Below are positions 1-64,000 of a stretch of DNA of 64,000 bases, one piece after another. The stretch is from Dehalococcoidia bacterium. GTDB taxonomy: Bacteria > Chloroflexota > Dehalococcoidia > UBA6926. The notes under the pieces are model-generated. The model was not told the DNA's origin, did not search any database, and worked only from the letters and a program-made list of their open reading frames with translations. The position numbers and the translations under genes were made by a program. How positions within the stretch are numbered: position 1 is the first letter of the stretch; each line of letters starts with the position of its first letter. Location of the stretch: contig DAOUJJ010000013.1 of the NCBI GenBank assembly GCA_034422835.1, positions 12,618-76,617 of the forward strand. Direction: 5' to 3'.

Positions 1-765
1 GGAATGACATATGACTTCTATTTGCAGGGGTCATACCGAAACGATACGAACATTCGCGGCGACAGCGATGTGGACATCGTCTTAGAGATGACGTCTACCT
101 TCAACTATGACACGACCTCACTCACTGATTGGGATCGACGCAGGGTAGAGGATTCGTTTGTTCCTGCCCAACACGAGTGGAACGCATTCAGACGCGAAGC
201 CCTGAAGACTCTCAGCTCAGAATTCGGCGACGATATGGTCGCCCAAGGCAACAAGTGCATTAAGTTGAAGAAAGACCCACCGAGACTGGCTGCGGATGTT
301 GTCGTGTGCAATGACCACCGTAAGTACGTCAACGCGTACCAGTACATTGAAGGCGTGGCCCTCTACGCCTTAAGGGACAAGCGATGGATCGTCAACTACC
401 CGAAACTGTATTACCGGAATGGTGCGGATAAAAGCAGGAGTACCAGTGACCGCTTCAAGCGGACGGTTCGGATGTTCAAGAATGCGAGGAATCGGCTCGT
501 CACGGACGGACGGATCAGCGAAGAACTTGCGCCGTCATACTTCATTGAGTGCCTCGTGTACAACGCGCCGGATTCTGCCTTCAAGACCGGATTTCAGGAC
601 ACGTATTGCGACATCGTCAACTGGATAGTTCAGAACGATCTGGGCGGACTCATGTGCCAGAACGGCCAAATGCCTCTCTTCGGTCCCACGCCCGAACAAT
701 GGTCTCTGGCGGATGCCAAAGCTCTCGGAAGCGCCCTCGTGACCCTGTGGAACAATTGGGGATAA
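1..765 (+). CDS. CBASS cGAS/DncV-like nucleotidyltransferase (SMODS domain), 5'-truncated by window edge
   Basis: GS-x10-DVD motif (GSYRNDTNIRGDSDVDIV) plus downstream acidic AADVVVCND, the pattern of SMODS/CD-NTase active sites. The ORF is open to the window start. A 2TM effector follows 8 nt downstream. Confidence 0.7.
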   Translation, partial: GMTYDFYLQGSYRNDTNIRGDSDVDIVLEMTSTFNYDTTSLTDWDRRRVEDSFVPAQHEWNAFRREALKTLSSEFGDDMVAQGNKCIKLKKDPPRLAADVVVCNDHRKYVNAYQYIEGVALYALRDKRWIVNYPKLYYRNGADKSRSTSDRFKRTVRMFKNARNRLVTDGRISEELAPSYFIECLVYNAPDSAFKTGFQDTYCDIVNWIVQNDLGGLMCQNGQMPLFGPTPEQWSLADAKALGSALVTLWNNWG

Positions 766-772
766 GCGGGCC

Positions 773-1357
773 TTGATGCACTCATACGACCTTGAGGGGC
801 GTGGACGGATATACGCGGGGCTGGCGATCCTCAGTGTGACGCTGGTGTGGCTGTTGGATTGGAGCTTGAACTTCACGGATGTTGACCCGCCATGGTGGTT
901 CAGCGCTCCCTCTGTTGCGGGCCTCTACACGATGCTCTACTGGGTATTCGACCGTCATGTTTGGCGGTGGAGGTTCCTACGCCGACTCGGCCTGCTATCG
1001 GTGCCTGACTTGAACGGCGCATGGACGGGTGAAATCGATTCCTCTTTCGGCGGGGAGGGCACGAACAGAGACATCAAGGTGAACATCAGGCAAAGGTGGG
1101 CGTCGATATTGATTACTCTCCAAGCCGGTGAGTCGATTTCGCGCAGCACAATGGCGGCCGTAGCGGCCCGGGACACGGACAGCCCCGAACTGACGTATAC
1201 ATACTTGAACGAACCCCATGGAAGGGCGGCTGACACCATGCAAATGCATCGGGGCACATGTACGCTCCGGCTGGCCGGCGACCGGCTTGAGGGCAACTAC
1301 TACACGGGCCGGGGCAGAGGCACGGTAGGAGAATTAAAGCTGAAGAGGAATGCGTGA
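773..1357 (+). CDS. CBASS effector, 2TM + beta-strand-rich C-terminal domain (Cap15 / S-2TMbeta-like)
   Basis: Two N-terminal hydrophobic helices (IYAGLAILSVTLVWLLDWSL; WWFSAPSVAGLYTMLYWVF) followed by a ~110-aa region of alternating beta-like pattern. It lies immediately after the SMODS gene on the same strand. Confidence 0.6.
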   Translation: MMHSYDLEGRGRIYAGLAILSVTLVWLLDWSLNFTDVDPPWWFSAPSVAGLYTMLYWVFDRHVWRWRFLRRLGLLSVPDLNGAWTGEIDSSFGGEGTNRDIKVNIRQRWASILITLQAGESISRSTMAAVAARDTDSPELTYTYLNEPHGRAADTMQMHRGTCTLRLAGDRLEGNYYTGRGRGTVGELKLKRNA

Positions 1358-1430
1358 ACACATATAGCGGCTACCATCGGATTCCTGCGTACCCCTACAA
1401 CGAACTCAGGCCAAACCTAGGAGCCAAGCC

Positions 1431-4400
1431 ATGCAGATAGTTGAAGGCAACCTGGTCTACTCCGCGACGGATCTTGTCGCATTTCTTGAATGTGGACATC
1501 TTTCAAATCTGGAGCGGTCCGCAGCACTAGGTGCTCTCACCAAGCCTAACCAGATCGACCCCATACTCGATCGCATTGCCGAACGAGGAGAGCGCCACGA
1601 GAAACTCTTTTTGGAGTCGCTACACGCTGAGCCCGTCCAAATCTTAGAAGTTAGCTTGGATGAGACTCTCCCGAGTGGAAAGCGCCTGCTGAAAGGTTGT
1701 GACGACACCCTTGGTGCGATGCGTAGTGGTGTAGACACGATATATCAGGCTGTGCTCTTTGATGGCCGGCGTTTAGGTTATGCGGATTTCCTGAGGCGTG
1801 TTGAACGACCTAGCGACTTGGGACCATGGAGCTACGAAGTCTGGGATACGAAGCTCGCAAGGCACGCAAAGGCATCAGCCGTACTTCAGCTCTGCATGTA
1901 TTCCGAGATGCTAGGCGCGGTTCAAGGTGTGACGCCAGTTGAAATGCACTTGGCTCTCGGTGGGGCACAGCAGGAGAAGGTTTCCTTCCGGGTGGCCAAC
2001 TATGCCGCCTACTATAGGCTTGTGCGGAGAGATTTTGAGTCTAGCCTCGATCTGCCGCTAGCCAATCCATTGCAGACCACTCCTGAGCCAGTGGAGCACT
2101 GCGCTATGTGTCGGTGGAGTTCTCAATGTCAGGCTAAATGGCGTCAGGAAGACGACCTAACCCTCGTTGCAAATCTGTCATCTCGACAGCGCCGTCTACT
2201 TCGCGGTGCTGGAGTGAATACCCGCACGGGACTCGCAGAAGACCTGCCTCAGCGATTAGATGGTATGGGTGAAGAGGTACTAGGTAGGCTACATCTTCAG
2301 GCTAAGATCCAAGTTCGAGGTGAACGGGATGGTATGACCATATCGGAGCACATTGAACCACCGCGGGATCGCGATGGGGCATTGATCTCGAATCACGGAC
2401 TACTGATGCTCCCTGAGCCATCCACTGGTGACCTTTTCTTCGACATTGAGGGTGACCCATTCTTCAGTTCCAAAGATGTGGATGGGATCGATTACCTATT
2501 CGGAGTTATGGAGGTAATCGAGAAAGATTCATTTGACCATCCGGAATTCCACTCATTTTGGGCGATCGAAGATGAAACGGTAACCCAGCAAGGTGAGCGA
2601 AGGGCGTTTGAGACTCTTGTCGACTTCTTCATGGACCGTCTTGAGGCAGACCCAAAGCTGCACATCTATCATTACGCACCTTACGAACCGACCGCCATGA
2701 AGAGGCTCGCCGGTCGTTACGGAACTCGCGAGAACGAGATTGACCAGCTACTGCGCGGAGGAGTCTTCGTCGACCTGTATCGCGCCGTACGGCAAGGAAT
2801 TCGTGCCTCCGTTGAGAGTTACTCTCTCAAGCACTTAGAACCACTTTACAATTTCAGGCGAGAGATTGATCTCCGGGATGCTGGGACAAGCATTGTTGAG
2901 TTCGAAACGTGGCTTGAACTCGGTGATGGAGAACAGCGAACAGAACTACTTGCGGACATCGAGAGCTATAACCGTGATGACTGTCTTTCGATCGTCTACT
3001 TGAGAAAGTGGCTTGAAGGTCAGCGTATCGAATTGGCCAACGAATTGGGGCACGCCCTTCCTAGACCAAGCGTAATTCAACCAGAAGAGAGGGAGGATAG
3101 TGAAACTCAAAATGAAGTTAGTCGAGTAGTATCTGCACTGATTGATGACTTGCCTGAATCGACCGACTCCATGACGGATGTCCAAAGAGGGCGATGGTTG
3201 TTAGCTCAACTGCTCAATTGGCACCGACGTGAGGACAGATCTCTCTGGTGGAGGTACTTTTATGTTGTCAAGGAGCTGACTGATGCTGAACGTCGAGAGG
3301 AACCAGACTGTTTAGGCGAGTTAACCTTCGATAAATCTTGGTCAGACCCCGCGCCAAATTCCCGGTCAAACATTTATCGCTTCAGTTTTCAGCCGCAGGA
3401 ACATGACATCCGGATCGGGATCAGGCCACTTGACCCTGAGATTGAAAAAACTGTTGGTGAAGTTGTAAGCCTGGACGATGAGCATGGCACCATTGATATC
3501 AAACGAGCCAAGTCACAGCCTGCCCCAACACCAACTTCATTAGTTCCGTTCGAGTATGTCAATCCTAGACCTAAGCCAGAGAGTTTGCTCAGTATAGCCA
3601 ACTGGGTGCTAACAAACGACATGAGTGCATCAGGAAGATTCCAGGTCGCCCGCGATTTATTGGCCAGAAGGCCTCCTCGTTTTGCGAGGCATGTTGAAGG
3701 AGAGCGCCTGCGCAAAGACACCGAGGACGCTCAGGACGCAGCACGACGGCTAGTCAAGGAATTGAATAGGAGTTACCTCGCGATCCAAGGCCCACCGGGT
3801 TCTGGCAAGAGCACGGTGGGAGCAACAATGATCGTCGATCTCCTAGAAGATGGTCAGCGCATAGGCGTTACAGCCAATAGCCACAAGGTCATTGGCGAGT
3901 TGCTCACGAAGGTTGCTAAGGAAGCCAAATCCCGGTCTCTCGCCACAAGAATCGGACAACGCTCGACCGATGCTCCAACATTCAGTGGCGCTATTCATCT
4001 CAGAAACAATGATGATGCACGAAATGCACTTGCTAACGGTGAAGCAAATGTCGTTGGTGGAACTTCTTGGCTCTGGTCGAGACAAGATATGGCAGACTCC
4101 ATCGATATCCTATTCGTCGACGAAGCTGGGCAAATGTCGCTAGCCGATGTGCTTGCAGCATCTCCTAGCGCAAAGAACGTTGTATTGCTCGGCGATCCGC
4201 AGCAGCTCGATCAGCCTTTACAGGGAACTCACCCACCGGGAGCGGAGGGGTCAGCCCTAGCGCATGTGCTCGACGGGGCTCAGGTGATGCCCGACGACCT
4301 CGGCCTATTCCTAGATGGAACTTGGCGGCTTCACCCACAAATCACAGCCTATACGTCCGAAGTGTTTTACGAAGGTCGTCTACATTCTCACGATGGGCGC

Positions 4401-4925
4401 GAACTGCTTGAACTGAAGGGTAAACCTCCACTGAATGGAACCGGCTTAAGATTCATCCCGGTGACCCATACAGCGCAATCAAGCGAGTCCATTGAAGAGG
4501 TGTCGCAAATATCTCAATTGCTCCGTCAGTTGCTGGAATCAAATGCAGCGTACCGAGATGCGAATGCAGCGACTCATCGCCTTGATAGCGATGGCGTGCT
4601 ATTGATTACGCCATACAACGATCAGGTTCGGGCTCTAAGCAAGGAACTGCCCAATTTCCGAATCGGGACTGTCGACAAATTTCAAGGGCAAGAGGCCCCG
4701 ATCTCAATTTACTCCATGGCAACGAGTTCCATAGATGAGGCACCCCGAGGCATGGAATTCCTCTACAGCCTTAATCGGCTGAACGTTGCAACTAGCCGGG
4801 CACAGTGCCTAGCTGTCGTCGTAGCCAGTCCTGAACTCTTGAGGGTACGCTGCCGCACTCCTCGCCAAATGCGCCTGGCAAATGCTCTCGCAATGTTTGT
4901 AGAGATGGCGGACAAGCAAGACTAG
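1431..4925 (+). CDS. Dna2/Nhi-like fusion: Cas4/AddB-type Fe-S PD-(D/E)xK nuclease + RNase-H-like (YprB/TM0106-type) exonuclease + SF1B (AAA_11/AAA_12, Upf1-like) helicase
   Basis: N-terminus: C21 plus C-x2-C-x5-C (EHCAMCRWSSQC), D...EVWDTK...QLCMY nuclease motifs, DIEGDPFF. C-terminus: Walker A GPPGSGKST, DEAGQ, LLGDPQQL, KFQGQE, NVATSRA helicase motifs. A/T-richer codon usage than the flanks. RBS TAGGAG precedes the ATG. Confidence 0.8.
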   Translation: MQIVEGNLVYSATDLVAFLECGHLSNLERSAALGALTKPNQIDPILDRIAERGERHEKLFLESLHAEPVQILEVSLDETLPSGKRLLKGCDDTLGAMRSGVDTIYQAVLFDGRRLGYADFLRRVERPSDLGPWSYEVWDTKLARHAKASAVLQLCMYSEMLGAVQGVTPVEMHLALGGAQQEKVSFRVANYAAYYRLVRRDFESSLDLPLANPLQTTPEPVEHCAMCRWSSQCQAKWRQEDDLTLVANLSSRQRRLLRGAGVNTRTGLAEDLPQRLDGMGEEVLGRLHLQAKIQVRGERDGMTISEHIEPPRDRDGALISNHGLLMLPEPSTGDLFFDIEGDPFFSSKDVDGIDYLFGVMEVIEKDSFDHPEFHSFWAIEDETVTQQGERRAFETLVDFFMDRLEADPKLHIYHYAPYEPTAMKRLAGRYGTRENEIDQLLRGGVFVDLYRAVRQGIRASVESYSLKHLEPLYNFRREIDLRDAGTSIVEFETWLELGDGEQRTELLADIESYNRDDCLSIVYLRKWLEGQRIELANELGHALPRPSVIQPEEREDSETQNEVSRVVSALIDDLPESTDSMTDVQRGRWLLAQLLNWHRREDRSLWWRYFYVVKELTDAERREEPDCLGELTFDKSWSDPAPNSRSNIYRFSFQPQEHDIRIGIRPLDPEIEKTVGEVVSLDDEHGTIDIKRAKSQPAPTPTSLVPFEYVNPRPKPESLLSIANWVLTNDMSASGRFQVARDLLARRPPRFARHVEGERLRKDTEDAQDAARRLVKELNRSYLAIQGPPGSGKSTVGATMIVDLLEDGQRIGVTANSHKVIGELLTKVAKEAKSRSLATRIGQRSTDAPTFSGAIHLRNNDDARNALANGEANVVGGTSWLWSRQDMADSIDILFVDEAGQMSLADVLAASPSAKNVVLLGDPQQLDQPLQGTHPPGAEGSALAHVLDGAQVMPDDLGLFLDGTWRLHPQITAYTSEVFYEGRLHSHDGRELLELKGKPPLNGTGLRFIPVTHTAQSSESIEEVSQISQLLRQLLESNAAYRDANAATHRLDSDGVLLITPYNDQVRALSKELPNFRIGTVDKFQGQEAPISIYSMATSSIDEAPRGMEFLYSLNRLNVATSRAQCLAVVVASPELLRVRCRTPRQMRLANALAMFVEMADKQD

Positions 4926-5151
4926 TTGACGGCGTTAAGGGAAATGCAAACAAACAAATTCGAGCGGAGGGGAGCGGCCTAGCTCCTAGTAAGTTGCCGA
5001 GCACAGGCACCCTTACAAGATCGGCATTTGCCCGGATGCTCGCAAGTGTCCAACTGTTCACACTCATTTCTGCCTCTCACAACGCCACCTCAAACCGAAA
5101 CGTTCGCAGTATCATCCCGTTAGGCCCATATCCCACCGCTGCAAAACAACA

Positions 5152-5187
5152 AGACTGGGGAGTGGCGGTTCCGCCACTCCCCAGTCT
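5152..5187. terminator. Bidirectional rho-independent terminator hairpin between the convergent Nhi-like gene and proX
   Basis: Perfect inverted repeat AGACTGGGGAGTGGCGG-ttcc-GCCACTCCCCAGTCT. On the minus strand it is followed by TTGTTGTTTT. Confidence 0.6.
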
Positions 5188-5246
5188 TCACACCGTCTTT
5201 ACAGCCAACGTTCCGGTATCAAACCGGTAGGCGCTGTGAGATTCCT

Positions 5247-6287
5247 TTAGGGAATCCAGGCCCTCCAGACCGACTCATTGGCATCAACCCACTCCTGCGC
5301 GGCGGCGCGCACCGGGAGGTCGTTCTCAGTCAGGTTGAGCACAATCTCGTTCTGTTGTGCGTTGGTCATCCGGAAGTTGACGAGGAACTCGTACGCCTCC
5401 GGGAACTCATCTTGAAGGCCGGGCCAAATCAGCTTGGCAACGGGATCCGTTGGGTAGCCGCAGTCATACCTCTCGCCGTCCGGATAGCAGTCTGTGGTCC
5501 ATTCCGGCATCTCAATCTGGATGAGGTTGTACTTGGCGTGTGCCCAGTGGGGTTCCCAAAGGTACGTCATGACTGGGTCGCCTCGCTGGAATGCGGCGTC
5601 CAGCTCGGCAAGCGCCGCGCCCTCAGACCCGGCGAATACCACCTGGAAGTCGACGCCAAATGCTTCAAGACGCTCCTCGGGTCTCGTATCCCACGCCGGA
5701 GTGAACTCAAGGAGTCTCCCGCTCGTTCCCGTGTCACTCGTTGCAAAGACAGACTTGTACTGATTCATGTCGTTAACGGTTTGGAGGTCGGGGGCAACGG
5801 CCTCGATGCCACGCTCAGAGTCTCCGTTGATGACGTAGGACGGCACATACCAGCCACCTGTGCCACTAATGCCGACCGGCCCCATGCGGTCCACCGTGGC
5901 CTCGTCAGCGTCGACGTATTCGGTAAGAAGATCAGCGCTGTATGACGGCCAGTTGCAGCACACAAAGTGGAAGTCGCCATTTTCGAGCCCAAGGAAGAGG
6001 GGCGCCGAATCGGCGGGCGCGAACTTGGTCGCGACCGTATGGCCCATCTCTTGCTCCAACAGGATCTGCGCCACAGCTGTCACGACAAGCTGACCGTTCC
6101 AATCCTGGTCGACGAGATAGAGGGTCCCCATCTCTTCCATTTCATCCGTCTCTGCATCGTCGGCCTGTTCACATGCCAGACCTGCCGCGAGGGCGACGGT
6201 CAACAGCAGTGCCAACGGGATGGCAACCCAGGCCTTTCTCAGTCTCTTCATTATTTCTCCCCTGTCTGTTAGTGGCGCGACAGACAA
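5247..6287 (-). CDS. proX: Glycine betaine/proline ABC transporter substrate-binding lipoprotein
   Basis: Signal peptide with lipobox (LAAGLAC), OpuAC-type fold motifs. Last gene of a proV-proW-proX operon. Confidence 0.8.
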   Translation of the reverse strand: MSVAPLTDRGEIMKRLRKAWVAIPLALLLTVALAAGLACEQADDAETDEMEEMGTLYLVDQDWNGQLVVTAVAQILLEQEMGHTVATKFAPADSAPLFLGLENGDFHFVCCNWPSYSADLLTEYVDADEATVDRMGPVGISGTGGWYVPSYVINGDSERGIEAVAPDLQTVNDMNQYKSVFATSDTGTSGRLLEFTPAWDTRPEERLEAFGVDFQVVFAGSEGAALAELDAAFQRGDPVMTYLWEPHWAHAKYNLIQIEMPEWTTDCYPDGERYDCGYPTDPVAKLIWPGLQDEFPEAYEFLVNFRMTNAQQNEIVLNLTENDLPVRAAAQEWVDANESVWRAWIP

Positions 6288-6367
6288 CCATGGTCGGTTG
6301 CCTTGTTCCGGTTGGTCACATACACAATCCTCCTTACCGGGTTTGTGGGCTTTTATCCTGATTAGCC

Positions 6368-8347
6368 CTATCTCAATGCTCCGGCTGTCATCGCAGCCCG
6401 CTGCTTTCCTTGGGTCATTCGATCAAGAACCATCGCCATGAAGACAATGGTCATGCCTGCAATCAGACCTTCGCCCATCTCCAGCCGAATGGAGGTGATG
6501 AAGACTATTTGTCCCAGACCGCCGCCGCCTACCAATCCGGCGATGATCACCATTGCCAGCACCATGATGATGGTCTGGTTGACGCCCATCATGATTGTCG
6601 GCATGGCCAACGGTATCTTGACCTGGAGCATCGTCTGGAGCGCTGTTGATCCATGAGACATCGCTGTCTCGATTGCCTGGGCCGGCACCCCCTTGATTCC
6701 AAGACTGGTCATCCGAATCACCGGAGGAAGCGCATAGACCGATGTGGCGATGATGCCGACCAGCGGGCCAATGCCCCAGAGCATGATCACGGGTATCAGA
6801 TACACGAAGATCGGCATGGTCTGCATCGTGTCCATAATGGGGCGCAGGATCGACTCGAACGTCCTGCTCTGGGACGCGATGGCGCCAAGTATGACCCCCA
6901 CGACTACAGTGAACACTCCCGCCGTTAGCACCTGGCTCAGTGTCTCAACGGTCATGTCCCAAAGCCCGCCGATGCCCGCAAACACAAGCCCCAAGACGGC
7001 GAGCAGGGCCACACGCCATCCTGCGGCGAAGTAAGCGGCGACCGCCGCGATTACCATCAGTGCAGGCCATGGAAGCCAAAGCAAGAACGTATTAACCGGC
7101 GCGAAACCGATCTCGCGGAACAGGACGTCACGGCTCCAGCTGGTGGCAAAGTGAATGTGTACAGCCATCCAATCAACCACCATGTTGATCTGATCTGTGA
7201 GTGAGAAGGTGAGCTCTTCGGGGAAGTCTCTCAGTGGCGCAATGAACGCGCCAAGCAGGGCCAAAAGGCCCAGGATCGTGATCGTCAGTATGTTTTTCCC
7301 TGGCATTCTTCGGAGTGTCTGGGTATTTGATCCGTCTGTAGAGGAATCGCCGGAGGAATTCGGAGTGGCGCTTTGGGGACCGGACCGCGCAAGGGCGTAA
7401 CTGAACCTGTCCAGGATGATGGCCAGGAGAACGATTGCTATGCCGCTCTGCAGCCCATCCCCGGCGTCCACCTCTCTCAATGACAGCCAGACATCCCGGC
7501 CGAGTCCCTCCACGCCGACCAGCGCAGTAATGATCACCATGGCGACCGCCATCATGATGGTTTGGTTGACGCCCATCATGATTGAGCCCTTGGCCAATGG
7601 AATCTGAACGTGAAATAACGTCTGGGCGGGTGTTGATCCATGAGATTGGGCTGTTTCGACAACTGCCTGTGGAACATGGCGGATGCCCAGGTTGGTCAGT
7701 CTGATGACGGGCGCAATGGAGTACACCACAGTCAGGAAAACGCCCTGCGCGCCGGCCACGCCAAACAGGACCAGCGCCGGGATGAGGTACACGAAGGCGG
7801 GCAGAACCTGCATCGTGTCGAGAAGTGGGCGGACAAGTGATTCGAATCGATTGCTGAAGGCGGCGAGTATACCAATGGGCACCCCAATCCCGACGGCGAT
7901 GAGCACGGAAACCCCCACCATGCTCAGCGTGACCATTGCGGAGTCCCAGAACCCAATCAGACCTGTGAACAACGCGGCCAGACCGCTGAACACTCCCAAC
8001 CATTTGCCGCCAAGCCTGAACCCCAGAAGTGAAACCCCCGCCACGACAAGCGGCCATGGGAGCCAGAGTAAAACGGCGTCGAGTCCGGCAATGCCCGCGT
8101 CAAGCACGCTGGAGATAGGATTGAAGAACCAGGCGAAACTGTCGCCGACCCAATCAAAAGCCGTGTCGATGGCCCCTTGGACGGGTAGTTCCCAGCTCTC
8201 AGGCCAGTTACCAAAGTCGGTATTTGCGTTGTTCGTTGCCAGCGTGTAGGCGAGGAGATAGGTGGCCGCACCGAGTGCGGCCCACAAGACCCACTTGAAT
8301 CGGGACTCGCGGATATAGCGAAGCTGCAGAGTCTCCGAGCGGATCAC
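6368..8347 (-). CDS. proW: Glycine betaine/proline ABC transporter permease, tandem-duplicated (two ProW-type TM domains fused)
   Basis: Two repeats of the BPD permease signature (…SHGST..QT…IPLA…[11 protein letters not shown]…); 659 aa. Start overlaps the proV stop. Confidence 0.8.
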
Positions 8348-9612
8348 ACTGCACCTTCGCCGCTTACCAGGGCGGCCATAGCCTCAGTGCGCGTTATGGT
8401 GCCGATGCATCGGCCGTCGTCCAGGACTGCGATGGGGGCGTCATTGTCAAGGACGAGGGAAATGAGCCGTTCAAGACGTGTGTCCGCTTCCGTAACGGGG
8501 CAGGAGTCTTGCATCGTGGATGCCACGCTGGTGTGCCCTGCCATGCCATTTCTTGGCACATCATCCATGTGCACGGTTCCAATGAAGCGGCCGTCATTGT
8601 CAACCACCACTGCGCATTCGCATTCTTGTGAGGTCATCGTGTGAATCAGGTCGGCCAACGGCTCATCCGCAGTCACGTAAACCGAGGGTTCGGTCATTAC
8701 GGAACGGGCGGTGAGGACCTTTGAGCGCGGCACGTCTCGCGTGAAGTCCCGCACGTAGTCGTCAATGGGGTTGGAGACCAGTTCTTCTGGTGTGCCCACC
8801 TGGACGAACTCTCCATCCTTCATGATGGCCACCCGGTCTCCCACTTTGAGGGCCTCCATGAAATCGTGGGTGATGAAGACCATCGTCTTCTTGACCAGTC
8901 GCTGGAGATCGATCAACTGATCCTGCATATCCCGGCGGATGAGGGGATCGAGAGCGCTGAACGGCTCGTCGAAAAGAAGGATCTCAGGGTCTACGGCCAG
9001 GGCGCGCGCCAGCCCAATGCGTTGCTGCATCCCCCCGCTTAGCTCATGCGGGTACCGCTGCTCCCATCCTGACAAGCCCACCAGGTCAATCACTTCCTCT
9101 GCGCGATTGAGCTGCGTGGCCTTATCGATGCCCTGGACTTGCAGACCATAGACAACGTTTTCAAGGACTCGCTTGTGAGGGAAGTTGCCGAAGTGCTGGA
9201 AGACCATGCCCATCTTGTGACGCCGCACGTCCCGCAGCTGCTGCTTGCTCATCGCAAGCAAGTCCTCACCGTCGACGTGGACATGTCCGCGGGTCGGTTC
9301 GATGAGTCTGCTCAAACAGCGGACAAGCGTGGACTTGCCGCTGCCGGAAAGGCCCATGATGACGAATGTCTCGCCTTCATGGACATCGAAAGAGACATCT
9401 CTAACGGCCACCACAGCCCCGGTCTCTGCCAGGACATCTTCCCTGGACTGGCCGGGCTCAATGGACTCGGCAAGCTCCTCGGCTCCGTCTCCAAAGACCT
9501 TCCAGAGGTTTTCGCAGACAAGCCTCGTGTCGACCTCTAGGTCGAGTTCGTCGGCTGCTTGAGCAAGATCGGCAGCATTGTCAGCTGCGGACTGAATATC
9601 GATATGGCACAC
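8344..9612 (-). CDS. proV: Glycine betaine/proline ABC transporter ATP-binding protein with C-terminal CBS domains
   Basis: Walker [18 protein letters not shown] signature, Walker [14 protein letters not shown]-terminal CBS-like repeats. Confidence 0.85.
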
Positions 9613-9935
9613 CCCCCACGGTGTTCGTCCGTTCAGGCAGGAGCGGGGTCGACACGCAGAATGGCCTCCGTCGCCACCCGCCGCCCGTATGTGTGCGGCT
9701 TAAAGTTCAAGCGCGATGGCACATCTGCATGTGCTGAATCCGGGCCGCCCCCGGTACTGCTTGGGTTTACCCCCCCAATTTGAGATTCGTCGCAGTGTAC
9801 AGGAAATCGGCGCAATGAGTAAACTCCCGGTTAAAGTCGCACTATTTTACGTCAACACGTAATATCTGTTGCAGCCGCCAACCGCGTGGGCACGCGATAC
9901 GAGATATCCCCCGACCTGATGCCGTAAGCTGAAGC

Positions 9936-10559
9936 ATGAGCACAAGAATGAAACTGAACAGTGATGGAGTGGAGTTTCCCGCCACTCCGGTCAGCGTCTA
10001 TGAGGCAATCTATCGCCGGCGGCACGTGAAAGAGTTCACATCCGACGCCGTTCCCCGCGAGACACTGGAGCGCCTCTTCTCCGCGGCTGTCTGGGCGCCC
10101 AATCACCGCCTGACTGAGCCAACACGGTTCTTCGCAGTCCAGAAAGACAGCGAGATGAGGTCCAGGATTGCCGATGTTGCGTGGCAATCGGCATATGACG
10201 GCGTGAGCAACCCCAACCCTGAACAGAAACAGCGCTCGGCAGATGATCTACGGGACAGGGTAATGACCGCTCCCGCCATGGTGTACGTCTACAGCGTTAA
10301 GGGACTGATCGAGGAGATCACCCTCGAAAACTACGCCGCATCCTGCATTGCCGTCCATAACATGGCCCTCGCCGCCGTTGCCGAAGGGCTCAGCCTTGGA
10401 TGGAGCACGGGACGCCTCACCAAGCTCCCGGGCCTGGCCGACATCCTGGGCGCGAACGAAGACTGGATGATGGTGGGTGTCGTATTCATCGGCAAGGCCG
10501 CTGAAGAACCCGCCACGCAGCGCACGCCGCACTCAGAACTGGTCACGTGGCTTGAGTGA
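9936..10559 (+). CDS. Nitroreductase family protein
   Basis: Nitroreductase-fold motifs (RRHVKEF…, NHRLTEPTRFF). Confidence 0.6.
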   Translation: MSTRMKLNSDGVEFPATPVSVYEAIYRRRHVKEFTSDAVPRETLERLFSAAVWAPNHRLTEPTRFFAVQKDSEMRSRIADVAWQSAYDGVSNPNPEQKQRSADDLRDRVMTAPAMVYVYSVKGLIEEITLENYAASCIAVHNMALAAVAEGLSLGWSTGRLTKLPGLADILGANEDWMMVGVVFIGKAAEEPATQRTPHSELVTWLE

Positions 10560-10633
10560 CCCTTAGACAGGCCCCGTTGACTTTCATTCCCGTGGCTGGC
10601 ACGGTCTATCTTGAGATTCTTGAACCGGAGTGA

Positions 10634-11119
10634 ATGGGAATGGTCGATAAGTCGACAAGGCCCTCCCGCAGGGCAACAAGGCTTGCGAAAGAGTCCGCCT
10701 TGAAACCCGCCGCCAACGGAATCGTCTACCTCTCCGGTGGCAACCCCCAGATCGCCAAGGGCGACGGCGACGGCCCTGTGCAGGCCTACATTGCCGCCAT
10801 GCCGGAGTGGAAGAGCGATGTTGGCCGACGCCTCGATGAACTCATCGTCCGTGCCGTGCCCAACGTTCGCAAGGCCGTCCGATGGAACTCCCCCTTCTAC
10901 GGCACGGAGGAGCACGGCTGGTTCGTCAGCTACCACGTCTTTGCCAAGTACATCAAGGTGACGTTCCTGAACGGCGTCTCGCTCGATCCCATGCCTCCCG
11001 CCGGCGGCAAGGACCCGGACGCCCGCTGGATTGACCTCTACGAAGGCGACTTTGACGAAGCTCAACTCACCGACTGGTTCCGCCAATCCGCCGCCCTCCC
11101 CGCCTGGAAAGGTTTTTAG
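10634..11119 (+). CDS. DUF1801 (YdhG-like) domain protein
   Basis: Sequence pattern typical of DUF1801. Stop abuts a repeat cluster. Confidence 0.5.
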   Translation: MGMVDKSTRPSRRATRLAKESALKPAANGIVYLSGGNPQIAKGDGDGPVQAYIAAMPEWKSDVGRRLDELIVRAVPNVRKAVRWNSPFYGTEEHGWFVSYHVFAKYIKVTFLNGVSLDPMPPAGGKDPDARWIDLYEGDFDEAQLTDWFRQSAALPAWKGF

Positions 11120-11120
11120 A

Positions 11121-11184
11121 CCGCTCATCCTGAGCCTGTCGAAAGGCCGCTCACCTGTCATTCCGGCGAAGGCCGGAATCCACC
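11121..11184. repeat. Palindromic repeat cluster (family 1 CTGAGCCTGTCGAAAGGC + family 2 GTCATTCCGGCGAAGGCCGGAATCC)
   Basis: Matches six other loci in the window. Hairpin-forming. Confidence 0.8.
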
Positions 11185-11292
11185 GCATGACGCGCAGCGT
11201 CACAGCATACCCCCGTGACACCCCCCGCCAACGTGCCCTACAATCTAATTCCCGTACTGACTCACCCAACCACTGAGAGGATTACCAAAACC

Positions 11293-11685
11293 ATGAACCA
11301 AGTGGACTTCTACCGACACAAGCTCGCCTACGAGACGGACTCGGCAGACCTCTTCGAGTCCCTCCAGAACGATGAACCGATCGTCGTAGTAGACGGCCGC
11401 GCCCACTTCGCGTATGGAGAGGAGCACATCCCCGGCGCGATAAACCTGCCTCACCGGGAGATCAACGCCGAGTCCACCGCATCCTTGGACAAGTCGAGGA
11501 CATACGTCTGCTACTGCGACGGTATCGGTTGCAACGCCTCCACCAAGACGGCACTAAAGCTGGCTGAATTGGGGTTCGAGGTACGTGAGCTCATCGGCGG
11601 CCTGGTCTGGTGGCGGCGCGACGGCTACGCCACCCACGGCACCGGCGCCACCGCAGACGACCCCAACATCCGCTGCGCCTGCTGA
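11293..11685 (+). CDS. Rhodanese-like single-domain sulfurtransferase
   Basis: Active-site loop CYCDGIGCN. The track ORF starts earlier (11215) but that N-terminus is repeat-encoded; the start is taken at MNQVDFY. Confidence 0.6.
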   Translation: MNQVDFYRHKLAYETDSADLFESLQNDEPIVVVDGRAHFAYGEEHIPGAINLPHREINAESTASLDKSRTYVCYCDGIGCNASTKTALKLAELGFEVRELIGGLVWWRRDGYATHGTGATADDPNIRCAC

Positions 11686-11693
11686 CTCCCCCC

Positions 11694-12371
11694 CTAAACC
11701 CTCACCTGCTCCACCTCACCACCCAGCACCACGTCTAGCACCTCCAGGATGGCCAGGGTCGGCACGCGGTCCCCGATGTCCAGGCCGACGTATCCCCACA
11801 CCACCCCGCCGTCCGGGAGGATGACGAACGTCGCAGGAGCGGCCACGCCGTCCCCCAGCAGGTTGAATACGCCGTAGCTCGTCGACACGTCCTCGTTCGT
11901 GTCCGCTAAAACGGGGAATTCCGCCCCGGCCAGCACCTCCATCCGCTCCGCATCGACCAGTAAGTCAGTGCTGATCGCCGCCAGACCGACGTTTCGGCTC
12001 TCAAACTCAACGTAGAAGCTCTGCAACTCGACCAGTTGCTGCTGGCAGATGCCTCAACCGTAACTACGGTAGAAGACAATCACGAGCGCCTCTCGCCCCG
12101 CGAGCAGATCATCCAGTGTGTACCGCTCGCCCGTCCCCGTTGGCAGTGAGAAATCCGGTGCTTGCGGCGCCTCAGGCTCAGGAGTCTCCGTTGGAACCGC
12201 GGTGGCCGTGGGCAAAGGCGTGTCCGTGGCAGACGGCGTTGGGGTGAACGAGGGTTCAGGAGTGGGAGCGGCTGTTGGCGTTTCCCCTGAGCAGCCGGCG
12301 ATGATGACGGCAATTGTCGCTAAAATGGCAACAAATAGCGTTGGCGGATGTCCCGGAAAAAATTTCCTCAC
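11694..12371 (-). CDS. Candidate selenoprotein: TlpA/ResA-like thiol:disulfide oxidoreductase lipoprotein with UxxC motif (in-frame TGA at 12054-12056)
   Basis: Track ORFs 12054..12371 and 11694..12026 are in the same frame, separated only by TGA. Read-through gives …VIVFYRSYG-U-GICQQQLVEL…, which aligns to the WCAPC redox motif of the TlpA paralogue at 39905..40603. Lipobox IIAGCS plus T/P-rich linker. SECIS-like hairpin 15-31 nt downstream. Confidence 0.6.
12023..12044 (-). ncRNA. SECIS-like stem-loop downstream of the in-frame UGA
   Basis: mRNA reads …UGA GGCAUCUGCCAG CAACU-GGUCG-AGUUG CAGAGC. A 5-6 bp stem with GGUCG apical loop (GU in loop) begins ~15 nt after the UGA. Confidence 0.35.
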
Positions 12372-12430
12372 ACGTCAATTGTACGGACTGCTCGTTCCCG
12401 GGGTGGTAAATCGCGGGCGTGCACTGCCCC

Positions 12431-12466
12431 CAAAAACCGTAGAGGCGCGTTCCACAACGCGCCCCT
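12431..12466 (-). terminator. Rho-independent terminator downstream of rplT
   Basis: Minus strand: AGGGGCGCGTT-gtgg-AACGCGCCTCT followed by ACGGTTTTTG. Confidence 0.6.
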
Positions 12467-12491
12467 TGCGAACCGGTGTCAAATGAGTGGC

Positions 12492-12866
12492 TTACGCCGC
12501 AGCCTTCTCCGCCGCCAGCGCCTCTTTAGCTGCCTCCGCGATGCGGGCAAAGGCCTGCGGGTCGCGAACGGCCAGATCGGCCAGCATCTTGCGGTCGACG
12601 GCCACGTTCGCCAGCTTGAGGCCGTGGATCAGGTTCCCGTACGTAATGTCGTTCTGCCGGGCCGCGGCGTTGATCCGCGTAATCCACAGTCGCCGAAAGT
12701 CGCCCTTGCGCTCACGCCTGTGCTCGTAGGCGTACTGCCAGGAGTGCAGCAGGGACTCTTGCGCCCGGCGAAACAGCTTGTGCCGGGAGCCCCATTGCCC
12801 CTTCATCAGGTTGATGACTTCCTTGTGGCGGCGGCGCGTTCGCGGCCCGCCCTTGATTCGGGTCAT
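12492..12866 (-). CDS. rplT: 50S ribosomal protein L20
   Basis: Strongly conserved L20 sequence (MTRIKGGPRTRRRHKEV…). Confidence 0.95.
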   Translation of the reverse strand: MTRIKGGPRTRRRHKEVINLMKGQWGSRHKLFRRAQESLLHSWQYAYEHRRERKGDFRRLWITRINAAARQNDITYGNLIHGLKLANVAVDRKMLADLAVRDPQAFARIAEAAKEALAAEKAAA

Positions 12867-12908
12867 GTCAGTGATCCTCTCTACAGATACTGAAAACGAG
12901 AATGCGGC

Positions 12909-13115
12909 CTATGGGCCGTACGGCAGCAGCCGCTGCACGCGACGCCGATCCGCCGGACTCAGCGGCATCTCGTCGCCATACAGGCGCTTGACGTCCTTCG
13001 GCTTGCGGCGACGCAGGTGACTCTGATGCCCCTTGCGCTTTGTCAGCTTGCCGGAGCCGGTCATGCCGATCCGTTTCTGAGTGCCCTTGTGCGTCTTGAG
13101 CTTGTACTTTGCCAT
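12909..13115 (-). CDS. rpmI: 50S ribosomal protein L35
   Basis: MAKYKLKTHKGTQKRI…; classical infC-rpmI-rplT order. Confidence 0.95.
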   Translation of the reverse strand: MAKYKLKTHKGTQKRIGMTGSGKLTKRKGHQSHLRRRKPKDVKRLYGDEMPLSPADRRRVQRLLPYGP

Positions 13116-13158
13116 GGTGATTCCTGTCCCCGCGCCTCTAACCGGTCTAATTCGTCTG

Positions 13159-13761
13159 TTAGTCGGGTGATCCCGCAGCCGCAGCCGCCTCCTCGACCTT
13201 TTCCTCGGCCGCCGGAGTCTCAGTTGTCTGCTTTGGCGATGCGGCGTTCTTGCGCTTCAGAGGGGCCAGGATCATGCTCATGCCCCGTCCCTCCAATTGC
13301 GGCGCCGTGTCGATGCCCGCTATGTCCTCCACTTGCTCTGATACCTTCTTGAGCAGATTGATCGCCAACTCGGGGTGCGTCGCCTCCCGGCCTCTGAAGA
13401 TGACCGAGACCTTGACCTTGTCCCCACCCTCAATCAGCTTGCGTACCGTCCTCGTCTTGAAGTCGATATCATGCTGACCGATCTTGGGGCGGAGCCGCAC
13501 CTCGCCGAGTTCCTGCGTGTGCTGTCCCTTGCGGAGCTCCCGCTCCTTCTTGGACTGCTCGTAGCGATACCGACCGTAATCGAGGATACGGCACACAGGG
13601 GGCTGGGCGCCCGGGGCAACCTCAACCAGGTCAAGGCCCCGATCCTGCGCCAGCTGAATGGCGTCTGCCGTTTGCATCACTCCAACTCGCTCACCGTCGT
13701 CGGCCACCACAAGGACTTCCGGCACGGTTATGCGTTGGTTGACGCGGTAATCTCTCGGTAT
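13159..13761 (-). CDS. infC: Translation initiation factor IF-3; probable non-canonical ATA start (track ORF begins at GTG 13725)
   Basis: IF3 sequence. In-frame upstream extension …I-P-R-D-Y-R-V-N-Q-R-I-T-VPEV matches the conserved IF3 N-terminus. ATA lies 5 nt downstream of SD GAGGGAG. infC genes classically use AUU/AUA. Confidence 0.8.
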   Translation of the reverse strand: MPRDYRVNQRITVPEVLVVADDGERVGVMQTADAIQLAQDRGLDLVEVAPGAQPPVCRILDYGRYRYEQSKKERELRKGQHTQELGEVRLRPKIGQHDIDFKTRTVRKLIEGGDKVKVSVIFRGREATHPELAINLLKKVSEQVEDIAGIDTAPQLEGRGMSMILAPLKRKNAASPKQTTETPAAEEKVEEAAAAAGSPD

Positions 13762-13873
13762 GTCTACTCCCTCGCTGTGTAGCTATCAGCCGTATTGCTC
13801 AAGCACGTACTCTACAATCCGCCTATTTACCCCGTCAAGAATGACTAAACCGCCAATCCCTCCATCCCTTCCG

Positions 13874-13903
13874 TTCGCCCTGAGCCTGTCGAAGGGCCGC
13901 GCC
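13874..13903. repeat. Palindromic repeat, family 1 (CCCTGAGCCTGTCGAAGGGCCGCGCCC)
   Basis: Abuts the stop codon of the fused CaiB gene. Confidence 0.8.
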
Positions 13904-16315
13904 CTACCTCAGCACCCCGCTCTCCGTGCCCTCCTTAATCTCCTCCTCGGACAGCCCAAGTACTGAACTGTACACATACTCATTATCCTCGCCGATCCAT
14001 GGCGCGCGGTTGGCCGCGGTTGCCTTGGACAGCGAGGGAATCGCCGGCAGCCCGTGGTGCGAGAGCGTTCCCCATGTCGAGTGCGTCGATTGCACGATGT
14101 GTCCACGTTCTCGCAAATGCGGATCGTGGTACAGGTCCTCGCTGTTCATCGCCACGCCCGCCGGCACCCCGACCTTCTGCAGCATGTTAAGAAGCTGGTG
14201 CGAGGTGAACGCCTGCGCCCACTCACTTATCTCATGGTCGATTTCGTCCCGATTCGCCCGACGGCCCGCTGCATCTGCGAATCGGGGATCGTCCGCCCAG
14301 TGCGGCGCTCCCATCGCCTGTGCCAGCGCGCGCCATTGCTCGTCCGTCTCGCACGCGATGACGATCCACGTGTCCGGGTACAGGCACGCATACGCCCCGT
14401 ACGGCGCGTAGTGGGCATTTATCGGCTCGTTATAGCCGACGCTGCCCCAGATGTTCCCGTTAATCGTGTAGTCCAGGATGGCCGGACCCATCATCGAGCC
14501 CTGGCCGTCCACCTGCGCGATTTCGATGAACTGCCCGCGGCCCGTCACGTCGCGGTACTCCAGCGCAGCGGCGGTGGAGAGCGCCACAAATGCGGCGCCC
14601 ACGTAGTCCGGTATCACGCCCTTCGCATGGTTCTGCATCGGCGAGTCCGGGTGCCCCCACAGCAAGGACAGTCCCGTCACCGCCTGCAGGTTGTTCCCGT
14701 ACGTCACCCAGTTGTTCAGTGGCCCCTCGGAACCCATCCCCGGCATACCGATCTGGATGACCCCCGGGTTGATCTTCGTCAGGTCGTCGTAGCCAAGACC
14801 GAGCCGCTTCATGACCGTCGCGCTGAAGTTATCGACGACAACATCGCTGTCCTTGACCAGTTGGCGGAAAAGGTCCTTGCCGCCATCGGAACGCAAATCG
14901 AGGGTGCAGCTCAGCTTATTGCGGTTCATATCGGGGAACAGCGGGCGCGTCGGCTCACGGTTGGCCTCAAGGCTTTCGGACTCCACCTTGATGACCTCCG
15001 CGCCATAGAAGCCGAGGAACATCGTCCCGATCGGTCCCGCGAATGCCCGCGTGATGTCTGCCACGCGAATGCCGTCCAACAGCGCGTCGTCGGGCGCTTT
15101 GCCGTTCGTCGGCGCAGGGTACGTGTCACGCCGCGGCGCAACCGAATCAATCTCGGCCAGCACCTCATCGCGATGCTGGTCCAGCAGCGGGGCAGGGCGC
15201 GTCTGGTTCCACGGCGTGGCTGACATGATGAACGGCTGTCCCGGCGTTTCATACTCGCCCACGACAGGATGCGTCACCTTCTGGAACCAGCCCCGCGACC
15301 GCATATGGTCGTCCGTTACAAAATCCTCGAACGTGTTGACGGGACAGCAGGCCAGCCCCAGCCGCTGCGCTTCCTCCACGAACTCATCGCGGTCGAACTG
15401 CTCAACGAACGACTGTATGAGGATCTGCGCCAGGTCCTCATTGTCCGTCCGGTACTGGGACGAGTCCCAGTCATCGCCGGACAGCACCGCGTCCTCCATC
15501 CACTGTCGGGACAGAACGCGCCAATGCCCGGTCATGAAGATCGCGATCTGGACGTACTTGTCATCCTTCGTCCGATAGATATTCGCGGGGCCGCCGCGCG
15601 GCCCCTGGCGCAACACGATCTCGCTCCGCTGGCTGTAGCGCGCAATCGTCCCGACCGTCGCGAACGTCAGCGCCTCTTGCAATGAGAGGTCGATGCGCTG
15701 GCCGAGCCCTGTCGCCCGCCGATGCCGTACGGCGTTGATCGCCAGGTACGCGCCATGAACTGCCGCAAGCTGCGCCCCGATCTGGCACGGCAGCACGACG
15801 GGCGCGCGCTCGTCGTCGCCCTGGCTCATCATCACGCCGGACATGGCCGAAATCACCGCCTCATTCGCTGTGAACGCGCTGTGCGGTCCCGTCTGCCCGA
15901 ACGGCGTGAGCGAAACCGTCACAAGGCCGGAGTTCAACTCCTCAAGACGCGCATCATCAATACCAAGTGAGGCCAACTGCCCCGGGGGAGTGCATTCGAC
16001 AAAGATATCCGCCCGCTCGATGAGCTTCTCAAGGGTCTCCCGGCCGCCGGAGTCCTCAACGTCAAGAACGATGCTGCGACGATTCAGATTGGCGTTGAGA
16101 AAAGGAATGCTGCGCTCGACATCCGCGATGTCGCCCGCGAACGGCGCGTGCATCCGATTCGGATCGCCCCCCGGCGGCTCCACCTTGATAACGTCCGCGC
16201 CGAGCCCGGCAAGGTACCCCGCGCAATACGCCGCGGGAATCTCCCCAATCTCAACAACCCGCAAATGCCCAAGCGCCGTATCCGCCCCACCATTAGTCAT
16301 AGCCACACTCCCCAC
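13904..16315 (-). CDS. Tandem-fused CoA-transferase family III protein (two CaiB/BaiF domains in one 803-aa chain)
   Basis: Two repeats of the CaiB signature (…VVEIGE…AGYLAGLGADVIKVE…; …IRVADIT…GFYGAEVIKVE…). Confidence 0.8.
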   Translation of the reverse strand: MGSVAMTNGGADTALGHLRVVEIGEIPAAYCAGYLAGLGADVIKVEPPGGDPNRMHAPFAGDIADVERSIPFLNANLNRRSIVLDVEDSGGRETLEKLIERADIFVECTPPGQLASLGIDDARLEELNSGLVTVSLTPFGQTGPHSAFTANEAVISAMSGVMMSQGDDERAPVVLPCQIGAQLAAVHGAYLAINAVRHRRATGLGQRIDLSLQEALTFATVGTIARYSQRSEIVLRQGPRGGPANIYRTKDDKYVQIAIFMTGHWRVLSRQWMEDAVLSGDDWDSSQYRTDNEDLAQILIQSFVEQFDRDEFVEEAQRLGLACCPVNTFEDFVTDDHMRSRGWFQKVTHPVVGEYETPGQPFIMSATPWNQTRPAPLLDQHRDEVLAEIDSVAPRRDTYPAPTNGKAPDDALLDGIRVADITRAFAGPIGTMFLGFYGAEVIKVESESLEANREPTRPLFPDMNRNKLSCTLDLRSDGGKDLFRQLVKDSDVVVDNFSATVMKRLGLGYDDLTKINPGVIQIGMPGMGSEGPLNNWVTYGNNLQAVTGLSLLWGHPDSPMQNHAKGVIPDYVGAAFVALSTAAALEYRDVTGRGQFIEIAQVDGQGSMMGPAILDYTINGNIWGSVGYNEPINAHYAPYGAYACLYPDTWIVIACETDEQWRALAQAMGAPHWADDPRFADAAGRRANRDEIDHEISEWAQAFTSHQLLNMLQKVGVPAGVAMNSEDLYHDPHLRERGHIVQSTHSTWGTLSHHGLPAIPSLSKATAANRAPWIGEDNEYVYSSVLGLSEEEIKEGTESGVLR

Positions 16316-16330
16316 CGATTAGGCGCATTC

Positions 16331-16457
16331 GTCATTCTCGTGCTTGACACGGGAATCCAGAACACCCTCCCCCAATCTGCGAGTACGATAGGCGTCACAC
16401 GTTGGCGGGTCAAGGATGAGACACCCCCCATTCACCCTGAGCCTGTCGAAGGGCCCC
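16331..16457. repeat. Palindromic repeat cluster (family 3 GTCATTCTCGTGCTTGACACGGGAATCCAGAAC; family 1 TTCACCCTGAGCCTGTCGAAGGGCCCC)
   Basis: Lies between the CaiB fusion and vapB. Confidence 0.8.
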
Positions 16458-16531
16458 ATTGCCCAACCATTCCCCCGTCGTTATAGTCCAAAGGGTAGAC
16501 ACCAAACGAACCGTCTACCCTGAGGTACCCA

Positions 16532-16825
16532 ATGAGCCTGAACATCAAGAACGAAGAGACCTGCCGACTCGCCGAAGAACTCGCCACGCTGACCAAGGAG
16601 AACAAGACGCAGGCAATCACCATCGCCCTGCGTGAGCGCCTCAAGCGGGAACGGGAGCGGCTTACGGAATTTGACCGATCCCTGGAAGGTTGGCTTCGCT
16701 GGAAAGAGGAACGACGCAAGAAGACTGCCGACATGCACCGCCGGCTTGCGCCGCATCTGCGCCCCACCTCATCCTCACAGGAGCTTCTCGACTCTCTCTA
16801 TGGCGAGCACGGCGAACCGAAGTGA
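16532..16825 (+). CDS. vapB: Type II antitoxin VapB (COG4423-like)
   Basis: MSLNIKNEETCRLAEELATLTKENKTQAITIALRERL… Stop overlaps the GTG of the downstream PIN gene. Confidence 0.7.
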   Translation: MSLNIKNEETCRLAEELATLTKENKTQAITIALRERLKRERERLTEFDRSLEGWLRWKEERRKKTADMHRRLAPHLRPTSSSQELLDSLYGEHGEPK

Positions 16826-17208
16826 TCGTCGATTCATCTGCAGTCTGCGCCATCCTGCTGAGAGAGACTGATGGCCCCTATTTTGAAGAAGCGCTATTCC
16901 GTGTGGACGGTCTCCGTATGTCTGCGTTCAATGTTCTTGAATCCGCCATCGTGTTGGAAAGTCGGCTGGGCCCGGCAGGCGGCACAGAATTCGATGCATT
17001 CCTTCAGCGCGAATCCATCGAAATCGTCCCGGTGACGCCTGAACAGGTCACCGTTGCCCGCCGCGCTTGGCGAGAATTCGGCAAAGGCAACCACCCCGCC
17101 GCCCTCAACCTCGGCGACTGCCTCGCCTACGCCCTCTCCCAAATGACCCGCGAACCCCTCCTCTACAAAGGCGCAGACTTCGAGCAGACGGACGTACGCC
17201 CCGCCTAA
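16822..17208 (+). CDS. vapC: PIN-domain toxin VapC
   Basis: VIVDSSAV… with conserved acidic residues of the PIN fold. GTGA overlap with vapB. The track ORF 16690..17208 extends upstream only because no stop intervenes. Confidence 0.7.
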   Translation: MIVDSSAVCAILLRETDGPYFEEALFRVDGLRMSAFNVLESAIVLESRLGPAGGTEFDAFLQRESIEIVPVTPEQVTVARRAWREFGKGNHPAALNLGDCLAYALSQMTREPLLYKGADFEQTDVRPA

Positions 17209-17356
17209 CCGCTCACCCTGAGCTTGTCGAAGGGCTCCGCCCGTCATTCCCACGAAAGCGGGAATCCAGAACTCCCTTCCCCGGTGGGGGGGGAGAGTCA
17301 GGGTGAGGGGTAAGCGCCCCACCCATGTCATTCCGAGCGCAGCCGAGGAATCTAAA
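17209..17356. repeat. Palindromic repeat cluster (family 1, family 2 GTCATTCCCACGAAAGCGGGAATCCAGAAC, family 4 GTCATTCCGAGCGCAGCCGAGGAATCTAAA)
   Basis: Starts directly after the vapC stop. A GGGGGG…CCCC palindrome lies between the units. Confidence 0.8.
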
Positions 17357-17419
17357 TTGTCCACCAGCAAATCAACTGCAGGAGCGGCTCATTTGTAACT
17401 CCAATAATTCCAACGAGCT

Positions 17420-19138
17420 TTACTCTTCGCCGCTACAGAGCTTGATTGCCTCCCTATGGATTGCTTCGGCGCGAGCGTGTATGAATGATTCATAGTCGGA
17501 TTTGATCTTCGCACCCCGTGCCTCTTCATCAGCTATTTCTGAATACCCCCCAACGCTTAGACTGTCGAACGGTATGATGTGTGTTTCTAATCGGCTACGA
17601 ATTTGATCCTCACCAAGAGGTGCACGTTCGGCACGCTCCCGCAGATAGGCCAACGGCTCTTTGGCGGAAATTCTCCGGTTGGTGTTCCATGTGATTAGGG
17701 CACAATTCAGAGCGAGACTGATATCGCCCTCATCGATCAAACCCACATTGTCAAGTAGGGCTTCCGGGAATAGATGATGGTATTCCCTTCTAGCAAGCGA
17801 ATCAGGAGTGGCTGGCGAGTCATCGGCAAAATCTCTGCCTCCAGCTCGTATAGAGACAGCCAGTATCGCCCGAGCCAAGGTACTGCGGAGTCGTGGCCAT
17901 GGAGCCCGTTCCAGTTCCTCAATCTCGGCAATCGGGAATCTGTCGTTGTCCAGTATCGGAATCAAGGCATCAGATTCTCCATCTACAAGCCTGGCCTTTA
18001 GACCACGATGATCTTGGAGTGCAGCAGTAGCGGCCGCGCGGTCGTATCTGTCTGTAAAGAAGGAGCGCCACAAGTATTGACGCAATAGCAAACGCGCTTC
18101 GCCGTGAGCATCTAGGGATTGTGGCATCTGACTCCAGATTGAGGCGATTATCGGCACCACAGCTACCGTAGGCAGACGATCACGGTCGTAAATGTGTTCC
18201 TCACTCAGAAACCTGATCGCGCCCCCGACACCTCTTTCAATCGATTCCCATTCTCTGGAAAGCCGCCGCATGTCCAACTGTAAAAAGGAGGCTTCCGTGG
18301 GGGGCCGGTTTTCTCTGAGAGCAGCAACTCGGAGAACAAGATCCGAGATATTGACATATCGCTCGGCCTCTGGAACGGCTGAACGCAGAGACCCTTCAAG
18401 TTCGTGTAGGGATTGTCCTGTTGCCGCCTCCATTTGGGCTACGACAATATCAAATGCAGATAGGCGGACAGAAGTTGTATTCATCTTGATGAACACATCA
18501 ATTGCTTCTCCAGGAGGCGTGCCCACTGGCAATTCTAGGTAGGGTAGATTCGCCTCCCTAAGGGCGTTTCGGTGTATTGCCAATTCTCGTTCTAGGGAGC
18601 GACTTTCTTCGACAGAACCCGTAGCTAGGTCGCACCAAGTGCCAATTTCGGTAGAATCAACTGCCGGACTAAGAATACGTATTGGTACTAGTCCTCGTCT
18701 CCGCTGTTCCTGAGGCTGATCGGCCCACAGAGGGTACCTCTGGCCCCCTCTGTGCCACCTGCCATAACTTCTAACTAACGATGGATCGTCCGCATCAGGA
18801 CGTAGCACAGCGAAATAGGTTCGATTCGCGTAACCGTCGTTGAGTGCCTTCCATATCGCTGTCAATCGTTGTTGGCCGTCCAGCAGGTTCTCAGTTGTGC
18901 GTTCTGTTTGGGGAGGAGCCCCCGCTATAGTGCGGCTTATAAACGGCTGTTTATCTCCTATAGCAAGTACCAGGGCGGCACCGATTGGCCGACCACGCAG
19001 GATGGTGTCTAGGAGTGTTTCGACATCGCCATGTCCCCAACTTTCCAGCCTTTGAAACCTTGGGAGCGTTAGTTGTCCAGTTCGAACGCGCCCTAGCCAG
19101 TCGGGAAGTCGCCGATTTCTAGCTTCCATTGACATTGT
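17420..19138 (-). CDS. GmrSD-family type IV (modification-dependent) restriction endonuclease, DUF262 + DUF1524
   Basis: DUF262 motif DGQQRLTA. C-terminal His-Me/HNH-like DUF1524 motifs (EYHHLFP…HIIP). Start taken at MSMEARNRR, preceded on the mRNA by GGAAGC with ~6-nt spacing; it overlaps the thrS 3' end by ~20 nt. A/T-richer than the flanks. Confidence 0.75.
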   Translation of the reverse strand, partial: TMSMEARNRRLPDWLGRVRTGQLTLPRFQRLESWGHGDVETLLDTILRGRPIGAALVLAIGDKQPFISRTIAGAPPQTERTTENLLDGQQRLTAIWKALNDGYANRTYFAVLRPDADDPSLVRSYGRWHRGGQRYPLWADQPQEQRRRGLVPIRILSPAVDSTEIGTWCDLATGSVEESRSLERELAIHRNALREANLPYLELPVGTPPGEAIDVFIKMNTTSVRLSAFDIVVAQMEAATGQSLHELEGSLRSAVPEAERYVNISDLVLRVAALRENRPPTEASFLQLDMRRLSREWESIERGVGGAIRFLSEEHIYDRDRLPTVAVVPIIASIWSQMPQSLDAHGEARLLLRQYLWRSFFTDRYDRAAATAALQDHRGLKARLVDGESDALIPILDNDRFPIAEIEELERAPWPRLRSTLARAILAVSIRAGGRDFADDSPATPDSLARREYHHLFPEALLDNVGLIDEGDISLALNCALITWNTNRRISAKEPLAYLRERAERAPLGEDQIRSRLETHIIPFDSLSVGGYSEIADEEARGAKIKSDYESFIHARAEAIHREAIKLCSGEE

Positions 19139-20921
19139 CTGACCCCCTCCCCGCCATCTCCTCCAGCACCCGCTCCATGAACTCCCCAACGGGCATCGCG
19201 CCCAGATTCTCGCTGTTCTCACGGCGACGCACAGCCACCGCACCCGACTCCGCCTCGCGGTCGCCAACGACCAGCATGTAGGGCACGTGCCTGGTCTGCG
19301 CCTCACGGATCTTCGCGTTCATACGCTCATTGCGGTCATCAATCTCAACGCGCAGCCCGACGGCGTGCAGCTGCTCCTGCACCTGCTGCGCGTAAGGGAT
19401 ATGCCGGTCTGCAATAGGGATAAGCGTCGCCTGCACCGGCGCGAGCCACACCGGGAACGCCCCCGCGTTGTGCTCCAACAGCACACCCAAAAACCGCTCC
19501 AGCGAGCCGAGGATCGCGCGATGGATCAGCACTGGCCGCTCGCGCGTGTTGTCCTCCGTCACGTATTCAAGGTCGAACCGCTCCGGCAGATTGAAGTCCA
19601 GCTGGAACGTGCTCAACTGCCACTCCCGCCGCAGCGCGTCCTGCGAGAACAGGTCGATTTTCGGCCCGTAGAACGCGCCCTCATTGGGTATCTCCTCAAA
19701 GTCGACGTCGGCAAGCGTTAGCGCCTCGCGAAGCGCCTGCTCAGCCTGATCCCAGACCTCATCGCTCCCCACGCGTTTCTCCGGTCGCAGCGACAGCGTA
19801 TAACGCGGCTCGTTCAGACCGAATGCCTGGTACACGTCCCGCATCATGCGGATCAGCGACGAGAATTCGTCCTGTATTTGGTCGAGTCGGCAGAAGATGT
19901 GGGCGTCGTCCTGCGAGAAGCTCCGTACGCGCGTCAACCCGTGTGTGACGCCGGAGCGTTCATTGCGATGCAGCCGCCCAAAGTCCGCCATACGCAACGG
20001 CAGCGCGCGGTATGAGTGCAGCTGGGATTGGTACACGATGCAGTGGCCGGGGCAGTTCATCGGCTTGACCCCGTACTCGATCTCATCCGACTGCGTCAGG
20101 TACATATTCTCCAGGTAGTTGTCGTAATGCCCCGACTGTTTCCAGAGGTCCGTCAAGAATATCTGCGGCGTGATGACCTCTTGGTAGCCGTACTTGTCGT
20201 ACAACTCCCGGATGAAATCGACCATCAGGTTGTAGACCGTCGCGCCCTTTGGCAGGAAGAACGGGCTGGCTGGCGCGATCGGGTCGAAGAAGAACAGGTC
20301 AAGCTCGCGCCCTAGCCGGCGGTGGTCCCGCCGCTCCGCCTCCGCCAACCGCTCCAGGTGCGCGTCAAGCTCCTCTTGTGTTTCGAACAGCGCCCCGTAG
20401 ATGCGCTGCAGCTGCGGATTGCTCTCATCGCCGCGCCAATACGCTCCGGCCACCCGCGTCAGCGTGAACGCCCCCGTCTTGTCCGTCGACTCCGCGTGCG
20501 GCCCCTGGCACAGATCCGTGAACTCGCGATGACTGTAGATGGAAACCGTGTCGTCCGTCAGGCTCTCGATGATCTCCACCTTGAAAGGCTGATCCGCGAA
20601 CCGCGCAAGTCCCTCGTCGCGCGGCATCTCACTCGCGACGAACGGCGCAGCAGACTTGGCGCTCTCCCGCATCCGCGCCTCGATCTCCGGCAGATCGTCC
20701 GTGGATAGCGTGCGCGGCAGCAGGAAGTCGTAGTAGAAACCGTCCTCGATGGGCGGCCCGATGCCCAGCTTCGCCTCGGGGAACATGGACAGCACGGCCT
20801 CCGCCATCATGTGCGCCGCGGAATGCCGCATCCGGATGAGCGTGTCGTTCTCGCCTGCGTAGCGCTCCTCAAGCGCGCTTCCGTCCGCGAGTGATTCTGC
20901 TTCGTGTTCCTGGTGTGACAT
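19119..20921 (-). CDS. thrS: Threonyl-tRNA synthetase
   Basis: ThrRS editing and class II catalytic motifs (HRHSAAHM…, FRLHRNERSG…). Confidence 0.9.
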   Translation of the reverse strand: MSHQEHEAESLADGSALEERYAGENDTLIRMRHSAAHMMAEAVLSMFPEAKLGIGPPIEDGFYYDFLLPRTLSTDDLPEIEARMRESAKSAAPFVASEMPRDEGLARFADQPFKVEIIESLTDDTVSIYSHREFTDLCQGPHAESTDKTGAFTLTRVAGAYWRGDESNPQLQRIYGALFETQEELDAHLERLAEAERRDHRRLGRELDLFFFDPIAPASPFFLPKGATVYNLMVDFIRELYDKYGYQEVITPQIFLTDLWKQSGHYDNYLENMYLTQSDEIEYGVKPMNCPGHCIVYQSQLHSYRALPLRMADFGRLHRNERSGVTHGLTRVRSFSQDDAHIFCRLDQIQDEFSSLIRMMRDVYQAFGLNEPRYTLSLRPEKRVGSDEVWDQAEQALREALTLADVDFEEIPNEGAFYGPKIDLFSQDALRREWQLSTFQLDFNLPERFDLEYVTEDNTRERPVLIHRAILGSLERFLGVLLEHNAGAFPVWLAPVQATLIPIADRHIPYAQQVQEQLHAVGLRVEIDDRNERMNAKIREAQTRHVPYMLVVGDREAESGAVAVRRRENSENLGAMPVGEFMERVLEEMAGRGSDNVNGS

Positions 20922-21012
20922 GCGACTTCATATCTCCTTGAGCTACTCCTATCTATAATGACGGTTGACGCGCCAAGCGTGAAAGAGGCGATTCGAGAAA
21001 GGCAGGGCCGAG

Positions 21013-21249
21013 ATGGACAAGTTAGGCTCTATGACAACGGACTGGTCACAGTGCCCGCAGGTGGAGCGGGTTCAAGGCAGGTACAGTGGTGCGTTGACGT
21101 TCCGCAACTCGCGAATGCCTGTGGAAAGCCTTATTTCAAACCTCGCTAGCGGGGCCACCGTGGAGCAATGGGCAGAGTGGTACGGGGGTGATCTTGACAT
21201 GGCCCGCGCCATTCTGGAGTTCCTTGCGGAAGATATGAGCCAGGCATGA
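21013..21249 (+). CDS. DUF433 domain protein (antitoxin-like), orphan
   Basis: DUF433 pattern (…QGRYSGALTFRNSRMPVESLISNLASGATVEQWAEWY…). Stop overlaps the start of the M42 peptidase (ATGA). Confidence 0.55.
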   Translation: MDKLGSMTTDWSQCPQVERVQGRYSGALTFRNSRMPVESLISNLASGATVEQWAEWYGGDLDMARAILEFLAEDMSQA

Positions 21250-22358
21250 CAACTGATCAGACAACCTACTCCCGCCAACGCCAACTCCTTGCGGAGCTGT
21301 CCAACGCCTTCGGGCCGACGGGCTACGAGGCCCCCGTCCGCGCCATCATGCGCCGCGAACTTGAGCCATTGACCGACGCGCTCGAAACCGACGGCATCGG
21401 TTCCCTCATCGCGCGCATCGGTGACGAAGCCGATGATGTGCCGCGCGTCATGCTCGCCGCCCACATGGATGAAGTCGGCCTCATGGTGCGCCAGATCACT
21501 GCGGAGGGTTTCCTCACCATCCAGACCCTCGGCGGCTGGCTGGATCAGGCCTTAATAAACCAGCGGTGGGTCGTCATGACCCGCAACGGCCCCATCCCCG
21601 GCCTCACCGGCATCAAGACTCCCCATGTTATGCAGCCGGACGCCCGAAACCAGGTCTTCAAGAAAGAAAGCATATTCATTGACGTGGGCGCCAGGGACAA
21701 GGAGGACGCCGAGCAGCGTCTCGCCATCCGCCCCGGCGACCCCGTCGCGCCCGACAGCCGCTTCCAGGAGATGGCCGGCGGCGAGCTCTACATCGGCAAG
21801 GCGTGGGACGACAGGGCAGGGGTAGCCGGACTCATTGAGATTGCACGCGCCCTGCGTGAATCCACAGAGCCACTCCCCGCCACCGTCTACCTCGTCGCCA
21901 CCGTCCAGGAAGAAGTCGGCCTGCGCGGCGCGCACACAAGCAGCTTTCACGTCATGCCGGACATCGGCATCAACCTTGAATCCGGCGTCGCGGGCGACTA
22001 CCCCGGCATCACCAAAGACGAGGCACAGGAAGAACTTGGCAAAGGCCCGACGGTCTTCCTCCATGACAGCTCCATGATCCCCAACCTCCGTCTCCGCGAT
22101 TTCTTTGTCGATGCAGCCGCCGAACTCGAGATACCGCTGCAATTCAACGTCCTCAGTGGCTACGGACAGGACGGCGCGGAGATGCAGAAAGCCGGGTCCG
22201 GCGCCCCCTCCATCAACATCGCCGTCCCCACCCGATACCTTCACAGCCACAACAGCGTCATCCACCGCGACGATTTCTCCAACGCCGTCCGCCTGGTCAC
22301 AGAAGTCGTCCGCCGCCTCACCCCCGAAACCGTCTCAGCCCTAACCACCTTCGACTAG
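21246..22358 (+). CDS. M42 family metallo-aminopeptidase (FrvX/TET-like)
   Basis: AHMDEVG, KAWDDRAG and EEVGLRGA motifs. Confidence 0.8.
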   Translation: MTTDQTTYSRQRQLLAELSNAFGPTGYEAPVRAIMRRELEPLTDALETDGIGSLIARIGDEADDVPRVMLAAHMDEVGLMVRQITAEGFLTIQTLGGWLDQALINQRWVVMTRNGPIPGLTGIKTPHVMQPDARNQVFKKESIFIDVGARDKEDAEQRLAIRPGDPVAPDSRFQEMAGGELYIGKAWDDRAGVAGLIEIARALRESTEPLPATVYLVATVQEEVGLRGAHTSSFHVMPDIGINLESGVAGDYPGITKDEAQEELGKGPTVFLHDSSMIPNLRLRDFFVDAAAELEIPLQFNVLSGYGQDGAEMQKAGSGAPSINIAVPTRYLHSHNSVIHRDDFSNAVRLVTEVVRRLTPETVSALTTFD

Positions 22359-22366
22359 CCCCCCCC

Positions 22367-22514
22367 CGCTCACCCTGAGCCTGTCGAAGGGCACCCTCCG
22401 TCATTCCCGCCCCTCTCCCGTCATTCCCGCGCAGGCGGGAATCTGAATCGTATTGTGCAGCCCAACCCCGTAACGCCATTCCTGTCATTCTGAGCGCAGC
22501 CGAGGAATCTAAAG
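22367..22514. repeat. Palindromic repeat cluster (family 1, family 2 GTCATTCCCGCGCAGGCGGGAATC, family 4 GTCATTCTGAGCGCAGCCGAGGAATCTAAAG)
   Basis: Directly downstream of the M42 peptidase stop. Confidence 0.8.
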
Positions 22515-22656
22515 ACTCCGGTTCGCCAGGCAACTCTTGTTATTCGAGGGTTGCGCGTCCGCACGGACTCTCTACACTGGTGCCCATGAGAGCCTTGCCC
22601 AACCTCTTCGACGTGATGGCCATATACGCCCTGTATCAGGGCAGGTGACGGATACG

Positions 22657-23190
22657 ATGTGGATAAGAAGAGTTGCTTTGCTGGGCGCAACCCTGCTGGC
22701 GTTGTCCTTCTTCTCGCTTCTCGCAGCCTGTGATGACGGAGATATATCCACACCTACTGTGATACCTACCCCGGAACCAACCCTGCCTTATAACCTTGAG
22801 GCCGAAAGGTCGCAGCTTGCCCACTCCAAGCACGCTTGGGAGCGCGACGGCCCGTACGACTATACCTTTGAGGCTGAGGCTTCGTGCAATTGTCCAGCAC
22901 CAAGAACGCCCTTCAGGATAACGGTCAGAGTGGGAGCCATTGAGTCAATGACGAATCTCAACACCGGCGAAGTGGTAACCGATGTACCCTGGCCCTTTCA
23001 GACTATCCACGAATTGTTTGATGAAATTGGATACTATTTGCATCGTGATCCGCCAGCCGCGTATATTTCCGTAGCATACCATCCTCGGTTGCGTTATCCC
23101 GTGTACATTGGTGTAGACCGCTCAGCGGACATGATTGATGATGAATATCGTTTGGTAATTACCTCGTTCAAGCCATTAGACCGTTCTTAG
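22657..23190 (+). CDS. Hypothetical lipoprotein
   Basis: Signal peptide plus lipobox LLAAC. The track ORF starts at 22537 but the upstream part overlaps a repeat. Confidence 0.45.
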   Translation: MWIRRVALLGATLLALSFFSLLAACDDGDISTPTVIPTPEPTLPYNLEAERSQLAHSKHAWERDGPYDYTFEAEASCNCPAPRTPFRITVRVGAIESMTNLNTGEVVTDVPWPFQTIHELFDEIGYYLHRDPPAAYISVAYHPRLRYPVYIGVDRSADMIDDEYRLVITSFKPLDRS

Positions 23191-23351
23191 GCCACAACGG
23201 CGCCGATACCGTGATTGATCTGCTTCCCGTGGCCCCAACGGTGGTAGGGACACCCCGCAGGCAAGGCAGGCAAGCGCGTCGCGGGCGCAGCCTTTATGAT
23301 GAAACCAAACTTGGCTACTGGAGTTTGACAGTGCCTCTTATTCCCAAAGTG

Positions 23352-24800
23352 ATGAGCACCCAGCACCCGGACAACGCTGCGGCGCCCGCCTATGCCGTTG
23401 ACGGAGTCATCAAGGGCGACGGCGAAATCATCGAAGCCGTCGACGCCTTCGGACTCGGCTGCGATGAGCAGATGTGGGACTCGGAAGGCAAGGACACTGA
23501 TACCCACGTCGTCCAGAAACTGCTGAGCAACTACTCCGACTTCTTCCGCGAGGAGCGCCGGTTGGGACGCGACACCGTCATCACCCTGCGCGTCCCCAAC
23601 CCCGCCATCGAGGTTGAGATGCGGAAACTGATGGTGGAGGCGCTGCAGAGCATCCCCACCGCCTTCGACGTGGCCCGTGAGTTCTATGGCGGTGACCCGG
23701 AGCCGCCCATACAGGAGATCATTCTTCCCTTCACCTCGTCCGCCAACGAACTCTCTCGCATTGTGGCGTACTACGAGAACTTCATCGTCGGACAGGAATC
23801 ACGCGCTCTCCTGGATGACGTATCCGTTCGTGATTGGATAGGCGAATTCCTCCCGAAGCGCATTCGCGTTATCCCGCTCGTGGAGGAGCGCGATCAGATG
23901 CTCCACGTCGATGACATCGTCCGGGAGTACCTGCAGGAGCGGGAGGAACCCTACCAGCGTGTCTTCCTGGCCCGCAGCGACCCTGCCCTGAACTACGGTA
24001 TGGTCGGCGCGGAAATCCTGCTCAAGGCCGCTCTCTACCGCGTTGACCGGCTCGCGCAGGAGACCGGCATTCCGATGTACCCAATCATTGGCGCCGGCTC
24101 CGTGCCGTTCCGTGGACACTTGAAACCCACCAACACGGCGCGGGCCTTCCGTGAATACCCCAGCGTCCACACGCTCACCGTGCAGTCTGCATTCAAATTT
24201 GACTACCCCCGGGATGACGTGACGTCGGGCATCGCCGAAATCCAGGCCCACGAGCAAACGCCCGCGCACCCTATTGATGAAGAACGCGCCATCGCCATCC
24301 TCGATAAGGCCGCTGCGGAATACCAAAGGCAGGTGAGGAACCTTGCCCCCACAATCGCCGCAGTCTCCGCCCTCTCACCGCGGAGGCGAGAGCGCAAACT
24401 GCACGTGGGACTATTCGGCTACGGCCGCTCGCTCTCCGGCTCAGACGACGTGACGCTGCCCCGCGCTATCGCCTTTACCACCGCCCTCTATTCGATAGGC
24501 GTTCCGCCGGAATTGCTCGGACTCGCCGCCCTTGACCAGGACGATTTCGCCTACCTGCGAGAGATATACCCGAGCTTTACGGAAGACCTCGCCACGGCGC
24601 TCCGCTACGCGAACGAGACACGCGTCAACCAACTGCTCGGCGACAACTATCGACGACTGCTGGTGCGCTTCACGGAAGAGATCGACCGCATTCACGAGGG
24701 ACTCACCACGGCGGTCTGGGCGAGCCTTGAGCAAGGCGCCACAGGGCGCGTGTCGCAATACATCGCGGAAGCGGGAGAACTCCGGCACTTCCTGGGCTGA
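23352..24800 (+). CDS. Archaeal-type phosphoenolpyruvate carboxylase
   Basis: N-terminus MSTQHPDNA is the hallmark of atPEPC; ~480 aa. The track ORF starts at 23211. Confidence 0.7.
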   Translation: MSTQHPDNAAAPAYAVDGVIKGDGEIIEAVDAFGLGCDEQMWDSEGKDTDTHVVQKLLSNYSDFFREERRLGRDTVITLRVPNPAIEVEMRKLMVEALQSIPTAFDVAREFYGGDPEPPIQEIILPFTSSANELSRIVAYYENFIVGQESRALLDDVSVRDWIGEFLPKRIRVIPLVEERDQMLHVDDIVREYLQEREEPYQRVFLARSDPALNYGMVGAEILLKAALYRVDRLAQETGIPMYPIIGAGSVPFRGHLKPTNTARAFREYPSVHTLTVQSAFKFDYPRDDVTSGIAEIQAHEQTPAHPIDEERAIAILDKAAAEYQRQVRNLAPTIAAVSALSPRRRERKLHVGLFGYGRSLSGSDDVTLPRAIAFTTALYSIGVPPELLGLAALDQDDFAYLREIYPSFTEDLATALRYANETRVNQLLGDNYRRLLVRFTEEIDRIHEGLTTAVWASLEQGATGRVSQYIAEAGELRHFLG

Positions 24801-25049
24801 ACCCGAACCGCAACCCAACCCGTATTGACAGGAAGGGGAATCGGGCGCATAGTTGAATCCGTTATCGGGGTCGGTATCGGCATGTGACCGCCCCGGTTGG
24901 TTGGAGACAATTCCCTATGACAAGAGACGTGGCAGCGCGTTTTGCATTGCATATGGATGCGCGCGAGCGCGTCGAGTGATCGTTGGGGAATGAAGCAGGC
25001 GTGAATCGCCCCCCGAGATTTTCCGGCGGGGCAGGCCATTTGAGGTTGC

Positions 25050-26768
25050 ATGGCAAAGTACGTCTTTGTGACCGGCGGCGTCGTTAGTTCCATCGGGAAG
25101 GGCATCACCGCCGCCGCCATCGGTCGGCTCTTCACAAGCCGCGGCATCAGGGTCGCAGTTCAGAAGCTCGATCCGTATCTGAACGTCGACCCCGGCACCA
25201 TGTCCCCCTATCAGCACGGCGAGGTCTTCGTCACGCGTGACGGCGCAGAGACTGATCTTGACCTCGGCCACTATGAGAGATTCGTCGATACGGAAATGAC
25301 ACGCTCATCCAGCGTCACCGCCGGCCAGGTCTACTCCTCCGTCCTCTCCCGGGAGCGGCGCGGCGACTTTCTCGGCGGCACCATCCAGGTCGTTCCGCAC
25401 GTCACCAACTCCATCAAGAACCGCATGCGACAGATCGCGGACGAGACCAAGGCGGAGGTCATCATCATCGAAGTCGGCGGCACCGTTGGCGACATTGAGG
25501 GCCAGCCGTTCCTTGAGGCCATCCGCCAGGTTCGCAACGAGGTGGGACGCGCCGATGCCATCTTCGTCCACGTCACCTATCTCCCTTATCTCCACGCCAC
25601 CGGAGAACTCAAGACCAAGCCCACGCAGCACTCCGTTCGTGAGCTTGGCCGCAGCGCCGGCATCGCACCTGACGTCATCATCGCCCGCAGCGAGGTTGAG
25701 GCCGATCAGGACACAATCGAGAAGATCGCCCTGTTCTGCGACGTTGAGCCGCAGGCGGTGATTCCCCTCTCCACCGTGGACACCATCTATCGCGTCCCCC
25801 TCCTCCTTGAAGAGCGCGGCCTCGGCGGCTACCTCCTTAATAGGATGCAGCTCGCGGAGTATGCCGAGAAAGAGCCGCAGCTCGATGACTGGCGTGGTCT
25901 CGTGCATCGCTTTGAAGAGCCCAAGCCCCCCCTCACCGTCGCCATCGTCGGCAAGTACGTCGAACTGCGTGACGCCTACCTTTCTGTTAAAGAGGCCCTC
26001 ACACACTCCGGCCTTGAGATCGGCGTCGACATAGACATCGACTGGATCTCCGCCGAGGGGCTGGAGGAGGACGGCTGGGAGGCGCAGCTGGAACGCGCGC
26101 ACGGCATCGTCGTCCCCGGCGGCTTTGGCGAGCGCGGCATCGAGGGCATGATTCGCGCCGCCTCCTACGCCCGTGAACAGCGCGTCCCGTATCTTGGCCT
26201 CTGTCTCGGCATGCAGATCATGGTCATTGAATTCGCGCGAAACGTCGCCGGCCTCGCTGGCGCAAACTCCACCGAGTTTGACGTCGCAACCCGCCACCCC
26301 GTCATCCACATCATGGAAGACCAGGAGCGCGTACGCGCCAAGGGCGGCACCATGCGTCTCGGCTCATATCTCTGCCACCTCACCCCCGGCACCAACGCCG
26401 CACGCGCATACGGCAACCCCGAGACCATCGTTGAGCGCCACCGCCACCGCTTTGAATTCAACAACGCCTACCGCTCCTCCTTTAATGAGGCCGGCCTCAT
26501 CGTCAGTGGCGCATATCGTGAGCTCGATCTCGTTGAGATCTCTGAGATCCGCGACCATCCCTTCATGCTTGGCACGCAATTCCACCCCGAGTTCAGGTCG
26601 CGCCCCACCAACGCCCACCCCCTCTTCCGTGAGTTCGTCTCCGTCGCCGCCAGCATCCTCCGTGAGGGCGAACAACCGCCGCTCATCGTCGCCCAGGACG
26701 GACTCGCGCATCCCGCCCAACGATTTGACCCCACCCCCAACACCGCAGCCTCCCGTACATCCGCCTGA
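25050..26768 (+). CDS. pyrG: CTP synthase
   Basis: MAKYVFVTGGVVSSIGKGI…; glutamine amidotransferase C-terminal domain (GLCLGMQ). Confidence 0.95.
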   Translation: MAKYVFVTGGVVSSIGKGITAAAIGRLFTSRGIRVAVQKLDPYLNVDPGTMSPYQHGEVFVTRDGAETDLDLGHYERFVDTEMTRSSSVTAGQVYSSVLSRERRGDFLGGTIQVVPHVTNSIKNRMRQIADETKAEVIIIEVGGTVGDIEGQPFLEAIRQVRNEVGRADAIFVHVTYLPYLHATGELKTKPTQHSVRELGRSAGIAPDVIIARSEVEADQDTIEKIALFCDVEPQAVIPLSTVDTIYRVPLLLEERGLGGYLLNRMQLAEYAEKEPQLDDWRGLVHRFEEPKPPLTVAIVGKYVELRDAYLSVKEALTHSGLEIGVDIDIDWISAEGLEEDGWEAQLERAHGIVVPGGFGERGIEGMIRAASYAREQRVPYLGLCLGMQIMVIEFARNVAGLAGANSTEFDVATRHPVIHIMEDQERVRAKGGTMRLGSYLCHLTPGTNAARAYGNPETIVERHRHRFEFNNAYRSSFNEAGLIVSGAYRELDLVEISEIRDHPFMLGTQFHPEFRSRPTNAHPLFREFVSVAASILREGEQPPLIVAQDGLAHPAQRFDPTPNTAASRTSA

Positions 26769-26862
26769 CAAACAAACAGTCCTTTCCTTAAATAGAGAAA
26801 AAGCAAACACACACAGACAAACGCACGGGCATCCTCTCATCGCCCGCAGCAAAGGAGACATC

Positions 26863-28650
26863 GTGGACACCACAGACACCCCCAACACCGACGAGCCGCA
26901 GCGCCCCGTCACCCGGCGCGGCATCGCCCGCCCCCCTCGCACCCGACGCACAACGGCATCCGCTGCAACCGAAACCCCTCCTGAGGAAACTACTGCCGAG
27001 GAGGCCGTGGCCGACAACGGCGCAGCCCTCGTCGAAACCCCCACCGAAAACGGCGCATCCGCCCCCACTGAGGAATCCCCTTATTCCGGCGAAAGCCGGA
27101 ATCCATCGGGTACCCCCTCCATCACCGCCGGCCTACCACCCGCCACCAACACCACCACTGAAATCATCGATGACATCGAAGACGAAGCGCCGGTCGGCCC
27201 ACCCCGCCGCGCCCCTCGCCAACGCCCCGCCAACGGTGCAGGGCGGCAGCGGCGCGAACGCCCGGACCGCGGCGACCGCCCACAGCGCCCCCGCCCGCCC
27301 GCCAACGCTGCCGCTGACGGCGCCGATTCTGACTCCCAACCGCGTGAACCCCGCGTCGTTGATCTGCCGGAGCCCCTTCACCACGTCACCATCCCACAGC
27401 TTGAGGCCCTTGATCGTGACGAGGCCGCCCGCCTTGCGGAGTTCCTCAACATGCCCCCCGGCGCAGCCCTCCGCCGTGACGAGATGGTCCATCGCGCCAT
27501 CCAGCAGCTCGGTGAGCGCGGCGGCACAATCTCCGCCAGCGGCATCCTTGAGATCACCAACGACGGCTACGGTTTCATCCGCCACCGCACACTCCGCCAC
27601 AACATCAACGATGTGTACGTCGCCCAGTCGCAGATCCGCCGCTTCAGCCTCCGCACCGGCGATTGGGTCACCGGCCTCGTCCGCTCTCCCAAGAGCGGCG
27701 AGAAATACTACGGCCTCCTCCGCGTTGACACCGTCACCGGCCAGGAACCCGAGATCTCCCGCCGCCGCCCCGTCTTTGACCAGCTCACCGCCCTCTTCCC
27801 CGATCGACTCTACGATCTTGAGACGAATCAGAAGGCCGTCGCCGCCCGCCTCCTCAATCTCATCGCCCCCATCGGCTTTGGGCAGCGCGCGTTGATCGTC
27901 TCCCCCCCCAAGGCCGGCAAGACCATCCTCCTCCACCAGATCGCGGACGCCATCGCCTCCCAATACCCCTCAACACACATCATGGCCGCTCTCATCGGCG
28001 AGCGGCCCGAGGAGGTCACCGATTGGGAGCGCACCGTTAAAGGAGCGGAGGTCATGGCATCCACCTTTGACGAGCCCGTTGAAGAGCACACCCGCGTCGC
28101 GGAGCTCGTTCTCGCGCGCGCCAAGCGGCTCGTCGAGGCCGGGCAGGATGTCGTCATCCTTCTCGATTCCATCACCCGCCTCGCCCGCGCCTACAACATC
28201 GCCGCCCCATCCAGCGGACGCACCCTCTCCGGCGGCATGGACCCCGTCGCGCTGTATCCCCCCAAGCACTTCTTCGGCGCAGCCCGCAACACCGAGGAAT
28301 CCGGCACCCTCACCATCGTCGCCACTTGCCTGGTTGACACCGGATCGCGGCTTGATGATGTCATCTACGAAGAGTTCAAGGGCACCGGCAACATGGAAGT
28401 CCACCTGGACCGCAAACTCGCCGAGCGCCGCATCTACCCCGCCATAGACGTCCTCAAGTCCGGCACCCGCCGTGACGAGCGGCTCTACGACAACAAGACC
28501 TACCGCGGCATCGTCACGCTCAGGCGCATGATGGCCATGCTCTCCAACTCCAACCTGGACGCATCCGACGCCACAGAGCGCATCCTCGATCGCATCAGCA
28601 AAACCAAGACCAACGCCGAATTCATAGCCACCCTCTCCCGCGAAATCTAA
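26863..28650 (+). CDS. rho: Transcription termination factor Rho with ~200-aa Arg/Pro/Thr-rich N-terminal extension
   Basis: Rho RNA-binding and ATPase motifs (GYGFIR…, PPKAGKT…). GTG start 6 nt after RBS AAAGGAG. The track ORF 26173.. begins inside pyrG in another frame. Confidence 0.85.
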   Translation: MDTTDTPNTDEPQRPVTRRGIARPPRTRRTTASAATETPPEETTAEEAVADNGAALVETPTENGASAPTEESPYSGESRNPSGTPSITAGLPPATNTTTEIIDDIEDEAPVGPPRRAPRQRPANGAGRQRRERPDRGDRPQRPRPPANAAADGADSDSQPREPRVVDLPEPLHHVTIPQLEALDRDEAARLAEFLNMPPGAALRRDEMVHRAIQQLGERGGTISASGILEITNDGYGFIRHRTLRHNINDVYVAQSQIRRFSLRTGDWVTGLVRSPKSGEKYYGLLRVDTVTGQEPEISRRRPVFDQLTALFPDRLYDLETNQKAVAARLLNLIAPIGFGQRALIVSPPKAGKTILLHQIADAIASQYPSTHIMAALIGERPEEVTDWERTVKGAEVMASTFDEPVEEHTRVAELVLARAKRLVEAGQDVVILLDSITRLARAYNIAAPSSGRTLSGGMDPVALYPPKHFFGAARNTEESGTLTIVATCLVDTGSRLDDVIYEEFKGTGNMEVHLDRKLAERRIYPAIDVLKSGTRRDERLYDNKTYRGIVTLRRMMAMLSNSNLDASDATERILDRISKTKTNAEFIATLSREI

Positions 28651-28659
28651 CCCCCACAC

Positions 28660-28863
28660 GTGGCCAGGAAATACAGAGACGCCATTCGCCTCATCCAGCA
28701 GGACGGCTGGTATTATTCGTACAGCACCGGCGGGCATGACCACTACCGCCATGCCGTCAAACGCGGCAAGGTGACCGTTGACGGACGTCCCGGCGAAGAC
28801 ATCCGCCGAAAGCGTTGGGCATATATCATGAGGCAGGCAGGACTCAGGGAGCGATACTCATGA
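28660..28863 (+). CDS. hicA: HicA family mRNA-interferase toxin
   Basis: …DGWYYSYSTGGHDHYRH…GKVTVDGR…IMRQAGL matches the HicA consensus. Confidence 0.75.
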   Translation: MARKYRDAIRLIQQDGWYYSYSTGGHDHYRHAVKRGKVTVDGRPGEDIRRKRWAYIMRQAGLRERYS

Positions 28864-29207
28864 AACTCACATACGCCATCATCATGGTCGAGGGATCCAA
28901 CAACTGGGACGGCTACACCCCGGACATTCTCAACATGTTCACCGCCGGTGACGACATCGAAGATATGCGCAATCGGCTTCGCAACGGCATCAAGGCCTAC
29001 GTCGAAGACTGCGCTGAGCGCGATGAACCCATCCCATGGCCCACGATAACCACCGTCGAAGAGGCCCTCGAATATGAGGCCAAAACCGACGCCGAATACG
29101 CCGCCGAATACCCCGATGACCCCACCGACGAAGAAGAGGGCTGGTCTCCCCCCATCGCAGAAATGATCGAAATCGAAGTCAACCTCCCCCAAACCGCCAC
29201 CCCGTAA
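28860..29207 (+). CDS. hicB: HicB family antitoxin (UPF0150 domain)
   Basis: MKLTYAIIMVEGSNNWDGYTPDI…; ATGA overlap with hicA. Confidence 0.7.
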   Translation: MKLTYAIIMVEGSNNWDGYTPDILNMFTAGDDIEDMRNRLRNGIKAYVEDCAERDEPIPWPTITTVEEALEYEAKTDAEYAAEYPDDPTDEEEGWSPPIAEMIEIEVNLPQTATP

Positions 29208-29261
29208 CCCCCCCCCTGGTAAACTGGACACCACCGCGAAACGTCCCCAACAGGAGGACCC

Positions 29262-29477
29262 ATGGCAAGCCAGGCAATCACCGAATCCCACCTCGATGTA
29301 CGACTCGATGGCCTCCGCCAAGAGATGAACGCCATGAAGTACGAAGTCAAGACGGACATCGCCCACGCCGAGACCCGCATAACCAAATGGATCATCGGCA
29401 CCATGCTTTTTGCCGGACTTGGCTCCGCCGCCATCGCCGCATCAATCACCTTCGGCGCCATCCAACTCCTTGATTAA
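29262..29477 (+). CDS. Small tail-anchored membrane protein (N-terminal coiled coil + single C-terminal TM; XhlA/DUF1640-like architecture)
   Basis: Heptad-like L..L...L segment followed by TM helix WIIGTMLFAGLGSAAIAASITFGAI. Confidence 0.45.
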   Translation: MASQAITESHLDVRLDGLRQEMNAMKYEVKTDIAHAETRITKWIIGTMLFAGLGSAAIAASITFGAIQLLD

Positions 29478-29599
29478 CCCCCCATATCCACCCCCCTCTC
29501 CTTTAACCCCTACATATGCCCCCCGCGCCCCCGCCGCCTCATCAAACCCAGTCCTAAACCCGATTCGATATTCCCTACCTGATCCAAGCCAAACGACTA

Positions 29600-29629
29600 T
29601 TGACAACACTTGCAAATCTCCCCTAAACT
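29600..29629 (+). promoter_or_regulatory. Near-consensus sigma70-type promoter (TTGACA-18-TAAACT) for the giant surface-protein gene
   Basis: TTGACA at 29600-29605 and TAAACT at 29624-29629. Gives a ~370-nt structured leader before the GTG at 30001. Confidence 0.45.
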
Positions 29630-30000
29630 CACGGTCAGTGACTACGCCTAGATGCAGGCGTGGGGCTTTCCGCGTATTGCATGCACACTCGCGGCAAGCC
29701 CCGCTGTAACAAAGCGCAGTCGGGATAAAGCGAGCGGATAACGGAGAGCGCGCGGCTCTCCACAGTTATGGAGACCAACCGGACAAGCAAGCGCGGGAAA
29801 GTCAGCACACCCTGCCGATCCAACAACCCTCACTCCGGCAGGCGCCCCTGACTCCCACACACGGGGAGGAGCAGATGCACTCACAAGAACCCTGGCAGTC
29901 GCGAAGCCCCACGGGCAGCGTGAATAAATCTTTGATTTCATCTACACTTGGAAAGACGGGACGCAAAGGTCCACATCACAGTTACGGAAGGGGGCTTCCT

Positions 30001-33000
30001 GTGAAGCGCAAAGCACTAGTTATCCTGACGGTCGCGATCCTCGCGTTCGCCATGATCCCGGCCCTCGGGGCGGGCGCGGCGGTTGGCACGGTCAAGATCG
30101 TTACCCCGGATCAGCTGGCCAACCCCACGGGGAAGACCGGCTCGGCCTTTGAAAAGCTCAATGCCGCGGACTACGTCTCCGACAAGACCGGTATGGAGAC
30201 TAGCTTAGAGGATGCCGGTGGCACCCTTTACGCCGTTATCGATGATAATGACGGCGTTTCCAACGCTTTGACTGACTACTACGCCTACTTCACCGATGCA
30301 AGGCCAGGCACCGCAGATGGTGGTGGTAACGCCTACAACATTGATCCGGGCACGACAACGCCATCCACCACGAACGGCATAGTCGCTGATTGGGTTACAG
30401 ATACTGTTGACCCTGTTGCCATGGGGGATCTTGTTGCCCGTACGGACGATACGGCCACCACTGACGTCAATGAGTCTGACGGCGCCGATGACCTCGAGAT
30501 TGGCGATAGGAACCGGAATGGTGAGATCGACTCTGGCGACCTTCTGATTGAGATTGGGTACTTCGTGCCGCCTGTCGTAGACGATCCGGATACTACGGAT
30601 AATGAGCAAGAGGACCTGCAGTTCGAAGCCGTGCGAACCGTGAATGTCGGAAACGCGTTCCAGGATGCCAGCAGAAACGGCAAGGAAGCCTTCCTTAACT
30701 TGAACACGATTCCCGCTTTCCCTGCGGCACGTGACGCTGCAGATCAGTTGGACACCACTGAGGTTGGTGCCTTGCGCATCAGGTTCGCATCTGCGGGTGT
30801 TAACGAACTCAAGTATGGCGATGATGCGGCTGTGGAACTTCGAGGCAAGAGCCGGGTGCAAGTCCGGAGTTCGTCCGGCGATCCGATTCGGATCACCGTG
30901 AGAGAGAAGAATCTTGTCGAACTCGCCAAGCAGAAAGCCGGGGTTAATCACGCAGCGCTGACTGCGACGGACACTGACGGAAACTCCACGACCGACTCAC
31001 GTGATTCCGGCGTTTTCGTCGGCATGTTTGGCGTGATTCGCAATGACTTCAAGGAAGCGATTGCAACGTGGACGCCGACTCCCACAGACTCTGCGCAGTC
31101 CGAGGAAATAACTGTGATTGCCGCAGGCGGTACACCTGCCGCCGACGAAGTTCTGCCAGTCGAAGCGGAGACTGATTCTGCAAGCGATAATTTCGAGTTG
31201 GCGATGACGGAGATCACGCTTCCGGGCGTCAACAAGGATAACGTTCTCAAGGCTAATACCACAGAAACGCGTAACGACGATGTTACCGTAACGATCAAGG
31301 ATCCAGAGCGTAATGATACGCCCGATGCTGCTGCCGACCCGCCTGTGGTTGATAAGGCAGACGCTGACGTTGATGATGAGATAAGAGTCACTGCTGTAAC
31401 TGTTGGAGATCCAGATCCGCAAACAGGTGCGGTGGTCATCACAGTGGCCACGAAGCATGGAGCCGACGCTACTACAGCCACCGATGGTGACACTCTAGAA
31501 GATGACATATTCGTCCTTACCTACACGACCACTGATCTCAATAACAACATCAACGACCTGATTGCAGCCGTTGCCGCGACAGACAAGGACGCAGATCGGG
31601 ATGAGGCGTTCTACGATTTCTGCCAGGGCACAACCGAAGGCAAGGAGTGCGCCGAGAGGGACAAGTTGGAGGCGGCCCTGAAGGCTCATGTTACAAATCT
31701 GGGCCTTTCATCTGCGACCGATCTTACGGGTGATGATGCCAGCGCGCTGGTGAACTCGCTCGTCGGCGCGGAGCACGGCGATACCCTCACCGTGAGCTAC
31801 GCAGATGCCGACCCCAGCAGCACGCGCACAGATACTGCTGAGGTGGACCTGAACGCCCCGACGATCGGCTCGCTTGATCCTGCAAACAACTCCTACGTCG
31901 ATAACGATGACTTCTCGGTGTTCTTCAGCGTGACGGATCCGGATTCGGGCATCCCGGAGGACGCCCATGATGCGACTGAACAGACCATCAGAGCCGGCAT
32001 GGCTTACGTTGAAGAGGTAGTCACGTTTGGCGAAGGCGACGCTGATCCTGTTTCCAACTTGGCAAACGGTGACGAAGCGGTTCTCGATGTGGATGACACC
32101 ATCCAGGATGGCGAGCGCTACGATCTTGAGATTGACGTGACGCAAGCCGCGGAAGCCGCCGAAGGTGATGAGGATACCGACGCGAAGACGGTGACGGTCC
32201 GGGTCAAGATTACGGCTTATGACCTTGCCCGAAACTTCGTCACAAAGACGTACGAGTTCGTGATCGATAACATTGATCCCGTCCTTGAGGACGCCATCAC
32301 CGGATGGGGCATCTCAAGCAGCGCGACAGCACTGCGCGCCAACGGCGATGAGGGCGCATACGTCTTGGTGGAACAGCAGAGGGACAGAATTGTTCTCGTG
32401 TTCGATGACGCAATCCAGGGCGATGCCCTGCTGGAACAGAACATCCAGGTGTCCGGCACCAGCGTCTCAAGCATCGAGTGGCTCGATAACACCGGCAGCA
32501 ACGTCATCAGCGTCGGCGATGCAGACATGTCAGAGACTGCCGGTGACCTTGACTTCAATGCCAAGACTCGGACAAGTGCCGATGCCCCTGATGTTGTCAG
32601 GGAGTTGGGCCTCCGGACAGAAACCAATGGTCAGGATGCGCGGCACCTCCTGTTCCTGACGCTTGAGGCTGATCTCGCTACGGATGCCCGCCCAACCATC
32701 GAGATTGATGGCGGCGACCTGACCGACCTCGCAGGAAACCTGAATAAGAGCGACCACGAGAGGCGCCCGGATGACCGCCTTGCGCCGATCTTCAAGATCA
32801 GTGTTGAGGAAGCCTTGAGCAACGACACCTTCAACGTGACGGTGGAAACCTCTGAGGACTTGAAGCGCAGGCCTACCGCGTCCATCTCCAATGGCAGAAT
32901 TCTTCGCCCCATCACCCTGAAGGCAGGCACCGGAAACACGTGGGCGCTCTCCACTGACCGGAAGGGACTTAACCTCGTTGCCCGTGAGGGCAGGCAGGAC

Positions 33001-34122
33001 GGTGTCTACGAGGTCACGGTTGAGGGCAGTGACGAAATTGGCAATGAGGCAATGGCCACAAGCGGCAAGTGGGAGTTTGACACCCAAGCCAACAACGGCG
33101 TCCTGCCCAACCGTGGTGGCGTGGCCGCTGATGACGGCACCAAGGCAAAGGCTGATCTCGCCCAGAAGATCGAGAGGAACGAAGTCGTCTTCCTGAACCT
33201 GCTCTTCACCGCTGAGACCGGTGAGTACACCGGCGACACCAAGAAGAAGGTCAACATCAGCAGCCTGAGCCTTGATACCCTGGCGGATGATGCGATTGAT
33301 TCCAAGAACAAGCTCGTAGCCAGTCCCACGGTCGAGAGCACCTTGGACGTGGATGCCGGTTCGGCGCAGAGCTCGGACGGCATCAAGCACGTCATCGCCC
33401 TCGCGGACCTCGCGATTGGCAGCTACCGCCTGAACGTGGACTACGCTGACGAGGCGGGCAACACGGGCAAGTTCGGCTACGTGTTCAAGATCACCGCCCC
33501 GGCCCCCGTAGAGATCGCCGTGGTACCGGGCTGGTCCTTGGTGTCCATCCCTGGCACCCCGGTTGACTCGAGCGTCGCTGGTGTCTTCGAAGGCTCGTCG
33601 GTGACGGATGTGTGGAGCCTGGATAACGAGACCAAGCGCTGGCAGTACGCTGGCAAGGATGCGAACGGCGAATGGGTGGAAGGCACCCTGCCGCAGATCG
33701 TGGCCGGCCGCGCGTACTTCGTCCGCAGCACCACCTTCGACCCGATCAAGGTCCTGACCGAGCGGTTCAGCCCGGAGACCACGCCGTCGCAGTACGTCGT
33801 GACCAGCGGCTGGAACGGCATCGGCTACACCCCCGCGGGCAGCGAGACGGCGATCAGCGTCGACGGCTACCTGAGTTCGCTCGGGGCCAGCGGATGGGGC
33901 ATGATCCGGATGTGGAACGCGGACGCGACCCCGCCGCAGTACGAGACCTACTTCGCCAGCGGCGCGATGACCGACGGCTTCCCGGACGGTGACGGCAACG
34001 CTGCCTGCGCAACGCCAACGTCCGATTGCGACGCTGACAACATTGCTGCTGGTGTAGCGAAGGTTGAGAAGGGCAAGGGCTACCTGCTCTTCGCGACCCG
34101 CAACGGAGTCATCGGCGGCTAA
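30001..34122 (+). CDS. Giant secreted acidic cell-surface protein with dockerin/EF-hand-like Ca-binding loops (S-layer/adhesin-like)
   Basis: GTG start after SD GGAAGGGGG. Signal peptide VKRKALVILTVAILAFAMIPALGAGAA. D/T/E-rich throughout, DRNRNGEIDSGDL-type loops; 1373 aa. Confidence 0.6.
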   Translation: MKRKALVILTVAILAFAMIPALGAGAAVGTVKIVTPDQLANPTGKTGSAFEKLNAADYVSDKTGMETSLEDAGGTLYAVIDDNDGVSNALTDYYAYFTDARPGTADGGGNAYNIDPGTTTPSTTNGIVADWVTDTVDPVAMGDLVARTDDTATTDVNESDGADDLEIGDRNRNGEIDSGDLLIEIGYFVPPVVDDPDTTDNEQEDLQFEAVRTVNVGNAFQDASRNGKEAFLNLNTIPAFPAARDAADQLDTTEVGALRIRFASAGVNELKYGDDAAVELRGKSRVQVRSSSGDPIRITVREKNLVELAKQKAGVNHAALTATDTDGNSTTDSRDSGVFVGMFGVIRNDFKEAIATWTPTPTDSAQSEEITVIAAGGTPAADEVLPVEAETDSASDNFELAMTEITLPGVNKDNVLKANTTETRNDDVTVTIKDPERNDTPDAAADPPVVDKADADVDDEIRVTAVTVGDPDPQTGAVVITVATKHGADATTATDGDTLEDDIFVLTYTTTDLNNNINDLIAAVAATDKDADRDEAFYDFCQGTTEGKECAERDKLEAALKAHVTNLGLSSATDLTGDDASALVNSLVGAEHGDTLTVSYADADPSSTRTDTAEVDLNAPTIGSLDPANNSYVDNDDFSVFFSVTDPDSGIPEDAHDATEQTIRAGMAYVEEVVTFGEGDADPVSNLANGDEAVLDVDDTIQDGERYDLEIDVTQAAEAAEGDEDTDAKTVTVRVKITAYDLARNFVTKTYEFVIDNIDPVLEDAITGWGISSSATALRANGDEGAYVLVEQQRDRIVLVFDDAIQGDALLEQNIQVSGTSVSSIEWLDNTGSNVISVGDADMSETAGDLDFNAKTRTSADAPDVVRELGLRTETNGQDARHLLFLTLEADLATDARPTIEIDGGDLTDLAGNLNKSDHERRPDDRLAPIFKISVEEALSNDTFNVTVETSEDLKRRPTASISNGRILRPITLKAGTGNTWALSTDRKGLNLVAREGRQDGVYEVTVEGSDEIGNEAMATSGKWEFDTQANNGVLPNRGGVAADDGTKAKADLAQKIERNEVVFLNLLFTAETGEYTGDTKKKVNISSLSLDTLADDAIDSKNKLVASPTVESTLDVDAGSAQSSDGIKHVIALADLAIGSYRLNVDYADEAGNTGKFGYVFKITAPAPVEIAVVPGWSLVSIPGTPVDSSVAGVFEGSSVTDVWSLDNETKRWQYAGKDANGEWVEGTLPQIVAGRAYFVRSTTFDPIKVLTERFSPETTPSQYVVTSGWNGIGYTPAGSETAISVDGYLSSLGASGWGMIRMWNADATPPQYETYFASGAMTDGFPDGDGNAACATPTSDCDADNIAAGVAKVEKGKGYLLFATRNGVIGG

Positions 34123-34190
34123 CCCAAACAGAAACCGGACAGCAACCCGCAAGGCAAGCTACAGAGCAAACTGAACGGATAGCTGAAAAA

Positions 34191-34227
34191 GAGAGGGGCG
34201 GCGCACCAGCGCCGCCCCTCTCCCTTT
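34191..34227 (+). terminator. Rho-independent terminator after the giant gene
   Basis: GAGAGGGGCGGCGC-acca-GCGCCGCCCCTCTC followed by CCTTT. Confidence 0.55.
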
Positions 34228-34250
34228 AACCCATCTGCTACACTGTCCCC

Positions 34251-34478
34251 ATGACAACCCAAACCCCACCCACAGACAACGAGCGCCTCGCCCGCCTGGA
34301 AGGCATCGTCGAACAAATCGGCGAACGCCTTGATAGCCTTGAGCGTCGTTTGGATAACCTTGAGCGCAGCTTGGACAGCCTCCGCAATTTCATGTTCATG
34401 GGCTTCGGACTCTTGTGGGCCACCATGGTTGGCGGCTTCATCGCCATCTTCATTGGCATCGCCAACATCAACACCTAA
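34251..34478 (+). CDS. Small tail-anchored membrane protein (coiled coil + C-terminal TM), same architecture as 29262..29477
   Basis: ERLARLEGIVEQIGERLDSLERRLDNLE… followed by TM FMFMGFGLLWATMVGGFIAIFIGI. Confidence 0.45.
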   Translation: MTTQTPPTDNERLARLEGIVEQIGERLDSLERRLDNLERSLDSLRNFMFMGFGLLWATMVGGFIAIFIGIANINT

Positions 34479-34483
34479 CCCCT

Positions 34484-35431
34484 TTGGAAGACCTCGTCAC
34501 CCGCCTCCTTGAAGGCAACCTCAACGCCGCCCCACGCATCCTCACCCTCCTCGAAAAGGGCGACCCCCAGGCCGATGCCATCATGCAGCGCATCGCCACC
34601 CACCGCGGGGGCACCCACATCATCGGCATCACCGGCCCCCCCGGCGCGGGCAAGAGCACCCTCGTTGAGGCCATGACCGCAGAACTCCGCAAACGACAAC
34701 AGACCGTCGGCGTCCTCGTCGTCGATCCCTCAAGCCCCTTCACCGGCGGCGCAATCCTGGGAGACCGCGTCCGCATGAGAGACCACTTCCTGGATCCCGG
34801 CGTGTTCATCCGCAGCATGGCCACGCGCGGGGCGTCCGGCGGCCTCTCCGCCATCGCCCCCTCCGCCATGCGCGTGCTGGACGCGGCGGGCATGGACGTG
34901 ATCATCGTGGAGACGGCGGGCGTGGGGCAGACGGAGCTGGACATCATGCACACCGTCGATAGCGTGGTGGTGGTGGTGGTGCCGGAGGCGGGCGACGCGA
35001 TCCAGACCATGAAGGCCGGGCTGCTGGAGATCGCCGACGTGTTCGTGGTCAACAAGTCCGACCGCCCCGGCGCGAAACGCATGGCCGCCGACCTGGAGAC
35101 GACCGTGCACCTGGGCAGCCGCGACATGGACTGGTGGACGATTCCCGTGCTGCAGACCGAGGGGATCCGCAACAAGGGCATCACGGAACTGGTGGACGCG
35201 GTGGGGCGGCACCACGAGACGCTGCGCGAGACGGGACGGCTGGAAGCCCGCCGCGCCGAGCAGAGACGCTCAGAGTTTCACGCGGCGTTGAGGGAGCGGC
35301 TGCTGGAGCGGCTGACGCGGGCGGAGCACTCGGAGGCGTTGGCGGACATCCTGCGGAAAGTGGAAACCGGAGAACTGCCCCCCATCACCGCCGCCACCCA
35401 CGTGCTTGAGAACCCGGATTTGCTGGCCTAA
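34484..35431 (+). CDS. meaB: MeaB/ArgK-like G3E-family GTPase (methylmalonyl-CoA mutase accessory)
   Basis: GITGPPGAGKST, VETAGVGQ, NKSD motifs. TTG start inferred. The track ORF starts at 34415. Confidence 0.7.
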   Translation: MEDLVTRLLEGNLNAAPRILTLLEKGDPQADAIMQRIATHRGGTHIIGITGPPGAGKSTLVEAMTAELRKRQQTVGVLVVDPSSPFTGGAILGDRVRMRDHFLDPGVFIRSMATRGASGGLSAIAPSAMRVLDAAGMDVIIVETAGVGQTELDIMHTVDSVVVVVVPEAGDAIQTMKAGLLEIADVFVVNKSDRPGAKRMAADLETTVHLGSRDMDWWTIPVLQTEGIRNKGITELVDAVGRHHETLRETGRLEARRAEQRRSEFHAALRERLLERLTRAEHSEALADILRKVETGELPPITAATHVLENPDLLA

Positions 35432-36582
35432 CTCCCCAGAGCGGCCTCCACCCCCAAGAACCGCCCAATATCCTCCACTTCCTCCCGCACCGCATCCCAA
35501 ACGCCGCCCGTCCGGTCACCTTGAGCCTGTCGAAGGGCCTCAAACCCATCAACCACTATCTCAAGCCCCCGTCCACCCCGCACCCACCGCCACGACCACG
35601 TCGCCACCGCAAACCCATCGATAGCCAGCACGGGCCGGATCATCCCCCCGCCCGCATTCACTCGAGACAGATGCTCCGGCGCAACCGCCAGCCCCCGCCC
35701 CCGATACCCAAGCAAATACGTATCAAAAAACCCCAACAGCCGCACCAGTCCGTCATTCCCGTGCTTGACACGGGAATCCAGAGCATCCCCCGCCACCCAC
35801 ATCCCCTCCCCCTCAACATCAACCTCCACCAACTCGCCCTCAATCGACTCCCATCCCGCCCGGGTGTCCCGCAGCGGCAGCCCCGACCACACGGCGAAGT
35901 CGCGCGGCGTCGAGGGCCCGAACGCCCTGATATACCGGCCCGCCAGCCGCGCGAGCGCCTCCTCCCGCGAGAGTTCCGGCCGCTCGATGCCCGCCAGCCA
36001 CGAGTCCGTTGCCGCGAACGTCTCCGTCTTGCCGTCCAACAGCGGCCCGTGCGTGGTGATGCCCAAAAACCCCCCGGACCGCACGATGTGGTGCAGCGCC
36101 TGGTTCTCAACGGGGATGTCGTGGGCAGCCAGCCGCTTCCCCAACTGCTGCCGTGTCAGCGGCCCCTCGGCGGTCAGGATGTCGACGGCGTGCCCGTGCG
36201 CCCTGTCCAGTGTCTTTTCATCGAGGCCGAGTTCACGGCGGCGGCCGCGCCCGGCGGAAAACGACGATGGCCCCAGCAGCGCCGTCATCCACCGATGATC
36301 TTCCGAAGGGATGAGGTGCAGCGTGCCGCGCATGGCCCACGTGCGGACGATGGAACGATCATGTGACAGCGCCTGTATAACGTCAGCGGATGTCAGCCCG
36401 GAGCTTCGCACGCGGACCTGGAGGGGCGCAGCGTTCATGTCCTGCGCCTGGATGCCGCCCGTGCGCCGCACGATGTCGAGCACGGGCTCCGCGCTGTTTT
36501 GTGAGCTTACCGCCCCATCCAACCCCTGCGAGACGGTACGAAACCGCCGCGCCTCATCAACGGAAAGCGTAACGGCGGGCAT
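35428..36582 (-). CDS. AlkZ/YcaQ-family winged-helix DNA glycosylase (DUF1006) carrying two in-frame palindromic-repeat insertions near the 3' end
   Basis: N-terminal MPAVTLSVDEARRFR…LSHDRSIVRTWAMRGTLHL and LLGFFDTYLLGYRGR motifs typical of YcaQ/AlkZ. Repeat family 3 (35751-35781) encodes …DSRVKHGNDG… and repeat family 1 (35513-35542) encodes …ALRQAQGDR… in the gene frame. Confidence 0.6.
   Translation of the reverse strand: MPAVTLSVDEARRFRTVSQGLDGAVSSQNSAEPVLDIVRRTGGIQAQDMNAAPLQVRVRSSGLTSADVIQALSHDRSIVRTWAMRGTLHLIPSEDHRWMTALLGPSSFSAGRGRRRELGLDEKTLDRAHGHAVDILTAEGPLTRQQLGKRLAAHDIPVENQALHHIVRSGGFLGITTHGPLLDGKTETFAATDSWLAGIERPELSREEALARLAGRYIRAFGPSTPRDFAVWSGLPLRDTRAGWESIEGELVEVDVEGEGMWVAGDALDSRVKHGNDGLVRLLGFFDTYLLGYRGRGLAVAPEHLSRVNAGGGMIRPVLAIDGFAVATWSWRWVRGGRGLEIVVDGFEALRQAQGDRTGGVWDAVREEVEDIGRFLGVEAALGS
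35513..35781. repeat. Two palindromic repeat units (family 1 at 35513-35542; family 3 at 35751-35781) inside the alkZ-like ORF
   Basis: TCACCTTGAGCCTGTCGAAGGGCCTC and GTCATTCCCGTGCTTGACACGGGAATCCAGAG. Confidence 0.8.
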
Positions 36583-36610
36583 GGCGGGCGCAGCGCGAGG
36601 CCCGGGGAGT

Positions 36611-38044
36611 CTATCCCGCGGCTAGCTCCGCCTTGGTCACGTGGTAATCCCGCAGGCGGCGGATGGCGCGGGCGGCGTCCTGGAACGAGGGGAACACGGC
36701 GATGCCGCGGTCCGCCACCTTCACCCGGAACTCCGCCAGCGTGGCCTCATCCTGGTTCCACGTCGCAATGACGCCGAACGGCTTGTCGGTCGACTCCTGG
36801 AACTCCTTGAACATGTCGATCAGATCGTCCGTGGTCTTTCCCTGCCGCTCAAGCCGCCGGGAGATGAAGCCGATGCTGGCCTCAATGACGATGATGTCCG
36901 TATTCGGATCAGCCGCCAGCGCGTCAAGCATCTCCCGCCCGCGTTCGATGCTCGTCAGCGAGCCGGACACGTCCAGGGGATTCTTGTAACTGCCGCCAAC
37001 AACCGTGACGATGGGCTCCAGGATGTCATAGCTCTCCTGCGTCAGATCAGGAACGGTCAGGCCCTCCCGCCCGAACGCGTCGGACACCAGCACGGACTGC
37101 CCGCCCGTCTGCGCCACAATGCCCATGCGGCTGCCCGTGAACGGCTTCATGAAGTGCAGGGCCTTGAAGGCGTCCATCAGCTCGTCCTGCGTGTCGACAC
37201 GGATCGCGCCCGTTTGGCGCATCATCGCGTCCCACAGCGCCATATCGGAGGCCAGGTGGCCCGTGTGGGATGCGGCGGCGCGGGCTCCCTCGCGTGTCTG
37301 CCCGCCCTTCCAGATAATGACGGGCTTGCGCGGCGCGATGTCACGCAGCGCCTCGAAGAACTTGCGGCCGTCCCGCGTCCCCTCGACATACATGCCGATC
37401 GACTTGACCTCCGGGTCCTCGCCCAGGTACTCAAGCCAATCACCCTGGTCGACAGCGATGCTGTTGCCCATGCTGATGGATTTGAGTGGGTAGAGGCCGT
37501 TGATGCGGGCCCGCATCACAAAGCTCGTGGCGTGCGTGCCGGAATTGGACATGAACCCGATGTCCCCGCCATCGCCGATCCACTGGTCTGCGGAGTTCCG
37601 AATGCCCGTCTTGGAGTGGTATAGGCACATGCAGTTTGGGCCTACGAGGTTGAAGTTCGCCTCTTGCGTCATCTGCGTCAGCGCATCCTGCAGCTGGACG
37701 CCCTGCTCCTCGCCCGTTTCGGCAAAGCCGGAGGTGAACAGCGCCGCCGCACCGGCGCCGACGTCGATGGCGTCTTTCACGATGCGGGGCGCGACGGGGC
37801 GCGGCACCGCGACGATCACATAGTCAACCTGCCCCGGCACGTCGGCGAGGCTGGGATAGTTCTCAAATCCCATCTCAAGGATGCCCGGGATCTCGTTCTC
37901 ATCGATCTGGACGGACACAACCTTGGCCTTGGCGTCACGCACGCTCTTCAGCCACATGTAGTCCGTGATCTTCTTGTCGCCCACCACGGCAATCACCTGT
38001 GGGTTGAATGCCCTGTCCAGGTTGGCCTTGCGTGTCGCGTCCAT
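36611..38044 (-). CDS. Acetyl-CoA synthetase (ADP-forming) alpha subunit / CoA-binding domain protein
   Basis: CoA-binding and succinyl-CoA-synthetase-like alpha motifs (…IAVVG…, SNSGTHA…). Confidence 0.7.
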   Translation of the reverse strand: MDATRKANLDRAFNPQVIAVVGDKKITDYMWLKSVRDAKAKVVSVQIDENEIPGILEMGFENYPSLADVPGQVDYVIVAVPRPVAPRIVKDAIDVGAGAAALFTSGFAETGEEQGVQLQDALTQMTQEANFNLVGPNCMCLYHSKTGIRNSADQWIGDGGDIGFMSNSGTHATSFVMRARINGLYPLKSISMGNSIAVDQGDWLEYLGEDPEVKSIGMYVEGTRDGRKFFEALRDIAPRKPVIIWKGGQTREGARAAASHTGHLASDMALWDAMMRQTGAIRVDTQDELMDAFKALHFMKPFTGSRMGIVAQTGGQSVLVSDAFGREGLTVPDLTQESYDILEPIVTVVGGSYKNPLDVSGSLTSIERGREMLDALAADPNTDIIVIEASIGFISRRLERQGKTTDDLIDMFKEFQESTDKPFGVIATWNQDEATLAEFRVKVADRGIAVFPSFQDAARAIRRLRDYHVTKAELAAG

Positions 38045-38076
38045 CTGTCTACTCCTTCGTTTGCTGTGCGGTGGGA

Positions 38077-38859
38077 CTAGTCCGCTGTTAGAACGATGCG
38101 GGCGTCAACGGCGATCGTTCCGTCCGCATACGCCAGCACCGGATTCAGATCCATCTCTGCCACATCAGATGTCTCGCTCACGAACGACGAGACCGCCCCG
38201 ATAACGCCTTCCAGCGCCCCGAGATCGACGGCTTGAGTCGCCCGATGCCCTGTCAGCAGGGGATACCCCTTGATCTCACGGACAATGGCGCCCGCATCCC
38301 TCTTCGTCAGGGGAGCAATCCGAAACGCCACATCCTGCAGGACCTCAACGGCGATGCCGCCAAGGCCGAACATGATGACGGGGCCGAATTGGTGATCGCG
38401 GGTCATCCCCACGATGACTTCAACGCCGCCGCCGGGCGCCTGCGACTGTACCGTCACGCCGTCGATTGACGCGTTCGGCTCCGCCGCTTTGGCGCTCGCC
38501 ATGATCTCGTCGTACGCTGCCCGCGCGGCATCCGCATCTGCGATACCGAGCTTCACGCCGCCGACGTCGCTCTTGTGCGTGATCTCGCGTGAGGACACCT
38601 TCATGACGACAGGAAAGCCGATGCTCTCTGCCGCCGATGCGGCCTCATCTGCCGACGCGGCCGGCGTCGGCATAGTCACCCGGATGCCCTGCCCCTGCAA
38701 GATGGCCTTGGATTCCTCTTCCGTCAAAATGAGCCGTCCTTCGGCTCGTGCTCGTGCCGCCGTCTCATCAAACAGGGCGGACGCTGATGCTGTCACAAAG
38801 ACACCCCCACCAAGTACTCCCCAATTGCGCGCCAGATGCGCCGGATGCCCCGCGGCCAC
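38077..38859 (-). CDS. Acetyl-CoA synthetase (ADP-forming) beta subunit, ATP-grasp domain
   Basis: ATP-grasp motifs (…PVVMKVSSREITHKSDVGGV…, DLNPV). Confidence 0.7.
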   Translation of the reverse strand: MAAGHPAHLARNWGVLGGGVFVTASASALFDETAARARAEGRLILTEEESKAILQGQGIRVTMPTPAASADEAASAAESIGFPVVMKVSSREITHKSDVGGVKLGIADADAARAAYDEIMASAKAAEPNASIDGVTVQSQAPGGGVEVIVGMTRDHQFGPVIMFGLGGIAVEVLQDVAFRIAPLTKRDAGAIVREIKGYPLLTGHRATQAVDLGALEGVIGAVSSFVSETSDVAEMDLNPVLAYADGTIAVDARIVLTAD

Positions 38860-38928
38860 TTCGGCCGCAATGCACTTGCTAGTGTATACGAATCGACCGC
38901 CCTTACGCCTATCTGCGCGAGAAGGCCT

Positions 38929-39888
38929 TTACAGCCGCGCTACCCCTACGAGTGTCGCGTTAACGATGAACCGATGGGAATACGTTGTTGCCGGCGCGCA
39001 TGTCACCAACGACAGCGTCGGGCTGTCCGAGTAATCGAATACGTCCACGTCCTCCGGCAGAACCACAGTCGTGTCAGTAGCGCGGTAGAGGAACACGTCG
39101 CCGCCGGCCATGATCATGATGTCTACAATCTCTCCGCGCCGTAGGAGGGGTGCAATCTCATCCAGCCGCGCGAATATAGACCCCTCGCCCGCGAACGGTG
39201 AATTCACGTGGCCGGACATCACCGTATTGCCGATCTCGCCCGGTGTTGCGGAACCGACGTGGAAACCCACTGCGCGGTCGGCCGTCTCCCACTCGGCGGT
39301 CTCGCCATCCCACAGGATGGTGAGGTCGACAACATGCGATTCCAGGTCGATAGCGGGGATGAGGATGTGCGCCGGTCTCGGCTGCTCTCCATACGTCTCA
39401 AGGAGGTCCTCTTCCGTGACCAACTTGAAATTCTCCTTGATCGGCTGCAGCAGAGCGCCGTCGTCGGCCTTGGCCAAATAGTGACTGAAATCCCGGAGGA
39501 CGCCGAATTCGTCATAAAGACTGTCGTTTGCTGCCTCATCGGTCTCTGGAGTCTGGGTCTCAGAGGGAAGCGCCGACTCCGTGCTGACGGGTGATGTGGA
39601 AGTGGCAGGCGTGGCAGTTGTTGTCCGCGTCGCTGTAGCGGATGGCGTGGATGGCGGAGCTGTGGTCGGCTGTACCGTTGGCAGACCACGTGTCAGGTCC
39701 TCTTGCGTGAGGCCGCTGTCGGCCTGCGTCACATTCAATTCATCCAGGTTTGCCTCTGAATACGTCCCGACAGCGAAATAACCCGCCGCGAACAGCACCA
39801 ACAAGACGCCAATGGCCGCCATCAGGACGCCCACAACGAGCATGGGCCGAACAAAGATCAGCGCCCAGAGTCCGATGAGACGATCCAT
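38929..39888 (-). CDS. Sortase family transpeptidase (membrane anchored)
   Basis: Catalytic TLSLVTC motif and N-terminal TM. Start taken at MDRLIGLW. Confidence 0.7.
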   Translation of the reverse strand: MDRLIGLWALIFVRPMLVVGVLMAAIGVLLVLFAAGYFAVGTYSEANLDELNVTQADSGLTQEDLTRGLPTVQPTTAPPSTPSATATRTTTATPATSTSPVSTESALPSETQTPETDEAANDSLYDEFGVLRDFSHYLAKADDGALLQPIKENFKLVTEEDLLETYGEQPRPAHILIPAIDLESHVVDLTILWDGETAEWETADRAVGFHVGSATPGEIGNTVMSGHVNSPFAGEGSIFARLDEIAPLLRRGEIVDIMIMAGGDVFLYRATDTTVVLPEDVDVFDYSDSPTLSLVTCAPATTYSHRFIVNATLVGVARL

Positions 39889-39904
39889 AGTGTGCTCTCT
39901 GCCG

Positions 39905-40603
39905 CTAGCCGAGTATCTCTGCGATCCTCTCATCGAGGACCGTGCCGTTCACCACGCCTGCCCATCGCGTATGCACCGTGCCGTCCTGCTGGATGAAGAA
40001 CGTCACCGGCAGCCCGCCCACGCCGTAGTCGATGGTCGCCTCCCCGTCCGGGTCGGTCACCATGACGTAGCCATCGTCGACGGGAACGTTGAACTCCTCG
40101 ATGAAAGCGAGCGCGTCCTCATTCGTATCCTGGATCGCAACGCCGATGAACCGGACTCCCTGGTCCTTGTACCGCTCGTGAGCCTCGACCAGATGCGGCA
40201 TCTCAACGCGGCACGGAGCGCACCATGACGCCCAGAAATTCACCACGATTGGCGAGCCCTCGAAGTCGGACAAGCTCACGTCTCCCGCCCCGTTCAACTG
40301 AGAAAGAGTGAATGACGGCGCTGCGATGCTGGTGCGTGTCGTCGTATCCATCGGCATCGTCTCGCGCGTCAGCAGGCTGTACGCGAGGAGGCCAATGAAC
40401 GCCGCCATCACCACAACCGCCACACTGATGACGACAATCCCTGGGCGTTGCCGATTCTGAGGGCCCAGACGGGCGTCATGAACCGGCTCAGCGATGCTGT
40501 CAGTATCGCCATCGTCTGCCGCCCGTCCCTGTTCCGGCCCATCGCCGGACATATCGGGAGAATCTCTCTCGTCGGCGTCATCCATAAACCACATTCCCCG
40601 CAC
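39905..40603 (-). CDS. TlpA/ResA-like thiol:disulfide oxidoreductase (membrane anchored), Cys version
   Basis: NFWASWCAPCR redox motif and N-terminal TM. Paralogue of the Sec-containing redoxin at 11694..12371. Confidence 0.8.
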   Translation of the reverse strand: MRGMWFMDDADERDSPDMSGDGPEQGRAADDGDTDSIAEPVHDARLGPQNRQRPGIVVISVAVVVMAAFIGLLAYSLLTRETMPMDTTTRTSIAAPSFTLSQLNGAGDVSLSDFEGSPIVVNFWASWCAPCRVEMPHLVEAHERYKDQGVRFIGVAIQDTNEDALAFIEEFNVPVDDGYVMVTDPDGEATIDYGVGGLPVTFFIQQDGTVHTRWAGVVNGTVLDERIAEILG

Positions 40604-40674
40604 CTATGATTATACCTGCTTGTCTCTACAGGCCCTACGAACATTTGCCCGTTTTGTGCCATAGTGTAAGTGTC

Positions 40675-43512
40675 ATGTCGGGCCAGCAGCAGAGCGAACA
40701 GGAAACCACGCGCGAGGAGGTCTTTAATACTGACCTCGCGAACATGCTGCGGGACTTAAGCCTTCTTGATGCACGCCCTGAGCGAAGACGCGGACAGTCT
40801 GCACCGGATATTGCTGTTCACTTGCATGATGGCGAACGCATTATCGTGGAATGCAAGTGGGAATCCGCCGCAAGAGATTTGGATGATCAGCTTGCGCGTC
40901 GATTAGATAGCTTTCCAGAACTGCTGGCGGTGGTTGGCGTGCTGTATCCGGATCGTCTGCAATCAACCGCTGACGCGCGTGCTGATTTGGCGTCAGAAAG
41001 TGAATTGCGCTGGTTTCTGTACGGTTCTCGCGGAGTGGCAGTTGACGCGCGAACGACTTTTACGGGCTCAATAGAGGATCTGGGCAAGTACATAAGGACT
41101 CTACCACTTAGCCTCGAAGGAGCCGACCGAGTCGATGCTGCGGCAGGCTCAATCAGGTATGCAGTTGAGAGAGCATCGGGAATGGTTCATGACAGACACG
41201 CACGCATCGGGGAGCGAATTGCGGCAATCATCGCCGAGTCGGACAACGAAAAAGATCGGCTTGCCGCATTGAGAATCGGTTGCTTGGTGATATTCAATGC
41301 AATGGCCTTTCAAGATCGACTTTCCCCACGCAATAGCCAAGTGCCGACCCTACAAGAGGCCTTAGAGGGCGGAATTCAAGGGCTTGAGAACTCGTGGCGT
41401 ACAGTGCGAGAGTCCATCAACTATGTGCCGGTTTTTGAGTTGGCAGAGCAAGTCCTCGGTGTCTTGAGAACGGCCCCCACGGACCTCTGGCGTCCCGTAC
41501 TGCAATACCTTGCGGATGCAGTCGATGAAACTCGCAATCTCGAAGGACATGACCTCTCTGGCCGTCTCTTTCACACGCTCTTGAGTGAAGCCAAGTATAC
41601 CGGCGCGTACTACACTTCGGTCCCTGCTGCCACTATGCTGGCGCAGCTTGTCTTTGATGGTTGGCCGCCAAGAGTCGACTGGAAAGACCATGAATTCCCA
41701 GCTTCGCTTAGTGTCGCTGATATAGCCTGCGGCACCGGCACCCTGCTAATGGCCGTGGCGTCTGAGGCTCAAAGGAAACATGAGGAAGCCGGAGGCAATA
41801 GGATTGCTGAGCTTCACAAGGCAATGGTTGAGCAGGCGCTGCACGGCTATGACGTCCAGCTTTCTGCTATTCACTTTGCCGCAACAAGTCTTGCCATGCT
41901 GAACCCTGAAATCCAATTTGACCGTATGCGACTTTGGGTGATGCCTCACGGAGTCGAGGGGGATCGCGTTTCCCTTGGTTCCCTTGAATTCCTCGCATCG
42001 GAAGAGGCGGCTGTACAACATGCTTTGTCCCCTGAGAGCCTGGGTGTTGGTGAACGCGCGGCTGAGCGAGTATCGGGCGAAGGCCGGCGCAGTACCGAAG
42101 ATGGTGAGACTGCCCGATTACCGGACTTGGATCTAGCCATCATGAATCCCCCCTTCACTCGGTCAGTCGGAGGAAATCTATTGTTTGGCAGCCTACCTGC
42201 AAGCGAACGCCGCGCTATGCAGAGCGATCTTTCTCGCCGTCTGAGTTCACGTCTGGCGTCTGCAACCGCGGGGCTTGGTCCCGCTTTTGTCGCCACTGCT
42301 GCCCGTCGACTGCGTCTTGGCGAAGGGCGGCTCGCCCTGGTCCTGCCCTCAACTGTGGCTACCGGCCCATCATGGACGCAGACCCGCGCCTTGATTGAGC
42401 AAGATTTTCACTTGGATATGCTGATTACATCCCATGATCCGCAGCGATGGAACTTCTCTGATAGCACGGATCTGTCCGAGGCACTATTGATTGCGACACG
42501 ACGAGGTGAGGACGATAAGACTGAAGAATCGTCAACCCAATTCGTGAATCTTTGGCGCAATCCTGACAACGTGTTTGACGCGGAGAGAATGGCGCGTGCC
42601 ATATCAGTTGCTCAGCCCGCTGATTTGAATGGAACAGGAACGGCATTGCTCCGTTTGGACGGTAGGGACGTCGGCGAAGTCGTATCGGCGCCGCAAGCCT
42701 CTTTCGCACGGGACAAGTGGCCGGGTGGCCAGTTCGCGCGTGCCGACCTCACACGCAGTGCGATGCGCCTGCTCAGAAACAACGAAGCCTGGATGCCGGG
42801 CGGCGACTCAGCGCAACTCCCTATGTGCAGATTGGATGAGGTCGGACAACTTGGCCCGGATGTGCGTGATGTTCGCGACGGATTTGAATATACCGATGCC
42901 GTAACAGCATATCCGATGGTGTCTGGCCATCAGGCCCATCTACGAACCAGACTTGTCTGTGAGCCGGACCGGTACTTGGCCCCATTGGTCGCGGCCCGTG
43001 AAGGACGACGGCTGAAACCTCTCAACCTTTTGTGGCCACGGGCTGGCCAACTACTCTTGGCAGAGAGACTCTGGCTCAATACAACTCGCGTGGTGGGTAT
43101 GTACTGTACAGAGCGTGTTCTCTCTAATGTCTGGTGGCCTATACGAAATGGCGATTCACGACGGGATAGAGCACTTTGTGCCTACTTCAACAGCACTGTA
43201 GGAATCTTGGGTCTAATGGCAACGCGAAATACGACACGGGCAGGCTGGGTCAAACTCAAGAAAGCTGACCTTCAGCGCCTCCCTGTTCTGGATGTCCGCG
43301 CCCTCTCGGAAGAACAGCTTGACGCCCTCGCAGAGCTATTCGATGAAGTTTCGGAGATGGAGTTCATGCGCCTGCCTGAAATGGCTGATGACCCCGCGCG
43401 CAAGGCGCTTGATGACGGCCTCTCACGTATCCTCAACCTCCCTGACCTCGCCCCTCTCCGCCGCCTCATCGCCACTGAACCTGTCGTATCTAATCAGCGC
43501 CTAGGTTCGTAA
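40675..43512 (+). CDS. Single-chain type IIG/IIL-like restriction-modification enzyme (N-terminal PD-ExK-like nuclease + gamma-class N6-adenine MTase + TRD)
   Basis: PD-x15-ECK near the N-terminus. MTase motif X GAYYTS, motif I DIACGTGTLL, motif IV NPPF. ~300-aa C-terminal putative TRD. No partner genes adjacent. A/T-richer. Confidence 0.5.
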   Translation: MSGQQQSEQETTREEVFNTDLANMLRDLSLLDARPERRRGQSAPDIAVHLHDGERIIVECKWESAARDLDDQLARRLDSFPELLAVVGVLYPDRLQSTADARADLASESELRWFLYGSRGVAVDARTTFTGSIEDLGKYIRTLPLSLEGADRVDAAAGSIRYAVERASGMVHDRHARIGERIAAIIAESDNEKDRLAALRIGCLVIFNAMAFQDRLSPRNSQVPTLQEALEGGIQGLENSWRTVRESINYVPVFELAEQVLGVLRTAPTDLWRPVLQYLADAVDETRNLEGHDLSGRLFHTLLSEAKYTGAYYTSVPAATMLAQLVFDGWPPRVDWKDHEFPASLSVADIACGTGTLLMAVASEAQRKHEEAGGNRIAELHKAMVEQALHGYDVQLSAIHFAATSLAMLNPEIQFDRMRLWVMPHGVEGDRVSLGSLEFLASEEAAVQHALSPESLGVGERAAERVSGEGRRSTEDGETARLPDLDLAIMNPPFTRSVGGNLLFGSLPASERRAMQSDLSRRLSSRLASATAGLGPAFVATAARRLRLGEGRLALVLPSTVATGPSWTQTRALIEQDFHLDMLITSHDPQRWNFSDSTDLSEALLIATRRGEDDKTEESSTQFVNLWRNPDNVFDAERMARAISVAQPADLNGTGTALLRLDGRDVGEVVSAPQASFARDKWPGGQFARADLTRSAMRLLRNNEAWMPGGDSAQLPMCRLDEVGQLGPDVRDVRDGFEYTDAVTAYPMVSGHQAHLRTRLVCEPDRYLAPLVAAREGRRLKPLNLLWPRAGQLLLAERLWLNTTRVVGMYCTERVLSNVWWPIRNGDSRRDRALCAYFNSTVGILGLMATRNTTRAGWVKLKKADLQRLPVLDVRALSEEQLDALAELFDEVSEMEFMRLPEMADDPARKALDDGLSRILNLPDLAPLRRLIATEPVVSNQRLGS

Positions 43513-43633
43513 CAACTCCCCGCCCTTTACCCCGCACCTTTGCGGTGCCACAATATGGCATCTATCTATCGGGATGGCGGGCATCACGATGCCCCGCGCC
43601 TGATGACGAACAACGGAGGGGGGCCGTTACACC

Positions 43634-44851
43634 ATGTTCATGCCGCTTGAGGGTGTCCGCATCATTGATCTGACCCATTACACCGCCGGGCCGTACGCCA
43701 CGCGAATCCTCGGCGACTACGGCGCAGATGTCATCAAGATCGAAAGGCCGGGCGGGGGCGATCCCGCGCGACGCATCGGCCCCTTTTTCCATGATGAGCC
43801 CGACCTCGAAAAGAGCGGCCTCTTCCTGTTCCTCAACACCAACAAGCGCTCCGTCACCCTTGATATCAAGACCGAGAAGGGCAAGCAGATCATCAAGGAG
43901 CTCGTCAAGGAGGCGGATATCCTCATCGAGAACTTCCCGCCCGACGTCATGCCGAACGCCGGCCTGGGCTACGAGGAACTCAGCCAGATCAACCCCCAAC
44001 TCGTCATGACCTCCATCAGCAACTTCGGCAAGACCGGCCCCTACAAGGACTGGGTTGGACTTGATCTGACCCTCTATGCGATGGGCGGCAATATGTGGGG
44101 TTCCGGCGATCCCGAGTTGGAGCCGCTCAAGACCGCCGGCCGCATGGCCAGCTTCCACGTCGGCTATGCCGCCGCCCTCGCCACCGCTCTCGGCCTCACC
44201 AACGCCGAGTTACGAGGGCAGGGCGAGAACATCGACGTCAGCTATTTCGAGGTCACGCTGCAATCCATTGATGGCCGTATGCAGAAGCTGCTCGGCTACC
44301 AGTACAACAACCAGGTGCCGATGCGCGTCTCTCCGGGCGCCAGCCTTGGCCTCGGCAGCGGTGTCTACCCCTGCCTGGACGGCATGTTCATGACGACGGC
44401 CGGCGCGGCGCAGTTCCCCAACATGGCCCGCATGGTTGGCGCGGAGGACATCCTCACGCAGCCCGGTTGGGACACCGTCGCCGCCCGCTCCCGCCCGGAG
44501 GCCGCCGAAGAGTGGGAGGCCACCCTCATCCCCTGGATGCTGGAGCGCACCACCAAGGAGGTGCAGCGCGCCTGCATGGAGCACGGTGTGCTCGGCGGGC
44601 CCCTCAATACCATTGAGAACCTCATGAACGATGAGGACTTTGACGCGCGCGGCTTCTGGCAGACCATCGACCACCCCGCCACCGGCCCGCTCACCTACCC
44701 CGGCTTCAACTCCCGAATCCACTTCGACGACGGCGAGCGTCCCGCCCGACGCCGCGCTCCACTGCTTGGAGAGCACACCGCCGAGGTCCTCAAGGAGATC
44801 GGTATCGAGGGCGAGGAGGTCTCACTTCTCCGCTCTGAGGGCGTCATCTAG
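43634..44851 (+). CDS. CoA-transferase family III (CaiB/BaiF)
   Basis: VRIIDLTHYTAGPYATRILGDYGADVIKIE…. Confidence 0.85.
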   Translation: MFMPLEGVRIIDLTHYTAGPYATRILGDYGADVIKIERPGGGDPARRIGPFFHDEPDLEKSGLFLFLNTNKRSVTLDIKTEKGKQIIKELVKEADILIENFPPDVMPNAGLGYEELSQINPQLVMTSISNFGKTGPYKDWVGLDLTLYAMGGNMWGSGDPELEPLKTAGRMASFHVGYAAALATALGLTNAELRGQGENIDVSYFEVTLQSIDGRMQKLLGYQYNNQVPMRVSPGASLGLGSGVYPCLDGMFMTTAGAAQFPNMARMVGAEDILTQPGWDTVAARSRPEAAEEWEATLIPWMLERTTKEVQRACMEHGVLGGPLNTIENLMNDEDFDARGFWQTIDHPATGPLTYPGFNSRIHFDDGERPARRRAPLLGEHTAEVLKEIGIEGEEVSLLRSEGVI

Positions 44852-44895
44852 CCCCCTGAAACGTGAAGAGACGCCAAAGCTAAAGGAGCATAACA

Positions 44896-46248
44896 ATGAC
44901 TGCCACAGAGAACAATCGCCGAGATATGAGCGCCTCACCCGTCCCCGGCACGGGCAAGCTGCCCCTTGAGGGTCTCCGCATCTTGGACATCACCGTGGTG
45001 TGGGCCGGGCCGTACGGCACCATGCACCTGGCCGACTGGGGTGCGGAGGTCATCCGCATCGAGTCCATCAAGCACTTTGCCACCAGCACGCGCGGGCAGA
45101 TGGCGCGCCCGCCCATTGAATTCGTGCGTCTCCGCAACACCGGCATGGGCTATGTCGATGACGACCCCGGCGAGCGCCCCTGGAACCGCCAAGCCATCTT
45201 CAACACGCATTCCCGCAACAAGCTCTCCGTCACCATGGATCTCGCCTCTCCCGAAGGTCAGGAAGCCCTTGAGAGACTCGTCGCGCAGGCCGACGGTTTC
45301 CTGGAGAACAACGTCGCCATCTCCATGGAGCGGTTCGGCATCACGTGGGAGCGCCTCTCCGCCATCAACCCGCGCCTCATCATGGTGCGGATGCCCGCAT
45401 TCGGCATCGAGGGCCCGTACAAGAACTACCGCACGTGGGGCAACCACATGGAGGCGCTGGCCGGCCATCCGTACCTGCGCGCCTACCCGGACGAGGACCC
45501 TGCCCGCGGCCCCAGCGGCGTCCCCAGCGACGCGGCGGGCGGCGTCGGCGGCGCGCTCGCGTTCATCATGGGTCTGCGCCATCGCAACAAGACCGGCAAG
45601 GGCATCCTCATCGAGGCGCCCACCGCCGAGAACTTTGTCCCGTTCCTTGGCGATTTCGTCATGGACTACTCCATGAACGGCCGCGTCTATACCCAGCTCG
45701 GCAACGGCCATCTTTTCCTCGCCCCGCACAACGTCTACCGCTGCGCCGGTGAGGAACGCTGGCTCACAATCGCCTGCCGCTCGGACGCGGAGTTCCGCAC
45801 GCTCTGCCAGATCATGGGAGAGCCGAATCTTGCCGACGATCCCAGATTCGCTGACAGCCTCAGCCGCTATCAGAATCGCCGCGCGCTCGATGAGGTGATC
45901 TCACGTTGGACGGTTGAGCAGGACGCGAAGGAGACCATGCACCGACTACAGGCCGCCGGCGTGCCCGCCGGCATGGTGATGGACGAGGCCGATGTCCACG
46001 CGGACCCGCAGGTCGCGGAGCGCAACTTCTTCCAGGAGGTCACGCATCCGGAGGCGGGAACCCACAAGAACCCGACGACGGGCTTCAAGCTCCAGAACAC
46101 GCCCTATGAGATCCGCCGCCACGCCGTGCTGCTTGGCCAGGACAACGAATACGTCTACAAGAACGTCATGGGCTACTCAGACGAGGAGTACCAGAAGTTC
46201 ATCGACATGGGCCATGTCGGCATGGACTACGACCCGGACGTGCAGTAG
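44896..46248 (+). CDS. CoA-transferase family III (CaiB/BaiF)
   Basis: LRILDITVVWAGPYGTMHLADWGAEVIRIE…. Confidence 0.85.
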   Translation: MTATENNRRDMSASPVPGTGKLPLEGLRILDITVVWAGPYGTMHLADWGAEVIRIESIKHFATSTRGQMARPPIEFVRLRNTGMGYVDDDPGERPWNRQAIFNTHSRNKLSVTMDLASPEGQEALERLVAQADGFLENNVAISMERFGITWERLSAINPRLIMVRMPAFGIEGPYKNYRTWGNHMEALAGHPYLRAYPDEDPARGPSGVPSDAAGGVGGALAFIMGLRHRNKTGKGILIEAPTAENFVPFLGDFVMDYSMNGRVYTQLGNGHLFLAPHNVYRCAGEERWLTIACRSDAEFRTLCQIMGEPNLADDPRFADSLSRYQNRRALDEVISRWTVEQDAKETMHRLQAAGVPAGMVMDEADVHADPQVAERNFFQEVTHPEAGTHKNPTTGFKLQNTPYEIRRHAVLLGQDNEYVYKNVMGYSDEEYQKFIDMGHVGMDYDPDVQ

Positions 46249-46263
46249 CGAGGACGGCCCGCT

Positions 46264-46498
46264 GTCATTCTGAGCGGAGCGCAGCGGAGTCGAAGAATCT
46301 AAAGCCTCAAATGCGCCGCCAAACCCCCTCCCCACCGTGAGGGAGGGCAAGGTGGGGGGCACATCCGCTCATCCTGAGCCTGTCGAATGACGTGAGCCCA
46401 TCCGTCATTCCCGCGAAAGCGGGAATCCAGAGCCGTCGATAGGGCGGACTCCTCATTAATTCCGAGTGAAGCGCAACAGGATTGAGGAATCTAAGCAC
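46264..46498. repeat. Largest palindromic repeat cluster (family 4 variant, CCCCTCCCCACCGTGAGGGAGGG palindrome, family 1, family 2 GTCATTCCCGCGAAAGCGGGAATCCAGAG, family 4/5 TTCCGAGTGAAGCGCAACAGGATTGAGGAATCTAAG)
   Basis: Five hairpin units within 235 bp, immediately after the CaiB stop. Confidence 0.8.
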
Positions 46499-46559
46499 TT
46501 AGTCTAACAGCCCACTTTCTTTATGGACGTGTTGCAACCTGCCCCTACCATCTTGCTTG

Positions 46560-46784
46560 TCATATCCCACGCTGTGGAAGACGGTCATCCGCTTGATCCG
46601 GAGCCTCATCTATGACCTTTAGGCTCCGTAGCATACTGTCCAAGTGCCTCTGCAAGGCCGGCCAATCCGTGTTCTCGTATCCTCGGAACTGGAGACTCGC
46701 CAGCTCATTCTTGACACCTCTAATGGCTGACTCCAAACGATTAACTCTGCCTTCCAATTCAATAATTCGCGCTTCGTCTTGCAT
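46560..46784 (-). CDS. Small coiled-coil hypothetical protein
   Basis: ARIIELEGRVNRLESAIRGVKNELASL heptads. A/T-richer islet. Confidence 0.3.
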   Translation of the reverse strand: MQDEARIIELEGRVNRLESAIRGVKNELASLQFRGYENTDWPALQRHLDSMLRSLKVIDEAPDQADDRLPQRGI

Positions 46785-46846
46785 TACATATCCTCCCTAA
46801 TCGACTGTATGAAGTACCAGATCTATTTGCATGCCCAATGTTGTTA

Positions 46847-47632
46847 TTAACCCCACCAATCAAAATCGCGCCGGGCGAACTCTTGAGATATGAGTAGATC
46901 TGGTTGCTCATAGAGCAGCGCGTCGATTTCTTCCCTCAGACTCCCGTGCATATATTCCCACATTACTGGAGATAACCGTCTCTCCAGACGCATGTGGAGT
47001 AGAAGTTCCACTTCATCGTTATTGGAATAGAAGCCGGCAAGGTCGATCGAACGCAGGCTATAGTTGTGGCGTTCTGCATAATCCAAGAGAGATTCGTTTG
47101 GCCTAATCCACTCTCCTACTTCAATCATCCGGTTAAAGATCCTCCAGAGGTACTCACCGTAATTCACATAACCGCCGACCGATTCCCCGTTGTATTCAAG
47201 AAAGTCTCGGAATGGCATTGTGTCATATTGCCCGGCGGCAGAAAGGCGGTAAGCAAAAAAGGCATCCCAGTACCCATCCTTGATGAGCGCCTGATACGGA
47301 CCAGTTTGGCTCGCCCACTGTTCACTAGTGGCGAGGTAGCCGTTCCACACTCGTTCGAGTTCATTTGGATCAAGGAAAGTTGGCCCGGGGATAGGGGTTG
47401 GAGTGTTTTGAGGCAATTGCGTGGGTAGGGGAGTTTGCGCTGCTATTGGAGTTGGTGACACGGGAAGTGGCGTAAGCGTTGGTGTTGCGGTTGGAGTTGC
47501 TGAAGGAACCGGCGTATAGACCGGTACGGTTGTGGCAGGCTCAGCAGATTGCGAGCCCCGTGAGCAACCAACAACCAGCGCCCCGGTACACAGGATCAGG
47601 ATGACCACTAGGGAGATAGCTAAAACACGCAC
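46847..47632 (-). CDS. Hypothetical lipoprotein with Pro/Thr-rich linker
   Basis: Signal peptide plus lipobox LVVGCS, PT-rich linker, ~170-aa C-terminal domain of unknown function. Confidence 0.5.
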   Translation of the reverse strand: MRVLAISLVVILILCTGALVVGCSRGSQSAEPATTVPVYTPVPSATPTATPTLTPLPVSPTPIAAQTPLPTQLPQNTPTPIPGPTFLDPNELERVWNGYLATSEQWASQTGPYQALIKDGYWDAFFAYRLSAAGQYDTMPFRDFLEYNGESVGGYVNYGEYLWRIFNRMIEVGEWIRPNESLLDYAERHNYSLRSIDLAGFYSNNDEVELLLHMRLERRLSPVMWEYMHGSLREEIDALLYEQPDLLISQEFARRDFDWWG

Positions 47633-47671
47633 GAGGGCATTCTAACAGCCCCTTTTCATCTTGAGGGGATG

Positions 47672-47713
47672 CCCCCCCTCACAGCTTGCTCGCCAGTTCC
47701 TCCATGTGGCCGG
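47672..47713. repeat. Direct repeat copy 1: duplicated phoU 3' end flanking the hicBA-like cassette
   Basis: CCCCCCCTCACAGCTTGCTCGCCAGTTCCTCCATGTGGCCGG is near-identical (1 indel, 1 mismatch) to 48325-48364. Confidence 0.75.
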
Positions 47714-47716
47714 CTC

Positions 47717-47989
47717 TTACTTGATGATCCCGCGCCCCCGCAGAATCTCCATATACCCGTCCCTATCCAGAGGGCAATTGACAGCGTCACGCAACTGTTG
47801 CTCAGTAAGCTTTAACTGCTGGCGGATTCGTTGATGGTGCGGCAAGTCACCACTGTCTTTGCGGGAGCGTTTGGAGCGTACGACTACTCGGCCACCGACG
47901 TAGAGTCGAGCCTTAACATGATCTCCGCCCCGAACCTCAAAGCCGAATTTCCGGACGACCTGGTCAAACTCACGCGCCGTCAGTGGCAT
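47717..47989 (-). CDS. HicA-like (YcfA/dsRBD-fold) toxin with C-terminal extension
   Basis: …VRKFGFEVRGGDHVKARLYVGGRVVVRSKRSRKDSGDLP…IRQQLKL resembles the HicA consensus. Overlaps the upstream HicB-like gene. Confidence 0.5.
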   Translation of the reverse strand: MPLTAREFDQVVRKFGFEVRGGDHVKARLYVGGRVVVRSKRSRKDSGDLPHHQRIRQQLKLTEQQLRDAVNCPLDRDGYMEILRGRGIIK

Positions 47990-48299
47990 CGACCTGACGG
48001 AGCTTTCCAATGAGAATATCGTAGATTGCTTGAAGCGCGGGCCCCAACCTGTCCCGGTCCTCGTGAAGATCACTAAAGAGTTCCACGATGGACTGCTGAA
48101 GGTCGCTTAGCGCCTCCTCCAGCGTGTCGCCTACTCCGTACTCCTCTAGCTCGGGCGCATCAGCTATGTATGTACCGTCCACGATTTCCCACGTCACCTT
48201 GATAGGCTCGACCACTCGTAGGCTGGCATCACCCAAGTCGCGAAGTTCAAGTGGTTGAGGAATCGTAGACGCAGGCGCGCTGAATCGCTGAGTGCTCAT
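47970..48299 (-). CDS. HicB-like antitoxin (UPF0150-type domain)
   Basis: …VTWEIVDGTYIADAPELEEYGVGDTLEEALSDLQQSIVE… typical of the HicB N-domain. Confidence 0.5.
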   Translation of the reverse strand: MSTQRFSAPASTIPQPLELRDLGDASLRVVEPIKVTWEIVDGTYIADAPELEEYGVGDTLEEALSDLQQSIVELFSDLHEDRDRLGPALQAIYDILIGKLRQVDATDGA

Positions 48300-48324
48300 A
48301 GCAGTACCAGTATAACCGCCCGCG

Positions 48325-48364
48325 CCCCCCTACAGCTTGCTGGCCAGTTCCTCCATGTGGCCGG
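48325..48364. repeat. Direct repeat copy 2 (the native phoU 3' end)
   Basis: CCCCCCTACAGCTTGCTGGCCAGTTCCTCCATGTGGCCGG; encodes the phoU C-terminus …HMEELASKL*. Confidence 0.75.
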
Positions 48365-49010
48365 TGACGAGGAAGACGACGCGCTCTGCGATGTTCGTCG
48401 TCCGGTCCGCGATGCGCTCAAAGTTATGTGTCGCCCACACCAGGTACGTCGCCTCCTGCACCAGCGACGGATTCTCAATCATGGTCTGAATCAGGGCGTG
48501 GTAGGACGAGTCCTGCATCGCGTCGACCTCATCGTCCTCCTCGCAGATCCTGCGGGCGGCGTCGGCATCGCGCTCTACCAACGCCGTCAATGCCCGCCGG
48601 AGCATGTCCCGGCACTTCTCCGCCATCTGCGGCAGCGTGTCCAGGGGCCGCACCGTGCTGTCCGCCCCGATCATCTCCGCGATGCGCGCATTGCCCTCCG
48701 CATGGTCCGCCATCCGCTCAAGATCGACAATGATGTTCAGCACGGCCACGACGACGCGCAGGTCGCCGGCCATCGGCTGCTGCGTTGCGATGACGCGGAT
48801 GGCCTTTTCCTCAGTGTCAAAGCGCGCCTTATCGATGCGCTCATCCTCGGCAACCACCTGCTGCGCAAGATTCGAGTCCCGATTCAGCAGCGCCTCCAGA
48901 GAGCGTTCGATGGACTTGTCCACCATGGAGCCCATGGCGAGAACGTCATCCAGGAGCTCTCGCAGCAGCCGATCAAAGTCGGTGCGGGTCGCGTGCGGTT
49001 CCATTGCCAT
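48330..49010 (-). CDS. phoU: Phosphate transport system regulator PhoU
   Basis: Two PhoU repeats (…DKARFDTEE…, …VVAVLNIIVDLERMADHA…). Confidence 0.9.
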   Translation of the reverse strand: MAMEPHATRTDFDRLLRELLDDVLAMGSMVDKSIERSLEALLNRDSNLAQQVVAEDERIDKARFDTEEKAIRVIATQQPMAGDLRVVVAVLNIIVDLERMADHAEGNARIAEMIGADSTVRPLDTLPQMAEKCRDMLRRALTALVERDADAARRICEEDDEVDAMQDSSYHALIQTMIENPSLVQEATYLVWATHNFERIADRTTNIAERVVFLVTGHMEELASKL

Positions 49011-49063
49011 CGTCCGTCACCTCCCCCGATTACGGGTTGGTCTTGACAGGTTATACAGTCTAC

Positions 49064-49999
49064 CTAACTGAAGCGGCCAGTGATATAGTCCTCCGTCGTC
49101 TTCTCCCGCGGATTCGTGAATATCTCTGACGTAGCATCGTATTCCACCAGCATCCCGGCCCGGTCCTCCCCCATGTGCATGAACGCCGTCATCTCGGATA
49201 CCCGCGCCGCCTGCTGCATGTTGTGCGTCACAACAAGAATGGTGTACTCATGCCCCAACTCCTGCATCAGTTCCTCGATGCGAAGCGTTGACGCCGGGTC
49301 CAGCGCGGAGCATGGCTCATCCATGAGAATCACGTCCGGCTCAACGGCCAGCGTTCGCGCGATGCAGAGCCGCTGCTGCTGACCGCCGGAAAGCTCATTC
49401 CCCTGTTGCTTCAGCTTGTCTTTCACCTCGTCCCACAGCGCCGCCTGCGTCAGGCATCGCTCAACAATCTCATCCAGCTCCGCGCGTTTCTTGATGCCGT
49501 GGCGTCGTGGTCCGTAGGTGATGTTGTCATAGATGGACATCGGCAGAGGGTTTGGCCGTTGGAACACCATCCCGACGGCGCGGCGCAGTTCAGTCACGTC
49601 CACGCGGCGGTCATAGATCGGCACGCCGCTCATCTCGACAGTGCCCTCGATCCGCGCGCCCGGGATCAGATCGTTCATGCGGTTGAAGCTGCGCAGGAGT
49701 GAACTCTTGCCGCAGCCGGACGCGCCGATAATCGCCGTCACCGTGCGTTCGGGAATCTCCACGGAGATGTCCTTCAGCGCCCGGAACTCGCCGTAATAAA
49801 GCGACATATTCTCCGTGCGCAGTGAAACCGGCCGCTTTGATACCGCTATCCGACCCGTCGCCTGTTGAACCGTCATCGCATTGTTCGGACTGCCCGCTGC
49901 TTCCTGTTGTGTAGCCGCGTTCGCTACGGTCGTCATGATAGGCGCCCGCAGCGGCTCGGCGCTACCTGGGCTTTTAGTCAGATTGTTCGTCATTGTCAT
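49064..49999 (-). CDS. pstB: Phosphate ABC transporter ATP-binding protein (copy 1, with N-terminal low-complexity extension; true start uncertain)
   Basis: …[37 protein letters not shown]…[13 protein letters not shown]…. Confidence 0.85.
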
Positions 50000-50866
50000 T
50001 TATCCGAATCGTCCTGTGATGTAGTCCTCCGTCGCGCGTTTCATCGGCGTGGAGAATATCTGCCCCGTCTCTCCGGTCTCAACGACGTAACCGGTCTGCT
50101 GGTCATCAACCGTCAGGAACGTCGTGTAATCGGACACGCGCGCCGCCTGCTGCATGTTATGCGTGACCAAAACGATGGTGTAATTCGGCGCGAGCTCCCG
50201 CATCAGGCCCTCAATCGCCAGCGTCGCAATCGGATCGAGAGATGAACACGGCTCGTCCATCAGGATGACCTCCGGGTCAAGCGCCAGCGTCCGTGCGATG
50301 CAGAGGCGTTGCTGCTGTCCGCCGGACAACGTGTACGCCGAATCCTTCAGCCTGTCCTTTACCTCGTCCCACAACGCAGCCTGCCGCAGGCACCGCTCGA
50401 CGAGCGCGTCCATATCCCCCTTGAACCTCGCGATGCGCGGCCCAAACGCCACGTTGTCATAGATCGACTTCGGGAACGGGTTGGGCTTCTGGAACACCAT
50501 CCCGATGCGGAACCGAATCTCGGTGGGGTCCGCATCCTCCGCGTACACGTTGTCACCATGGAACAGGACTTCACCCTCCACACGCGCTGTGCGGATCAGG
50601 TCATTCATCCGATTCATGCATCGCAGGAGCGAACTCTTGCCGCAGCCGGACGGCCCGATGAACGCCGTGATCTTGCGCGGTGGAATGTCCAGGTTCACGT
50701 CCTTCAGCGCCTGAAATCCACCGTAGAACAGATTCAACCCGCGCACTGATAGCGCAGGTGGCGCGGAAATCGCTGTCGCAGTTGCCATATATGTAACTCT
50801 CTCCCTGCCTGCCTTATTCTTCGGACCGCCGCTGGAACCTGTCCCGCAGCAGGATTGCCGTCGCAT
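50000..50866 (-). CDS. pstB: Phosphate ABC transporter ATP-binding protein (copy 2)
   Basis: …[37 protein letters not shown]…. Confidence 0.9.
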
Positions 50867-51728
50867 TCATCGTCAGCAGAACGAGCAGCAGGATGATGAT
50901 TGCCGCGGCCGTCACGTGCTGCCAGTCCAGCTGCGGACGTGAGACCCAGTTGAAGATCTGGATGGGCAGCACAGTGAATCGCTCGAATGGATGCCCGGGC
51001 GTGAAGGTGACGAAGACAAGACCAGAGATGGCCAGCAGCGGCGCCGCCTCACCGATCGCGCGGGACATCGCAAGGATCGTGCCCGTCAGGATGCCCGGCA
51101 GCGCGGACGGCAGTACCACGTGCCGTACTGTCTGCCAACGCGTCGCTCCCAGTGCCAACGACCCCTGCCGATAGCTGTCCGGCACCGCTCGAATCGCCTC
51201 TCGTCCCGCCACGATTAACAGCGGCAGCACCAGCAGCGTTAGTGTCAGCGCGCCGGCAAGGATGACCCGGTCCAGGCTCAGAAGGAACACAAAGACGGCC
51301 AGACCCAACAGCCCGTACACGATGGACGGAACGCCAGCCAGGTTGGATATGTTCACTTCAATCAGCTGCGTCAGCCTGTTGCGCGGCGCGTACTCCTCGA
51401 GATAGATCGCTGTCGCCGTCCCGATGGGGAAAGTGAATAGCGCCGTCAGCCCGCCAACCCACAGCGTCCCGAATAAAGCGGAGCGCAATCCGGCGTCTGC
51501 GGGTCGCCGCGATGGATAGGTCGACAGGAAATCCCAGTCAATCCACGGCAGCCCGTCAATAAGAACATCGATAATAAGGGCGGCCAGCGTCGCAAGTCCT
51601 ACGAGCGTCGACAGGAAGAACAGCACGACCGCCGCGTTGCCAAGCCAGCGCCGCCCGCGCAGACTCCGGTGAAATTGCTCCGCGCTAACGCTGCCGACGC
51701 CGTTGGTGTTCGTTGATTCCATTGACAT
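50814..51728 (-). CDS. pstA: Phosphate ABC transporter permease PstA
   Basis: BPD permease motif; position in operon. Confidence 0.85.
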
Positions 51729-51734
51729 GTGCCC

Positions 51735-52688
51735 TTAGTACGCCTGCCGCCAGCGTCGGACCACCCAATGGCCAAGAACGTTCATGGCGAGCGTCATCAC
51801 GAACAGCAGCAGGGCCACAGCGAAGATCGTGTAGTAGATCGTCGTCCCCTGCGGCGTCTCGCCGAAACCAACCTGCACGATGTAGGCCGTCATCGTCTGG
51901 ATGCTCTCCCGCGGGTCCAGCGTGAGACGTGGTGTCGCACCCGCAGCGATCGTGACCAGCATCGTCTCTCCTATCGCGCGGGAGAGCCCGAGAATAATTG
52001 CGGCCACGATGCCGGACAACGCCGCCGGCGTCACCACCCGCATTGCCACCTCAAACCGTGTTGCGCCCAGCGCATAGGCCGCCTCGCGGAGTGAGCGTGG
52101 CACGGCCAGCATCGCGTCCTCCGTGAGGGAAGACACGATCGGGATGATCATTACCCCCATCACAAGCCCCGCGCTCAGGGCGTTGAAGATAATCATGTCC
52201 GGGAAGAGGAACTGCTGCAGCAGGGGCGTCACGAACGTGAGGGCGAAATAGCCGTAGACCACAGTCGGAATGCCCGCCAGAATCTCCAGCATCGGCTTGA
52301 CGATGCGTCGGAAGCGGTCCGGCGCGTACTCGCTCAGGAAGATAGCCGTGAACAGCCCCACCGGTCCCGCCACCAGGATTGCGATGGCAGCCACGAGGAT
52401 GGTGCCGGCAACAAGTGGGAGCACGCCGAAGAGAGATGGCTGGAACCGTGGAGTCCATACCGTGCCGGTCAGGAATTCGATGACAGAGACTTCCTGGAAG
52501 AACCGGAAGCTCTCATTGACCAGTACAAAGACGATTCCCAGGGTCGTGGCGATTGAGATAACCGTTGCGCCGAGAAGAAGCATGTGGATTGCCGTCTCGG
52601 TTCCGCGCTCTGCCCGTGAGCCGGACAGCAGGCGTTTCTCCAGGTCCTCCCGCGAAACGCGAGGCGCGCTAAATGACGCTCCAGCCAA
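51735..52688 (-). CDS. pstC: Phosphate ABC transporter permease PstC
   Basis: BPD permease motif; position in operon. Confidence 0.85.
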
Positions 52689-52749
52689 GAATGTGGTCCT
52701 TCCCCAGTTGGCCCCGACAGCCCCCGCGCATTAGGATGCCCCACCCAGA

Positions 52750-53220
52750 TTAAGCGCGGGTTAAGAAACCAAAAACCGCCGCCTCCTCAGGCACCGGTAT
52801 CCCCAACTCATCCAGCAACACAAGCACACGTGCCCGTATCGTGTCGCGTATCTCCCGCACCGCCGCAACCGGAAGTCCCTTCGGATCGGGCAGCCCCCAA
52901 TCCTCCGCATCAAATATCGCGCCGGGGCACGCGTCATCAACGTTGCACCCCATGGTGATGACCCTGTCGGCGCCTTCCAGCATCTCCTCCGTCACCACCT
53001 GCGGCGTCGCGTCTCCCAGGTCCAGCCCGATCTCCCGCATTACGTCAACCACTTCGGGATGCACGTGTTCTGCCGGCATTGTCCCCGCGGACATCGCGGT
53101 GGCCCTTCCATCGGAGAGAACATTCAGCAGTGACGCCGCCATTTGGCTGCGGCCTGCGTTGTGAACACAAACGAATAGAATCTCCGGATGCTGATTCGAA
53201 GAGCGATTTGCTTCAGTCAT
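52750..53220 (-). CDS. arsC: Arsenate reductase, LMW-PTPase/thioredoxin-coupled type
   Basis: P-loop ILFVCVHNAGRSQMA (CX5R). Embedded between pstC and pstS. Confidence 0.75.
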   Translation of the reverse strand: MTEANRSSNQHPEILFVCVHNAGRSQMAASLLNVLSDGRATAMSAGTMPAEHVHPEVVDVMREIGLDLGDATPQVVTEEMLEGADRVITMGCNVDDACPGAIFDAEDWGLPDPKGLPVAAVREIRDTIRARVLVLLDELGIPVPEEAAVFGFLTRA

Positions 53221-53335
53221 CTCCTCACCTCACAGTGTCCATAGTTTCCCGGGATTCTCATGAAGGATGGTCTTTCGGGTGGGAGAACTTGGGAGGAGCA
53301 TCCCACCCGAAAGACCTGTTCCATACTTGGAGGCG

Positions 53336-55258
53336 CTAGGCCCCGGTGTATGCCTTGACCAGTTTGCCCTTCTCCTCGTCGTAGTCGGGGAGGGCAGTGT
53401 AGCCGACCTCCGGCACGAGCCGTGGCAGGTTGTCGAGGTAGTAATCGACAAACAGCTTGAGTTCAGGCCGCGCGCGTAGCTTGTTGACGTCCACGTAGAT
53501 GAAGATCGGGCGGGCCAGCGGCGCATAGCTGCCGTCCGCGACCGTCTCATCACTTGGAGCCACACAGCCGTTGCCGCCGTCGATCTCCACCAGCTTCAGC
53601 TGGCTCGCATTCTCCGCGTAGTAGGCGTACCCGAAGTAGCCCAGGGAATTGCGGTCACCAGCGATGCCGCGCACCAGTACGTTGTCGTCAGAGGACGCCA
53701 CGTAGTTGGAGCGGGAGACGCCCTCATCGCCATTCACAACGTCCGTGAAGTAGTCGAACGTGCCGGACTCCGTGTCAGGCCCATAGAGACTGATCGGTTC
53801 GTCCGGGAAACCGGCGCGGACGTCGTCCCATGAATCGACGGTGCTGTCCGGCTTCCAGATCTCATTGAGCTCGGCAATGGTCAGACAATTCACGAAGTCG
53901 TTGGATGTATTGACCATGACGGCCAGTCCGTCCAGCGCAACGGTCAACTCAACCCACGGGATCCCGTTCTCCGCGGCGGCCGTCGCCTCGGATTCCTTGA
54001 TCGGGCGTGAAGCGTCGGAAATCTCCGTCTCGCCGACGGTGAAGCGCTTGAATCCGCCGCCCGTGCCGGACACGCCTACGTTGACACGGATGTTGTTGTA
54101 CTCAATGCCGAAGTCCTCGGCAACCGCCTCGGAGATCGGTGCAACCGTGCTTGAGCCGTCAATCTCGATGGTTCCTGAGAGGTTCATCAGATCAGGCGGG
54201 TTCGACATGATCTGGAGCGCCGCCGCAATCTTGGCCTTCTCAAAGTCGTATGACGGAAGCGCCGTGTATCCAACCTCCGGCACCAGCACCGGCGCCTGGT
54301 CCAGGTAGAAGTTCACGAATGCCTGCAACTCGGGGCGAGCAGCCAGCTTGTCCGCGTCCACGTAGATAAAGATCGGGCGGGCCAGCGGCGCATAGCTGCC
54401 ATCCGCCACTGTCGCATCGCTTGGCTCAACGCAGCCGTTGCCGCCGTCGATTGCCACGAGCTTCAACTGGCCGGCGTTCTCGGCGTAGTAGGCGTATCCG
54501 AAGTAACCCAAAGAGTTGCGGTCCCCGGAAATGCCGCGCACCAGCACGTTGTCATCTGACGAGGCAACGTAATCAGAGCGGGACACACCCTCGTCGCCAT
54601 TCACCACGTCTGTGAAGTAGTCGAACGTGCCGGATTCCGTGTCCGGGCCGTACAGGTTGAGGTCGTCACTTGGGAAACTTGAGCGCACGTCATCCCATGA
54701 ATCAACAGTGCTGCCCGGCTTCCAGATCTCGTGCAGCTCCTCAACGGTGAGGCACGTCACGAAATCGTTCTGCGTGCTGACCATGACAGCCAACCCGTCC
54801 AGCGCCACAGTCAGCGGGATGAAGTTGATGCCGTTTGCGACGGCTTGTCCTGCCTCACTGTCCTTGATGGGACGTGACGCATCGGAAATCTCGGTCTCGC
54901 CCACGGTGAAGCGCTTGAATCCGCCGCCCGTGCCGGAGATGCCGACGTTCACGCGAACGTCAGGATGCACCGCCAGGAACTCCTCGGCCACCGCCTCGGA
55001 AATTGGCGCGACCGTGCTGGAGCCGTCAATCTCGATGGTTCCCGAAAGCTCTACCCCGCCCGACGTGGTGGTCGTCTGGGATGTTGTTCCGCCCGACGTG
55101 GGGGGAGTCGAAACCTGCGCCCCACTACTGGACGAATTCGAATCTGATTCGGACGCTGACGACTCGTCGTCTCCACATGCCGCGCCCCCAAGCACGACAA
55201 TCAGTCCAAGAGCGCCGACAAATAACAACTGACGCCATGTCTTACCTAACTGCATCAT
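53336..55258 (-). CDS. pstS: Phosphate-binding lipoprotein PstS, tandem duplication of two PBP domains in one chain
   Basis: Two repeats of …SGTIEIDGSSTVAPISEAVAE…VNVG(I/V)SGTGGGFKRF… Signal peptide plus lipobox GGAACG. Start taken at MMQLGK after SD AAGGAGG; the track ORF extends to 55315. Confidence 0.85.
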   Translation of the reverse strand: MMQLGKTWRQLLFVGALGLIVVLGGAACGDDESSASESDSNSSSSGAQVSTPPTSGGTTSQTTTTSGGVELSGTIEIDGSSTVAPISEAVAEEFLAVHPDVRVNVGISGTGGGFKRFTVGETEISDASRPIKDSEAGQAVANGINFIPLTVALDGLAVMVSTQNDFVTCLTVEELHEIWKPGSTVDSWDDVRSSFPSDDLNLYGPDTESGTFDYFTDVVNGDEGVSRSDYVASSDDNVLVRGISGDRNSLGYFGYAYYAENAGQLKLVAIDGGNGCVEPSDATVADGSYAPLARPIFIYVDADKLAARPELQAFVNFYLDQAPVLVPEVGYTALPSYDFEKAKIAAALQIMSNPPDLMNLSGTIEIDGSSTVAPISEAVAEDFGIEYNNIRVNVGVSGTGGGFKRFTVGETEISDASRPIKESEATAAAENGIPWVELTVALDGLAVMVNTSNDFVNCLTIAELNEIWKPDSTVDSWDDVRAGFPDEPISLYGPDTESGTFDYFTDVVNGDEGVSRSNYVASSDDNVLVRGIAGDRNSLGYFGYAYYAENASQLKLVEIDGGNGCVAPSDETVADGSYAPLARPIFIYVDVNKLRARPELKLFVDYYLDNLPRLVPEVGYTALPDYDEEKGKLVKAYTGA

Positions 55259-55319
55259 TCCTCCTTCTTCACCTGCCGTGTGATGCACCAAGTTCTCAAA
55301 ACTGAGCGTAGGCAAGGCG

Positions 55320-55359
55320 GATTAAAGAGGTGACAACACGCGGTTAAATCACGATTAAG
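55320..55359 (-). promoter_or_regulatory. Putative Pho box (four direct TT(A/T)A(A/T)C / TTGTCA repeats at ~11-bp spacing) upstream of pstS
   Basis: Minus-strand reading: TTAATCgtgaTTTAACCgcgtgTTGTCACctcTTTAATC. Confidence 0.35.
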
Positions 55360-55393
55360 GCATCCTTGCGTACCGATGCCACCACGGAGCGCC

Positions 55394-58198
55394 TTAGGAC
55401 ATCTGCCCCCAGGACGGCCCCGACTTCACGTCCACCACCAGCGGCACGTCAAGCTCCGGCATAACCAGAGGCATAACCTCATCGACGATGGCCGTCAGCG
55501 CCTCCTGCTCGTCGTCCGGGGCTTCGAACAGCAGCTCATCGTGAATCTGCAGCAGCATCAGTGTCCGCATCTCCGATTCATCAAGCCGCTCCTGCATCCT
55601 TAGCATCGCAAGCTTGATGATCTCAGCGGCAGTCCCCTGTACCGGCATGTTGATGGCCATCCGCTCCGCCGCCGCGCGTGCCTGCTGGTTGGATGCCTTG
55701 ATCTCCGGCAGGTACCGTCGCCGCCCCAGCAACGTTTGCACGTAGCCGTTCTCACGCGCCCCGGCGATGGTGTCGTCCATGTACTTTCGCACCTTGGGGA
55801 ACCGCTCGAAATATGCCTCGATGAACGCGTCCGCCTCCTTGCGTTCTATCTCAAGGCGTGTTGACAGCCCGAACCCGCCCATTCCATAGACGATGCCGAA
55901 ATTGACGGCTTTCGCGATTCGCCGATGCTCTGACGTCACGTCCTCAGGACGAAGTCCCATTACGGTTGAGGCTGTTGACGAGTGAATGTCCTCTCCGGCG
56001 TGAAACGCATCCTTGAGTCCCCCGTCATCCGACAGGTGTGCCAGCACGCGCAGTTCCACCTGCGAATAATCCGCCGACACCAACTGCGACCCGTCGCTCG
56101 CGATGAATGCCTCACGGATCCGGCGTCCTGATTCCGTGCGCACGGGGATGTTCTGCAGATTCGGGTCCTGCGACGCGATACGACCCGTCGCGGAGCCTGT
56201 TTGATTGAAGCTCGTGTGAATACGTCCCGTGCCCGTGTACACGTCCTTCGGCAGCGAGTCCACATACGTTGATACCAACTTGGACAATTCACGGTATTCA
56301 AGGATGCGCTGAACGATGTGGCTGTGCTGTTCCCCGCTCTTGACCAGACCCTCCAGGACGGCAGCGTCGGTTGAGTAACCCGTCTGCGTGCGTCGACGCG
56401 CGGGCAGCCCCAGCTTTTCGAACAGCACCTCGCCCAGCTGTTTCGGAGAATTAAGGTTGAAGACAAGGGGCTCGTCCATACCGGCCCCCGCGCCGGCCTC
56501 GTCGTAGATTTCCTGCGTCATCTGATTGAGGTTTGCGTGCATCTCTTCAGACATGGTCGCCAACAGCCCGGCATCCAGGCGGACGCCGTTCCGCTCCATC
56601 CGTGACAGAACCGGCGCGAGCGGCATCTCAAGGCCCTCAAACAGAGGACTCGCCCCTTGCTCTTCAAGAATCGGCGCCCACGACTCCATCATCCGCAGCG
56701 TGTAGTCGGCGGCGGAGCATGTGTATTGCAAAGCCGTCTGCTCGTCCAGAGCATGGAACGGAACCGCCTTTGCACCGCGTCCCAACAGCTCTTCCCGGGT
56801 CGGCAGTTCCTGCCCAAATTCAGACAGGACGAGTATTGGCAGGGCAGTGGACGGCTTGCCGAGCATGTGGGCTGCAACGGACGTGTCCCAGATCGCGTTC
56901 TCCACCGTCACGCCGCCGTTCTGGAGCGGGGGCAAAATCTCACGCGCGACATGCGTTACCAGCGTCCGCGGACTTCCCTCCGGCCCGTTTTCAGCAAGAA
57001 AACGCCGGAGACGGTGGAGCATATCGCTGCCCGCCGCCATGGGTATTCCAAGTCCCTCTTGCATCAGGGGGATGTATGCCGCCTGCCCGGAGGCCCAGGA
57101 GATTCCTATGCCCACAGGCACACCCTCCATCACACGTTGGGATGTGACCGGCACGACGATGGAGAAATGCGTGGCATCGGAGATTTCAGTAAGCAGGTCT
57201 TCTAACTCTTGTGCGGTCGCGATGGTTCGGTATGTCGTGTCCACGTCCGGCGCCGGCGTGGTCTCCTCAACAACTGCCGTGTCACCGCCAACATCGGGTA
57301 TCCGATTCAAGAGCGACGTAAACTCCATTTCACGGAAGAATGCGACCAGGCGTGACCGGTCAAAGTTCTCCGTCCACTGCAGGTCATCCAGCGTCACCGG
57401 CAGGTCAAGTTCCGTGACGATCCGCGTGAGCTCCAGTCCCTGCATTGCGGCCTCGCGCCCGTCAACCAGGCGTTGCCGTACGCGCTCCGGCGTGACGTTG
57501 TCAATGTGCTCATATAGCTCGCCGACGGTGCCGTACTCGCTAAGGAGTGTCGTTGCCGTCTTTGCACCCACTCCCTGCACGCCGGGGATGTTATCGGATG
57601 GATCCCCCTGCAGCGCCTTCAAGTCCGGTATCTGCTCCGGCGAAAGCCCGTACCGCTCTTTCACCGCGTCAGGATCAAAGAGGGATTCATTTCTTGCTCC
57701 TCGCTGATACAAGATGCTGACTGTAGGGGAGACCAACTGCATCGTGTCCTGGTCTCCCGTCACGATGATTGTCCGCAGCCCCTGCTCCGTAGCGCGCCGC
57801 GAAAAATGCCCAAGCACGTCGTCCGCCTCATAGCCCGGCAGTTCGACGATGGACAGGCCAATCGTTTCGACGGCTTCTCGCACCCGTCCGTACTGGGCGC
57901 GCATCTCATCCGGCATATGGGGGCGCTGTGCCTTGTAGCCGTCATACATCTCATGGCGGAACGTGGGGCCGGACACGTCAAACGCTACGGCCGCGTACGC
58001 CGGCCGTCTTTCACTAAGGACCTTCAAGAGCGAGGCTGAGACGCCAAAGACTGCATTCGTGGCCTCACCTGAGTGCGAGACCGATAGATGTTGAATGGCA
58101 TGAAACGCGCGATGGAACATCGCGTGGCCATCAAAGAGCACGACGAGATCGTTATCAATCCCCCGGCCCTGTTTCCGTCCTGCCGCCGATTGTGTCAT
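55394..58198 (-). CDS. polA: DNA polymerase I
   Basis: 5'-3' exonuclease, 3'-5' exonuclease and polymerase A-family motifs (…DYSQVELR…, …KAVNFGIVYG…). Confidence 0.95.
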   Translation of the reverse strand: MTQSAAGRKQGRGIDNDLVVLFDGHAMFHRAFHAIQHLSVSHSGEATNAVFGVSASLLKVLSERRPAYAAVAFDVSGPTFRHEMYDGYKAQRPHMPDEMRAQYGRVREAVETIGLSIVELPGYEADDVLGHFSRRATEQGLRTIIVTGDQDTMQLVSPTVSILYQRGARNESLFDPDAVKERYGLSPEQIPDLKALQGDPSDNIPGVQGVGAKTATTLLSEYGTVGELYEHIDNVTPERVRQRLVDGREAAMQGLELTRIVTELDLPVTLDDLQWTENFDRSRLVAFFREMEFTSLLNRIPDVGGDTAVVEETTPAPDVDTTYRTIATAQELEDLLTEISDATHFSIVVPVTSQRVMEGVPVGIGISWASGQAAYIPLMQEGLGIPMAAGSDMLHRLRRFLAENGPEGSPRTLVTHVAREILPPLQNGGVTVENAIWDTSVAAHMLGKPSTALPILVLSEFGQELPTREELLGRGAKAVPFHALDEQTALQYTCSAADYTLRMMESWAPILEEQGASPLFEGLEMPLAPVLSRMERNGVRLDAGLLATMSEEMHANLNQMTQEIYDEAGAGAGMDEPLVFNLNSPKQLGEVLFEKLGLPARRRTQTGYSTDAAVLEGLVKSGEQHSHIVQRILEYRELSKLVSTYVDSLPKDVYTGTGRIHTSFNQTGSATGRIASQDPNLQNIPVRTESGRRIREAFIASDGSQLVSADYSQVELRVLAHLSDDGGLKDAFHAGEDIHSSTASTVMGLRPEDVTSEHRRIAKAVNFGIVYGMGGFGLSTRLEIERKEADAFIEAYFERFPKVRKYMDDTIAGARENGYVQTLLGRRRYLPEIKASNQQARAAAERMAINMPVQGTAAEIIKLAMLRMQERLDESEMRTLMLLQIHDELLFEAPDDEQEALTAIVDEVMPLVMPELDVPLVVDVKSGPSWGQMS

Positions 58199-58234
58199 GC
58201 CATTGCGCCTGGCTCTTCCCCGTGGGCGATGAGC

Positions 58235-58687
58235 CTACGGGTCCGGGGTCGCGTCTCTGTCCTCCGGCAGCATCCACGCCCGCAGCGCAAGCACCCGCGC
58301 CCGTGCTCGATGAAGCTCTCCCAACGCCTCAATGATCGCATGCGCGTCAGGCCAACCGGCCATATCCACGTCTTTGCGGAAGGGATGTGTCGTGATGTGA
58401 AGCGGCAACAACGCGCGTGCCGCCTCATGGACGGGCGCTACGGTCAGGGGGTCTTCAGTCAGGTACTGTCCAAGACTGCCGAGACGGTCAGCAAGGACCC
58501 TTACGCGCGACTCCGCCTCACGAAGCGCGGTTATCGCCTCCGAGTACCGTTCACGGGGCGTCTTGGTTTCGCCGCCGCCTGTAACCATGCGTGCCGCTTC
58601 AGGCGGCGAAGCTTCACGTCGCTGCATCATTGTTCTGACACAAGAGTACCGTAGAGGAAGAAAACATGCCTGCCTCGCGTTGCTCAC
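58235..58687 (-). CDS. Hypothetical protein (start uncertain)
   Basis: ORF without recognisable motifs, upstream of polA. Confidence 0.25.
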   Translation of the reverse strand: MSNARQACFLPLRYSCVRTMMQRREASPPEAARMVTGGGETKTPRERYSEAITALREAESRVRVLADRLGSLGQYLTEDPLTVAPVHEAARALLPLHITTHPFRKDVDMAGWPDAHAIIEALGELHRARARVLALRAWMLPEDRDATPDP

Positions 58688-58691
58688 GCTG

Positions 58692-58720
58692 TTGACGATG
58701 CAATCACTTGCCCCATAATC
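58692..58720 (+). promoter_or_regulatory. Sigma70-like promoter TTGACG-17-ATAATC for SBP paralogue 1
   Basis: The -10 region plus downstream CGATA(A/G)GT is repeated upstream of paralogue 3 (62692-62727). Paralogue 2 has TTGACA-17-ATACTC (60619-60647). Confidence 0.4.
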
Positions 58721-58776
58721 GATAGGTAAGCGCGGAACGAGTATTTATGGTTATCGTGCAGCGAGGACGAGAGCAA

Positions 58777-60597
58777 ATGACACGATTGAGCAGGCCAGGG
58801 CTTCTGCTCGTCATCTGCCTTGCGTTGCTCATCGCTGCTGCGGCTTGTACGAACGACGACTTGACATCAACGTCCACTGCGGAACCAACCGTCACCGGTG
58901 ATGGTGCAGACGGCCAGAACGGAAGCGAACCTCGACCCACACCAACCGTGAACCCGCCGGTTCCCACCGTTGAGCCCGCTGGGACCACTACCGTCGACAC
59001 AACGTCAATCAGCGGCAAGCCTGTTCCCAGCGCTGCCGTGCGTGGCGGAACGCTAATCGCCTCCGTTTGGCATGCAGAGCAAACATTCAGCACGTGGGAA
59101 GATCGTGAAGGCGCGTCATTCGTCATGATGCACCCCTTGCATAATCTCCTCTTGCAGCCTCGAACCTGGGGTGATACGAATGATTTTCAGCGGCACAACT
59201 TCCTTGAGCTTTACCAGGACCTGGCGCTGGGATGGGAGATTTCCGGGGATGGATTGACCGTCACGGTCAACCTGAGACGTGACGTTTCCTGGACGGATGG
59301 CACGCGATTAACCTGCGAAGATGTTGCCTGGACGTATAATTCCATCCGAACAGGCAGGGGCCTGATTCGCAGCCCGAGGTCCGTTTACCTCGGCTCCGTC
59401 AGGGAAGTCCTTTGCGAGGACGATTACACTGTCCGGTTCATCCTCAGCGAACCACAGGCGGCAATCATCGATGCGCTCGCCCTTCCACATAACATCATTC
59501 GGCCCCAACACGTTTACGCCAATGACACCGCAGCGATGCGGGATCGTCTCCCCACTGTCACCACGGGGCCGTTTGTTGTTGCAGATCACGTGCCGGGTGA
59601 GAGCATCACGTATCGGCGGAATGACTCTTATTGGGATCAACCTTTTCCGTTCCTGTCAGGTCTGCAATTCGTGATTCTGGCCGAGTCCGCCTTGGCCACC
59701 GGACTCCGCTCAGGAACCATCGACGTCGGAAAGCCGTCGGGGTATGCCAAGGAAGAAGCTGAAACCCTGGAAAGTGAGTGTGAGAACTGCCAAGTATGGC
59801 CCCGGGTATTGGCCATGGGCAACACGCACCACGTTATCCTTAACCACGCCAGGGAGCCCTGGAATACCAGTGGCATCAAAGAGGTAATCGCCCTGGCAAT
59901 TGACAATACAAAATACATCCGAAATGTGCATAACGGCTGGCATTTCCCGCCAACCGGTTGCGGCACGTATCCCTTCTCAACCTGGGCAATGCCAATTGAC
60001 CGTTGCACGGACATTCCCGGCTATGGAGACTTCTCTGCTAAATCCTCACCGGCCGCGGACAAGGTGCAGGCCAGGGAGATCCTTGCCGATCTCGGTTACT
60101 CTCCCGGTGAGTTGTCCATCTCCATCCTCTTCAGTGAGGAAACTGAGCAGGTTATCCCCGCAGTCATCTCTGATTTTCAGGAAATCGGCATAAACGCTGC
60201 TTCTGTCGCCCTCAACCAAAGGGACTTTCTTGCGCGTCTCTCTGAAGGAGACTTCGATGCTGCCGTCCATTCTGAATGGGCCATCAGTGATGCCCCGGAC
60301 ATCCTGCTGTTTGGGCACTTTTATACGGGTGGGCGTGACAACTTCGGGCGATTCAGCAATCCGGAACTCGATGACCTCATCGACGAGATGGGCGCTGCCA
60401 CAGACCCGACCACCCGGCGAGAACTCGCGTGGGACGCGTTGGAAATGGCGCTCGAACAACAGGCAAAGATCGTTGTATCACACGGCGTCCTCGTGCCCAT
60501 CTACAGTAATCGGGTACACGGGATCATGCCCGGACTTGATTTCCAGGCTGAGCGCGGCCCTCAACTCCGGTATGATCACGCCTGGTTGGCCGGCTGA
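58777..60597 (+). CDS. ABC transporter substrate-binding lipoprotein, family 5 (peptide/nickel/opine type), paralogue 1
   Basis: Signal peptide plus lipobox LIAAAAC. Family-5 SBP architecture; shares long conserved blocks with the two downstream paralogues. Confidence 0.75.
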   Translation: MTRLSRPGLLLVICLALLIAAAACTNDDLTSTSTAEPTVTGDGADGQNGSEPRPTPTVNPPVPTVEPAGTTTVDTTSISGKPVPSAAVRGGTLIASVWHAEQTFSTWEDREGASFVMMHPLHNLLLQPRTWGDTNDFQRHNFLELYQDLALGWEISGDGLTVTVNLRRDVSWTDGTRLTCEDVAWTYNSIRTGRGLIRSPRSVYLGSVREVLCEDDYTVRFILSEPQAAIIDALALPHNIIRPQHVYANDTAAMRDRLPTVTTGPFVVADHVPGESITYRRNDSYWDQPFPFLSGLQFVILAESALATGLRSGTIDVGKPSGYAKEEAETLESECENCQVWPRVLAMGNTHHVILNHAREPWNTSGIKEVIALAIDNTKYIRNVHNGWHFPPTGCGTYPFSTWAMPIDRCTDIPGYGDFSAKSSPAADKVQAREILADLGYSPGELSISILFSEETEQVIPAVISDFQEIGINAASVALNQRDFLARLSEGDFDAAVHSEWAISDAPDILLFGHFYTGGRDNFGRFSNPELDDLIDEMGAATDPTTRRELAWDALEMALEQQAKIVVSHGVLVPIYSNRVHGIMPGLDFQAERGPQLRYDHAWLAG

Positions 60598-60683
60598 CCA
60601 ACCCTTGTACTACTAGGATTGACATACCTTTAAGCGCTGTCATACTCAATGAATCTACCCAGAGTTAATAAGGTAGGAGGAAG

Positions 60684-62546
60684 TTGATGAGCAGATGGAC
60701 ATTACTCCTTGTCGGCTTGGTCGCCACGCTCGCGTTGCTTGCGGCAGCGTGCGGTACGGCCGAGGAGGATGAGGAGCAAGATACAACGGCGCCGGCGGAA
60801 CCCACCGCTACGCCCCTGTTGATTACGGGGAGTTCGCCTACGGCGGTTCCTGCTGATACGGATGATGATATGGACGACGACATGGACACGATGGAAGAGA
60901 ACGTGTCTGTGAGTGGCATTCCGCTTGACCCTGATGCGGTCTTTGGTGGCACGCTCAAGCTTGCCTACCGGTCGAACAACCCCTTGAATCCTTGGGAAGA
61001 GGCGGCCGGCCCCGCGTTTGATGTTGGGCACCTGCTCAACAACATGTTGATCAAGCCTCGCACTTGGGGAACCGAAGACGATTTCAGGAACAACGCATTC
61101 TTCGAGTTGCATCCTGATTTGGCCAGTTCTTGGGAACAGTCCGAAAACGGCCTCGCCTGGACATTCACCCTGCGTGACGGGATTGAATGGTCGGACGGCA
61201 CGGCGCTCACGTGCAATGACGTGAAGTGGTCATTCGACACGATCCGCCTGTCAAATGACGCCGGACTCCTCCGCAGCCCGCGGAAGACCCATTACCTGGC
61301 AATCGACGGCATCACGTGCGCGGATGACTTGAACGTGGTCTTCAACCTTCGGTGGGCGAAGCCTGCCGTCCTGGAGGTCATTGGTCAGCCCTACAACATC
61401 ATCTTCCCGTCCCACATCTACCAGACAGAGTTCCTGGAGACCGGCAAGCTGGACTCCATGCGTGAAGAGCCCTCCAAGGCGACCACAGGAGCGTTTAGGC
61501 TGGCTAACTACATCCCCGGTGAGGGATACACGTTTGAGAAGAACCAGGACTACTGGGATGCGCCGCTTCCGTACGTTGACGGCGTGGAGATGATCTTCCT
61601 GTCCCGTTCGAACATCCCGCCGGCTCTAAGAACCGGCGCAGTACACGTGGGTGACTCGCACGGCTACACCGGAGGACAGGCCCTCACCCTGATCCAGGAA
61701 CGTGATGACGAAGTCTTCAAGATCTACGATCGTGTCATTGCCTCGTCATTCAGCCCCGCGCTCTTCCTTAACAAGAACCGCGAGCCGTGGAATGACCCGG
61801 CTGTGAACACCGCTTTTGCGTTGGCCGTTGACAACCAGAACTACGTCACCACCGTACAGAACGACCTTTTCGTGCTGCCGACGGGCTGTGGTTTCTACCC
61901 CACCAGCGAGTGGGCGATGCCTGCCGAGCGTTGCGCTGCCATCCCCGGCTACGCGGACGTCTTCGGCGCTACGCCGGAAGAGCGCCTCGCTCAGGCTGAC
62001 AGAGACAAGGAGCGTGCCAAGCAGATCCTTGAAGACGCCGGCTACACCGGTGAGAACGCACTGAACCTGAAAATGGTCGTGTGGGGCGTGATTCGGGCGG
62101 ACGGTCCCGCCATCCAGTTGGATCTGCAGGAAATCGGCGTGAACGTGGAGATTGTCGAGTTCGATTCCACGACCACCTACACCAAGTGGTCCAATGCCGA
62201 CTTTGACGTGGGAGTCCACAGCTTCTGGATCGCGGGAATCGACCCGGACGTGACGCTGTACGAGCACTTCTACACCGGCTCGGATCGCAACTACAACCGC
62301 TACAGCAACCCTGAGTTCGACAACCTGGTCAATACCATGAGCCGGACCCTGGACAAGGAAGAGCGGAAGGAGCTTGCGTGGCAGGCCATGGAGCTTGCTC
62401 TGACTGACGTGGGTAAGGTCGTCATATCGCACGGTTCCTACTACCCCATGGTCAGCGCCAACCTTGGTGGCTACATGCCCGCGCCGAACTACCTCGCAGG
62501 CTACGGCCCGGTGAAGCGCTATTCCCACGTCTGGATCGAAGAGTAA
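60684..62546 (+). CDS. ABC transporter substrate-binding lipoprotein, family 5, paralogue 2
   Basis: MMSRWTLLLVGLVATLALLAAACGTAEEDEE…; strong SD AGGAGGA. Confidence 0.75.
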   Translation: MMSRWTLLLVGLVATLALLAAACGTAEEDEEQDTTAPAEPTATPLLITGSSPTAVPADTDDDMDDDMDTMEENVSVSGIPLDPDAVFGGTLKLAYRSNNPLNPWEEAAGPAFDVGHLLNNMLIKPRTWGTEDDFRNNAFFELHPDLASSWEQSENGLAWTFTLRDGIEWSDGTALTCNDVKWSFDTIRLSNDAGLLRSPRKTHYLAIDGITCADDLNVVFNLRWAKPAVLEVIGQPYNIIFPSHIYQTEFLETGKLDSMREEPSKATTGAFRLANYIPGEGYTFEKNQDYWDAPLPYVDGVEMIFLSRSNIPPALRTGAVHVGDSHGYTGGQALTLIQERDDEVFKIYDRVIASSFSPALFLNKNREPWNDPAVNTAFALAVDNQNYVTTVQNDLFVLPTGCGFYPTSEWAMPAERCAAIPGYADVFGATPEERLAQADRDKERAKQILEDAGYTGENALNLKMVVWGVIRADGPAIQLDLQEIGVNVEIVEFDSTTTYTKWSNADFDVGVHSFWIAGIDPDVTLYEHFYTGSDRNYNRYSNPEFDNLVNTMSRTLDKEERKELAWQAMELALTDVGKVVISHGSYYPMVSANLGGYMPAPNYLAGYGPVKRYSHVWIEE

Positions 62547-62761
62547 TCCATTCGACAGGGATAGTGCGGCGCCGAACTGAATCGGCAGACCGCAAGAGGG
62601 CCCCGATGCCACGGCATCGGGGCCCTTCACTTTTCCGCCCCCTCAACCTGATTCCGGCGGAGGTCGCCCCAACACCCTTGCATTACGAGGATTGACATGT
62701 CGTTAACCACTGTCATAATCGATAAGTCTGACCAGATTTTGAGGGGAGGAAGGGAGACCCC

Positions 62762-64000
62762 ATGAATAGATGGACATTGCTCCTTATTGGCTTGGTCGCC
62801 ACGCTTGCGTTGCTTGCAGCCGCGTGTGGCACGGCCGAGGAAGAGGAGGAGGACACAACCGAAACGGTGGAACCCACCGCGACGGCGATCGTCATTGAAA
62901 GCAGCGCCGCAGATCCTACGGCAACGCCCGAAATGACGGGTGGTGACACCATGACAGATCCGACCACCTCCGTCAGCGGCATCCCGCTTGATCCGGACGC
63001 CCAGTACGGCGGCACCCTTCAGATTTCATACACCAGCCACAGCCCAAGCTTCGTGCCGTGGGAGTCCGCAGCCGGCCACTCATTCGAAGTGGGGCAGATG
63101 CTCAACAGCATGTTGATCAAGAACCGAACGTGGGGCACGGAAGAAGACTTCAACAACTTCGCCTACTTCGAACTGCATCCTGACCTCGCCACGGATTGGG
63201 AGCAGTCTGAAAACGGACTGGCATACACCTTCAACCTGCGGGACGGTGTGGAATGGTCGGACGGTGTGGCAGTCAGCTGCAACGACATCAAGTGGTCGTT
63301 TGACACCATCAGGCTTCAGCAGGACGCCGGGCTGCCAACCAGCCCGCGCAAGACGCACTACCTGGCAGTCGACTCAATCGTCTGCCCGGATGACTTGACA
63401 GTGGTCTTCAACCTGCGGTGGGCGAAGCCGGCCATGATTGAAGTCATCGGTCAGCCTTACAACGTCATCTTCCCGGCGCACATCTACCAGACTGAGTTCC
63501 TGGAGACGGGCGCGTTGACATCCTTCAGGGAAGAGCCGTCCAAGGCAACCACCGGCCCCTACAGGCTGGCCAACTACATTCCTGGCGAGATATTCCAGTT
63601 TGAGCGCAACCCGGACTACTGGGATCAGCCGCTTCCGTACTTGGATGGCGTGGATATGCGCTTCCTTGGACCGGGTTCCTCACAGATCCCGCCGGCCCTG
63701 CGCGCAGGCCGTCTGCACATCGGCAGCCCCAACGGCTACACCGGCGGACAGGCGGACACGCTCCTCGCAGAGTGCACGGAAACCTGTCAGTTCTGGCAGA
63801 ACCGCATCATCGCATCCTCGTTCAGCCCGGCGCTGTTCATCAACAAGGAGCGCGAAGGCTGGATGTCGGATCAGAGGATCCACGAAGCGTTTGCTCTCGC
63901 CGTTGACAACCAGAAGTACATCACGACGGTTCGCAACGACTGGTACGAGCTTCCCGTGGGCTGCGGATTCTATCCGACATCCCCGTGGGCCATGCCACGA
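62762..64000 (+). CDS. ABC transporter substrate-binding lipoprotein, family 5, paralogue 3 (3'-truncated by window end)
   Basis: MNRWTLLLIGLVATLALLAAACGTAEEEEE…; near-identical signal peptide to paralogue 2. The ORF is open to the window end, so it is absent from the ORF track. Confidence 0.7.
   Translation, partial: MNRWTLLLIGLVATLALLAAACGTAEEEEEDTTETVEPTATAIVIESSAADPTATPEMTGGDTMTDPTTSVSGIPLDPDAQYGGTLQISYTSHSPSFVPWESAAGHSFEVGQMLNSMLIKNRTWGTEEDFNNFAYFELHPDLATDWEQSENGLAYTFNLRDGVEWSDGVAVSCNDIKWSFDTIRLQQDAGLPTSPRKTHYLAVDSIVCPDDLTVVFNLRWAKPAMIEVIGQPYNVIFPAHIYQTEFLETGALTSFREEPSKATTGPYRLANYIPGEIFQFERNPDYWDQPLPYLDGVDMRFLGPGSSQIPPALRAGRLHIGSPNGYTGGQADTLLAECTETCQFWQNRIIASSFSPALFINKEREGWMSDQRIHEAFALAVDNQKYITTVRNDWYELPVGCGFYPTSPWAMPR

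What the first reader, a model, noticed from the sequence alone, without database searches (positions are those of the whole stretch)
35428..36582. Palindromic repeat units inserted in-frame inside an AlkZ/YcaQ-like DNA glycosylase gene
Repeat F3 (35751-35781) sits inside the coding region just upstream of the conserved LLGFFDTYLLGYRGR motif and is translated in frame as …ALDSRVKHGNDGL… Repeat F1 (35513-35542) is translated as …FEALRQAQGDRTGG… near the C-terminus. The ORF stays open through both. Intact protein length (~384 aa) matches family expectations only if the repeat-encoded segments are retained. This resembles Rickettsia palindromic elements, which insert in-frame into protein-coding genes.
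Basis: partly seen in the sequence, partly recalled or inferred. Interest (0 to 1): 0.6.

Follow-up and report, generated by a model that had tools for sequence, protein, structure and literature searches.

The report
Hairpin repeats translated inside a repair gene
Two short genome-wide repeat units really do sit in frame inside a working DNA-repair (AlkZ-type glycosylase) gene of an uncultured Chloroflexota bacterium; one belongs to the known hairpin-repeat class that includes the small Rickettsia palindromic elements and Neisseria dRS3/NTS, so this is a new example of a known phenomenon.

Summary
Confirmed. ORF 35428-36582 (-) is a full-length AlkZ-like glycosylase: Pfam covers 329/329 profile positions, the QAQ catalytic motif is present, the predicted fold matches AlkZ, and dN/dS is 0.15-0.3.

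F3 (35751-35781) is a 31-nt hairpin. It matches the published Ssn-related motif (SRM; the NTS/dRS3 class) and the definition of "CGTC-tagged REPs". That superfamily includes Rickettsia RPE-4 and RPE-6 and was already reported in frame inside genes. F1 (35509-35542) is a genuine repeat (7 copies, 0 expected) but not a palindrome. Elsewhere, units of its class form inverted ends around small GIY-YIG nuclease genes.

Neither unit adds much length. F3 replaces a native helix-turn with no net length change against AlkZ itself.

In syntenic orthologues the same codon positions hold different repeat families. 25 of the 35 closest homologues carry repeat peptides; 0 of 85 distant ones do. Two co-occurring genomes, 95-100% identical around the site, differ by a clean swap of native sequence for a repeat. 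Rho (in the window) and MeaB (in a sister genome) show the same behaviour.

Verdict: a real feature and a new member of a known kind. The cassette-like turnover and the link to GIY-YIG nucleases are the interesting extras. How the units spread is inferred, not shown.

The parts
35428..36582 (-). AlkZ-like (HTH_42, AZL-type) DNA glycosylase gene, 384 aa. It converges on the MeaB gene and overlaps it by 4 nt.
   Evidence: ORF. Pfam PF06224 E 6e-60, 329/329 profile positions. PDB 5UUJ AlkZ E 1e-26. AlphaFold model pLDDT 92.7, Foldseek TM 0.79-0.81 to 5UUJ. dN/dS 0.15-0.3. Syntenic orthologues.
35751..35781 (+). F3: a hairpin repeat of the SRM / CGTC-tagged REP class (9-bp stem, CTTGA loop, CCAG tail). 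It is antisense to the gene and translated as LDSRVKHGNDG (aa 268-278), taking the place of the native helix-turn before VRLLGFFD.
   Evidence: Exact match to the published SRM search motif. 30/31 twin at 16330-16360. Folding z -2.8/-3.5. The orthologous site is occupied by other units or by native sequence.
35509..35542 (+). F1: an 'A-type' repeat unit (core CTTGAGCCTGTCGAAGGGC, 35520-35538), not palindromic, translated as FEALRQAQGDRT (aa 347-358).
   Evidence: nhmmer E 3.6e-10. 7 copies against 0.00 expected. No significant fold. The same unit is present in L002 and absent from L001, L004 and L005. The class flanks small GIY-YIG genes elsewhere.
36442..36450 (-). Codons for the catalytic Q45-A46-Q47 motif (Q-aliphatic-Q, AZL type), intact.
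   Evidence: Q45 and Q47 are invariant in 85 homologues. They align to QAQ of AlkZ 5UUJ. Motif definition from PMC9040887.
16330..16360 (+). Intergenic twin of F3 (CGTCATTCTCGTGCTTGACACGGGAATCCAG). Its flanks are unrelated, which sets the unit boundaries at 31 nt.
46262..46495 (+). Intergenic mosaic array (D, C, A, B, D units) starting just after a stop codon. 46403-46430 is an exact match to the Neisseria NTS definition.
17206..17362 (+). Intergenic mosaic array (A, B, C, D units) abutting the stop codon at 17206.
22365..22519 (+). Intergenic mosaic array (A, partial B, B, D units) after the stop codon at 22357.
11119..11184 (+). Intergenic A + B (TGTC-tagged SRM) pair after the stop codon at 11118.
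27077..27107 (+). A second intragenic case in the window: a CCTT-tagged B unit translated in frame (ESPYSGESRNPSG) in the N-terminal disordered extension of Rho (gene 26863..28650 +).

Best explanation
What it is. The AlkZ-like gene is functional. Short, genome-wide repeat units have colonised its C-terminal third and are translated as part of the protein.

F3 is a 31-nt single-strand-DNA hairpin of the CGTC-tagged REP class, also called the Ssn-related motif (SRM) class. Members of this class are Neisseria dRS3/NTS and Rickettsia RPE-4/-6. F1 belongs to a second, non-palindromic class. Elsewhere, units of that class form the inverted ends of small, IS-like GIY-YIG nuclease genes.

In this Chloroflexota lineage four unit families normally pile up in mosaic arrays immediately after stop codons: A (the F1 class), B (the F3/SRM class), C and D.

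How it most likely works. Units occasionally land in, or are copied into, coding DNA. Because a unit is 28-31 nt long, only events whose junctions restore the frame survive. They must also introduce no stop codon and hit a tolerant helix-turn, loop or disordered segment.

Once a position carries a unit, its content turns over quickly. This happens either by non-allelic copying or gene conversion from the many other genomic copies, or by contraction of multi-unit arrays. As a result, close relatives carry different units at the same codon.

What is shown: the identity of the units, their in-frame translation, their replacement of native sequence, the turnover between orthologues, purifying selection on the gene, and conservation of the hairpin.

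What is inferred: that small GIY-YIG single-strand nucleases (Ssn-like) acting on single-stranded DNA drive the spread, and that the encoded peptides are passengers rather than functional additions.
For: Identity of F3. It matches the SRM motif HGTCWYN(0-2)YYVSBRHN(0-5)WNVSBRGN(0-2)RNCYNB (motif from PMC11893778). Window 46403-46430 is an exact NTS. The CGTC tag, stem, loop and CCA tail fit PMC3733652.

Hairpin selection. 20 of 36 variant stems are fully compensated.

The gene is functional. See (dN/dS 0.15-0.3).

Foreign origin and turnover at site 1:
- Window: B.
- L001: a different B subtype.
- L002: D.
- L004: D plus a partial B.
- L005: C.
- L007: B plus A.
- L006: native ARARLEQIYGDTAP.
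- 25 of the 35 closest homologues carry repeat peptides, against 0 of 85 distant ones.

Recent independent acquisition. Genomes L248 and L249 come from the same sample and are 95-100% identical on both sides of the site. They differ only by native helix sequence against a B unit plus extension. The same ~40-nt module sits at site 2 in L007.

Generality:
- MeaB of L001 has a clean +13 aa unit.
- The Rho N-terminal region carries A, B or C units at one spot in different orthologues.
- In-frame SRMs occur in an IleRS-like gene of a Rickettsia endosymbiont and in a class II aaRS gene.

Tolerance. In P0015 the repeat arrays are low-confidence excursions (pLDDT 42-71) from an intact fold.

GIY-YIG link:
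- Small GIY-YIG genes lie within ~120 nt of B units in 6 of 120 loci.
- GIY-YIG genes are flanked by inverted A units in L190 (ends 49/50 identical), L204 and L210, and by A units in L005 right next to AlkZ.
- The literature shows that Ssn cleaves ssDNA next to its hairpin (PMC11893778).

A DNA-level rather than RNA-level process. All 18 units in the window are on the + strand, whatever the strand of the host gene.
Against: - No GIY-YIG or other candidate mobilising gene lies in the 64-kb window.
- No conserved neighbouring gene other than occasional GIY-YIG genes was found around 120 B loci or 120 A loci.
- No target-site duplications or precise empty sites with simple insertion were seen; every case is a replacement. 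The insertion mechanism therefore remains unknown.
- Ssn has been shown to modulate transformation, not to mobilise repeats (PMC11893778).
- Turnover could be differential shrinkage of an ancestral array rather than new insertion.
- A functional role of the encoded peptides or of the mRNA hairpin (-18.5 kcal/mol) is not excluded.
- Site 1 lies only ~10 residues before the region likely to correspond to the essential DNA-binding loop (PMC13303869).
Confidence: 0.8

Rival explanations
1. Differential decay of an old array. An ancestor of the clade acquired one long multi-unit in-frame array at each site. Present genes show different leftovers after unit-by-unit deletion, helped by the shared GTCATTC...GAATC termini. 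No new insertions have happened since.
For: Multi-unit arrays are tolerated (P0015/L007, P0012, P0014). B and D units share their termini. Partial units and stumps exist, such as the L005 MeaB 12-nt stump and the GGGCGGAATGAC repeats in L007.
Against: L248 and L249 are near-identical genomes, yet one retains the native helix sequence. An ancestral array cannot explain that. The F3 subtype has a 30/31 intergenic twin in the same genome, although dS between sister genes is about 0.3. The same ~40-nt module occupies site 1 in L248 and site 2 in L007.
Confidence: 0.25
2. Adaptive element. The intragenic units are kept because they do something. They might mark the gene for Ssn-controlled recombination or transformation as in Neisseria, pause translation through the mRNA hairpin, or tune the DNA-binding subdomain of the glycosylase.
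For: Hairpins inside genes are still perfect in 4 of 5 intragenic B units read from the sequences. The AlkZ 3' third is mosaic and much more diverged than its flanks (71-85% against 93-100% nt). This parallels the lower identity of dRS3-adjacent genes in Neisseria (PMC1797815). Di Nocera et al. noted an excess of REP-decorated DNA repair genes. Site 1 directly precedes the FFDTYLLGYRGR region.
Against: Unit family, number and encoded peptide differ freely between close orthologues. Repeat-free orthologues are equally conserved. The same units sit in unrelated proteins: MeaB, Rho and aaRS. Intact hairpins are also what recent insertion would leave.
Confidence: 0.15
3. Artefact or mis-annotation. 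The repeats would be 3'-UTR or intergenic elements read through by chance, a misassembly, or a pseudogene.
For: Most units of these families are intergenic and abut stop codons. The window comes from a short-read metagenome scaffold.
Against: Conserved family motifs and the Pfam profile continue to aa 375, beyond both units. The identical protein is on record from two sources. Circular long-read genomes show the same architecture. dN/dS is well below 1.
Confidence: 0.02

Closest known systems
CGTC-tagged REPs (Di Nocera, De Gregorio & Rocco 2013, PMC3733652), including Rickettsia conorii RPE-4/RPE-6
   Same: F3 has the CGTC tag, a stem starting with A-T pairs, a 9-bp stem with a 5-nt loop, and a CCA tail. 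Other copies in the window have the 8-bp stem and GAAA loop of CGTC-1, or the TGTC tag variant; CCTC-tagged copies occur in the sister loci. That paper already reports such repeats entirely inside ORFs, encoding extra residues, often in DNA synthesis and repair genes. It also reports repeats supplying stop codons.
   Different: The paper lists CGTC repeats in five phyla, not Chloroflexi. Its units are mostly head-to-head dimers, whereas here they are single and all in one orientation. It does not describe several unrelated repeat families alternating at one codon position, or replacement of native sequence.
NTS/SRM hairpins and the Ssn family of GIY-YIG ssDNA nucleases (Chenal et al. 2025, PMC11893778); Neisseria dRS3/NIME arrays (PMC1797815)
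   Same: F3 matches the SRM motif and window 46403-46430 matches the NTS definition exactly. Units cluster in mosaic arrays next to genes. Small GIY-YIG genes are flanked by the units in an IS-like arrangement. Neighbouring coding sequence is unusually diverged.
   Different: [quoted passage not shown] No ssn gene lies in the window. The F1 class does not match the SRM motif. It pairs with a GIY-YIG subfamily only 30% identical to the B-associated one.
Rickettsia palindromic elements of the RPE-1 type (Ogata et al. 2000/2002; reviewed in PMC10969869)
   Same: Repeats are inserted in frame in unrelated housekeeping genes, in positions compatible with the fold, and the proteins remain functional.
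   Different: RPE-1 elements are ~100-150 bp and encode 30-50 aa. F3 and F1 are ~31-34 nt and encode ~11-12 aa. RPEs are described as additions, whereas here native residues are replaced.
REPIN/RAYT systems and E. coli BIMEs (PMC3116915, PMC2817692)
   Same: Short hairpin repeats, organised in mosaics after genes, thought to be moved by a single-strand-DNA enzyme.
   Different: The GTAG tag is absent. No RAYT gene was found near the units. REPIN families are typically lineage-specific, whereas the B 24-mer is identical in at least 15 phyla.

Membership tests
SRM / NTS (Ssn-related motif) | Matches the published degenerate motif HGTCWYN(0-2)YYVSBRHN(0-5)WNVSBRGN(0-2)RNCYNB | tested here: met
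   F3 35751-35781 matches. There are 4 matches in the window against 0.82 expected in shuffles. F1 does not match.
SRM / NTS (Ssn-related motif) | Forms a hairpin as a single strand, with an oriented non-palindromic 5' flank (CGTC) and a C after the palindrome | tested here: met
   9-bp stem, z -2.8/-3.5. CGTC lies 5' and CCAG 3'. Compensatory stem variants occur across copies.
SRM / NTS (Ssn-related motif) | A cognate ssn (single-domain GIY-YIG, cd10448) gene in the same genome, often flanked by the motif | tested here: inconclusive
   None in the 64-kb window. GIY-YIG genes lie next to B units in 6/120 loci from other organisms. A GIY-YIG gene of another subtype lies beside AlkZ in sister genome L005. 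The rest of the source genome is not available.
SRM / NTS (Ssn-related motif) | Strand-specific cleavage of ssDNA next to the hairpin by Ssn | not testable with these tools
   Requires biochemistry.
CGTC-tagged REP (families CGTC-1 to -4) | Terminal CGTC (or TGTC/CCTC), an 8-9 bp stem beginning with A-T pairs, a 4-5 nt loop, and a short CCA-like tail | tested here: met
   F3 reads CGTC | ATTCCCGTG | CTTGA | CACGGGAAT | CCAG. Definition from PMC3733652.
Rickettsia palindromic elements (RPE) | Palindromic repeat inserted in frame in functional protein genes | tested here: met
   A Rickettsia endosymbiont locus, L081, shows an SRM dimer in frame in an IleRS-like gene.
Rickettsia palindromic elements (RPE) | Element of ~100-150 bp encoding a conserved 30-50 aa peptide (RPE-1 type) | tested here: not met
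   F3 is 31 nt (11 aa) and F1 is ~34 nt (12 aa). Only the short RPE-4/-6 types are equated with CGTC REPs in PMC3733652.
REPIN / RAYT | GTAG-tagged REPs in inverted doublets, with a RAYT (IS200/IS605-like) gene flanked by them | tested here: not met
   No GTAG tag. Window units are single and all on the + strand. No recurrent transposase-like ORF near 240 loci.
MITE | Terminal inverted repeats plus a target-site duplication, 70-300 bp | tested here: not met
   31-nt unit. No duplication at any junction compared.
AlkZ/YcaQ (HTH_42) DNA glycosylases, AZL subgroup | Full-length PF06224 domain and the 3x winged-helix / beta-barrel fold | tested here: met
   Pfam 329/329. Foldseek to 5UUJ E 1e-21, TM 0.79-0.81.
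AlkZ/YcaQ (HTH_42) DNA glycosylases, AZL subgroup | Catalytic (Q/H)-aliphatic-Q motif (as opposed to Q-aliphatic-D in YQL) | tested here: met
   Q45-A46-Q47 is invariant. Definition in PMC9040887.
AlkZ/YcaQ (HTH_42) DNA glycosylases, AZL subgroup | Glycosylase activity on alkyl or crosslink lesions | not testable with these tools
   Requires an enzyme assay.

The most novel reading that the evidence does not exclude
In this Chloroflexota lineage, short repeats associated with GIY-YIG nucleases behave as exchangeable coding cassettes. These are the SRM hairpins, the undescribed 'A-type' unit that forms the ends of a second GIY-YIG gene subfamily, and two further families. Nuclease cuts at a resident unit on single-stranded DNA would be repaired from any other genomic unit. 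The same codon position of AlkZ, Rho or MeaB would then be rewritten in frame again and again, acting as a natural engine that diversifies loops and disordered regions. The uniform strand orientation of the units would reflect avoidance of self-cleavage on the lagging-strand template.
Probability: 0.25. Interest if true: 0.7.

Novelty: new member of a known kind. Interest (0 to 1): 0.42.

Why it matters
It extends in-frame 'protein-coding palindromes' from Rickettsia and Proteobacteria to Chloroflexota. It also ties them to the recently discovered Ssn / GIY-YIG hairpin system.

The orthologue series gives an unusually clear natural experiment. The same three or four positions of a structurally known enzyme are occupied by native sequence or by one to five units of four repeat families. 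This bears on how proteins tolerate and acquire new segments. It also identifies closed sister genomes in which the still-unknown mechanism of repeat spread could be worked out.

In practice, such units inflate and fragment gene calls and produce families of spurious 'hypothetical proteins'.

Tried and rejected
- **Rfam.** The scan found nothing at gathering threshold in the whole window. At E<=1 it found nothing around the gene, and only a weak FtrB hit (E 0.19) in the 46.3-kb array. A known RNA family is rejected.
- **Literature searches.** Searches for the repeat-encoded peptides and repeat strings found only one incidental Neisseria sequence.
- **Guilt by association.** Clustering ORFs around 120 B loci and 120 A loci found no recurrent transposase or RAYT. 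Only housekeeping families and small GIY-YIG genes recurred.
- **NCBIfam.** It gave no useful name for the GIY-YIG proteins.
- **Intragenic candidates in other phyla.** Several B units lying in long open frames turned out to have no Pfam support, or to lie upstream of the real start (L025, L030, L106, L107, L083, L022). They were not counted.
- **Target-site duplications.** None were found at filled versus empty sites.
- **Covariation statistics.** A formal test on the B alignment was dropped because the loci had been selected for an exact 24-mer. A simple count of compensated variant stems was used instead.
- **3-D placement.** Only position along the sequence relative to the DNA-binding loop is given.
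- **The F(A/P)GME motif.** The idea that this clade-wide motif at site 3 is an old decayed B unit (FAGMT frame) was considered. It was left as speculation.
Full report

The window is part of a metagenome scaffold (ENA ERZ23495130, NGUY21-1_SAMN17524321 scaffold_222, 192.8 kb). It comes from a Chloroflexota, probably Dehalococcoidia, organism, judging by the names attached to homologues.

ORF 35428..36582 on the minus strand encodes 384 aa. It matches Pfam AlkZ-like over the complete profile (E 6e-60, positions 1-329 of 329, aa 38-375). It aligns to Streptomyces AlkZ (PDB 5UUJ, E 1e-26). An AlphaFold model built on 85 homologues has pLDDT 92.7 and superposes on 5UUJ with TM 0.79-0.81.

The catalytic Q-A-Q motif (Q45, Q47) is invariant. 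This is the Q-aliphatic-Q signature of the AlkZ-like subgroup (PMC9040887).

**The two repeats**

F3 is at exactly the stated coordinates. 35751-35781 reads CGTCATTCCCGTGCTTGACACGGGAATCCAG on the plus strand and is translated on the minus strand as LDSRVKHGNDG (aa 268-278). An intergenic twin identical at 30 of 31 positions lies at 16330-16360, with unrelated flanks. Two matches were found against 0.00 expected. F3 folds into a 9-bp stem with a 5-nt loop (z -2.8 and -3.5).

F1 has its HMM match at 35509-35542 and its core at 35520-35538. It is translated as FEALRQAQGDRT (aa 347-358). It belongs to a family with 7 copies in the window against 0.00 expected. F1 does not fold better than shuffled sequence, so only F3 is a palindrome.

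**The units are internal, foreign and translated**

Thirty-four homologues were aligned. The motifs FFDTYLLGYRGR, GGGMIRP and DIGRFLGV follow the repeats in all of them.

Six orthologous loci were fetched. All are syntenic, with the order CoA-ligase | AlkZ | MeaB.

At "site 1", between W262 and VRLLGFFD, the DNA holds different content in each genome:
- The window has F3.
- L001 has a different hairpin subtype (ATTCCGGC stem).
- L002 has an unrelated D unit (GTCATTCTGAGCG...GAATC).
- L004 has a D unit plus a partial hairpin.
- L005 has a G/C-rich C unit (PSPTRGEG).
- L007 has a hairpin, two partial units and an F1-type unit.
- L006, all more distant homologues and AlkZ itself have a native helix-turn (ARARLEQIYGDTAP and similar).

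The other positions behave the same way:
- "Site 2", a beta-hairpin tip after ATWSW, carries units in L004 and L007 but none in the window.
- "Site 3" carries the F1 unit in the window and in L002, and native EGALxPSW elsewhere.
- At the C-terminus, a D unit in L001 supplies the last codons and the stop codon. A C unit does the same in L007.

25 of the 35 closest homologues carry at least one repeat-type peptide. None of the 85 more distant ones do.

The units replace sequence rather than add to it. Between W262 and VRLLG the window protein has 17 residues. AlkZ has 17 in an ungapped alignment, and L006 has 19.

Pairwise dN/dS over ungapped codons is 0.15-0.3. It rises to 0.37-0.64 for the window's C-terminal part but stays below 1. 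The gene is therefore maintained by selection.

**A recent, independent acquisition**

P0018 and P0019 come from two circular genomes in one sample (ERZ25074053). They are 89% identical as proteins and 95-100% identical in DNA on either side of site 1.

P0019 keeps the native LREDTPRLEDVY segment. P0018 has HKDGMDSGFHRNEGSSTGG instead, encoded by a hairpin unit plus a short extension.

The same ~40-nt module (ATGGATTCCGGCTTTCGCCGGAATGAGGGGAGTAGT, one base different in L248) sits at site 2 in L007. This points to non-allelic copying with replacement of resident sequence. It argues against pure differential decay of a single ancestral array, although array contraction probably also occurs.

**The behaviour is not confined to this gene**

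- In L001 the neighbouring MeaB gene carries a clean 13-aa in-frame unit (LSSPHSGESRNPSGSP) just before the P-loop. Orthologues 95-97% identical lack it. L005 keeps a 12-nt stump.
- In the window, the Rho gene (26863..28650, 595 aa) has a unit at 27077-27107, translated as ESPYSGESRNPSG inside its N-terminal extension. The conserved N-terminus MDTTDTPNT... lies upstream, so the unit is within the coding region.
- Rho orthologues 85-93% identical carry C, A or B units at the same spot.
- In other phyla, an SRM dimer lies in frame within the anticodon-binding domain of an IleRS-like gene of a Rickettsia endosymbiont. A single unit lies within the catalytic domain of a class II aminoacyl-tRNA synthetase.
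- A model of the array-rich orthologue P0015 (454 aa) keeps the AlkZ core at high confidence. The repeat-encoded stretches score pLDDT 42-71.

**What the units are**

The canonical window hairpin (46403-46430, CGTCATTCCCGCGAAAGCGGGAATCCAG) matches exactly the 28-nt Neisseria Transformation Sequence, CGTCATTCCCGCGMAVGCGGGAATCYRG. F3 matches the degenerate Ssn-related motif (SRM) of Chenal et al. 2025 (PMC11893778).

That paper shows that small single-domain GIY-YIG proteins (Ssn) bind these hairpins on single-stranded DNA and cut beside them. [quoted passage not shown]

Di Nocera et al. 2013 (PMC3733652) had earlier defined the same sequences as CGTC-tagged REPs. Their criteria are a CGTC, TGTC or CCTC tag, an 8-9 bp stem starting with A-T pairs, a 4-5 nt loop and a CCA tail. 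They equated CGTC-1 with Neisseria dRS3 and R. conorii RPE-6, and CGTC-4 with RPE-4. They reported such repeats wholly inside ORFs, often in DNA-repair genes. They also noted different REPs at about the same site of recB in two Xanthomonas species.

I found the exact 24-mer GTCATTCCCGCGAAAGCGGGAATC in at least 120 species representatives. They span Proteobacteria, Bacteroidota, CPR groups, Chloroflexota, Planctomycetota, Acidobacteriota, Nitrospirota, Verrucomicrobiota and others. Elsewhere the units usually occur as head-to-head pairs 40-100 nt apart.

20 of 36 variant stems are fully compensated. This shows selection for the hairpin.

**The GIY-YIG link**

Small GIY-YIG genes lie within about 120 nt of the hairpins in 6 of the 120 loci.

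The F1 class is also widespread, with at least 120 metagenome contigs carrying the exact 22-mer. In three of those contigs a ~100-aa GIY-YIG gene is bracketed by inverted F1-type units; the L190 ends are 49/50 identical. In L005 such a gene, with five or six F1-type units around it, sits directly between AlkZ and MeaB.

These GIY-YIG proteins are 46% identical to each other. They are only 30% identical to the hairpin-associated ones. I did not find this pairing described in the papers read; it rests on four loci.

**How it probably works**

The following points are shown:
- The units are copies of dispersed repeats.
- They are translated.
- They replace native segments at a few tolerant positions.
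- Their content differs between close relatives.
- The host gene is under purifying selection.
- All 18 A, B and D units of the window lie on the plus strand whatever the strand of the host gene. GC skew is negative throughout. This favours a DNA-level, possibly replication-linked process over an RNA-level function.

The following points are inferred. Spread and exchange may be driven by Ssn-like nucleases acting on single-stranded DNA. Survival of intragenic copies may be a selection filter: units are 28-31 nt, so only junctions that restore the frame persist. Resident units may act as landing pads for further exchange.

No target-site duplication or mobilising gene was found in the window. 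The insertion chemistry is unknown.

**Rival explanations**

- Differential decay of an ancestral array is partly plausible. L248/L249 contradict it as the sole explanation.
- An adaptive role for the units is possible. The AlkZ 3' third is mosaic and far more diverged than its flanks, and site 1 directly precedes the region likely to correspond to the essential DNA-binding loop. However, unit type varies freely between orthologues.
- Artefact or read-through is rejected.

**Verdict**

The finding is real and correctly interpreted in outline. It is a new member of a known kind: in-frame CGTC-REP / SRM repeats in a new phylum and a new host gene. The added observations deserve follow-up. They are multi-family cassette turnover at fixed codon positions, replacement of native structure, and a second pairing of a repeat class with a GIY-YIG subfamily.

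Noticed in passing
window 27077-27107 (Rho gene 26863..28650 +): A hairpin unit is translated in frame (ESPYSGESRNPSG) in the N-terminal disordered extension of Rho. Orthologues 85-93% identical carry C, A or B units at the same spot, and some carry further units at a second spot.
   Followed up: yes
L001 5991-6021 (MeaB gene); L005 MeaB: MeaB of a sister genome has a clean 13-aa in-frame unit just before the P-loop. Another sister genome keeps a 12-nt stump (CCGTCATTCCCCC).
   Followed up: yes
L005 5240-5860: A 98-aa GIY-YIG nuclease gene surrounded by five or six F1-type units lies between AlkZ and MeaB. In the window these two genes overlap by 4 nt.
   Followed up: partly
window, all repeat copies (11119-46495): All 18 A, B and D units are on the + strand regardless of host-gene strand. 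GC skew is negative along the whole window, and a rough gene count gives 25 genes on - against 17 on +. This may be an orientation bias linked to replication.
   Followed up: partly
window 35440-35890 compared with L001/L002: The 3' third of AlkZ is 71-85% identical in DNA between sister genomes, while the flanking CoA-ligase and MeaB genes are 93-100% identical. L001 and L002 are 95% identical where the window is 75% identical to both. The pattern is mosaic and suggests recombination.
   Followed up: partly
window 11118, 17206, 22357, 46248; L001 5129-5154; L007 3' end of AlkZ: Intergenic arrays begin directly at stop codons. In two orthologues a repeat unit supplies the last codons and the stop codon of AlkZ (…SLRSE*, …ISPPP*).
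   Followed up: partly
Genome-contig loci L008-L127: The exact 24-mer GTCATTCCCGCGAAAGCGGGAATC occurs in at least 120 species representatives from at least 15 phyla, mostly as head-to-head pairs with unrelated spacers. Tandem arrays also occur (L123, L099).
   Followed up: partly
window 34178-34235: A strong inverted repeat (27-nt arms, 81% complementary, 4-nt loop) follows the long + strand gene 29710-34119. It looks like a terminator.
   Followed up: no
window 49178/50114, 53364/54231, 60990/63056: Three pairs of tandem paralogous genes, 73-79% identical over at least 300 nt.
   Followed up: no
L004 2727-3953; L007 3372-3932; L248/L249 398-1495: The interval between the CoA-ligase gene and AlkZ takes up different extra genes in different sister genomes: PDDEXK_4, DUF1697, DUF433 plus PIN. 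This marks a variable spot.
   Followed up: no

What the first reader, a model, noticed from the sequence alone, without database searches (positions are those of the whole stretch)
40675..43512. Stand-alone ~945-aa PD-ExK + gamma-class N6-MTase + TRD protein (type IIG/IIL-like) with no partner genes
The N-terminal ~330 aa carry a PD…ECK nuclease-like signature. The centre has the motif order X (GAYYTS) - I (DIACGTGTLL) - IV (NPPF) typical of gamma-class adenine methyltransferases. The C-terminal third looks like a target-recognition domain. No separate methylase, specificity subunit or BREX/DISARM genes flank it; the neighbours are sortase/TlpA and CaiB. Composition is A/T-richer than the surroundings. 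MmeI-family enzymes protect the host by single-strand methylation, so a lone gene is plausible, but the N-terminal domain is divergent enough that a different effector logic cannot be excluded.
Basis: partly seen in the sequence, partly recalled or inferred. Interest (0 to 1): 0.55.

Follow-up and report, generated by a model that had tools for sequence, protein, structure and literature searches.

The report
Lone fused restriction-methylase gene
This gene encodes one large protein that most likely both marks the cell's own DNA by methylation and cuts unmarked foreign DNA; that is a known kind of defence enzyme, but this one belongs to a large, unstudied and poorly annotated family.

Summary
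Window 40675-43512 (+) is an intact 945-aa ORF with GC 0.56, against 0.62-0.65 in its housekeeping neighbours.

A confident AlphaFold model (pLDDT 88.7) and family alignments give five collinear parts:
- a PD-(D/E)xK nuclease (aa 1-132; E36, D45 and E59 invariant in 74 relatives down to about 20% identity);
- a helical arm (aa 133-305);
- a gamma-class N6-adenine DNA methyltransferase (aa 306-610; motifs X, I, II and IV invariant);
- a target-recognition domain (aa 611-873);
- a helical tail (aa 874-945).

The best full-length structural matches are the type IIG enzyme BpuSI, the type IIL enzyme DrdV, PglX and CamA. The domain order matches the published description of MmeI domain by domain. 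No partner gene is conserved in any locus examined.

Residues 701-880 behave as a swappable cassette between otherwise near-identical proteins, as a specificity module should. The nuclease domain is under purifying selection (dN/dS 0.09-0.31).

It is not an MmeI-family member by sequence: the Pfam MmeI N-terminal, helical, TRD and C-terminal models do not hit any of 50 diverse relatives. The family has about 920 clusters at 50% identity, and Pfam, NCBIfam and PADLOC recognise only its methyltransferase core.

Verdict: a new member of a known kind (lone type IIG, IIL-like R-M enzyme). Activity is inferred, not shown. Interest is moderate to low.

The parts
40675..43512 (+). Whole gene: 945-aa single-chain nuclease + methyltransferase + target-recognition protein. 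An in-frame ATG at 40606 would add 23 non-conserved residues.
   Evidence: ORF list and translation. Homologues start at the equivalent of 40675. AlphaFold model pLDDT 88.7, pTM 0.88.
40675..41070 (+). N-terminal PD-(D/E)xK nuclease domain, aa 1-132, with an alpha1-beta1-beta2-beta3-alpha2-beta4 core.
   Evidence: Secondary structure. The profile aligns D..ExK with AF1548 (1y88, E 0.005) and the Hjc resolvase ST1444. Weak Foldseek hits are all PD-(D/E)xK nucleases: Hjc, NucS/EndoMS, Cas4. dN/dS is 0.09-0.31.
40780..40857 (+). Predicted catalytic residues: E36 (end of beta1), P44-D45 (start of beta2) and E59-x-K61 (beta3).
   Evidence: E36 in 73/74, D45 in 74/74, E59 in 74/74 sequences. Position 61 is K in 42, E in 25 and R in 6. 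The placement is the same as that described for MmeI E51, D70 and E80-x-K82.
41071..41589 (+). All-helical arm, aa 133-305, linking the nuclease to the methyltransferase.
   Evidence: Helices 133-304 in both models. This corresponds to the helical region 151-300 of MmeI and the helical bundle of BpuSI.
41590..42504 (+). Gamma-class N6-adenine DNA methyltransferase domain, aa 306-610. Motif X is GAYYTS (41602-41619), motif I is DIACGTGTLL (41719-41748), motif II is GYD393 (41845-41853) and motif IV is NPPF (42145-42156). A disordered insert spans aa 450-476.
   Evidence: Invariant residues Y313, T314, D349, G353, G355, D393 and N491-P493. Pfam N6_Mtase, Eco57I and MmeI_Mtase hits in relatives. 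PDB profile hits. Coordinates.
42505..43293 (+). Target-recognition domain, aa 611-873. It ends at the conserved LPVLD motif (aa 869-873, nt 43279-43293).
   Evidence: The full-length model aligns over most of CamA (TM-score 0.69 normalised to CamA) and BseCI (0.63), both methyltransferase-plus-TRD proteins. LPVLD conservation is shown. The motif is analogous to the FPFP/PLPPL motifs that end the TRD in MmeI and HsdS.
42775..43314 (+). Exchangeable specificity block, aa 701-880.
   Evidence: P0061 and P0065 are 95-100% identical everywhere except aa 701-880, where they are 35-65% identical (Fisher p 5e-45). Two paralogues in one genome (L011, L014) are 100% identical in aa 101-400 and 46% in aa 751-800.
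43294..43509 (+). C-terminal helical tail, aa 874-945.
   Evidence: Helices 879-939. MmeI has a comparable C-terminal helical region of unknown function.
40586..40674 (.). Short divergent intergenic region between the redoxin gene (minus strand) and the target gene. A promoter here is presumed.
   Evidence: Gene calls on the source scaffold and the sequence. The consensus scan found no sigma-70 match here, so this is inference only.

Best explanation
The gene encodes a self-sufficient, single-polypeptide restriction-modification enzyme of the type IIG kind, organised like the MmeI/DrdV (type IIL) enzymes.

Proposed mechanism:
- The C-terminal target-recognition domain (aa 611-873) reads a short, probably asymmetric, DNA sequence.
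- The central gamma-class methyltransferase (aa 306-610) flips out an adenine in that site and methylates N6 with S-adenosylmethionine, marking host DNA as self.
- On unmethylated (foreign) sites, the N-terminal PD-(D/E)xK nuclease (aa 1-132; E36, D45, E59, K61), held on a helical arm (aa 133-305), cuts at a fixed distance to one side of the site. By analogy with MmeI, DrdV and BpuSI, this probably needs co-operation between enzyme molecules bound at more than one site.
- No second methyltransferase is present, so host protection most likely rests on this enzyme's own methylation, possibly of one strand only.

Shown here: the domain folds, the motif conservation, solitary gene status, purifying selection on every domain, and cassette-like exchange of the recognition block.

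Inferred: catalytic activity of both domains, the asymmetry of the site, single-strand methylation, the cutting distance and the multi-site requirement.
For: Architecture:
- The AlphaFold model is confident (pLDDT 88.7, pTM 0.88).
- The best Foldseek PDB match is the type IIG enzyme BpuSI (E 3e-18, aligned over the full length). CamA follows (TM-score 0.69 normalised to CamA), then PglX, then the type IIL enzyme DrdV (E 4e-12, about 1050 aligned columns), then M.BseCI.

Methyltransferase:
- Motifs X, I, II and IV are invariant in 64 relatives.
- Of 50 relatives, 41 hit Pfam N6_Mtase (best E 1e-13) and 24 hit Eco57I.

Nuclease:
- E36, D45 and E59 are invariant in 74 sequences down to about 20% identity.
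- The family profile aligns D..ExK with AF1548 and an Hjc resolvase.
- dN/dS is 0.09-0.31.
- One relative encodes the nuclease domain as a separate ORF overlapping the start of the methyltransferase-TRD gene, which links the two functionally.

Recognition domain:
- Residues 701-880 are exchanged between otherwise near-identical proteins.

Solitary status:
- No neighbour is conserved across the loci examined, and the window holds no other methyltransferase candidate.
- The same was reported for the MmeI family.
- The domain order and the placement of catalytic residues match the MmeI description point by point.

Weak support: one relative carries an N-terminal Xre-type HTH fusion (P0091) and another has an HTH_3 gene just upstream. 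Both recall the controller proteins of R-M systems.
Against: - No activity, recognition site or methylome is available.
- The target protein itself scores below the curated cut-offs of every library: Pfam N6_Mtase 14.7 bits against 20.4, and the best NCBIfam hit 24 bits against 720.
- The N-terminal domain has no significant Pfam match. Its Foldseek matches are weak (best E 0.056).
- Position 61 is Glu rather than Lys in about a third of the wider family. The window protein has Lys. To my knowledge BamHI is active with ExE at the equivalent position, so this substitution need not mean inactivity.
- The gene sits stably at the same chromosomal position in related genomes. That would also suit a domesticated, non-restricting methyltransferase.
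- Plasmid-borne relatives lie among genes typical of plasmid establishment regions, namely a zincin-like metallopeptidase-domain protein and a PRTRC cluster. My own reading is that the former resembles the anti-restriction protein ArdC. Protective orphan methyltransferases are common in such regions.
Confidence: 0.7

Rival explanations
1. It is a solitary (orphan) DNA adenine methyltransferase. On this reading the N-terminal PD-(D/E)xK domain no longer restricts foreign DNA. It would serve instead as a DNA-binding or regulatory module, or nick DNA for some other purpose. The protein would then act in epigenetic regulation, or on mobile elements protect incoming DNA from the recipient's restriction systems.
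For: - The chromosomal position is stable between related genomes whose flanking proteins are 98-99% identical.
- CamA, a solitary methyltransferase, is among the best structural matches for the methyltransferase-plus-TRD part.
- Plasmid relatives lie next to a zincin-like metallopeptidase-domain gene (ArdC-like, in my reading) and PRTRC genes.
- Lys61 is replaced by Glu in about a third of the family.
Against: - E36, D45 and E59 are invariant across the whole family, and the nuclease domain is under purifying selection.
- The recognition block and the nuclease-arm block are exchanged between alleles. That is the pattern expected of a defence gene in an arms race, not of a regulatory methyltransferase with a fixed motif.
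- CamA and BseCI have no nuclease domain.
Confidence: 0.17
2. It is the methyltransferase-plus-effector subunit of a multi-gene defence system (BREX PglX, MADS Mad2, DISARM DrmMI or a type I HsdM), and its partners are encoded elsewhere in the genome.
For: Weak partial matches to Mad2 (NCBIfam E 9e-6; PADLOC mad2 in 27 of 50 relatives), to PglX and to DrmMI models. PglX is among the top structural matches.
Against: - All these matches cover only the methyltransferase core and lie far below the cut-offs (24 bits against 720 for Mad2, 12 against 900 for BREX-5 PglX).
- No BREX, MADS, DISARM or hsdS/hsdR gene flanks the gene in the window or in any related locus examined.
- To my knowledge, PglX, Mad2 and HsdM do not carry an N-terminal PD-(D/E)xK nuclease.
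Confidence: 0.08
3. It is an RNA or protein methyltransferase, or another non-DNA enzyme, that merely shares the Rossmann fold and an NPPF-like motif.
For: Very weak hits to PrmC, UbiE and generic methyltransferase models (E 0.05-0.3).
Against: - Relatives hit the DNA-specific N6_Mtase, Eco57I and MmeI_Mtase models.
- Every significant profile match in the PDB (E below 1e-4) is a DNA adenine methyltransferase or R-M enzyme, as are all 50 listed Foldseek matches of the full-length model.
- The C-terminal half superposes on the DNA-recognition domains of CamA and BseCI.
Confidence: 0.02

Closest known systems
MmeI family / type IIL R-M enzymes (MmeI, DrdV)
   Same: - It is a single polypeptide of about 920-1030 aa with the same domain order: N-terminal PD-ExK nuclease, helical arm, gamma-class m6A methyltransferase, TRD ending in a short Pro-rich motif, then C-terminal helices.
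- A Glu sits at the end of beta1, an Asp at the start of beta2 and ExK in beta3.
- There is no nearby methyltransferase and no conserved neighbour.
- DrdV aligns over the full length in Foldseek (E 4e-12, TM-score about 0.45).
   Different: - No sequence membership: the Pfam MmeI_N, MmeI_hel, MmeI_TRD and MmeI_C models hit none of 50 relatives, and MmeI_Mtase hits only 10, weakly.
- The family profile finds DrdV in the PDB only at E 0.013, over the methyltransferase core.
- The nuclease domain starts about 25 residues closer to the N-terminus.
- The TRD ends in LPVLD rather than FPFP.
- Single-strand methylation and a 20/18 cut are untested.
RM.BpuSI (type IIG/IIS/IIC; PDB 3s1s)
   Same: It is the best Foldseek match (E 3e-18, aligned over the whole length). 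It has a PD-x15-ExK nuclease, a helical bundle connector, a TaqI-like m6A methyltransferase and a TRD resembling half an HsdS subunit. The target has PD-x13-ExK.
   Different: Only 12% identity, and a low global TM-score (0.35) because the domains are arranged differently. The BpuSI system was cloned together with two separate methyltransferases, M1 and M2. The target has none.
Eco57I-type type IIG enzymes
   Same: The Pfam Eco57I methyltransferase model hits 24 of 50 relatives (best E 3e-10). These are fused R-M polypeptides.
   Different: The target itself does not reach the Eco57I threshold. To my knowledge Eco57I has a companion methyltransferase.
BREX PglX (BrxX)
   Same: A gamma-class methyltransferase with a C-terminal recognition domain. 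It gives a strong structural match (E 3e-14) and a profile match over motif I.
   Different: PglX works only within a six-gene BREX operon and, to my knowledge, has no nuclease domain. No BREX genes are present here.
CamA, M.BseCI and M.TaqI (solitary or type II gamma-class m6A methyltransferases with a C-terminal TRD)
   Same: The methyltransferase-plus-TRD portion superposes on them (TM-scores of 0.69 and 0.63 normalised to CamA and BseCI).
   Different: They lack the N-terminal nuclease and the helical arm.
MADS Mad2 methyltransferase (NCBIfam NF047738)
   Same: It is the best NCBIfam hit (E 9e-6). The PADLOC mad2 model hits 27 of 50 relatives.
   Different: The match covers the methyltransferase core only, at 24 bits against a cut-off of 720. 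No other mad-like gene was seen next to the gene.

Membership tests
Type IIG restriction-modification enzymes (nuclease and methyltransferase in one polypeptide) | A PD-(D/E)xK (or other) endonuclease domain in the same chain as the methyltransferase | tested here: met
   The alpha-beta-beta-beta-alpha-beta core spans aa 14-91. E36, D45 and E59 are invariant and K61 is present. The profile aligns these residues with the D..ExK of AF1548 and Hjc. BpuSI aligns over the full length.
Type IIG restriction-modification enzymes (nuclease and methyltransferase in one polypeptide) | A gamma-class N6-adenine DNA methyltransferase domain with motif order X, I, II, IV and so on, followed by a TRD | tested here: met
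   The motifs lie at aa 310-315, 349-358, 391-393 and 491-494 and are invariant. Relatives hit N6_Mtase and Eco57I. The methyltransferase-plus-TRD part superposes on CamA and BseCI.
Type IIG restriction-modification enzymes (nuclease and methyltransferase in one polypeptide) | Demonstrated site-specific cleavage and methylation (AdoMet-stimulated) | not testable with these tools
   Needs biochemistry or methylome data.
MmeI family / type IIL | Sequence membership: matches to the Pfam models MmeI_N, MmeI_hel, MmeI_Mtase, MmeI_TRD and MmeI_C | tested here: not met
   The target has no hit. Among 50 relatives only MmeI_Mtase is hit (10 members, best E 3e-6). None hits the N-terminal, helical, TRD or C-terminal models.
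MmeI family / type IIL | A lone gene, with no separate methyltransferase and no conserved neighbour | tested here: met
   The window holds no other candidate methyltransferase. The neighbours are housekeeping genes. No neighbour is conserved across 18 genome loci or in distant loci.
MmeI family / type IIL | Methylation of only one strand of an asymmetric site, and cleavage about two helical turns away | not testable with these tools
   Needs SMRT or Nanopore methylome data and cleavage mapping.
BREX (PglX) | Co-located brxA, brxB, brxC, pglZ and brxL genes | tested here: not met
   None were seen in the gene calls within about 10 kb of the gene on either side, nor in the related loci examined. 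The BREX-5 PglX model scores 12 bits against a cut-off of 900.
MADS (Mad2) | A full-length match to NF047738, and neighbouring mad genes | tested here: not met
   The score is 24 bits against 720, over the methyltransferase core only. No conserved neighbours were found.
Type I R-M (HsdM) | Separate hsdS and hsdR genes, and an HsdM-type protein without its own TRD | tested here: not met
   There are no hsdS or hsdR neighbours. The protein carries its own C-terminal recognition domain.

The most novel reading that the evidence does not exclude
This may be the founding example of a large, overlooked family of lone R-M enzymes, distinct in sequence from MmeI. The family has about 920 clusters at 50% identity and occurs in bacteria, archaea and plasmids. 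In it, not only the recognition block (aa 701-880) but also the nuclease-plus-arm module (aa 15-288) behaves as an independently exchangeable cassette at a fixed chromosomal locus. Alleles would then differ both in what they recognise and in how or where they cut, or in which anti-restriction proteins they evade.
Probability: 0.3. Interest if true: 0.45.

Novelty: new member of a known kind. Interest (0 to 1): 0.3.

Why it matters
If the enzyme is active, the family is a large untapped source of fused restriction-methylation enzymes with new specificities. It has about 3,000 clusters at 50% identity at E up to 1e-3, and about 920 at 1e-30.

Natural cassette swaps of the recognition block between otherwise identical proteins offer ready-made pairs for learning which residues read which bases. 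That is the approach that made MmeI engineerable.

The family also shows a gap in annotation. Pfam, NCBIfam and PADLOC recognise only the methyltransferase core, so automated defence-system surveys will miss or mislabel these genes as plain 'N-6 DNA methylase' or 'hypothetical protein'. This includes surveys of the uncultured Dehalococcoidia in which the close relatives are very common.

It does not change what is known about how restriction works.

Tried and rejected
- Single-sequence searches of the target against Pfam, NCBIfam, PADLOC, PHROGs and the PDB gave only sub-threshold hits to the methyltransferase core. A profile of close relatives alone added nothing. Diverse relatives from the representative search were needed.
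- A Foldseek search with the N-terminal 300 aa alone gave no significant match (best E 0.056). The helical arm probably diluted the score. The nuclease-type hits are consistent with one another, but each is weak on its own.
- Pfam scans of 27 isolated N-terminal domains gave nothing significant.
- I looked for a conserved partner gene by clustering the neighbours in 20 loci and found none. The apparent recurrences are synteny of housekeeping genes within sub-clades.
- Relatives that seemed to have 'alternative' N-termini turned out, on reading them, to carry the same domain in more diverged form, with one possible exception, P0246.
- Consensus scans for a promoter or terminator around the gene found nothing above background.
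- Flanking repeats as a sign of insertion: a 10-mer flanks the gene here and in L004, but not in other contexts. I record it but do not rely on it.
- The paper on Aminobacter MSH1, which carries a plasmid-borne homologue, holds no methylome or restriction data.
Full report
**1. The observation**

The window holds one long ORF on the plus strand, 40606-43512, of 968 aa. Homologues begin at the position of the Met at 40675 (MSGQQQ...), which gives 945 aa.

- P44-D45 ... E59-C60-K61
- GAYYTS (aa 310-315)
- DIACGTGTLL (aa 349-358)
- NPPF (aa 491-494)

Gene GC is 0.56, against 0.60-0.65 for the flanking genes. Upstream on the opposite strand lie a redoxin/AhpC-TSA protein and a sortase. Downstream lie two CoA-transferase family III genes. 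The window is part of a 193-kb metagenome scaffold. The close relatives recovered from genomes are all Dehalococcoidia or Chloroflexi MAGs.

**2. What the single sequence does not show**

Alone, the protein is nearly invisible to curated libraries:
- Pfam N6_Mtase scores 14.7 bits, below the 20.4 cut-off.
- The best NCBIfam hit is the MADS Mad2 methyltransferase, at 24 bits against a cut-off of 720.
- PADLOC gives partial hits to type II, type I, mad2 and type IIG models over aa 288-410 only.
- There is no PDB sequence hit.

**3. The family**

The word-index search found more than 2,700 relatives. The top 120 are nearly all full-length (917-972 aa, plus one 1,096-aa HTH fusion) at 60-87% identity. 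Almost none carries a precomputed Pfam domain, and the only names given are 'hypothetical protein'.

The exhaustive search of 50%-identity representatives found 3,042 clusters at E up to 1e-3 and 921 at 1e-30. Many of these are full-length (about 950 aa) at 26-40% identity. They include Anaerolineae and DPANN archaea that NCBI names 'N-6 DNA methylase'.

Full-length relatives also sit on mobilizable plasmids of cultured Proteobacteria, Aminobacter sp. MSH1 pUSP4 and Sulfuricystis multivorans pSTJ1. Haloarchaeal viruses carry relatives of the methyltransferase core that their depositors annotated as 'type IIG'.

**4. The methyltransferase**

In 64 full-length relatives down to 26% identity, several residues are invariant: D293, G296, T314, D349, G353, G355, G391, D393 and N491-P492-P493. 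These cover motifs X, I, II and IV in the gamma-class order.

Of 50 diverse members, 41 hit Pfam N6_Mtase (best E 1e-13), 24 hit Eco57I and 10 hit MmeI_Mtase.

A family profile hits DNA adenine methyltransferases in the PDB: a type I HsdM, the type IIB enzyme BsaXI, PglX/BrxX, M.BseCI, BpuSI and DrdV.

**5. The nuclease**

E36 (73 of 74), D45 (74 of 74) and E59 (74 of 74) are conserved across the whole family. Position 61 is K in 42 sequences, E in 25 and R in 6; the window protein has K. One close relative has D at position 59, a conservative change.

In the models, the residues sit as follows:
- E36 at the C-terminal end of beta1
- D45 at the start of beta2
- E59-x-K61 in beta3

An N-terminal helix carrying the conserved REExxN precedes them, and alpha2 and beta4 (ending in the conserved Y91-P92) follow.

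That is the PD-(D/E)xK core. The placement is the same as that described for MmeI: E51 at the end of beta1, D70 at the start of beta2, and E80-x-K82 at the end of beta3.

A profile of the isolated domain aligns D..ExK with AF1548 (1y88, E 0.005) and with the Hjc-type resolvase ST1444. Foldseek with aa 1-300 gives only weak matches, but the nuclease-type ones all belong to this fold: Hjc (probability 0.99, E 0.056), NucS/EndoMS and Cas4-family proteins. No Pfam model covers the domain.

Nei-Gojobori dN/dS for the domain is 0.09-0.31 among related loci, so it is maintained by selection.

In one distant relative, the domain is a separate 189-aa ORF overlapping the start of a 767-aa methyltransferase-TRD gene. 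This may be a genuine split or an assembly frameshift. Either way, it ties the two parts together.

**6. The whole architecture**

The full-length AlphaFold model, built from 64 sequences, has pLDDT 88.7 and pTM 0.88. The only disordered stretch of any length is aa 450-476. The parts are:

| Residues | Part |
|---|---|
| 1-132 | nuclease |
| 133-305 | all-helical arm |
| 306-610 | methyltransferase |
| 611-873 | mixed alpha/beta domain |
| 874-945 | helical tail |

The best Foldseek PDB matches are:

| Match | Kind | Score |
|---|---|---|
| BpuSI | type IIG | E 3e-18, about 1,080 aligned columns |
| CamA | solitary methyltransferase | TM-score 0.69 normalised to CamA |
| PglX | BREX methyltransferase | E 3e-14 |
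| DrdV | type IIL | E 4e-12, about 1,050 aligned columns, TM-score about 0.45 |
| M.BseCI | type II methyltransferase | TM-score 0.63 normalised to BseCI |

BpuSI is described as a PD-x15-ExK nuclease, a helical bundle, a TaqI-like methyltransferase and a TRD resembling half an HsdS subunit.

The MmeI paper describes a nuclease, a helical arm (151-300), a methyltransferase (301-620), a TRD (621-820) ending in an FPFP motif reminiscent of the PLPPL motif of HsdS, and then conserved C-terminal helices. The target is collinear with this. Its conserved LPVLD motif (aa 869-873) sits where FPFP does.

**7. The C-terminal domain behaves as a specificity module**

Among 119 close relatives, 280 pairs are more than 93% identical in the methyltransferase. 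In some of these pairs, identity in aa 701-830 falls to 48-62%.

P0061 and P0065 are 95-100% identical in aa 601-700 and about 90-100% in aa 881-940. Across aa 701-880 they are only 35-65% identical: 84 of 181 positions mismatch inside the block, against 27 of 760 outside (p 5e-45).

Two paralogues in a single genome are 100% identical in aa 101-400 and 46% identical in aa 751-800.

Such block exchange is what is seen for recognition domains of R-M systems. It is hard to reconcile with a housekeeping or regulatory methyltransferase.

**8. Solitary status**

Clustering the neighbours in 20 loci found no universally conserved partner. Recurrent neighbours are housekeeping genes shared by sub-clades, such as Fe-S/CCG proteins, ABC transporters and enoyl-CoA hydratase.

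Distant members likewise sit between glutamate synthase and a TetR gene, or beside a serine recombinase.

No other ORF in the 64-kb window has a credible amino-methyltransferase motif IV.

The MmeI family was described in the same terms: no nearby methyltransferase and no conserved neighbour. BpuSI, by contrast, was cloned together with two separate methyltransferases.

Occasional HTH associations recall R-M controller proteins. These are a 1,096-aa relative with an N-terminal Xre-type HTH and an HTH_3 gene just upstream in L018.

**9. Mechanism proposed**

The TRD reads a short site. The methyltransferase methylates an adenine in it. On unmethylated DNA, the nuclease on its helical arm cuts at a fixed distance. 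With no second methyltransferase, self-protection must come from this enzyme's own methylation, possibly on one strand only as in type IIL enzymes.

The folds, conservation, selection, solitary status and modular exchange are shown. All enzymology is inferred.

**10. Membership**

The protein meets the structural definition of a type IIG enzyme.

It is not a sequence member of the MmeI family. The Pfam MmeI_N, MmeI_hel, MmeI_TRD and MmeI_C models hit none of 50 relatives.

It fails the BREX, MADS and type I tests, both for lack of partner genes and on score.

PADLOC models hit relatives only partially and inconsistently: MTase_I in 38, MTase_II in 33, mad2 in 27 and one IIG model in 16 of 50. 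Present defence-annotation pipelines would therefore not call this family reliably.

**11. Evolution at this locus**

Between the window and the syntenic MAG locus L004, the immediately flanking proteins are 98-99.8% identical, but this protein is only 85% identical.

The difference is concentrated in aa 15-288. There, identity is 59% at the protein level and 57% at the nucleotide level, and third-codon-position identity at conserved residues is 34%. In aa 316-945 the figures are 96% and 91% (p 7e-38). The nuclease-plus-arm module has therefore been replaced by recombination.

A third allele, L003, differs instead in aa 406-585.

Very uneven dS between regions in many pairs confirms pervasive mosaicism.

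**12. Verdict**

The object is a lone fused R-M enzyme with MmeI-like organisation, from a large uncharacterised family. It is a new member of a known kind. It is useful for enzyme discovery and for annotation, but it is not mechanistically surprising. I give it an interest of 0.3.

Noticed in passing
window 4-1357 (+): ORF 776-1357 encodes a Cap15-type CBASS effector (Cap15_TM plus Cap15_CD_rec, E 4e-33). The preceding 253-aa ORF (4-765) has no Pfam hit and may be the cyclase, possibly cut by the window edge. GC is 0.53-0.59.
   Followed up: partly
window 1431-4925 (+): A 1,164-aa protein combines an RNase_H_2 domain with an SF1 helicase (AAA_11/AAA_12). GC is 0.52, lower than the surroundings. 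It looks like a defence-island helicase-nuclease and lies directly after the Cap15 gene.
   Followed up: partly
window 17420-19306 (-): A 628-aa protein carries a GmrSD_N (DUF262) domain, typical of type IV modification-dependent restriction enzymes. GC is 0.54.
   Followed up: partly
window 46250-48100: This is a low-GC patch (0.50-0.55) holding ORFs of 261 aa and 118 aa with no Pfam match. The syntenic loci L003 and L004 carry different genes at this position, so it is a variable spot between the CoA-transferase genes and the phosphate-transport operon.
   Followed up: partly
window 40718-41537 versus L004: The nuclease-plus-helical-arm module of the target (aa 15-288) is only 59% identical in protein and 57% in nucleotide sequence to the allele in the syntenic MAG L004. 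The rest of the gene and the flanks are 91-94% identical at the nucleotide level. A recombination cassette has replaced the cutting module.
   Followed up: yes
window 40596-40605 and 43530-43539: The 10-mer CCCCGCACCT occurs only twice in the 64-kb window (0.25 expected by chance). One copy lies just upstream of the gene and the other 18 nt after its stop codon. The same pair flanks the gene in L004. It is degenerate in L003 and absent in the other genomic contexts. It may be a remnant of an insertion, or chance.
   Followed up: partly
L011 and L014 (both on OZ219765.1): One Dehalococcoidia genome carries two copies of a segment of at least 10 kb (90-95% nucleotide identity). Each holds a family member, a Replic_Relax/HTH protein upstream, and a reading frame for a roughly 1,900-aa DUF4011-SF1 helicase-MTES_1575 nuclease downstream (one ORF in L011, split in L014). 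The two family members differ mainly in aa 600-850.
   Followed up: partly
L021:4835-7679: This is a split version of the family. A 189-aa ORF encodes only the nuclease domain and overlaps by 29 nt the start of a 767-aa methyltransferase-TRD gene. It may be a natural two-gene form or an assembly frameshift.
   Followed up: partly
P0091; L018:9104-9936: One relative has a roughly 150-aa N-terminal Xre-type HTH fused to the enzyme. Another has DUF6932 and HTH_3 genes immediately upstream. These could be controller-protein-like regulation of the R-M gene.
   Followed up: no
L005-L008, L010 and L019, about 60-90 nt upstream of the gene: A conserved promoter-like sequence, CTTGAC-N18-TATCAT, lies upstream of the gene in one Dehalococcoidia sub-clade. 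It suggests the gene has its own promoter there. No equivalent is evident in the window.
   Followed up: no
L027 (Aminobacter pUSP4) and L028 (Sulfuricystis pSTJ1): Plasmid-borne family members lie next to a zincin-like metallopeptidase-domain protein (ArdC-like, in my reading), DUF5710 and DUF3560 genes. On pSTJ1 they lie next to a PRTRC cluster and a small separate N-6 DNA methylase. This is a context typical of plasmid establishment or anti-restriction regions.
   Followed up: partly

Follow-up and report, generated by a model that had tools for sequence, protein, structure and literature searches.

Downstream of phoU in a sponge-associated, uncultured lineage of Dehalococcoidia lies a 651-bp two-gene unit that was inserted with a long target duplication of 41–43 nt, probably through capture by host homologous recombination at a hotspot for gene exchange. 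In the 64-kb stretch of DNA that was analysed (hereafter, the window), phoU is the last gene of a pstS-pstC-pstA-pstB-pstB-phoU cluster, and it is the target whose 3' end is duplicated. Its product is 78–98% identical to PhoU of Dehalococcoidia MAGs. The features of the locus, in window coordinates, are the following.

44896..46248, plus strand: CoA-transferase (family III; CoA_transf_3), convergent with phoU.
46847..47632, minus strand: predicted lipoprotein, 261 aa, low GC, with a signal peptide and lipobox read from the sequence.
47633..47681, minus strand: putative original post-phoU sequence, identified by its match to L024, with an 8-bp hairpin and, before the lipoprotein gene, TAGAAT as a −10-like element.
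47671..47713, minus strand: distal repeat copy, read by repeat search and translation as a phoU terminus that has been displaced (GCG Ala, TGA stop, G-run), non-coding here.
47714..47716, minus strand: GAG, the 3-nt junction that links the hicA-like stop to the distal phoU-end copy, at the same offset in L007 and L042.
47717..47989, minus strand: HicA-like putative toxin, 90 aa (sub-threshold Pfam match, AF2 fold, Foldseek).
47970..48299, minus strand: HicB-like putative antitoxin, 109 aa (weak fold matches, position upstream of the HicA-like gene).
48300..48321, minus strand: left spacer, with a −10-like TTATACT (48309-48315) 9 nt upstream of the hicB-like ATG.
48322..48364, minus strand: proximal repeat copy (repeat search and pattern count), comprising the last 11 phoU codons (GCC Ala), TAG stop and G-run.
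48330..49010, minus strand: phoU, 226 aa, intact (Pfam PhoU, E=2.5e-42).

The two copies of the phoU end form a direct repeat of 43 nt (47671-47713 and 48322-48364), which a repeat search scored as 91% identical without gaps at a spacing of 651 nt. The pair has a length of 41–43 nt and a 33-nt core (47681-47713 versus 48332-48364) with one mismatch. The core pattern has exactly two matches in the 64-kb window, against 0 expected in 100 shuffles, and a search showed that neither the repeat nor the cassette proteins have another copy in the window. Because both copies translate on the minus strand as ...GHMEELASKL-stop, the distal copy is a phoU terminus moved out of place. The phoU-proximal copy has GCC for Ala and a TAG stop, the distal copy has GCG and TGA, and the G-run after the stop is longer by one G in the distal copy; differences between the two are thus confined to synonymous or stop positions. 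These differences and the extra G account for the one mismatch and one indel that a preliminary description of the locus had reported for a repeat of the last ∼40 bp of phoU, a report borne out by the repeat search and the shuffles. The distal copy starts 3 nt past the stop codon of the HicA-like gene (TAA, 47717-47719), and the intervening GAG is an illegitimate joint that is inherited together with the cassette.

As the preliminary description had it, the insert carries only an overlapping gene pair and is A/T-richer than phoU. The ORF list shows two ORFs between the repeat copies, both on the minus strand and overlapping by 20 nt, and the GC content is about 0.56, versus 0.62–0.68 for phoU. 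That description had named the pair hicBA-like, which holds for the predicted folds (as assessed by Foldseek) but not for sequence profiles, since the proteins are below Pfam thresholds. The HicA-like protein matches Pfam HicA_toxin (PF07927) with E=0.0046 and 17.5 bits, under the cutoff of 27, and such sub-threshold matches are found in only 7/30 family members. The HicB-like protein matches nothing in Pfam, NCBIfam or PADLOC, and NCBIfam, PADLOC and PDB profile searches of both proteins gave no match. The AF2 model of the HicA-like protein (pLDDT 84) has a dsRBD-like α-β-β-β-α fold followed by two helices, and its best Foldseek match is 1whz (probability 1.00, TM 0.69, 29% identity). The HicB-like model has a pLDDT of only 68 and a β-β-β-α-α topology, with weak matches to HicB N-domains/antitoxins (3k6q, 2yzt and 6g1c; probability 0.93–0.97, E 0.3–0.7). 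The link of the two proteins to HicA and HicB therefore comes from structure prediction only, and on these models we infer that the cassette encodes a HicA-fold toxin and a HicB-like antitoxin, with putative toxin-antitoxin activity.

Like HicAB type II systems, the cassette consists of two small overlapping genes, one encoding a HicA fold and the other a partner weakly resembling a HicB N-domain, and its HicA-like protein carries a His where HicA has the catalytic one. It also differs from them. In canonical hicAB the A gene comes first, whereas here the order is B then A, and the HicB-like gene lies directly upstream of the HicA-like gene in 40/45 loci that have the latter. HicB antitoxins combine a partial RNase-H-like domain at the N terminus with an RHH or HTH DNA-binding domain; a DNA-binding domain was looked for in the HicB-like protein and none was detected. 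The HicA-like protein has a family-specific C-terminal extension of two helices, which is conserved and contains an invariant Cys. Moreover, although His24 (in GGDH) is found in the protein in the window and in its Dehalococcoidia subclade, most members of the wider family have Leu instead. The score is below the gathering threshold of PF07927, and the locus defines a previously unannotated HicA-fold two-gene family.

The claim that this pair was inserted into the phoU terminus, with regeneration of the gene end, was substantiated by comparison with 25 related phoU loci (designated by L numbers). Empty sites are found in seven related species (L009, L010, L015, L017, L019, L021 and L024), in which phoU faces the CoA-transferase gene across 44–80 nt; the empty phoU 3' ends that the preliminary description had proposed to look for thus exist, and the arrangement is not identical in all relatives. 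As assessed by local alignment, the flank after the distal copy in the window matches the post-phoU sequence of the empty site L024 with a score of 18.5, reached by 0/200 shuffles, whereas the flank after the proximal copy has no match to it. The spacer past the proximal copy (GGGGGGCGCGGG) resembles the post-phoU sequence of other empty-site relatives, L019 and L010. A second filled/empty pair is provided by L023 and L018, respectively, which have the same GmrSD neighbour. In the same species, exact-protein look-ups for an empty allele (with PhoU and a 74-aa ORF) gave only the same arrangement and one contig with a different cassette, and in the same population there was no sign of an empty allele, of a circular form or of a junction left by excision.

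The CoA-transferase gene is the conserved right border of a gap downstream of phoU that is a variable defence-gene recombination hotspot in this clade. The gap is empty in 7 of the loci compared, contains hicB(A) in 11 and other cargo in 6, the cassette family lying directly after phoU in 11/25. Across relatives, the cargo includes hicBA, GmrSD, SNF2, NB-ARC, AAA_15+DUF3226 and lipoproteins. Cassettes at the phoU site in L035, L088, L089, L013 and L022 have no repeat at all, and the repeat is therefore not required for residence there. When ∼36 scorable loci of the family, including other sites and organisms, were scanned for flanking repeats, ∼30 had none, and the only loci that scored were those at the phoU site and one unrelated contig, L072.

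Where it is duplicated, the phoU end has been joined to cargo via at least three different junctions, in window/L007/L042, L023 and L012, with repeat lengths of 41, 38, 64 and 57 nt, two left boundaries and three junction types across loci. In the type-1 junction (window, L007 and L042), the copy begins 3–6 nt past the hicA stop, at CCGGCC: L007 reads TAA GTG CCGGCC, L042 has the same offset in decayed form and L003 holds a 5-nt remnant. The genes downstream of type-1 units differ, being a lipoprotein gene in the window, a SNF2 helicase gene in L007 and another ORF in L042. The repeat of L023 is 64 nt long, its copy beginning 14 nt past the stop and ∼15 nt deeper in phoU. L012/L005 have a repeat of 57 nt around a 3-kb insert with hicB, a helicase gene and a 58-codon 3' fragment of the CoA-transferase gene, the fragment being located ∼25 nt upstream of the distal copy. 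The last structure would be expected if a circularised donor fragment that spans the hotspot had integrated.

Gene trees of phoU and the cassette genes disagree, and cassettes have been exchanged horizontally, because phoU is 95–98% nucleotide-identical among the window, L003 and L007, in which hicB is only 57–62% and hicA 63–75% identical. Conversely, the cassette in the window is 86–95% identical to that of L042, where the phoU end belongs to another allele type. L003 and L007 share spacer and promoter (54/55 identical) and have different cassette genes. In four loci, 7/7 codon differences between them (9 nt) are synonymous or stop-to-stop, including a double change of CTG to TTA, and distal copies equal phoU alleles found elsewhere, that of L005 being the L089 allele. 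As all codon differences are synonymous, these comparisons suggest that the paired copies derive from two functional phoU alleles, rather than from in-place duplication followed by drift (P about 0.01–0.04 under a conservative model). A distal copy left to itself does decay: in L042, only 27/41 positions of the distal copy match the distal copy in the window, and it reads IHMEAVARMHL. Copies that are well preserved must therefore be either young or refreshed by recombination.

We think it probable that the cassette reached the phoU end by host homologous recombination, presumably dependent on RecA. This route is favoured over one involving att sites and an integrase because the hotspot is variable, cassettes have been swapped between lineages and there are at least three junctions. 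In brief, the cassette would have arrived on DNA from a related genome carrying a copy of the donor's phoU terminus, and would have been integrated when this copy recombined with the phoU end of the recipient. This could have occurred either by Campbell-type integration of a circularised fragment or by a double crossover with its left arm in the phoU gene and its right arm in the short phoU-end copy. The recipient's own terminus would have been displaced to the far side, along with its downstream hairpin (arms UGAGGGGG/CCCCCUCA, 8 bp, without a U-tract in the predicted fold) and the lipoprotein promoter. phoU would have been completed by the incoming copy, the 3' part of the proximal copy having come with the cassette. 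Joined to the hicA stop, the phoU-end copy would travel as a portable homology arm, permitting re-entry into any relative with a conserved phoU end. Recombination from repeat to repeat would cause clean loss of the cassette, and a dedicated recombinase would not be required. Excision would be expected to leave an empty site phoU...CTGTGA-GGGGGGGCATCCCCTCAAG and a circle with the junction hicA stop-GAG-CCGGCC...CTGTAG-GGGGGGCGCGGGCGG-TTATACT. The stretches of near-identity, at 33–57 nt, lie near the lower size limit of RecA-type recombination, so that any single event would be infrequent, which is a point against this route. Counting against it as well are the resident cassettes that lack a repeat and the failure to see excised or empty forms in the same population. 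A stronger version, which we put forward only tentatively and regard as somewhat doubtful, is that selection has kept the phoU-end copy as a working part of the element, making it a mobile cassette that is site-specific although free of any recombinase. Such a cassette would excise through its two repeats as a circle or move in linear form, and host homologous recombination would re-insert it at the conserved phoU terminus of related genomes, its arm being renewed at each transfer.

The preliminary description had suggested instead that the cassette might be self-mobilising or dependent on an integrase. Self-mobilisation finds no backing, as most of the scanned family loci lack a flanking repeat (see above) and nothing recombinase-like is encoded. 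As for dependence on an integrase, integrative elements and their integrase-less derivatives, cis-mobilisable elements (CIMEs), are found at the 3' ends of protein-coding genes, e.g. ICESt1/ICESt3 in fda of Streptococcus thermophilus. On this view, the phoU end would be an att site, the integrase would have been encoded on a larger element since deleted or would act in trans, and the cassette would be a CIME-like remnant between attL and attR. Direct repeats that cover a gene 3' end, flank an insert and restore the gene through an element-borne copy are the classic signature of an integrase, and the repeat is well kept in three loci despite 25–40% divergence of the cassette genes. Moreover, the three independent junctions all begin within ∼15 nt in phoU (33 to ∼48 nt before the stop), a clustering that is unexpected from random break-and-join and expected of a sequence-specific enzyme, and which therefore counts against homologous recombination. 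Selective survival of short, stable repeats may, however, have produced it.

No positive evidence of an integrase emerged. As noted originally, no integrase or transposase is visible near the cassette: the two ORFs of the insert contain no integrase, transposase or Pfam mobility domain. Seventeen ORFs of at least 150 aa were listed downstream of phoU in ten relatives, and Pfam scans of 10 of these, from eight loci, found no recombinase, the proteins encoded being GmrSD, SNF2, NB-ARC, AAA_15+DUF3226, methylase and Trypsin-SBP proteins. Genes called at L001, L005, L043 and L088-L090 likewise include no integrase, and neither an excisionase nor an integrase-bearing relative was found at the loci examined here. 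A degenerate phoU-end pattern, searched for as a phage attP in 2.9 million viral contigs, had no match, and a member of the cassette family is encoded on only one viral contig. In addition, the length of the repeat and its left boundary vary between events (41, 57 and 64 nt), the repeat itself is without dyad symmetry or arm-type structure, and the CoA-transferase fragment beside the distal copy in L012 points to a captured chromosomal fragment rather than an element end. Taken together, these findings make site-specific integration unlikely, although for this genome they cover the 64-kb window and a recombinase encoded elsewhere may act in trans.

Homology-facilitated illegitimate recombination, in which naturally transformable bacteria capture foreign DNA beside an anchor of homology and join its other side illegitimately, offers another route. 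In a one-sided event of this kind, or in a duplication made in place during replication or repair, the distal copy would be an accidental by-product that plays no further part, and the similarity between loci would be due to chance and selective survival. Cassettes do reside at the site both with and without repeats, the junctions are illegitimate joints with no obvious common motif, and the distal copy is decayed in L042. Homology-facilitated illegitimate recombination, however, usually deletes rather than duplicates recipient DNA, and it leaves unexplained the reuse of the same junction in different backgrounds. The type-1 junction is common to cassettes only 63–75% identical, before different downstream genes, and so the cassette-plus-phoU-end unit moved as a block after the joint had formed. 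The synonymous nature of all copy differences speaks against duplication in place followed by drift. Long target duplications at restriction-modification genes have, according to PMC2853133, no known dedicated mechanism, which leaves room for such an event, but on balance we judge it improbable that the present structure arose in this way.

It is hardly credible that the two copies are a shared terminator or regulatory site acquired independently, or that they are an assembly artefact: although a G-run and hairpin follow both stop codons, the 33-nt core is in-frame phoU coding sequence with no terminator-like site in either copy and has no folding advantage over shuffled versions (z −0.26 and +2.1), which excludes the shared terminator that had been raised as a possible cause, and the arrangement cannot be ascribed to assembly because it is present in two assemblies of one sample, L001 (ENA) and L002 (Logan), and analogous structures occur in complete MAG chromosomes. 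Other element classes were rejected as well. There are no terminal inverted repeats at the cassette ends, and the duplication is 41 nt long, versus 2–15 bp for a transposon, IS or MITE. An XerCD/dif-exploiting element (IMEX) at the replication terminus was rejected because the window has no GC-skew switch and the repeat no dif-like dyad. An integron gene cassette would have an imperfectly palindromic attC past its ORF and an integron integrase close by, whereas here the phoU-end copy follows the stop codon after 3 nt, the region has no folding advantage over shuffled versions (z −0.26) and no integrase is seen nearby.

Insertion with long target duplication has been described for restriction-modification gene complexes (Nobusato et al. 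2000; Furuta, Abe & Kobayashi 2010, PMC2853133), and the latter reports 46-bp repeats overlapping gene 3' ends as well as repeats often spanning start/stop sites. As in the cases set out there, the insert is a small selfish gene module, the direct repeat in the window exceeds 30 bp and is single copy at related empty sites, and the insert is smaller than 20 kb and has no transposase, integrase or other mobile-element gene. Within the 64-kb window, the repeat has its two copies only. In contrast, the cargo here is a toxin-antitoxin pair rather than restriction-modification genes, the phoU target has been hit repeatedly via several junctions, and one junction has been inherited across highly diverged cassettes. 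The last feature, which suggests reuse as a homology arm, is not, as far as we are aware, reported for the restriction-modification cases. In a literature search of limited coverage, no toxin-antitoxin genes inserted with such a duplication came to light, and our findings extend the pattern from restriction-modification to toxin-antitoxin genes.

Toxin-antitoxin and restriction-modification modules are scattered as if mobile, but most have no mobility gene, and the means by which they move have long been a gap in understanding. The loci compared here form a natural series at one gene end, with empty and occupied sites, three independent junctions, one copy in decay and cassettes that are nearly identical although their hosts differ. 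This series suggests a simple and testable route: the terminus of a conserved gene, captured as a copy, serves as a homology arm. If true, the portable-arm reading would be a concrete and general answer to the spread of addiction and defence modules without mobility genes. The site is also reminiscent of the minimal mobile elements (MMEs) of Neisseria, gaps between conserved genes that hold strain-specific whole-gene cassettes thought to be exchanged by recombination in the flanks, with no mobility genes. phoU and the CoA-transferase gene are likewise conserved flanks with different cargo per genome, but MMEs are not defined by a duplicated flanking gene end, and the organisms here are uncultured Dehalococcoidia.

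The regions bordering the cassette have features of their own. A scan for consensus sigma-70 sites found no full promoter, and the spacer with TTATACT is presumed to be a candidate cassette promoter. A TATACT motif (mostly TTATACT or CTATACT) lies at a constant distance from the start codon in most cassettes read upstream, at three chromosomal sites, and L023 has TTACTAT at the equivalent position. The predicted lipoprotein gene lies outside the duplication as neighbouring cargo of the hotspot, and its homologues are found directly after phoU in L014 and directly after hicA in L004, L088 and L089.

The 3' end of phoU occurs twice in the window. A repeat search identified a direct repeat of 43 nt (47671-47713 and 48322-48364; 91% identity ungapped, spacing 651 nt), whose 33-nt core has exactly two occurrences in the 64-kb window, differing by one mismatch, where shuffled sequences predict none. 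Both copies translate on the minus strand to G-H-M-E-E-L-A-S-K-L-stop, with GCC and TAG in the proximal copy, which ends phoU, and GCG and TGA in the distal copy, which begins 3 nt past the stop of the small hicA-like gene that lies downstream. The distal copy is thus a second, non-coding phoU terminus. The locus is organized as follows:

48330-49010, minus strand, phoU (Pfam PhoU, E=2.5e-42)
47970-48299, minus strand, HicB-like ORF of 109 aa, between the repeat copies
47717-47989, minus strand, HicA-like ORF of 90 aa, between the repeat copies

The two small ORFs, which overlap by 20 nt, are the only ones between the copies, and the GC content of this segment is ~0.56 vs 0.62-0.68 in phoU. 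The preliminary description of a two-gene insert, richer in A/T than phoU and flanked by repeats of its end, is thus borne out, and a search for further copies of the core within the window returned only the two flanking ones. The identical sequence is also present in a 192.8-kb ENA scaffold and a Logan contig from the same sample.

A PhoU scan of species-representative genomes yielded 35 loci, the close ones from uncultured Dehalococcoidia MAGs, several of them from sponge metagenomes. Once the window proteins had been mapped onto these loci and onto those of other look-ups, 25 distinct phoU loci could be told apart in the clade. Empty phoU ends, which the preliminary description had proposed to look for in related genomes, were found in seven relatives (7/25: L009, L010, L015, L017, L019, L021, and L024), where phoU lies 44-80 nt from a convergent CoA-transferase gene. 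The sequence following the distal copy in the window, GGGGGGGCATCCCCTCAAGATGAAAAGGGG, matches that following the phoU stop in one of these empty sites, L024 (local score 18.5, reached by 0/200 shuffles), whereas local alignment of the sequence following the proximal copy gave no match to the L024 post-phoU sequence. The distal copy with its flank is thus the old phoU terminus. A second, independent filled/empty pair is provided by L018, in which phoU is directly followed by the end of a GmrSD gene, and L023, in which phoU, the cassette, and a phoU-end copy precede the same GmrSD gene end. Both comparisons support the previously proposed insertion with target duplication.

The hicB(A) cassette is located directly after phoU at 11/25 loci (the window, L003, L007, L012, L013, L022, L023, L035, L042, L088, and L089). 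It lies at the CoA-transferase end of the gap in L090 and likewise in L043, whose phoU is outside the sequence examined, and 6/25 phoU loci have other cargo in the gap. Gap cargo and genes beyond the cassettes include a GmrSD type IV restriction enzyme, an SNF2 helicase, an NB-ARC (STAND) NTPase, AAA_15 plus DUF3226, a DNA methylase, a DEAD/MZB helicase, and large Trypsin-SBP lipoproteins; defence-type cargo is found downstream of phoU (~4700-8600) in L007, L013, L014, L016, L018, L022, L023, and L005. The gap is thus a variable hotspot rich in defence-type genes. Members of the cassette family are also found at two other chromosomal sites of the clade: after hsp20 in L004, and in L006 and L091 between recR and an enoyl-CoA hydratase gene.

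Several minor features of these loci were observed. A homologue of the window lipoprotein starts 1-8 nt past the hicA-like stop in L004 (5001-6247), L088 (3691-5133), and L089 (3643-4880), and because it abuts hicA in these three loci, at two chromosomal sites, hicB, hicA, and the lipoprotein gene may recur as one unit. The window has the phoU-end copy, plus a separate promoter, between the last two of these genes. A shorter direct repeat in the window (47641-47657 and 46503-46519; GAAAAGGGGCTGTTAGA and GAAAGTGGGCTGTTAGA, 15/17 identical) encloses a low-GC (0.46-0.49) module encoding this 261-aa lipoprotein and a 74-aa ORF. A TAGAAT/TAGACT -10-like motif lies within the repeat, which may be a duplicated promoter or a further insertion scar. 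The phoU of L088 (2958-3639) is broken into two ORFs of 178 and 50 aa; the name of the contig points to long-read assembly, and the break is probably a frameshift error rather than the sign of a pseudogene. A palindromic 25-nt element, TGGATTCCCGCTTTCGCGGGAATGA, has four copies in the window (46405-46429, 11158-11182, 17244-17268, and 27081-27105; 0 expected) and is also present in the gap of the empty sites L010, L019, and L024. Its appearance is that of a REP-like repeat of the clade, either mobile or structural.

When the flanks of ~36 cassette loci were scanned for repeats and second phoU ends were searched directly, duplications of the phoU end were found in the window (41 nt), L007 (38 nt), L023 (64 nt), and the genome represented by L012 and L005 (57 nt). 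In L023, the duplication starts ~15 nt further into phoU and runs past the stop. In L012/L005, it flanks a 3-kb insert (L005 4879-4946 and 7911-7981) containing a truncated hicB, a 760-aa DEAD/MZB helicase, and a diverged 58-codon CoA-transferase 3' fragment that reads intact, ~25 nt upstream of the distal copy. The structure resembles a piece of the hotspot of another genome that was circularised and captured. In L042, whose cassette is 86-95% identical to that of the window, the phoU-end copy at the same distance past the stop has decayed (27/41 positions match, reading IHMEAVARMHL). The joint "stop, 3 nt, CCGGCC" is common to the window, L007, L042, and L003, the last retaining it as a 5-nt stump of the distal copy truncated by TGGATTCCCGCTTTCGCGGGAATGA. 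As this joint is shared despite hicA genes only 63-75% identical and different downstream neighbours, one junction has passed along with the cassette into different backgrounds, while no fewer than two further junctions arose separately. Cassettes at the phoU site of L035, L088, L089, L013, and L022 have no repeat.

Compared with the window, nucleotide identity is 98% (L003) and 95% (L007) for phoU but falls to 59-62% for hicB and 63-75% for hicA in the cassette. The window hicB is nearer to the hsp20-site copy of another genome (71%) than to hicB of L003/L007; these two loci are identical at 54/55 positions of the spacer/promoter region but differ in cassette coding sequences, and in L042 a window-like cassette adjoins a phoU end that belongs to another allele class. 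These patterns indicate that cassettes have been exchanged horizontally. The four intact copy pairs differ by seven codons (nine nucleotide changes), including CTG to TTA and TAG to TGA, all synonymous or stop-to-stop. The probability of this outcome is ~1e-4 or less if every change hit a neutral copy, and ~0.01-0.04 under the conservative assumption that half of the changes fell in a constrained copy. In addition, the phoU end of L089 and the distal copy of L005 are identical. The distal copies thus look like real phoU alleles, which fits two functional termini from different genomes having been brought together, and fits less well an in-place duplication followed by drift.

How might the cassette have been inserted? 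Several candidates were tested and excluded: a terminator, previously named as a possible refutation, or a regulatory repeat (terminator-site scan and folding of the copies; the repeat core encodes the phoU end), a replication terminus/dif site (no GC-skew switch in the window), transposon-type ends (no terminal inverted repeats at the cassette ends), an integron attC (folding no better than shuffled sequence), and a phage attP (phoU-end pattern absent from 2.9 million viral contigs). A linked integrase was likewise excluded: no integrase or transposase was found at the window locus, among the gap cargo, or among the neighbouring genes scanned (10 of 17 ORFs of at least 150 aa listed downstream of phoU, from eight relatives). 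The preliminary description had noted this absence correctly; its suggestion of an integrase-dependent cassette is unsupported, as is "self-mobilising", considering that ~30 scorable cassettes elsewhere have no repeat, except in L072.

With these mechanisms excluded, host homologous recombination on a carried phoU-end segment remains, and we consider it the probable one. A circularised donor fragment could integrate by a single crossover, which would predict the L012-type structure with a gene fragment beside the distal copy. Alternatively, there could be a double crossover, with phoU serving as long arm and the short phoU-end copy as second arm. By either route, the resident terminus would be displaced, phoU regenerated, and the 3' half of the distal copy renewed from the recipient, and the same repeats would permit clean loss of the cassette. 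Against this model, the homology is short, three junctions cluster within ~15 nt, neither circles nor same-population empty alleles were seen, and the 64-kb view leaves room for a recombinase encoded elsewhere in the genome. A site-specific recombinase of this kind, acting in trans, is nevertheless an unlikely explanation, and accidental one-off joints, in which the copy would have had no later role, are to be doubted to a similar degree. Homologous recombination is our preferred reading.

The pattern corresponds to "insertion with long target duplication" as operationally defined (PMC2853133). There, such insertions are reported around restriction-modification genes of several bacteria, Helicobacter and Haemophilus among them, and in some the 3' ends of genes are overlapped by repeats of 46 bp; no mechanism is known, and a virus-like cycle via the repeats is proposed (PMC2853133). 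The hotspot also resembles the minimal mobile elements of Neisseria. We found no report of long target duplication around toxin-antitoxin genes in the literature searched. What is new here is that the genes are toxin-antitoxin genes, that the pattern recurs at one gene end, and that a junction travels with the cassette. This is not a new principle but a clean natural series, on which a way for small addiction/defence modules to spread can be tested directly. A second case may be L072, an unrelated metagenome contig of lower GC, where a 28-41-nt intergenic direct repeat, GGGGAAGAAGAGAGTTTAAGAGGGGGC (2492-2533 and 3343-3383), flanks a distant cassette-family member, the upstream copy ending within a terminator hairpin. 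Nearby PemK/MazF-like and canonical-looking HicB/UPF0150-like ORFs (1228-1587 and 3572-3826) suggest a toxin-antitoxin-rich island.

The B-like gene is immediately upstream of the HicA-like gene in 40/45 loci where the latter was found, and the two are a conserved pair. The 90-aa protein scores 17.5 bits against Pfam HicA_toxin, below the threshold of 27, and has no sequence match in NCBIfam, PADLOC, or PDB. Its AlphaFold model (30 homologues, pLDDT 84) displays the alpha-beta-beta-beta-alpha HicA topology with two extra C-terminal helices, and the closest structure is 1whz, a Thermus HicA-family protein (prob 1.00, TM 0.69, 29% identity). The 109-aa protein has no family match in profile searches, and its weaker model (pLDDT 68) matches, at low significance, HicB N-terminal domains and antitoxins (3k6q, 2yzt, and 6g1c; prob 0.93-0.97). 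On these models, the label HicBA-like given in the preliminary description is fair at the level of fold, and the pair presumably has toxin-antitoxin activity. In canonical hicAB, the A gene comes first, whereas the cassette order is reversed (B then A). The cassette also differs in that no DNA-binding domain was detected in its B protein, its A protein has a conserved extra tail, and the candidate catalytic His24 of the A protein is kept only in a Dehalococcoidia subclade. Finally, P0005, a 143-aa HicB-like homologue from another contig, has a C-terminal extension matching the translation of window 47553-47645, the lipoprotein-start region (E=1e-4), which suggests that a deletion in that contig joined hicB to sequence lying beyond the cassette on its downstream side.
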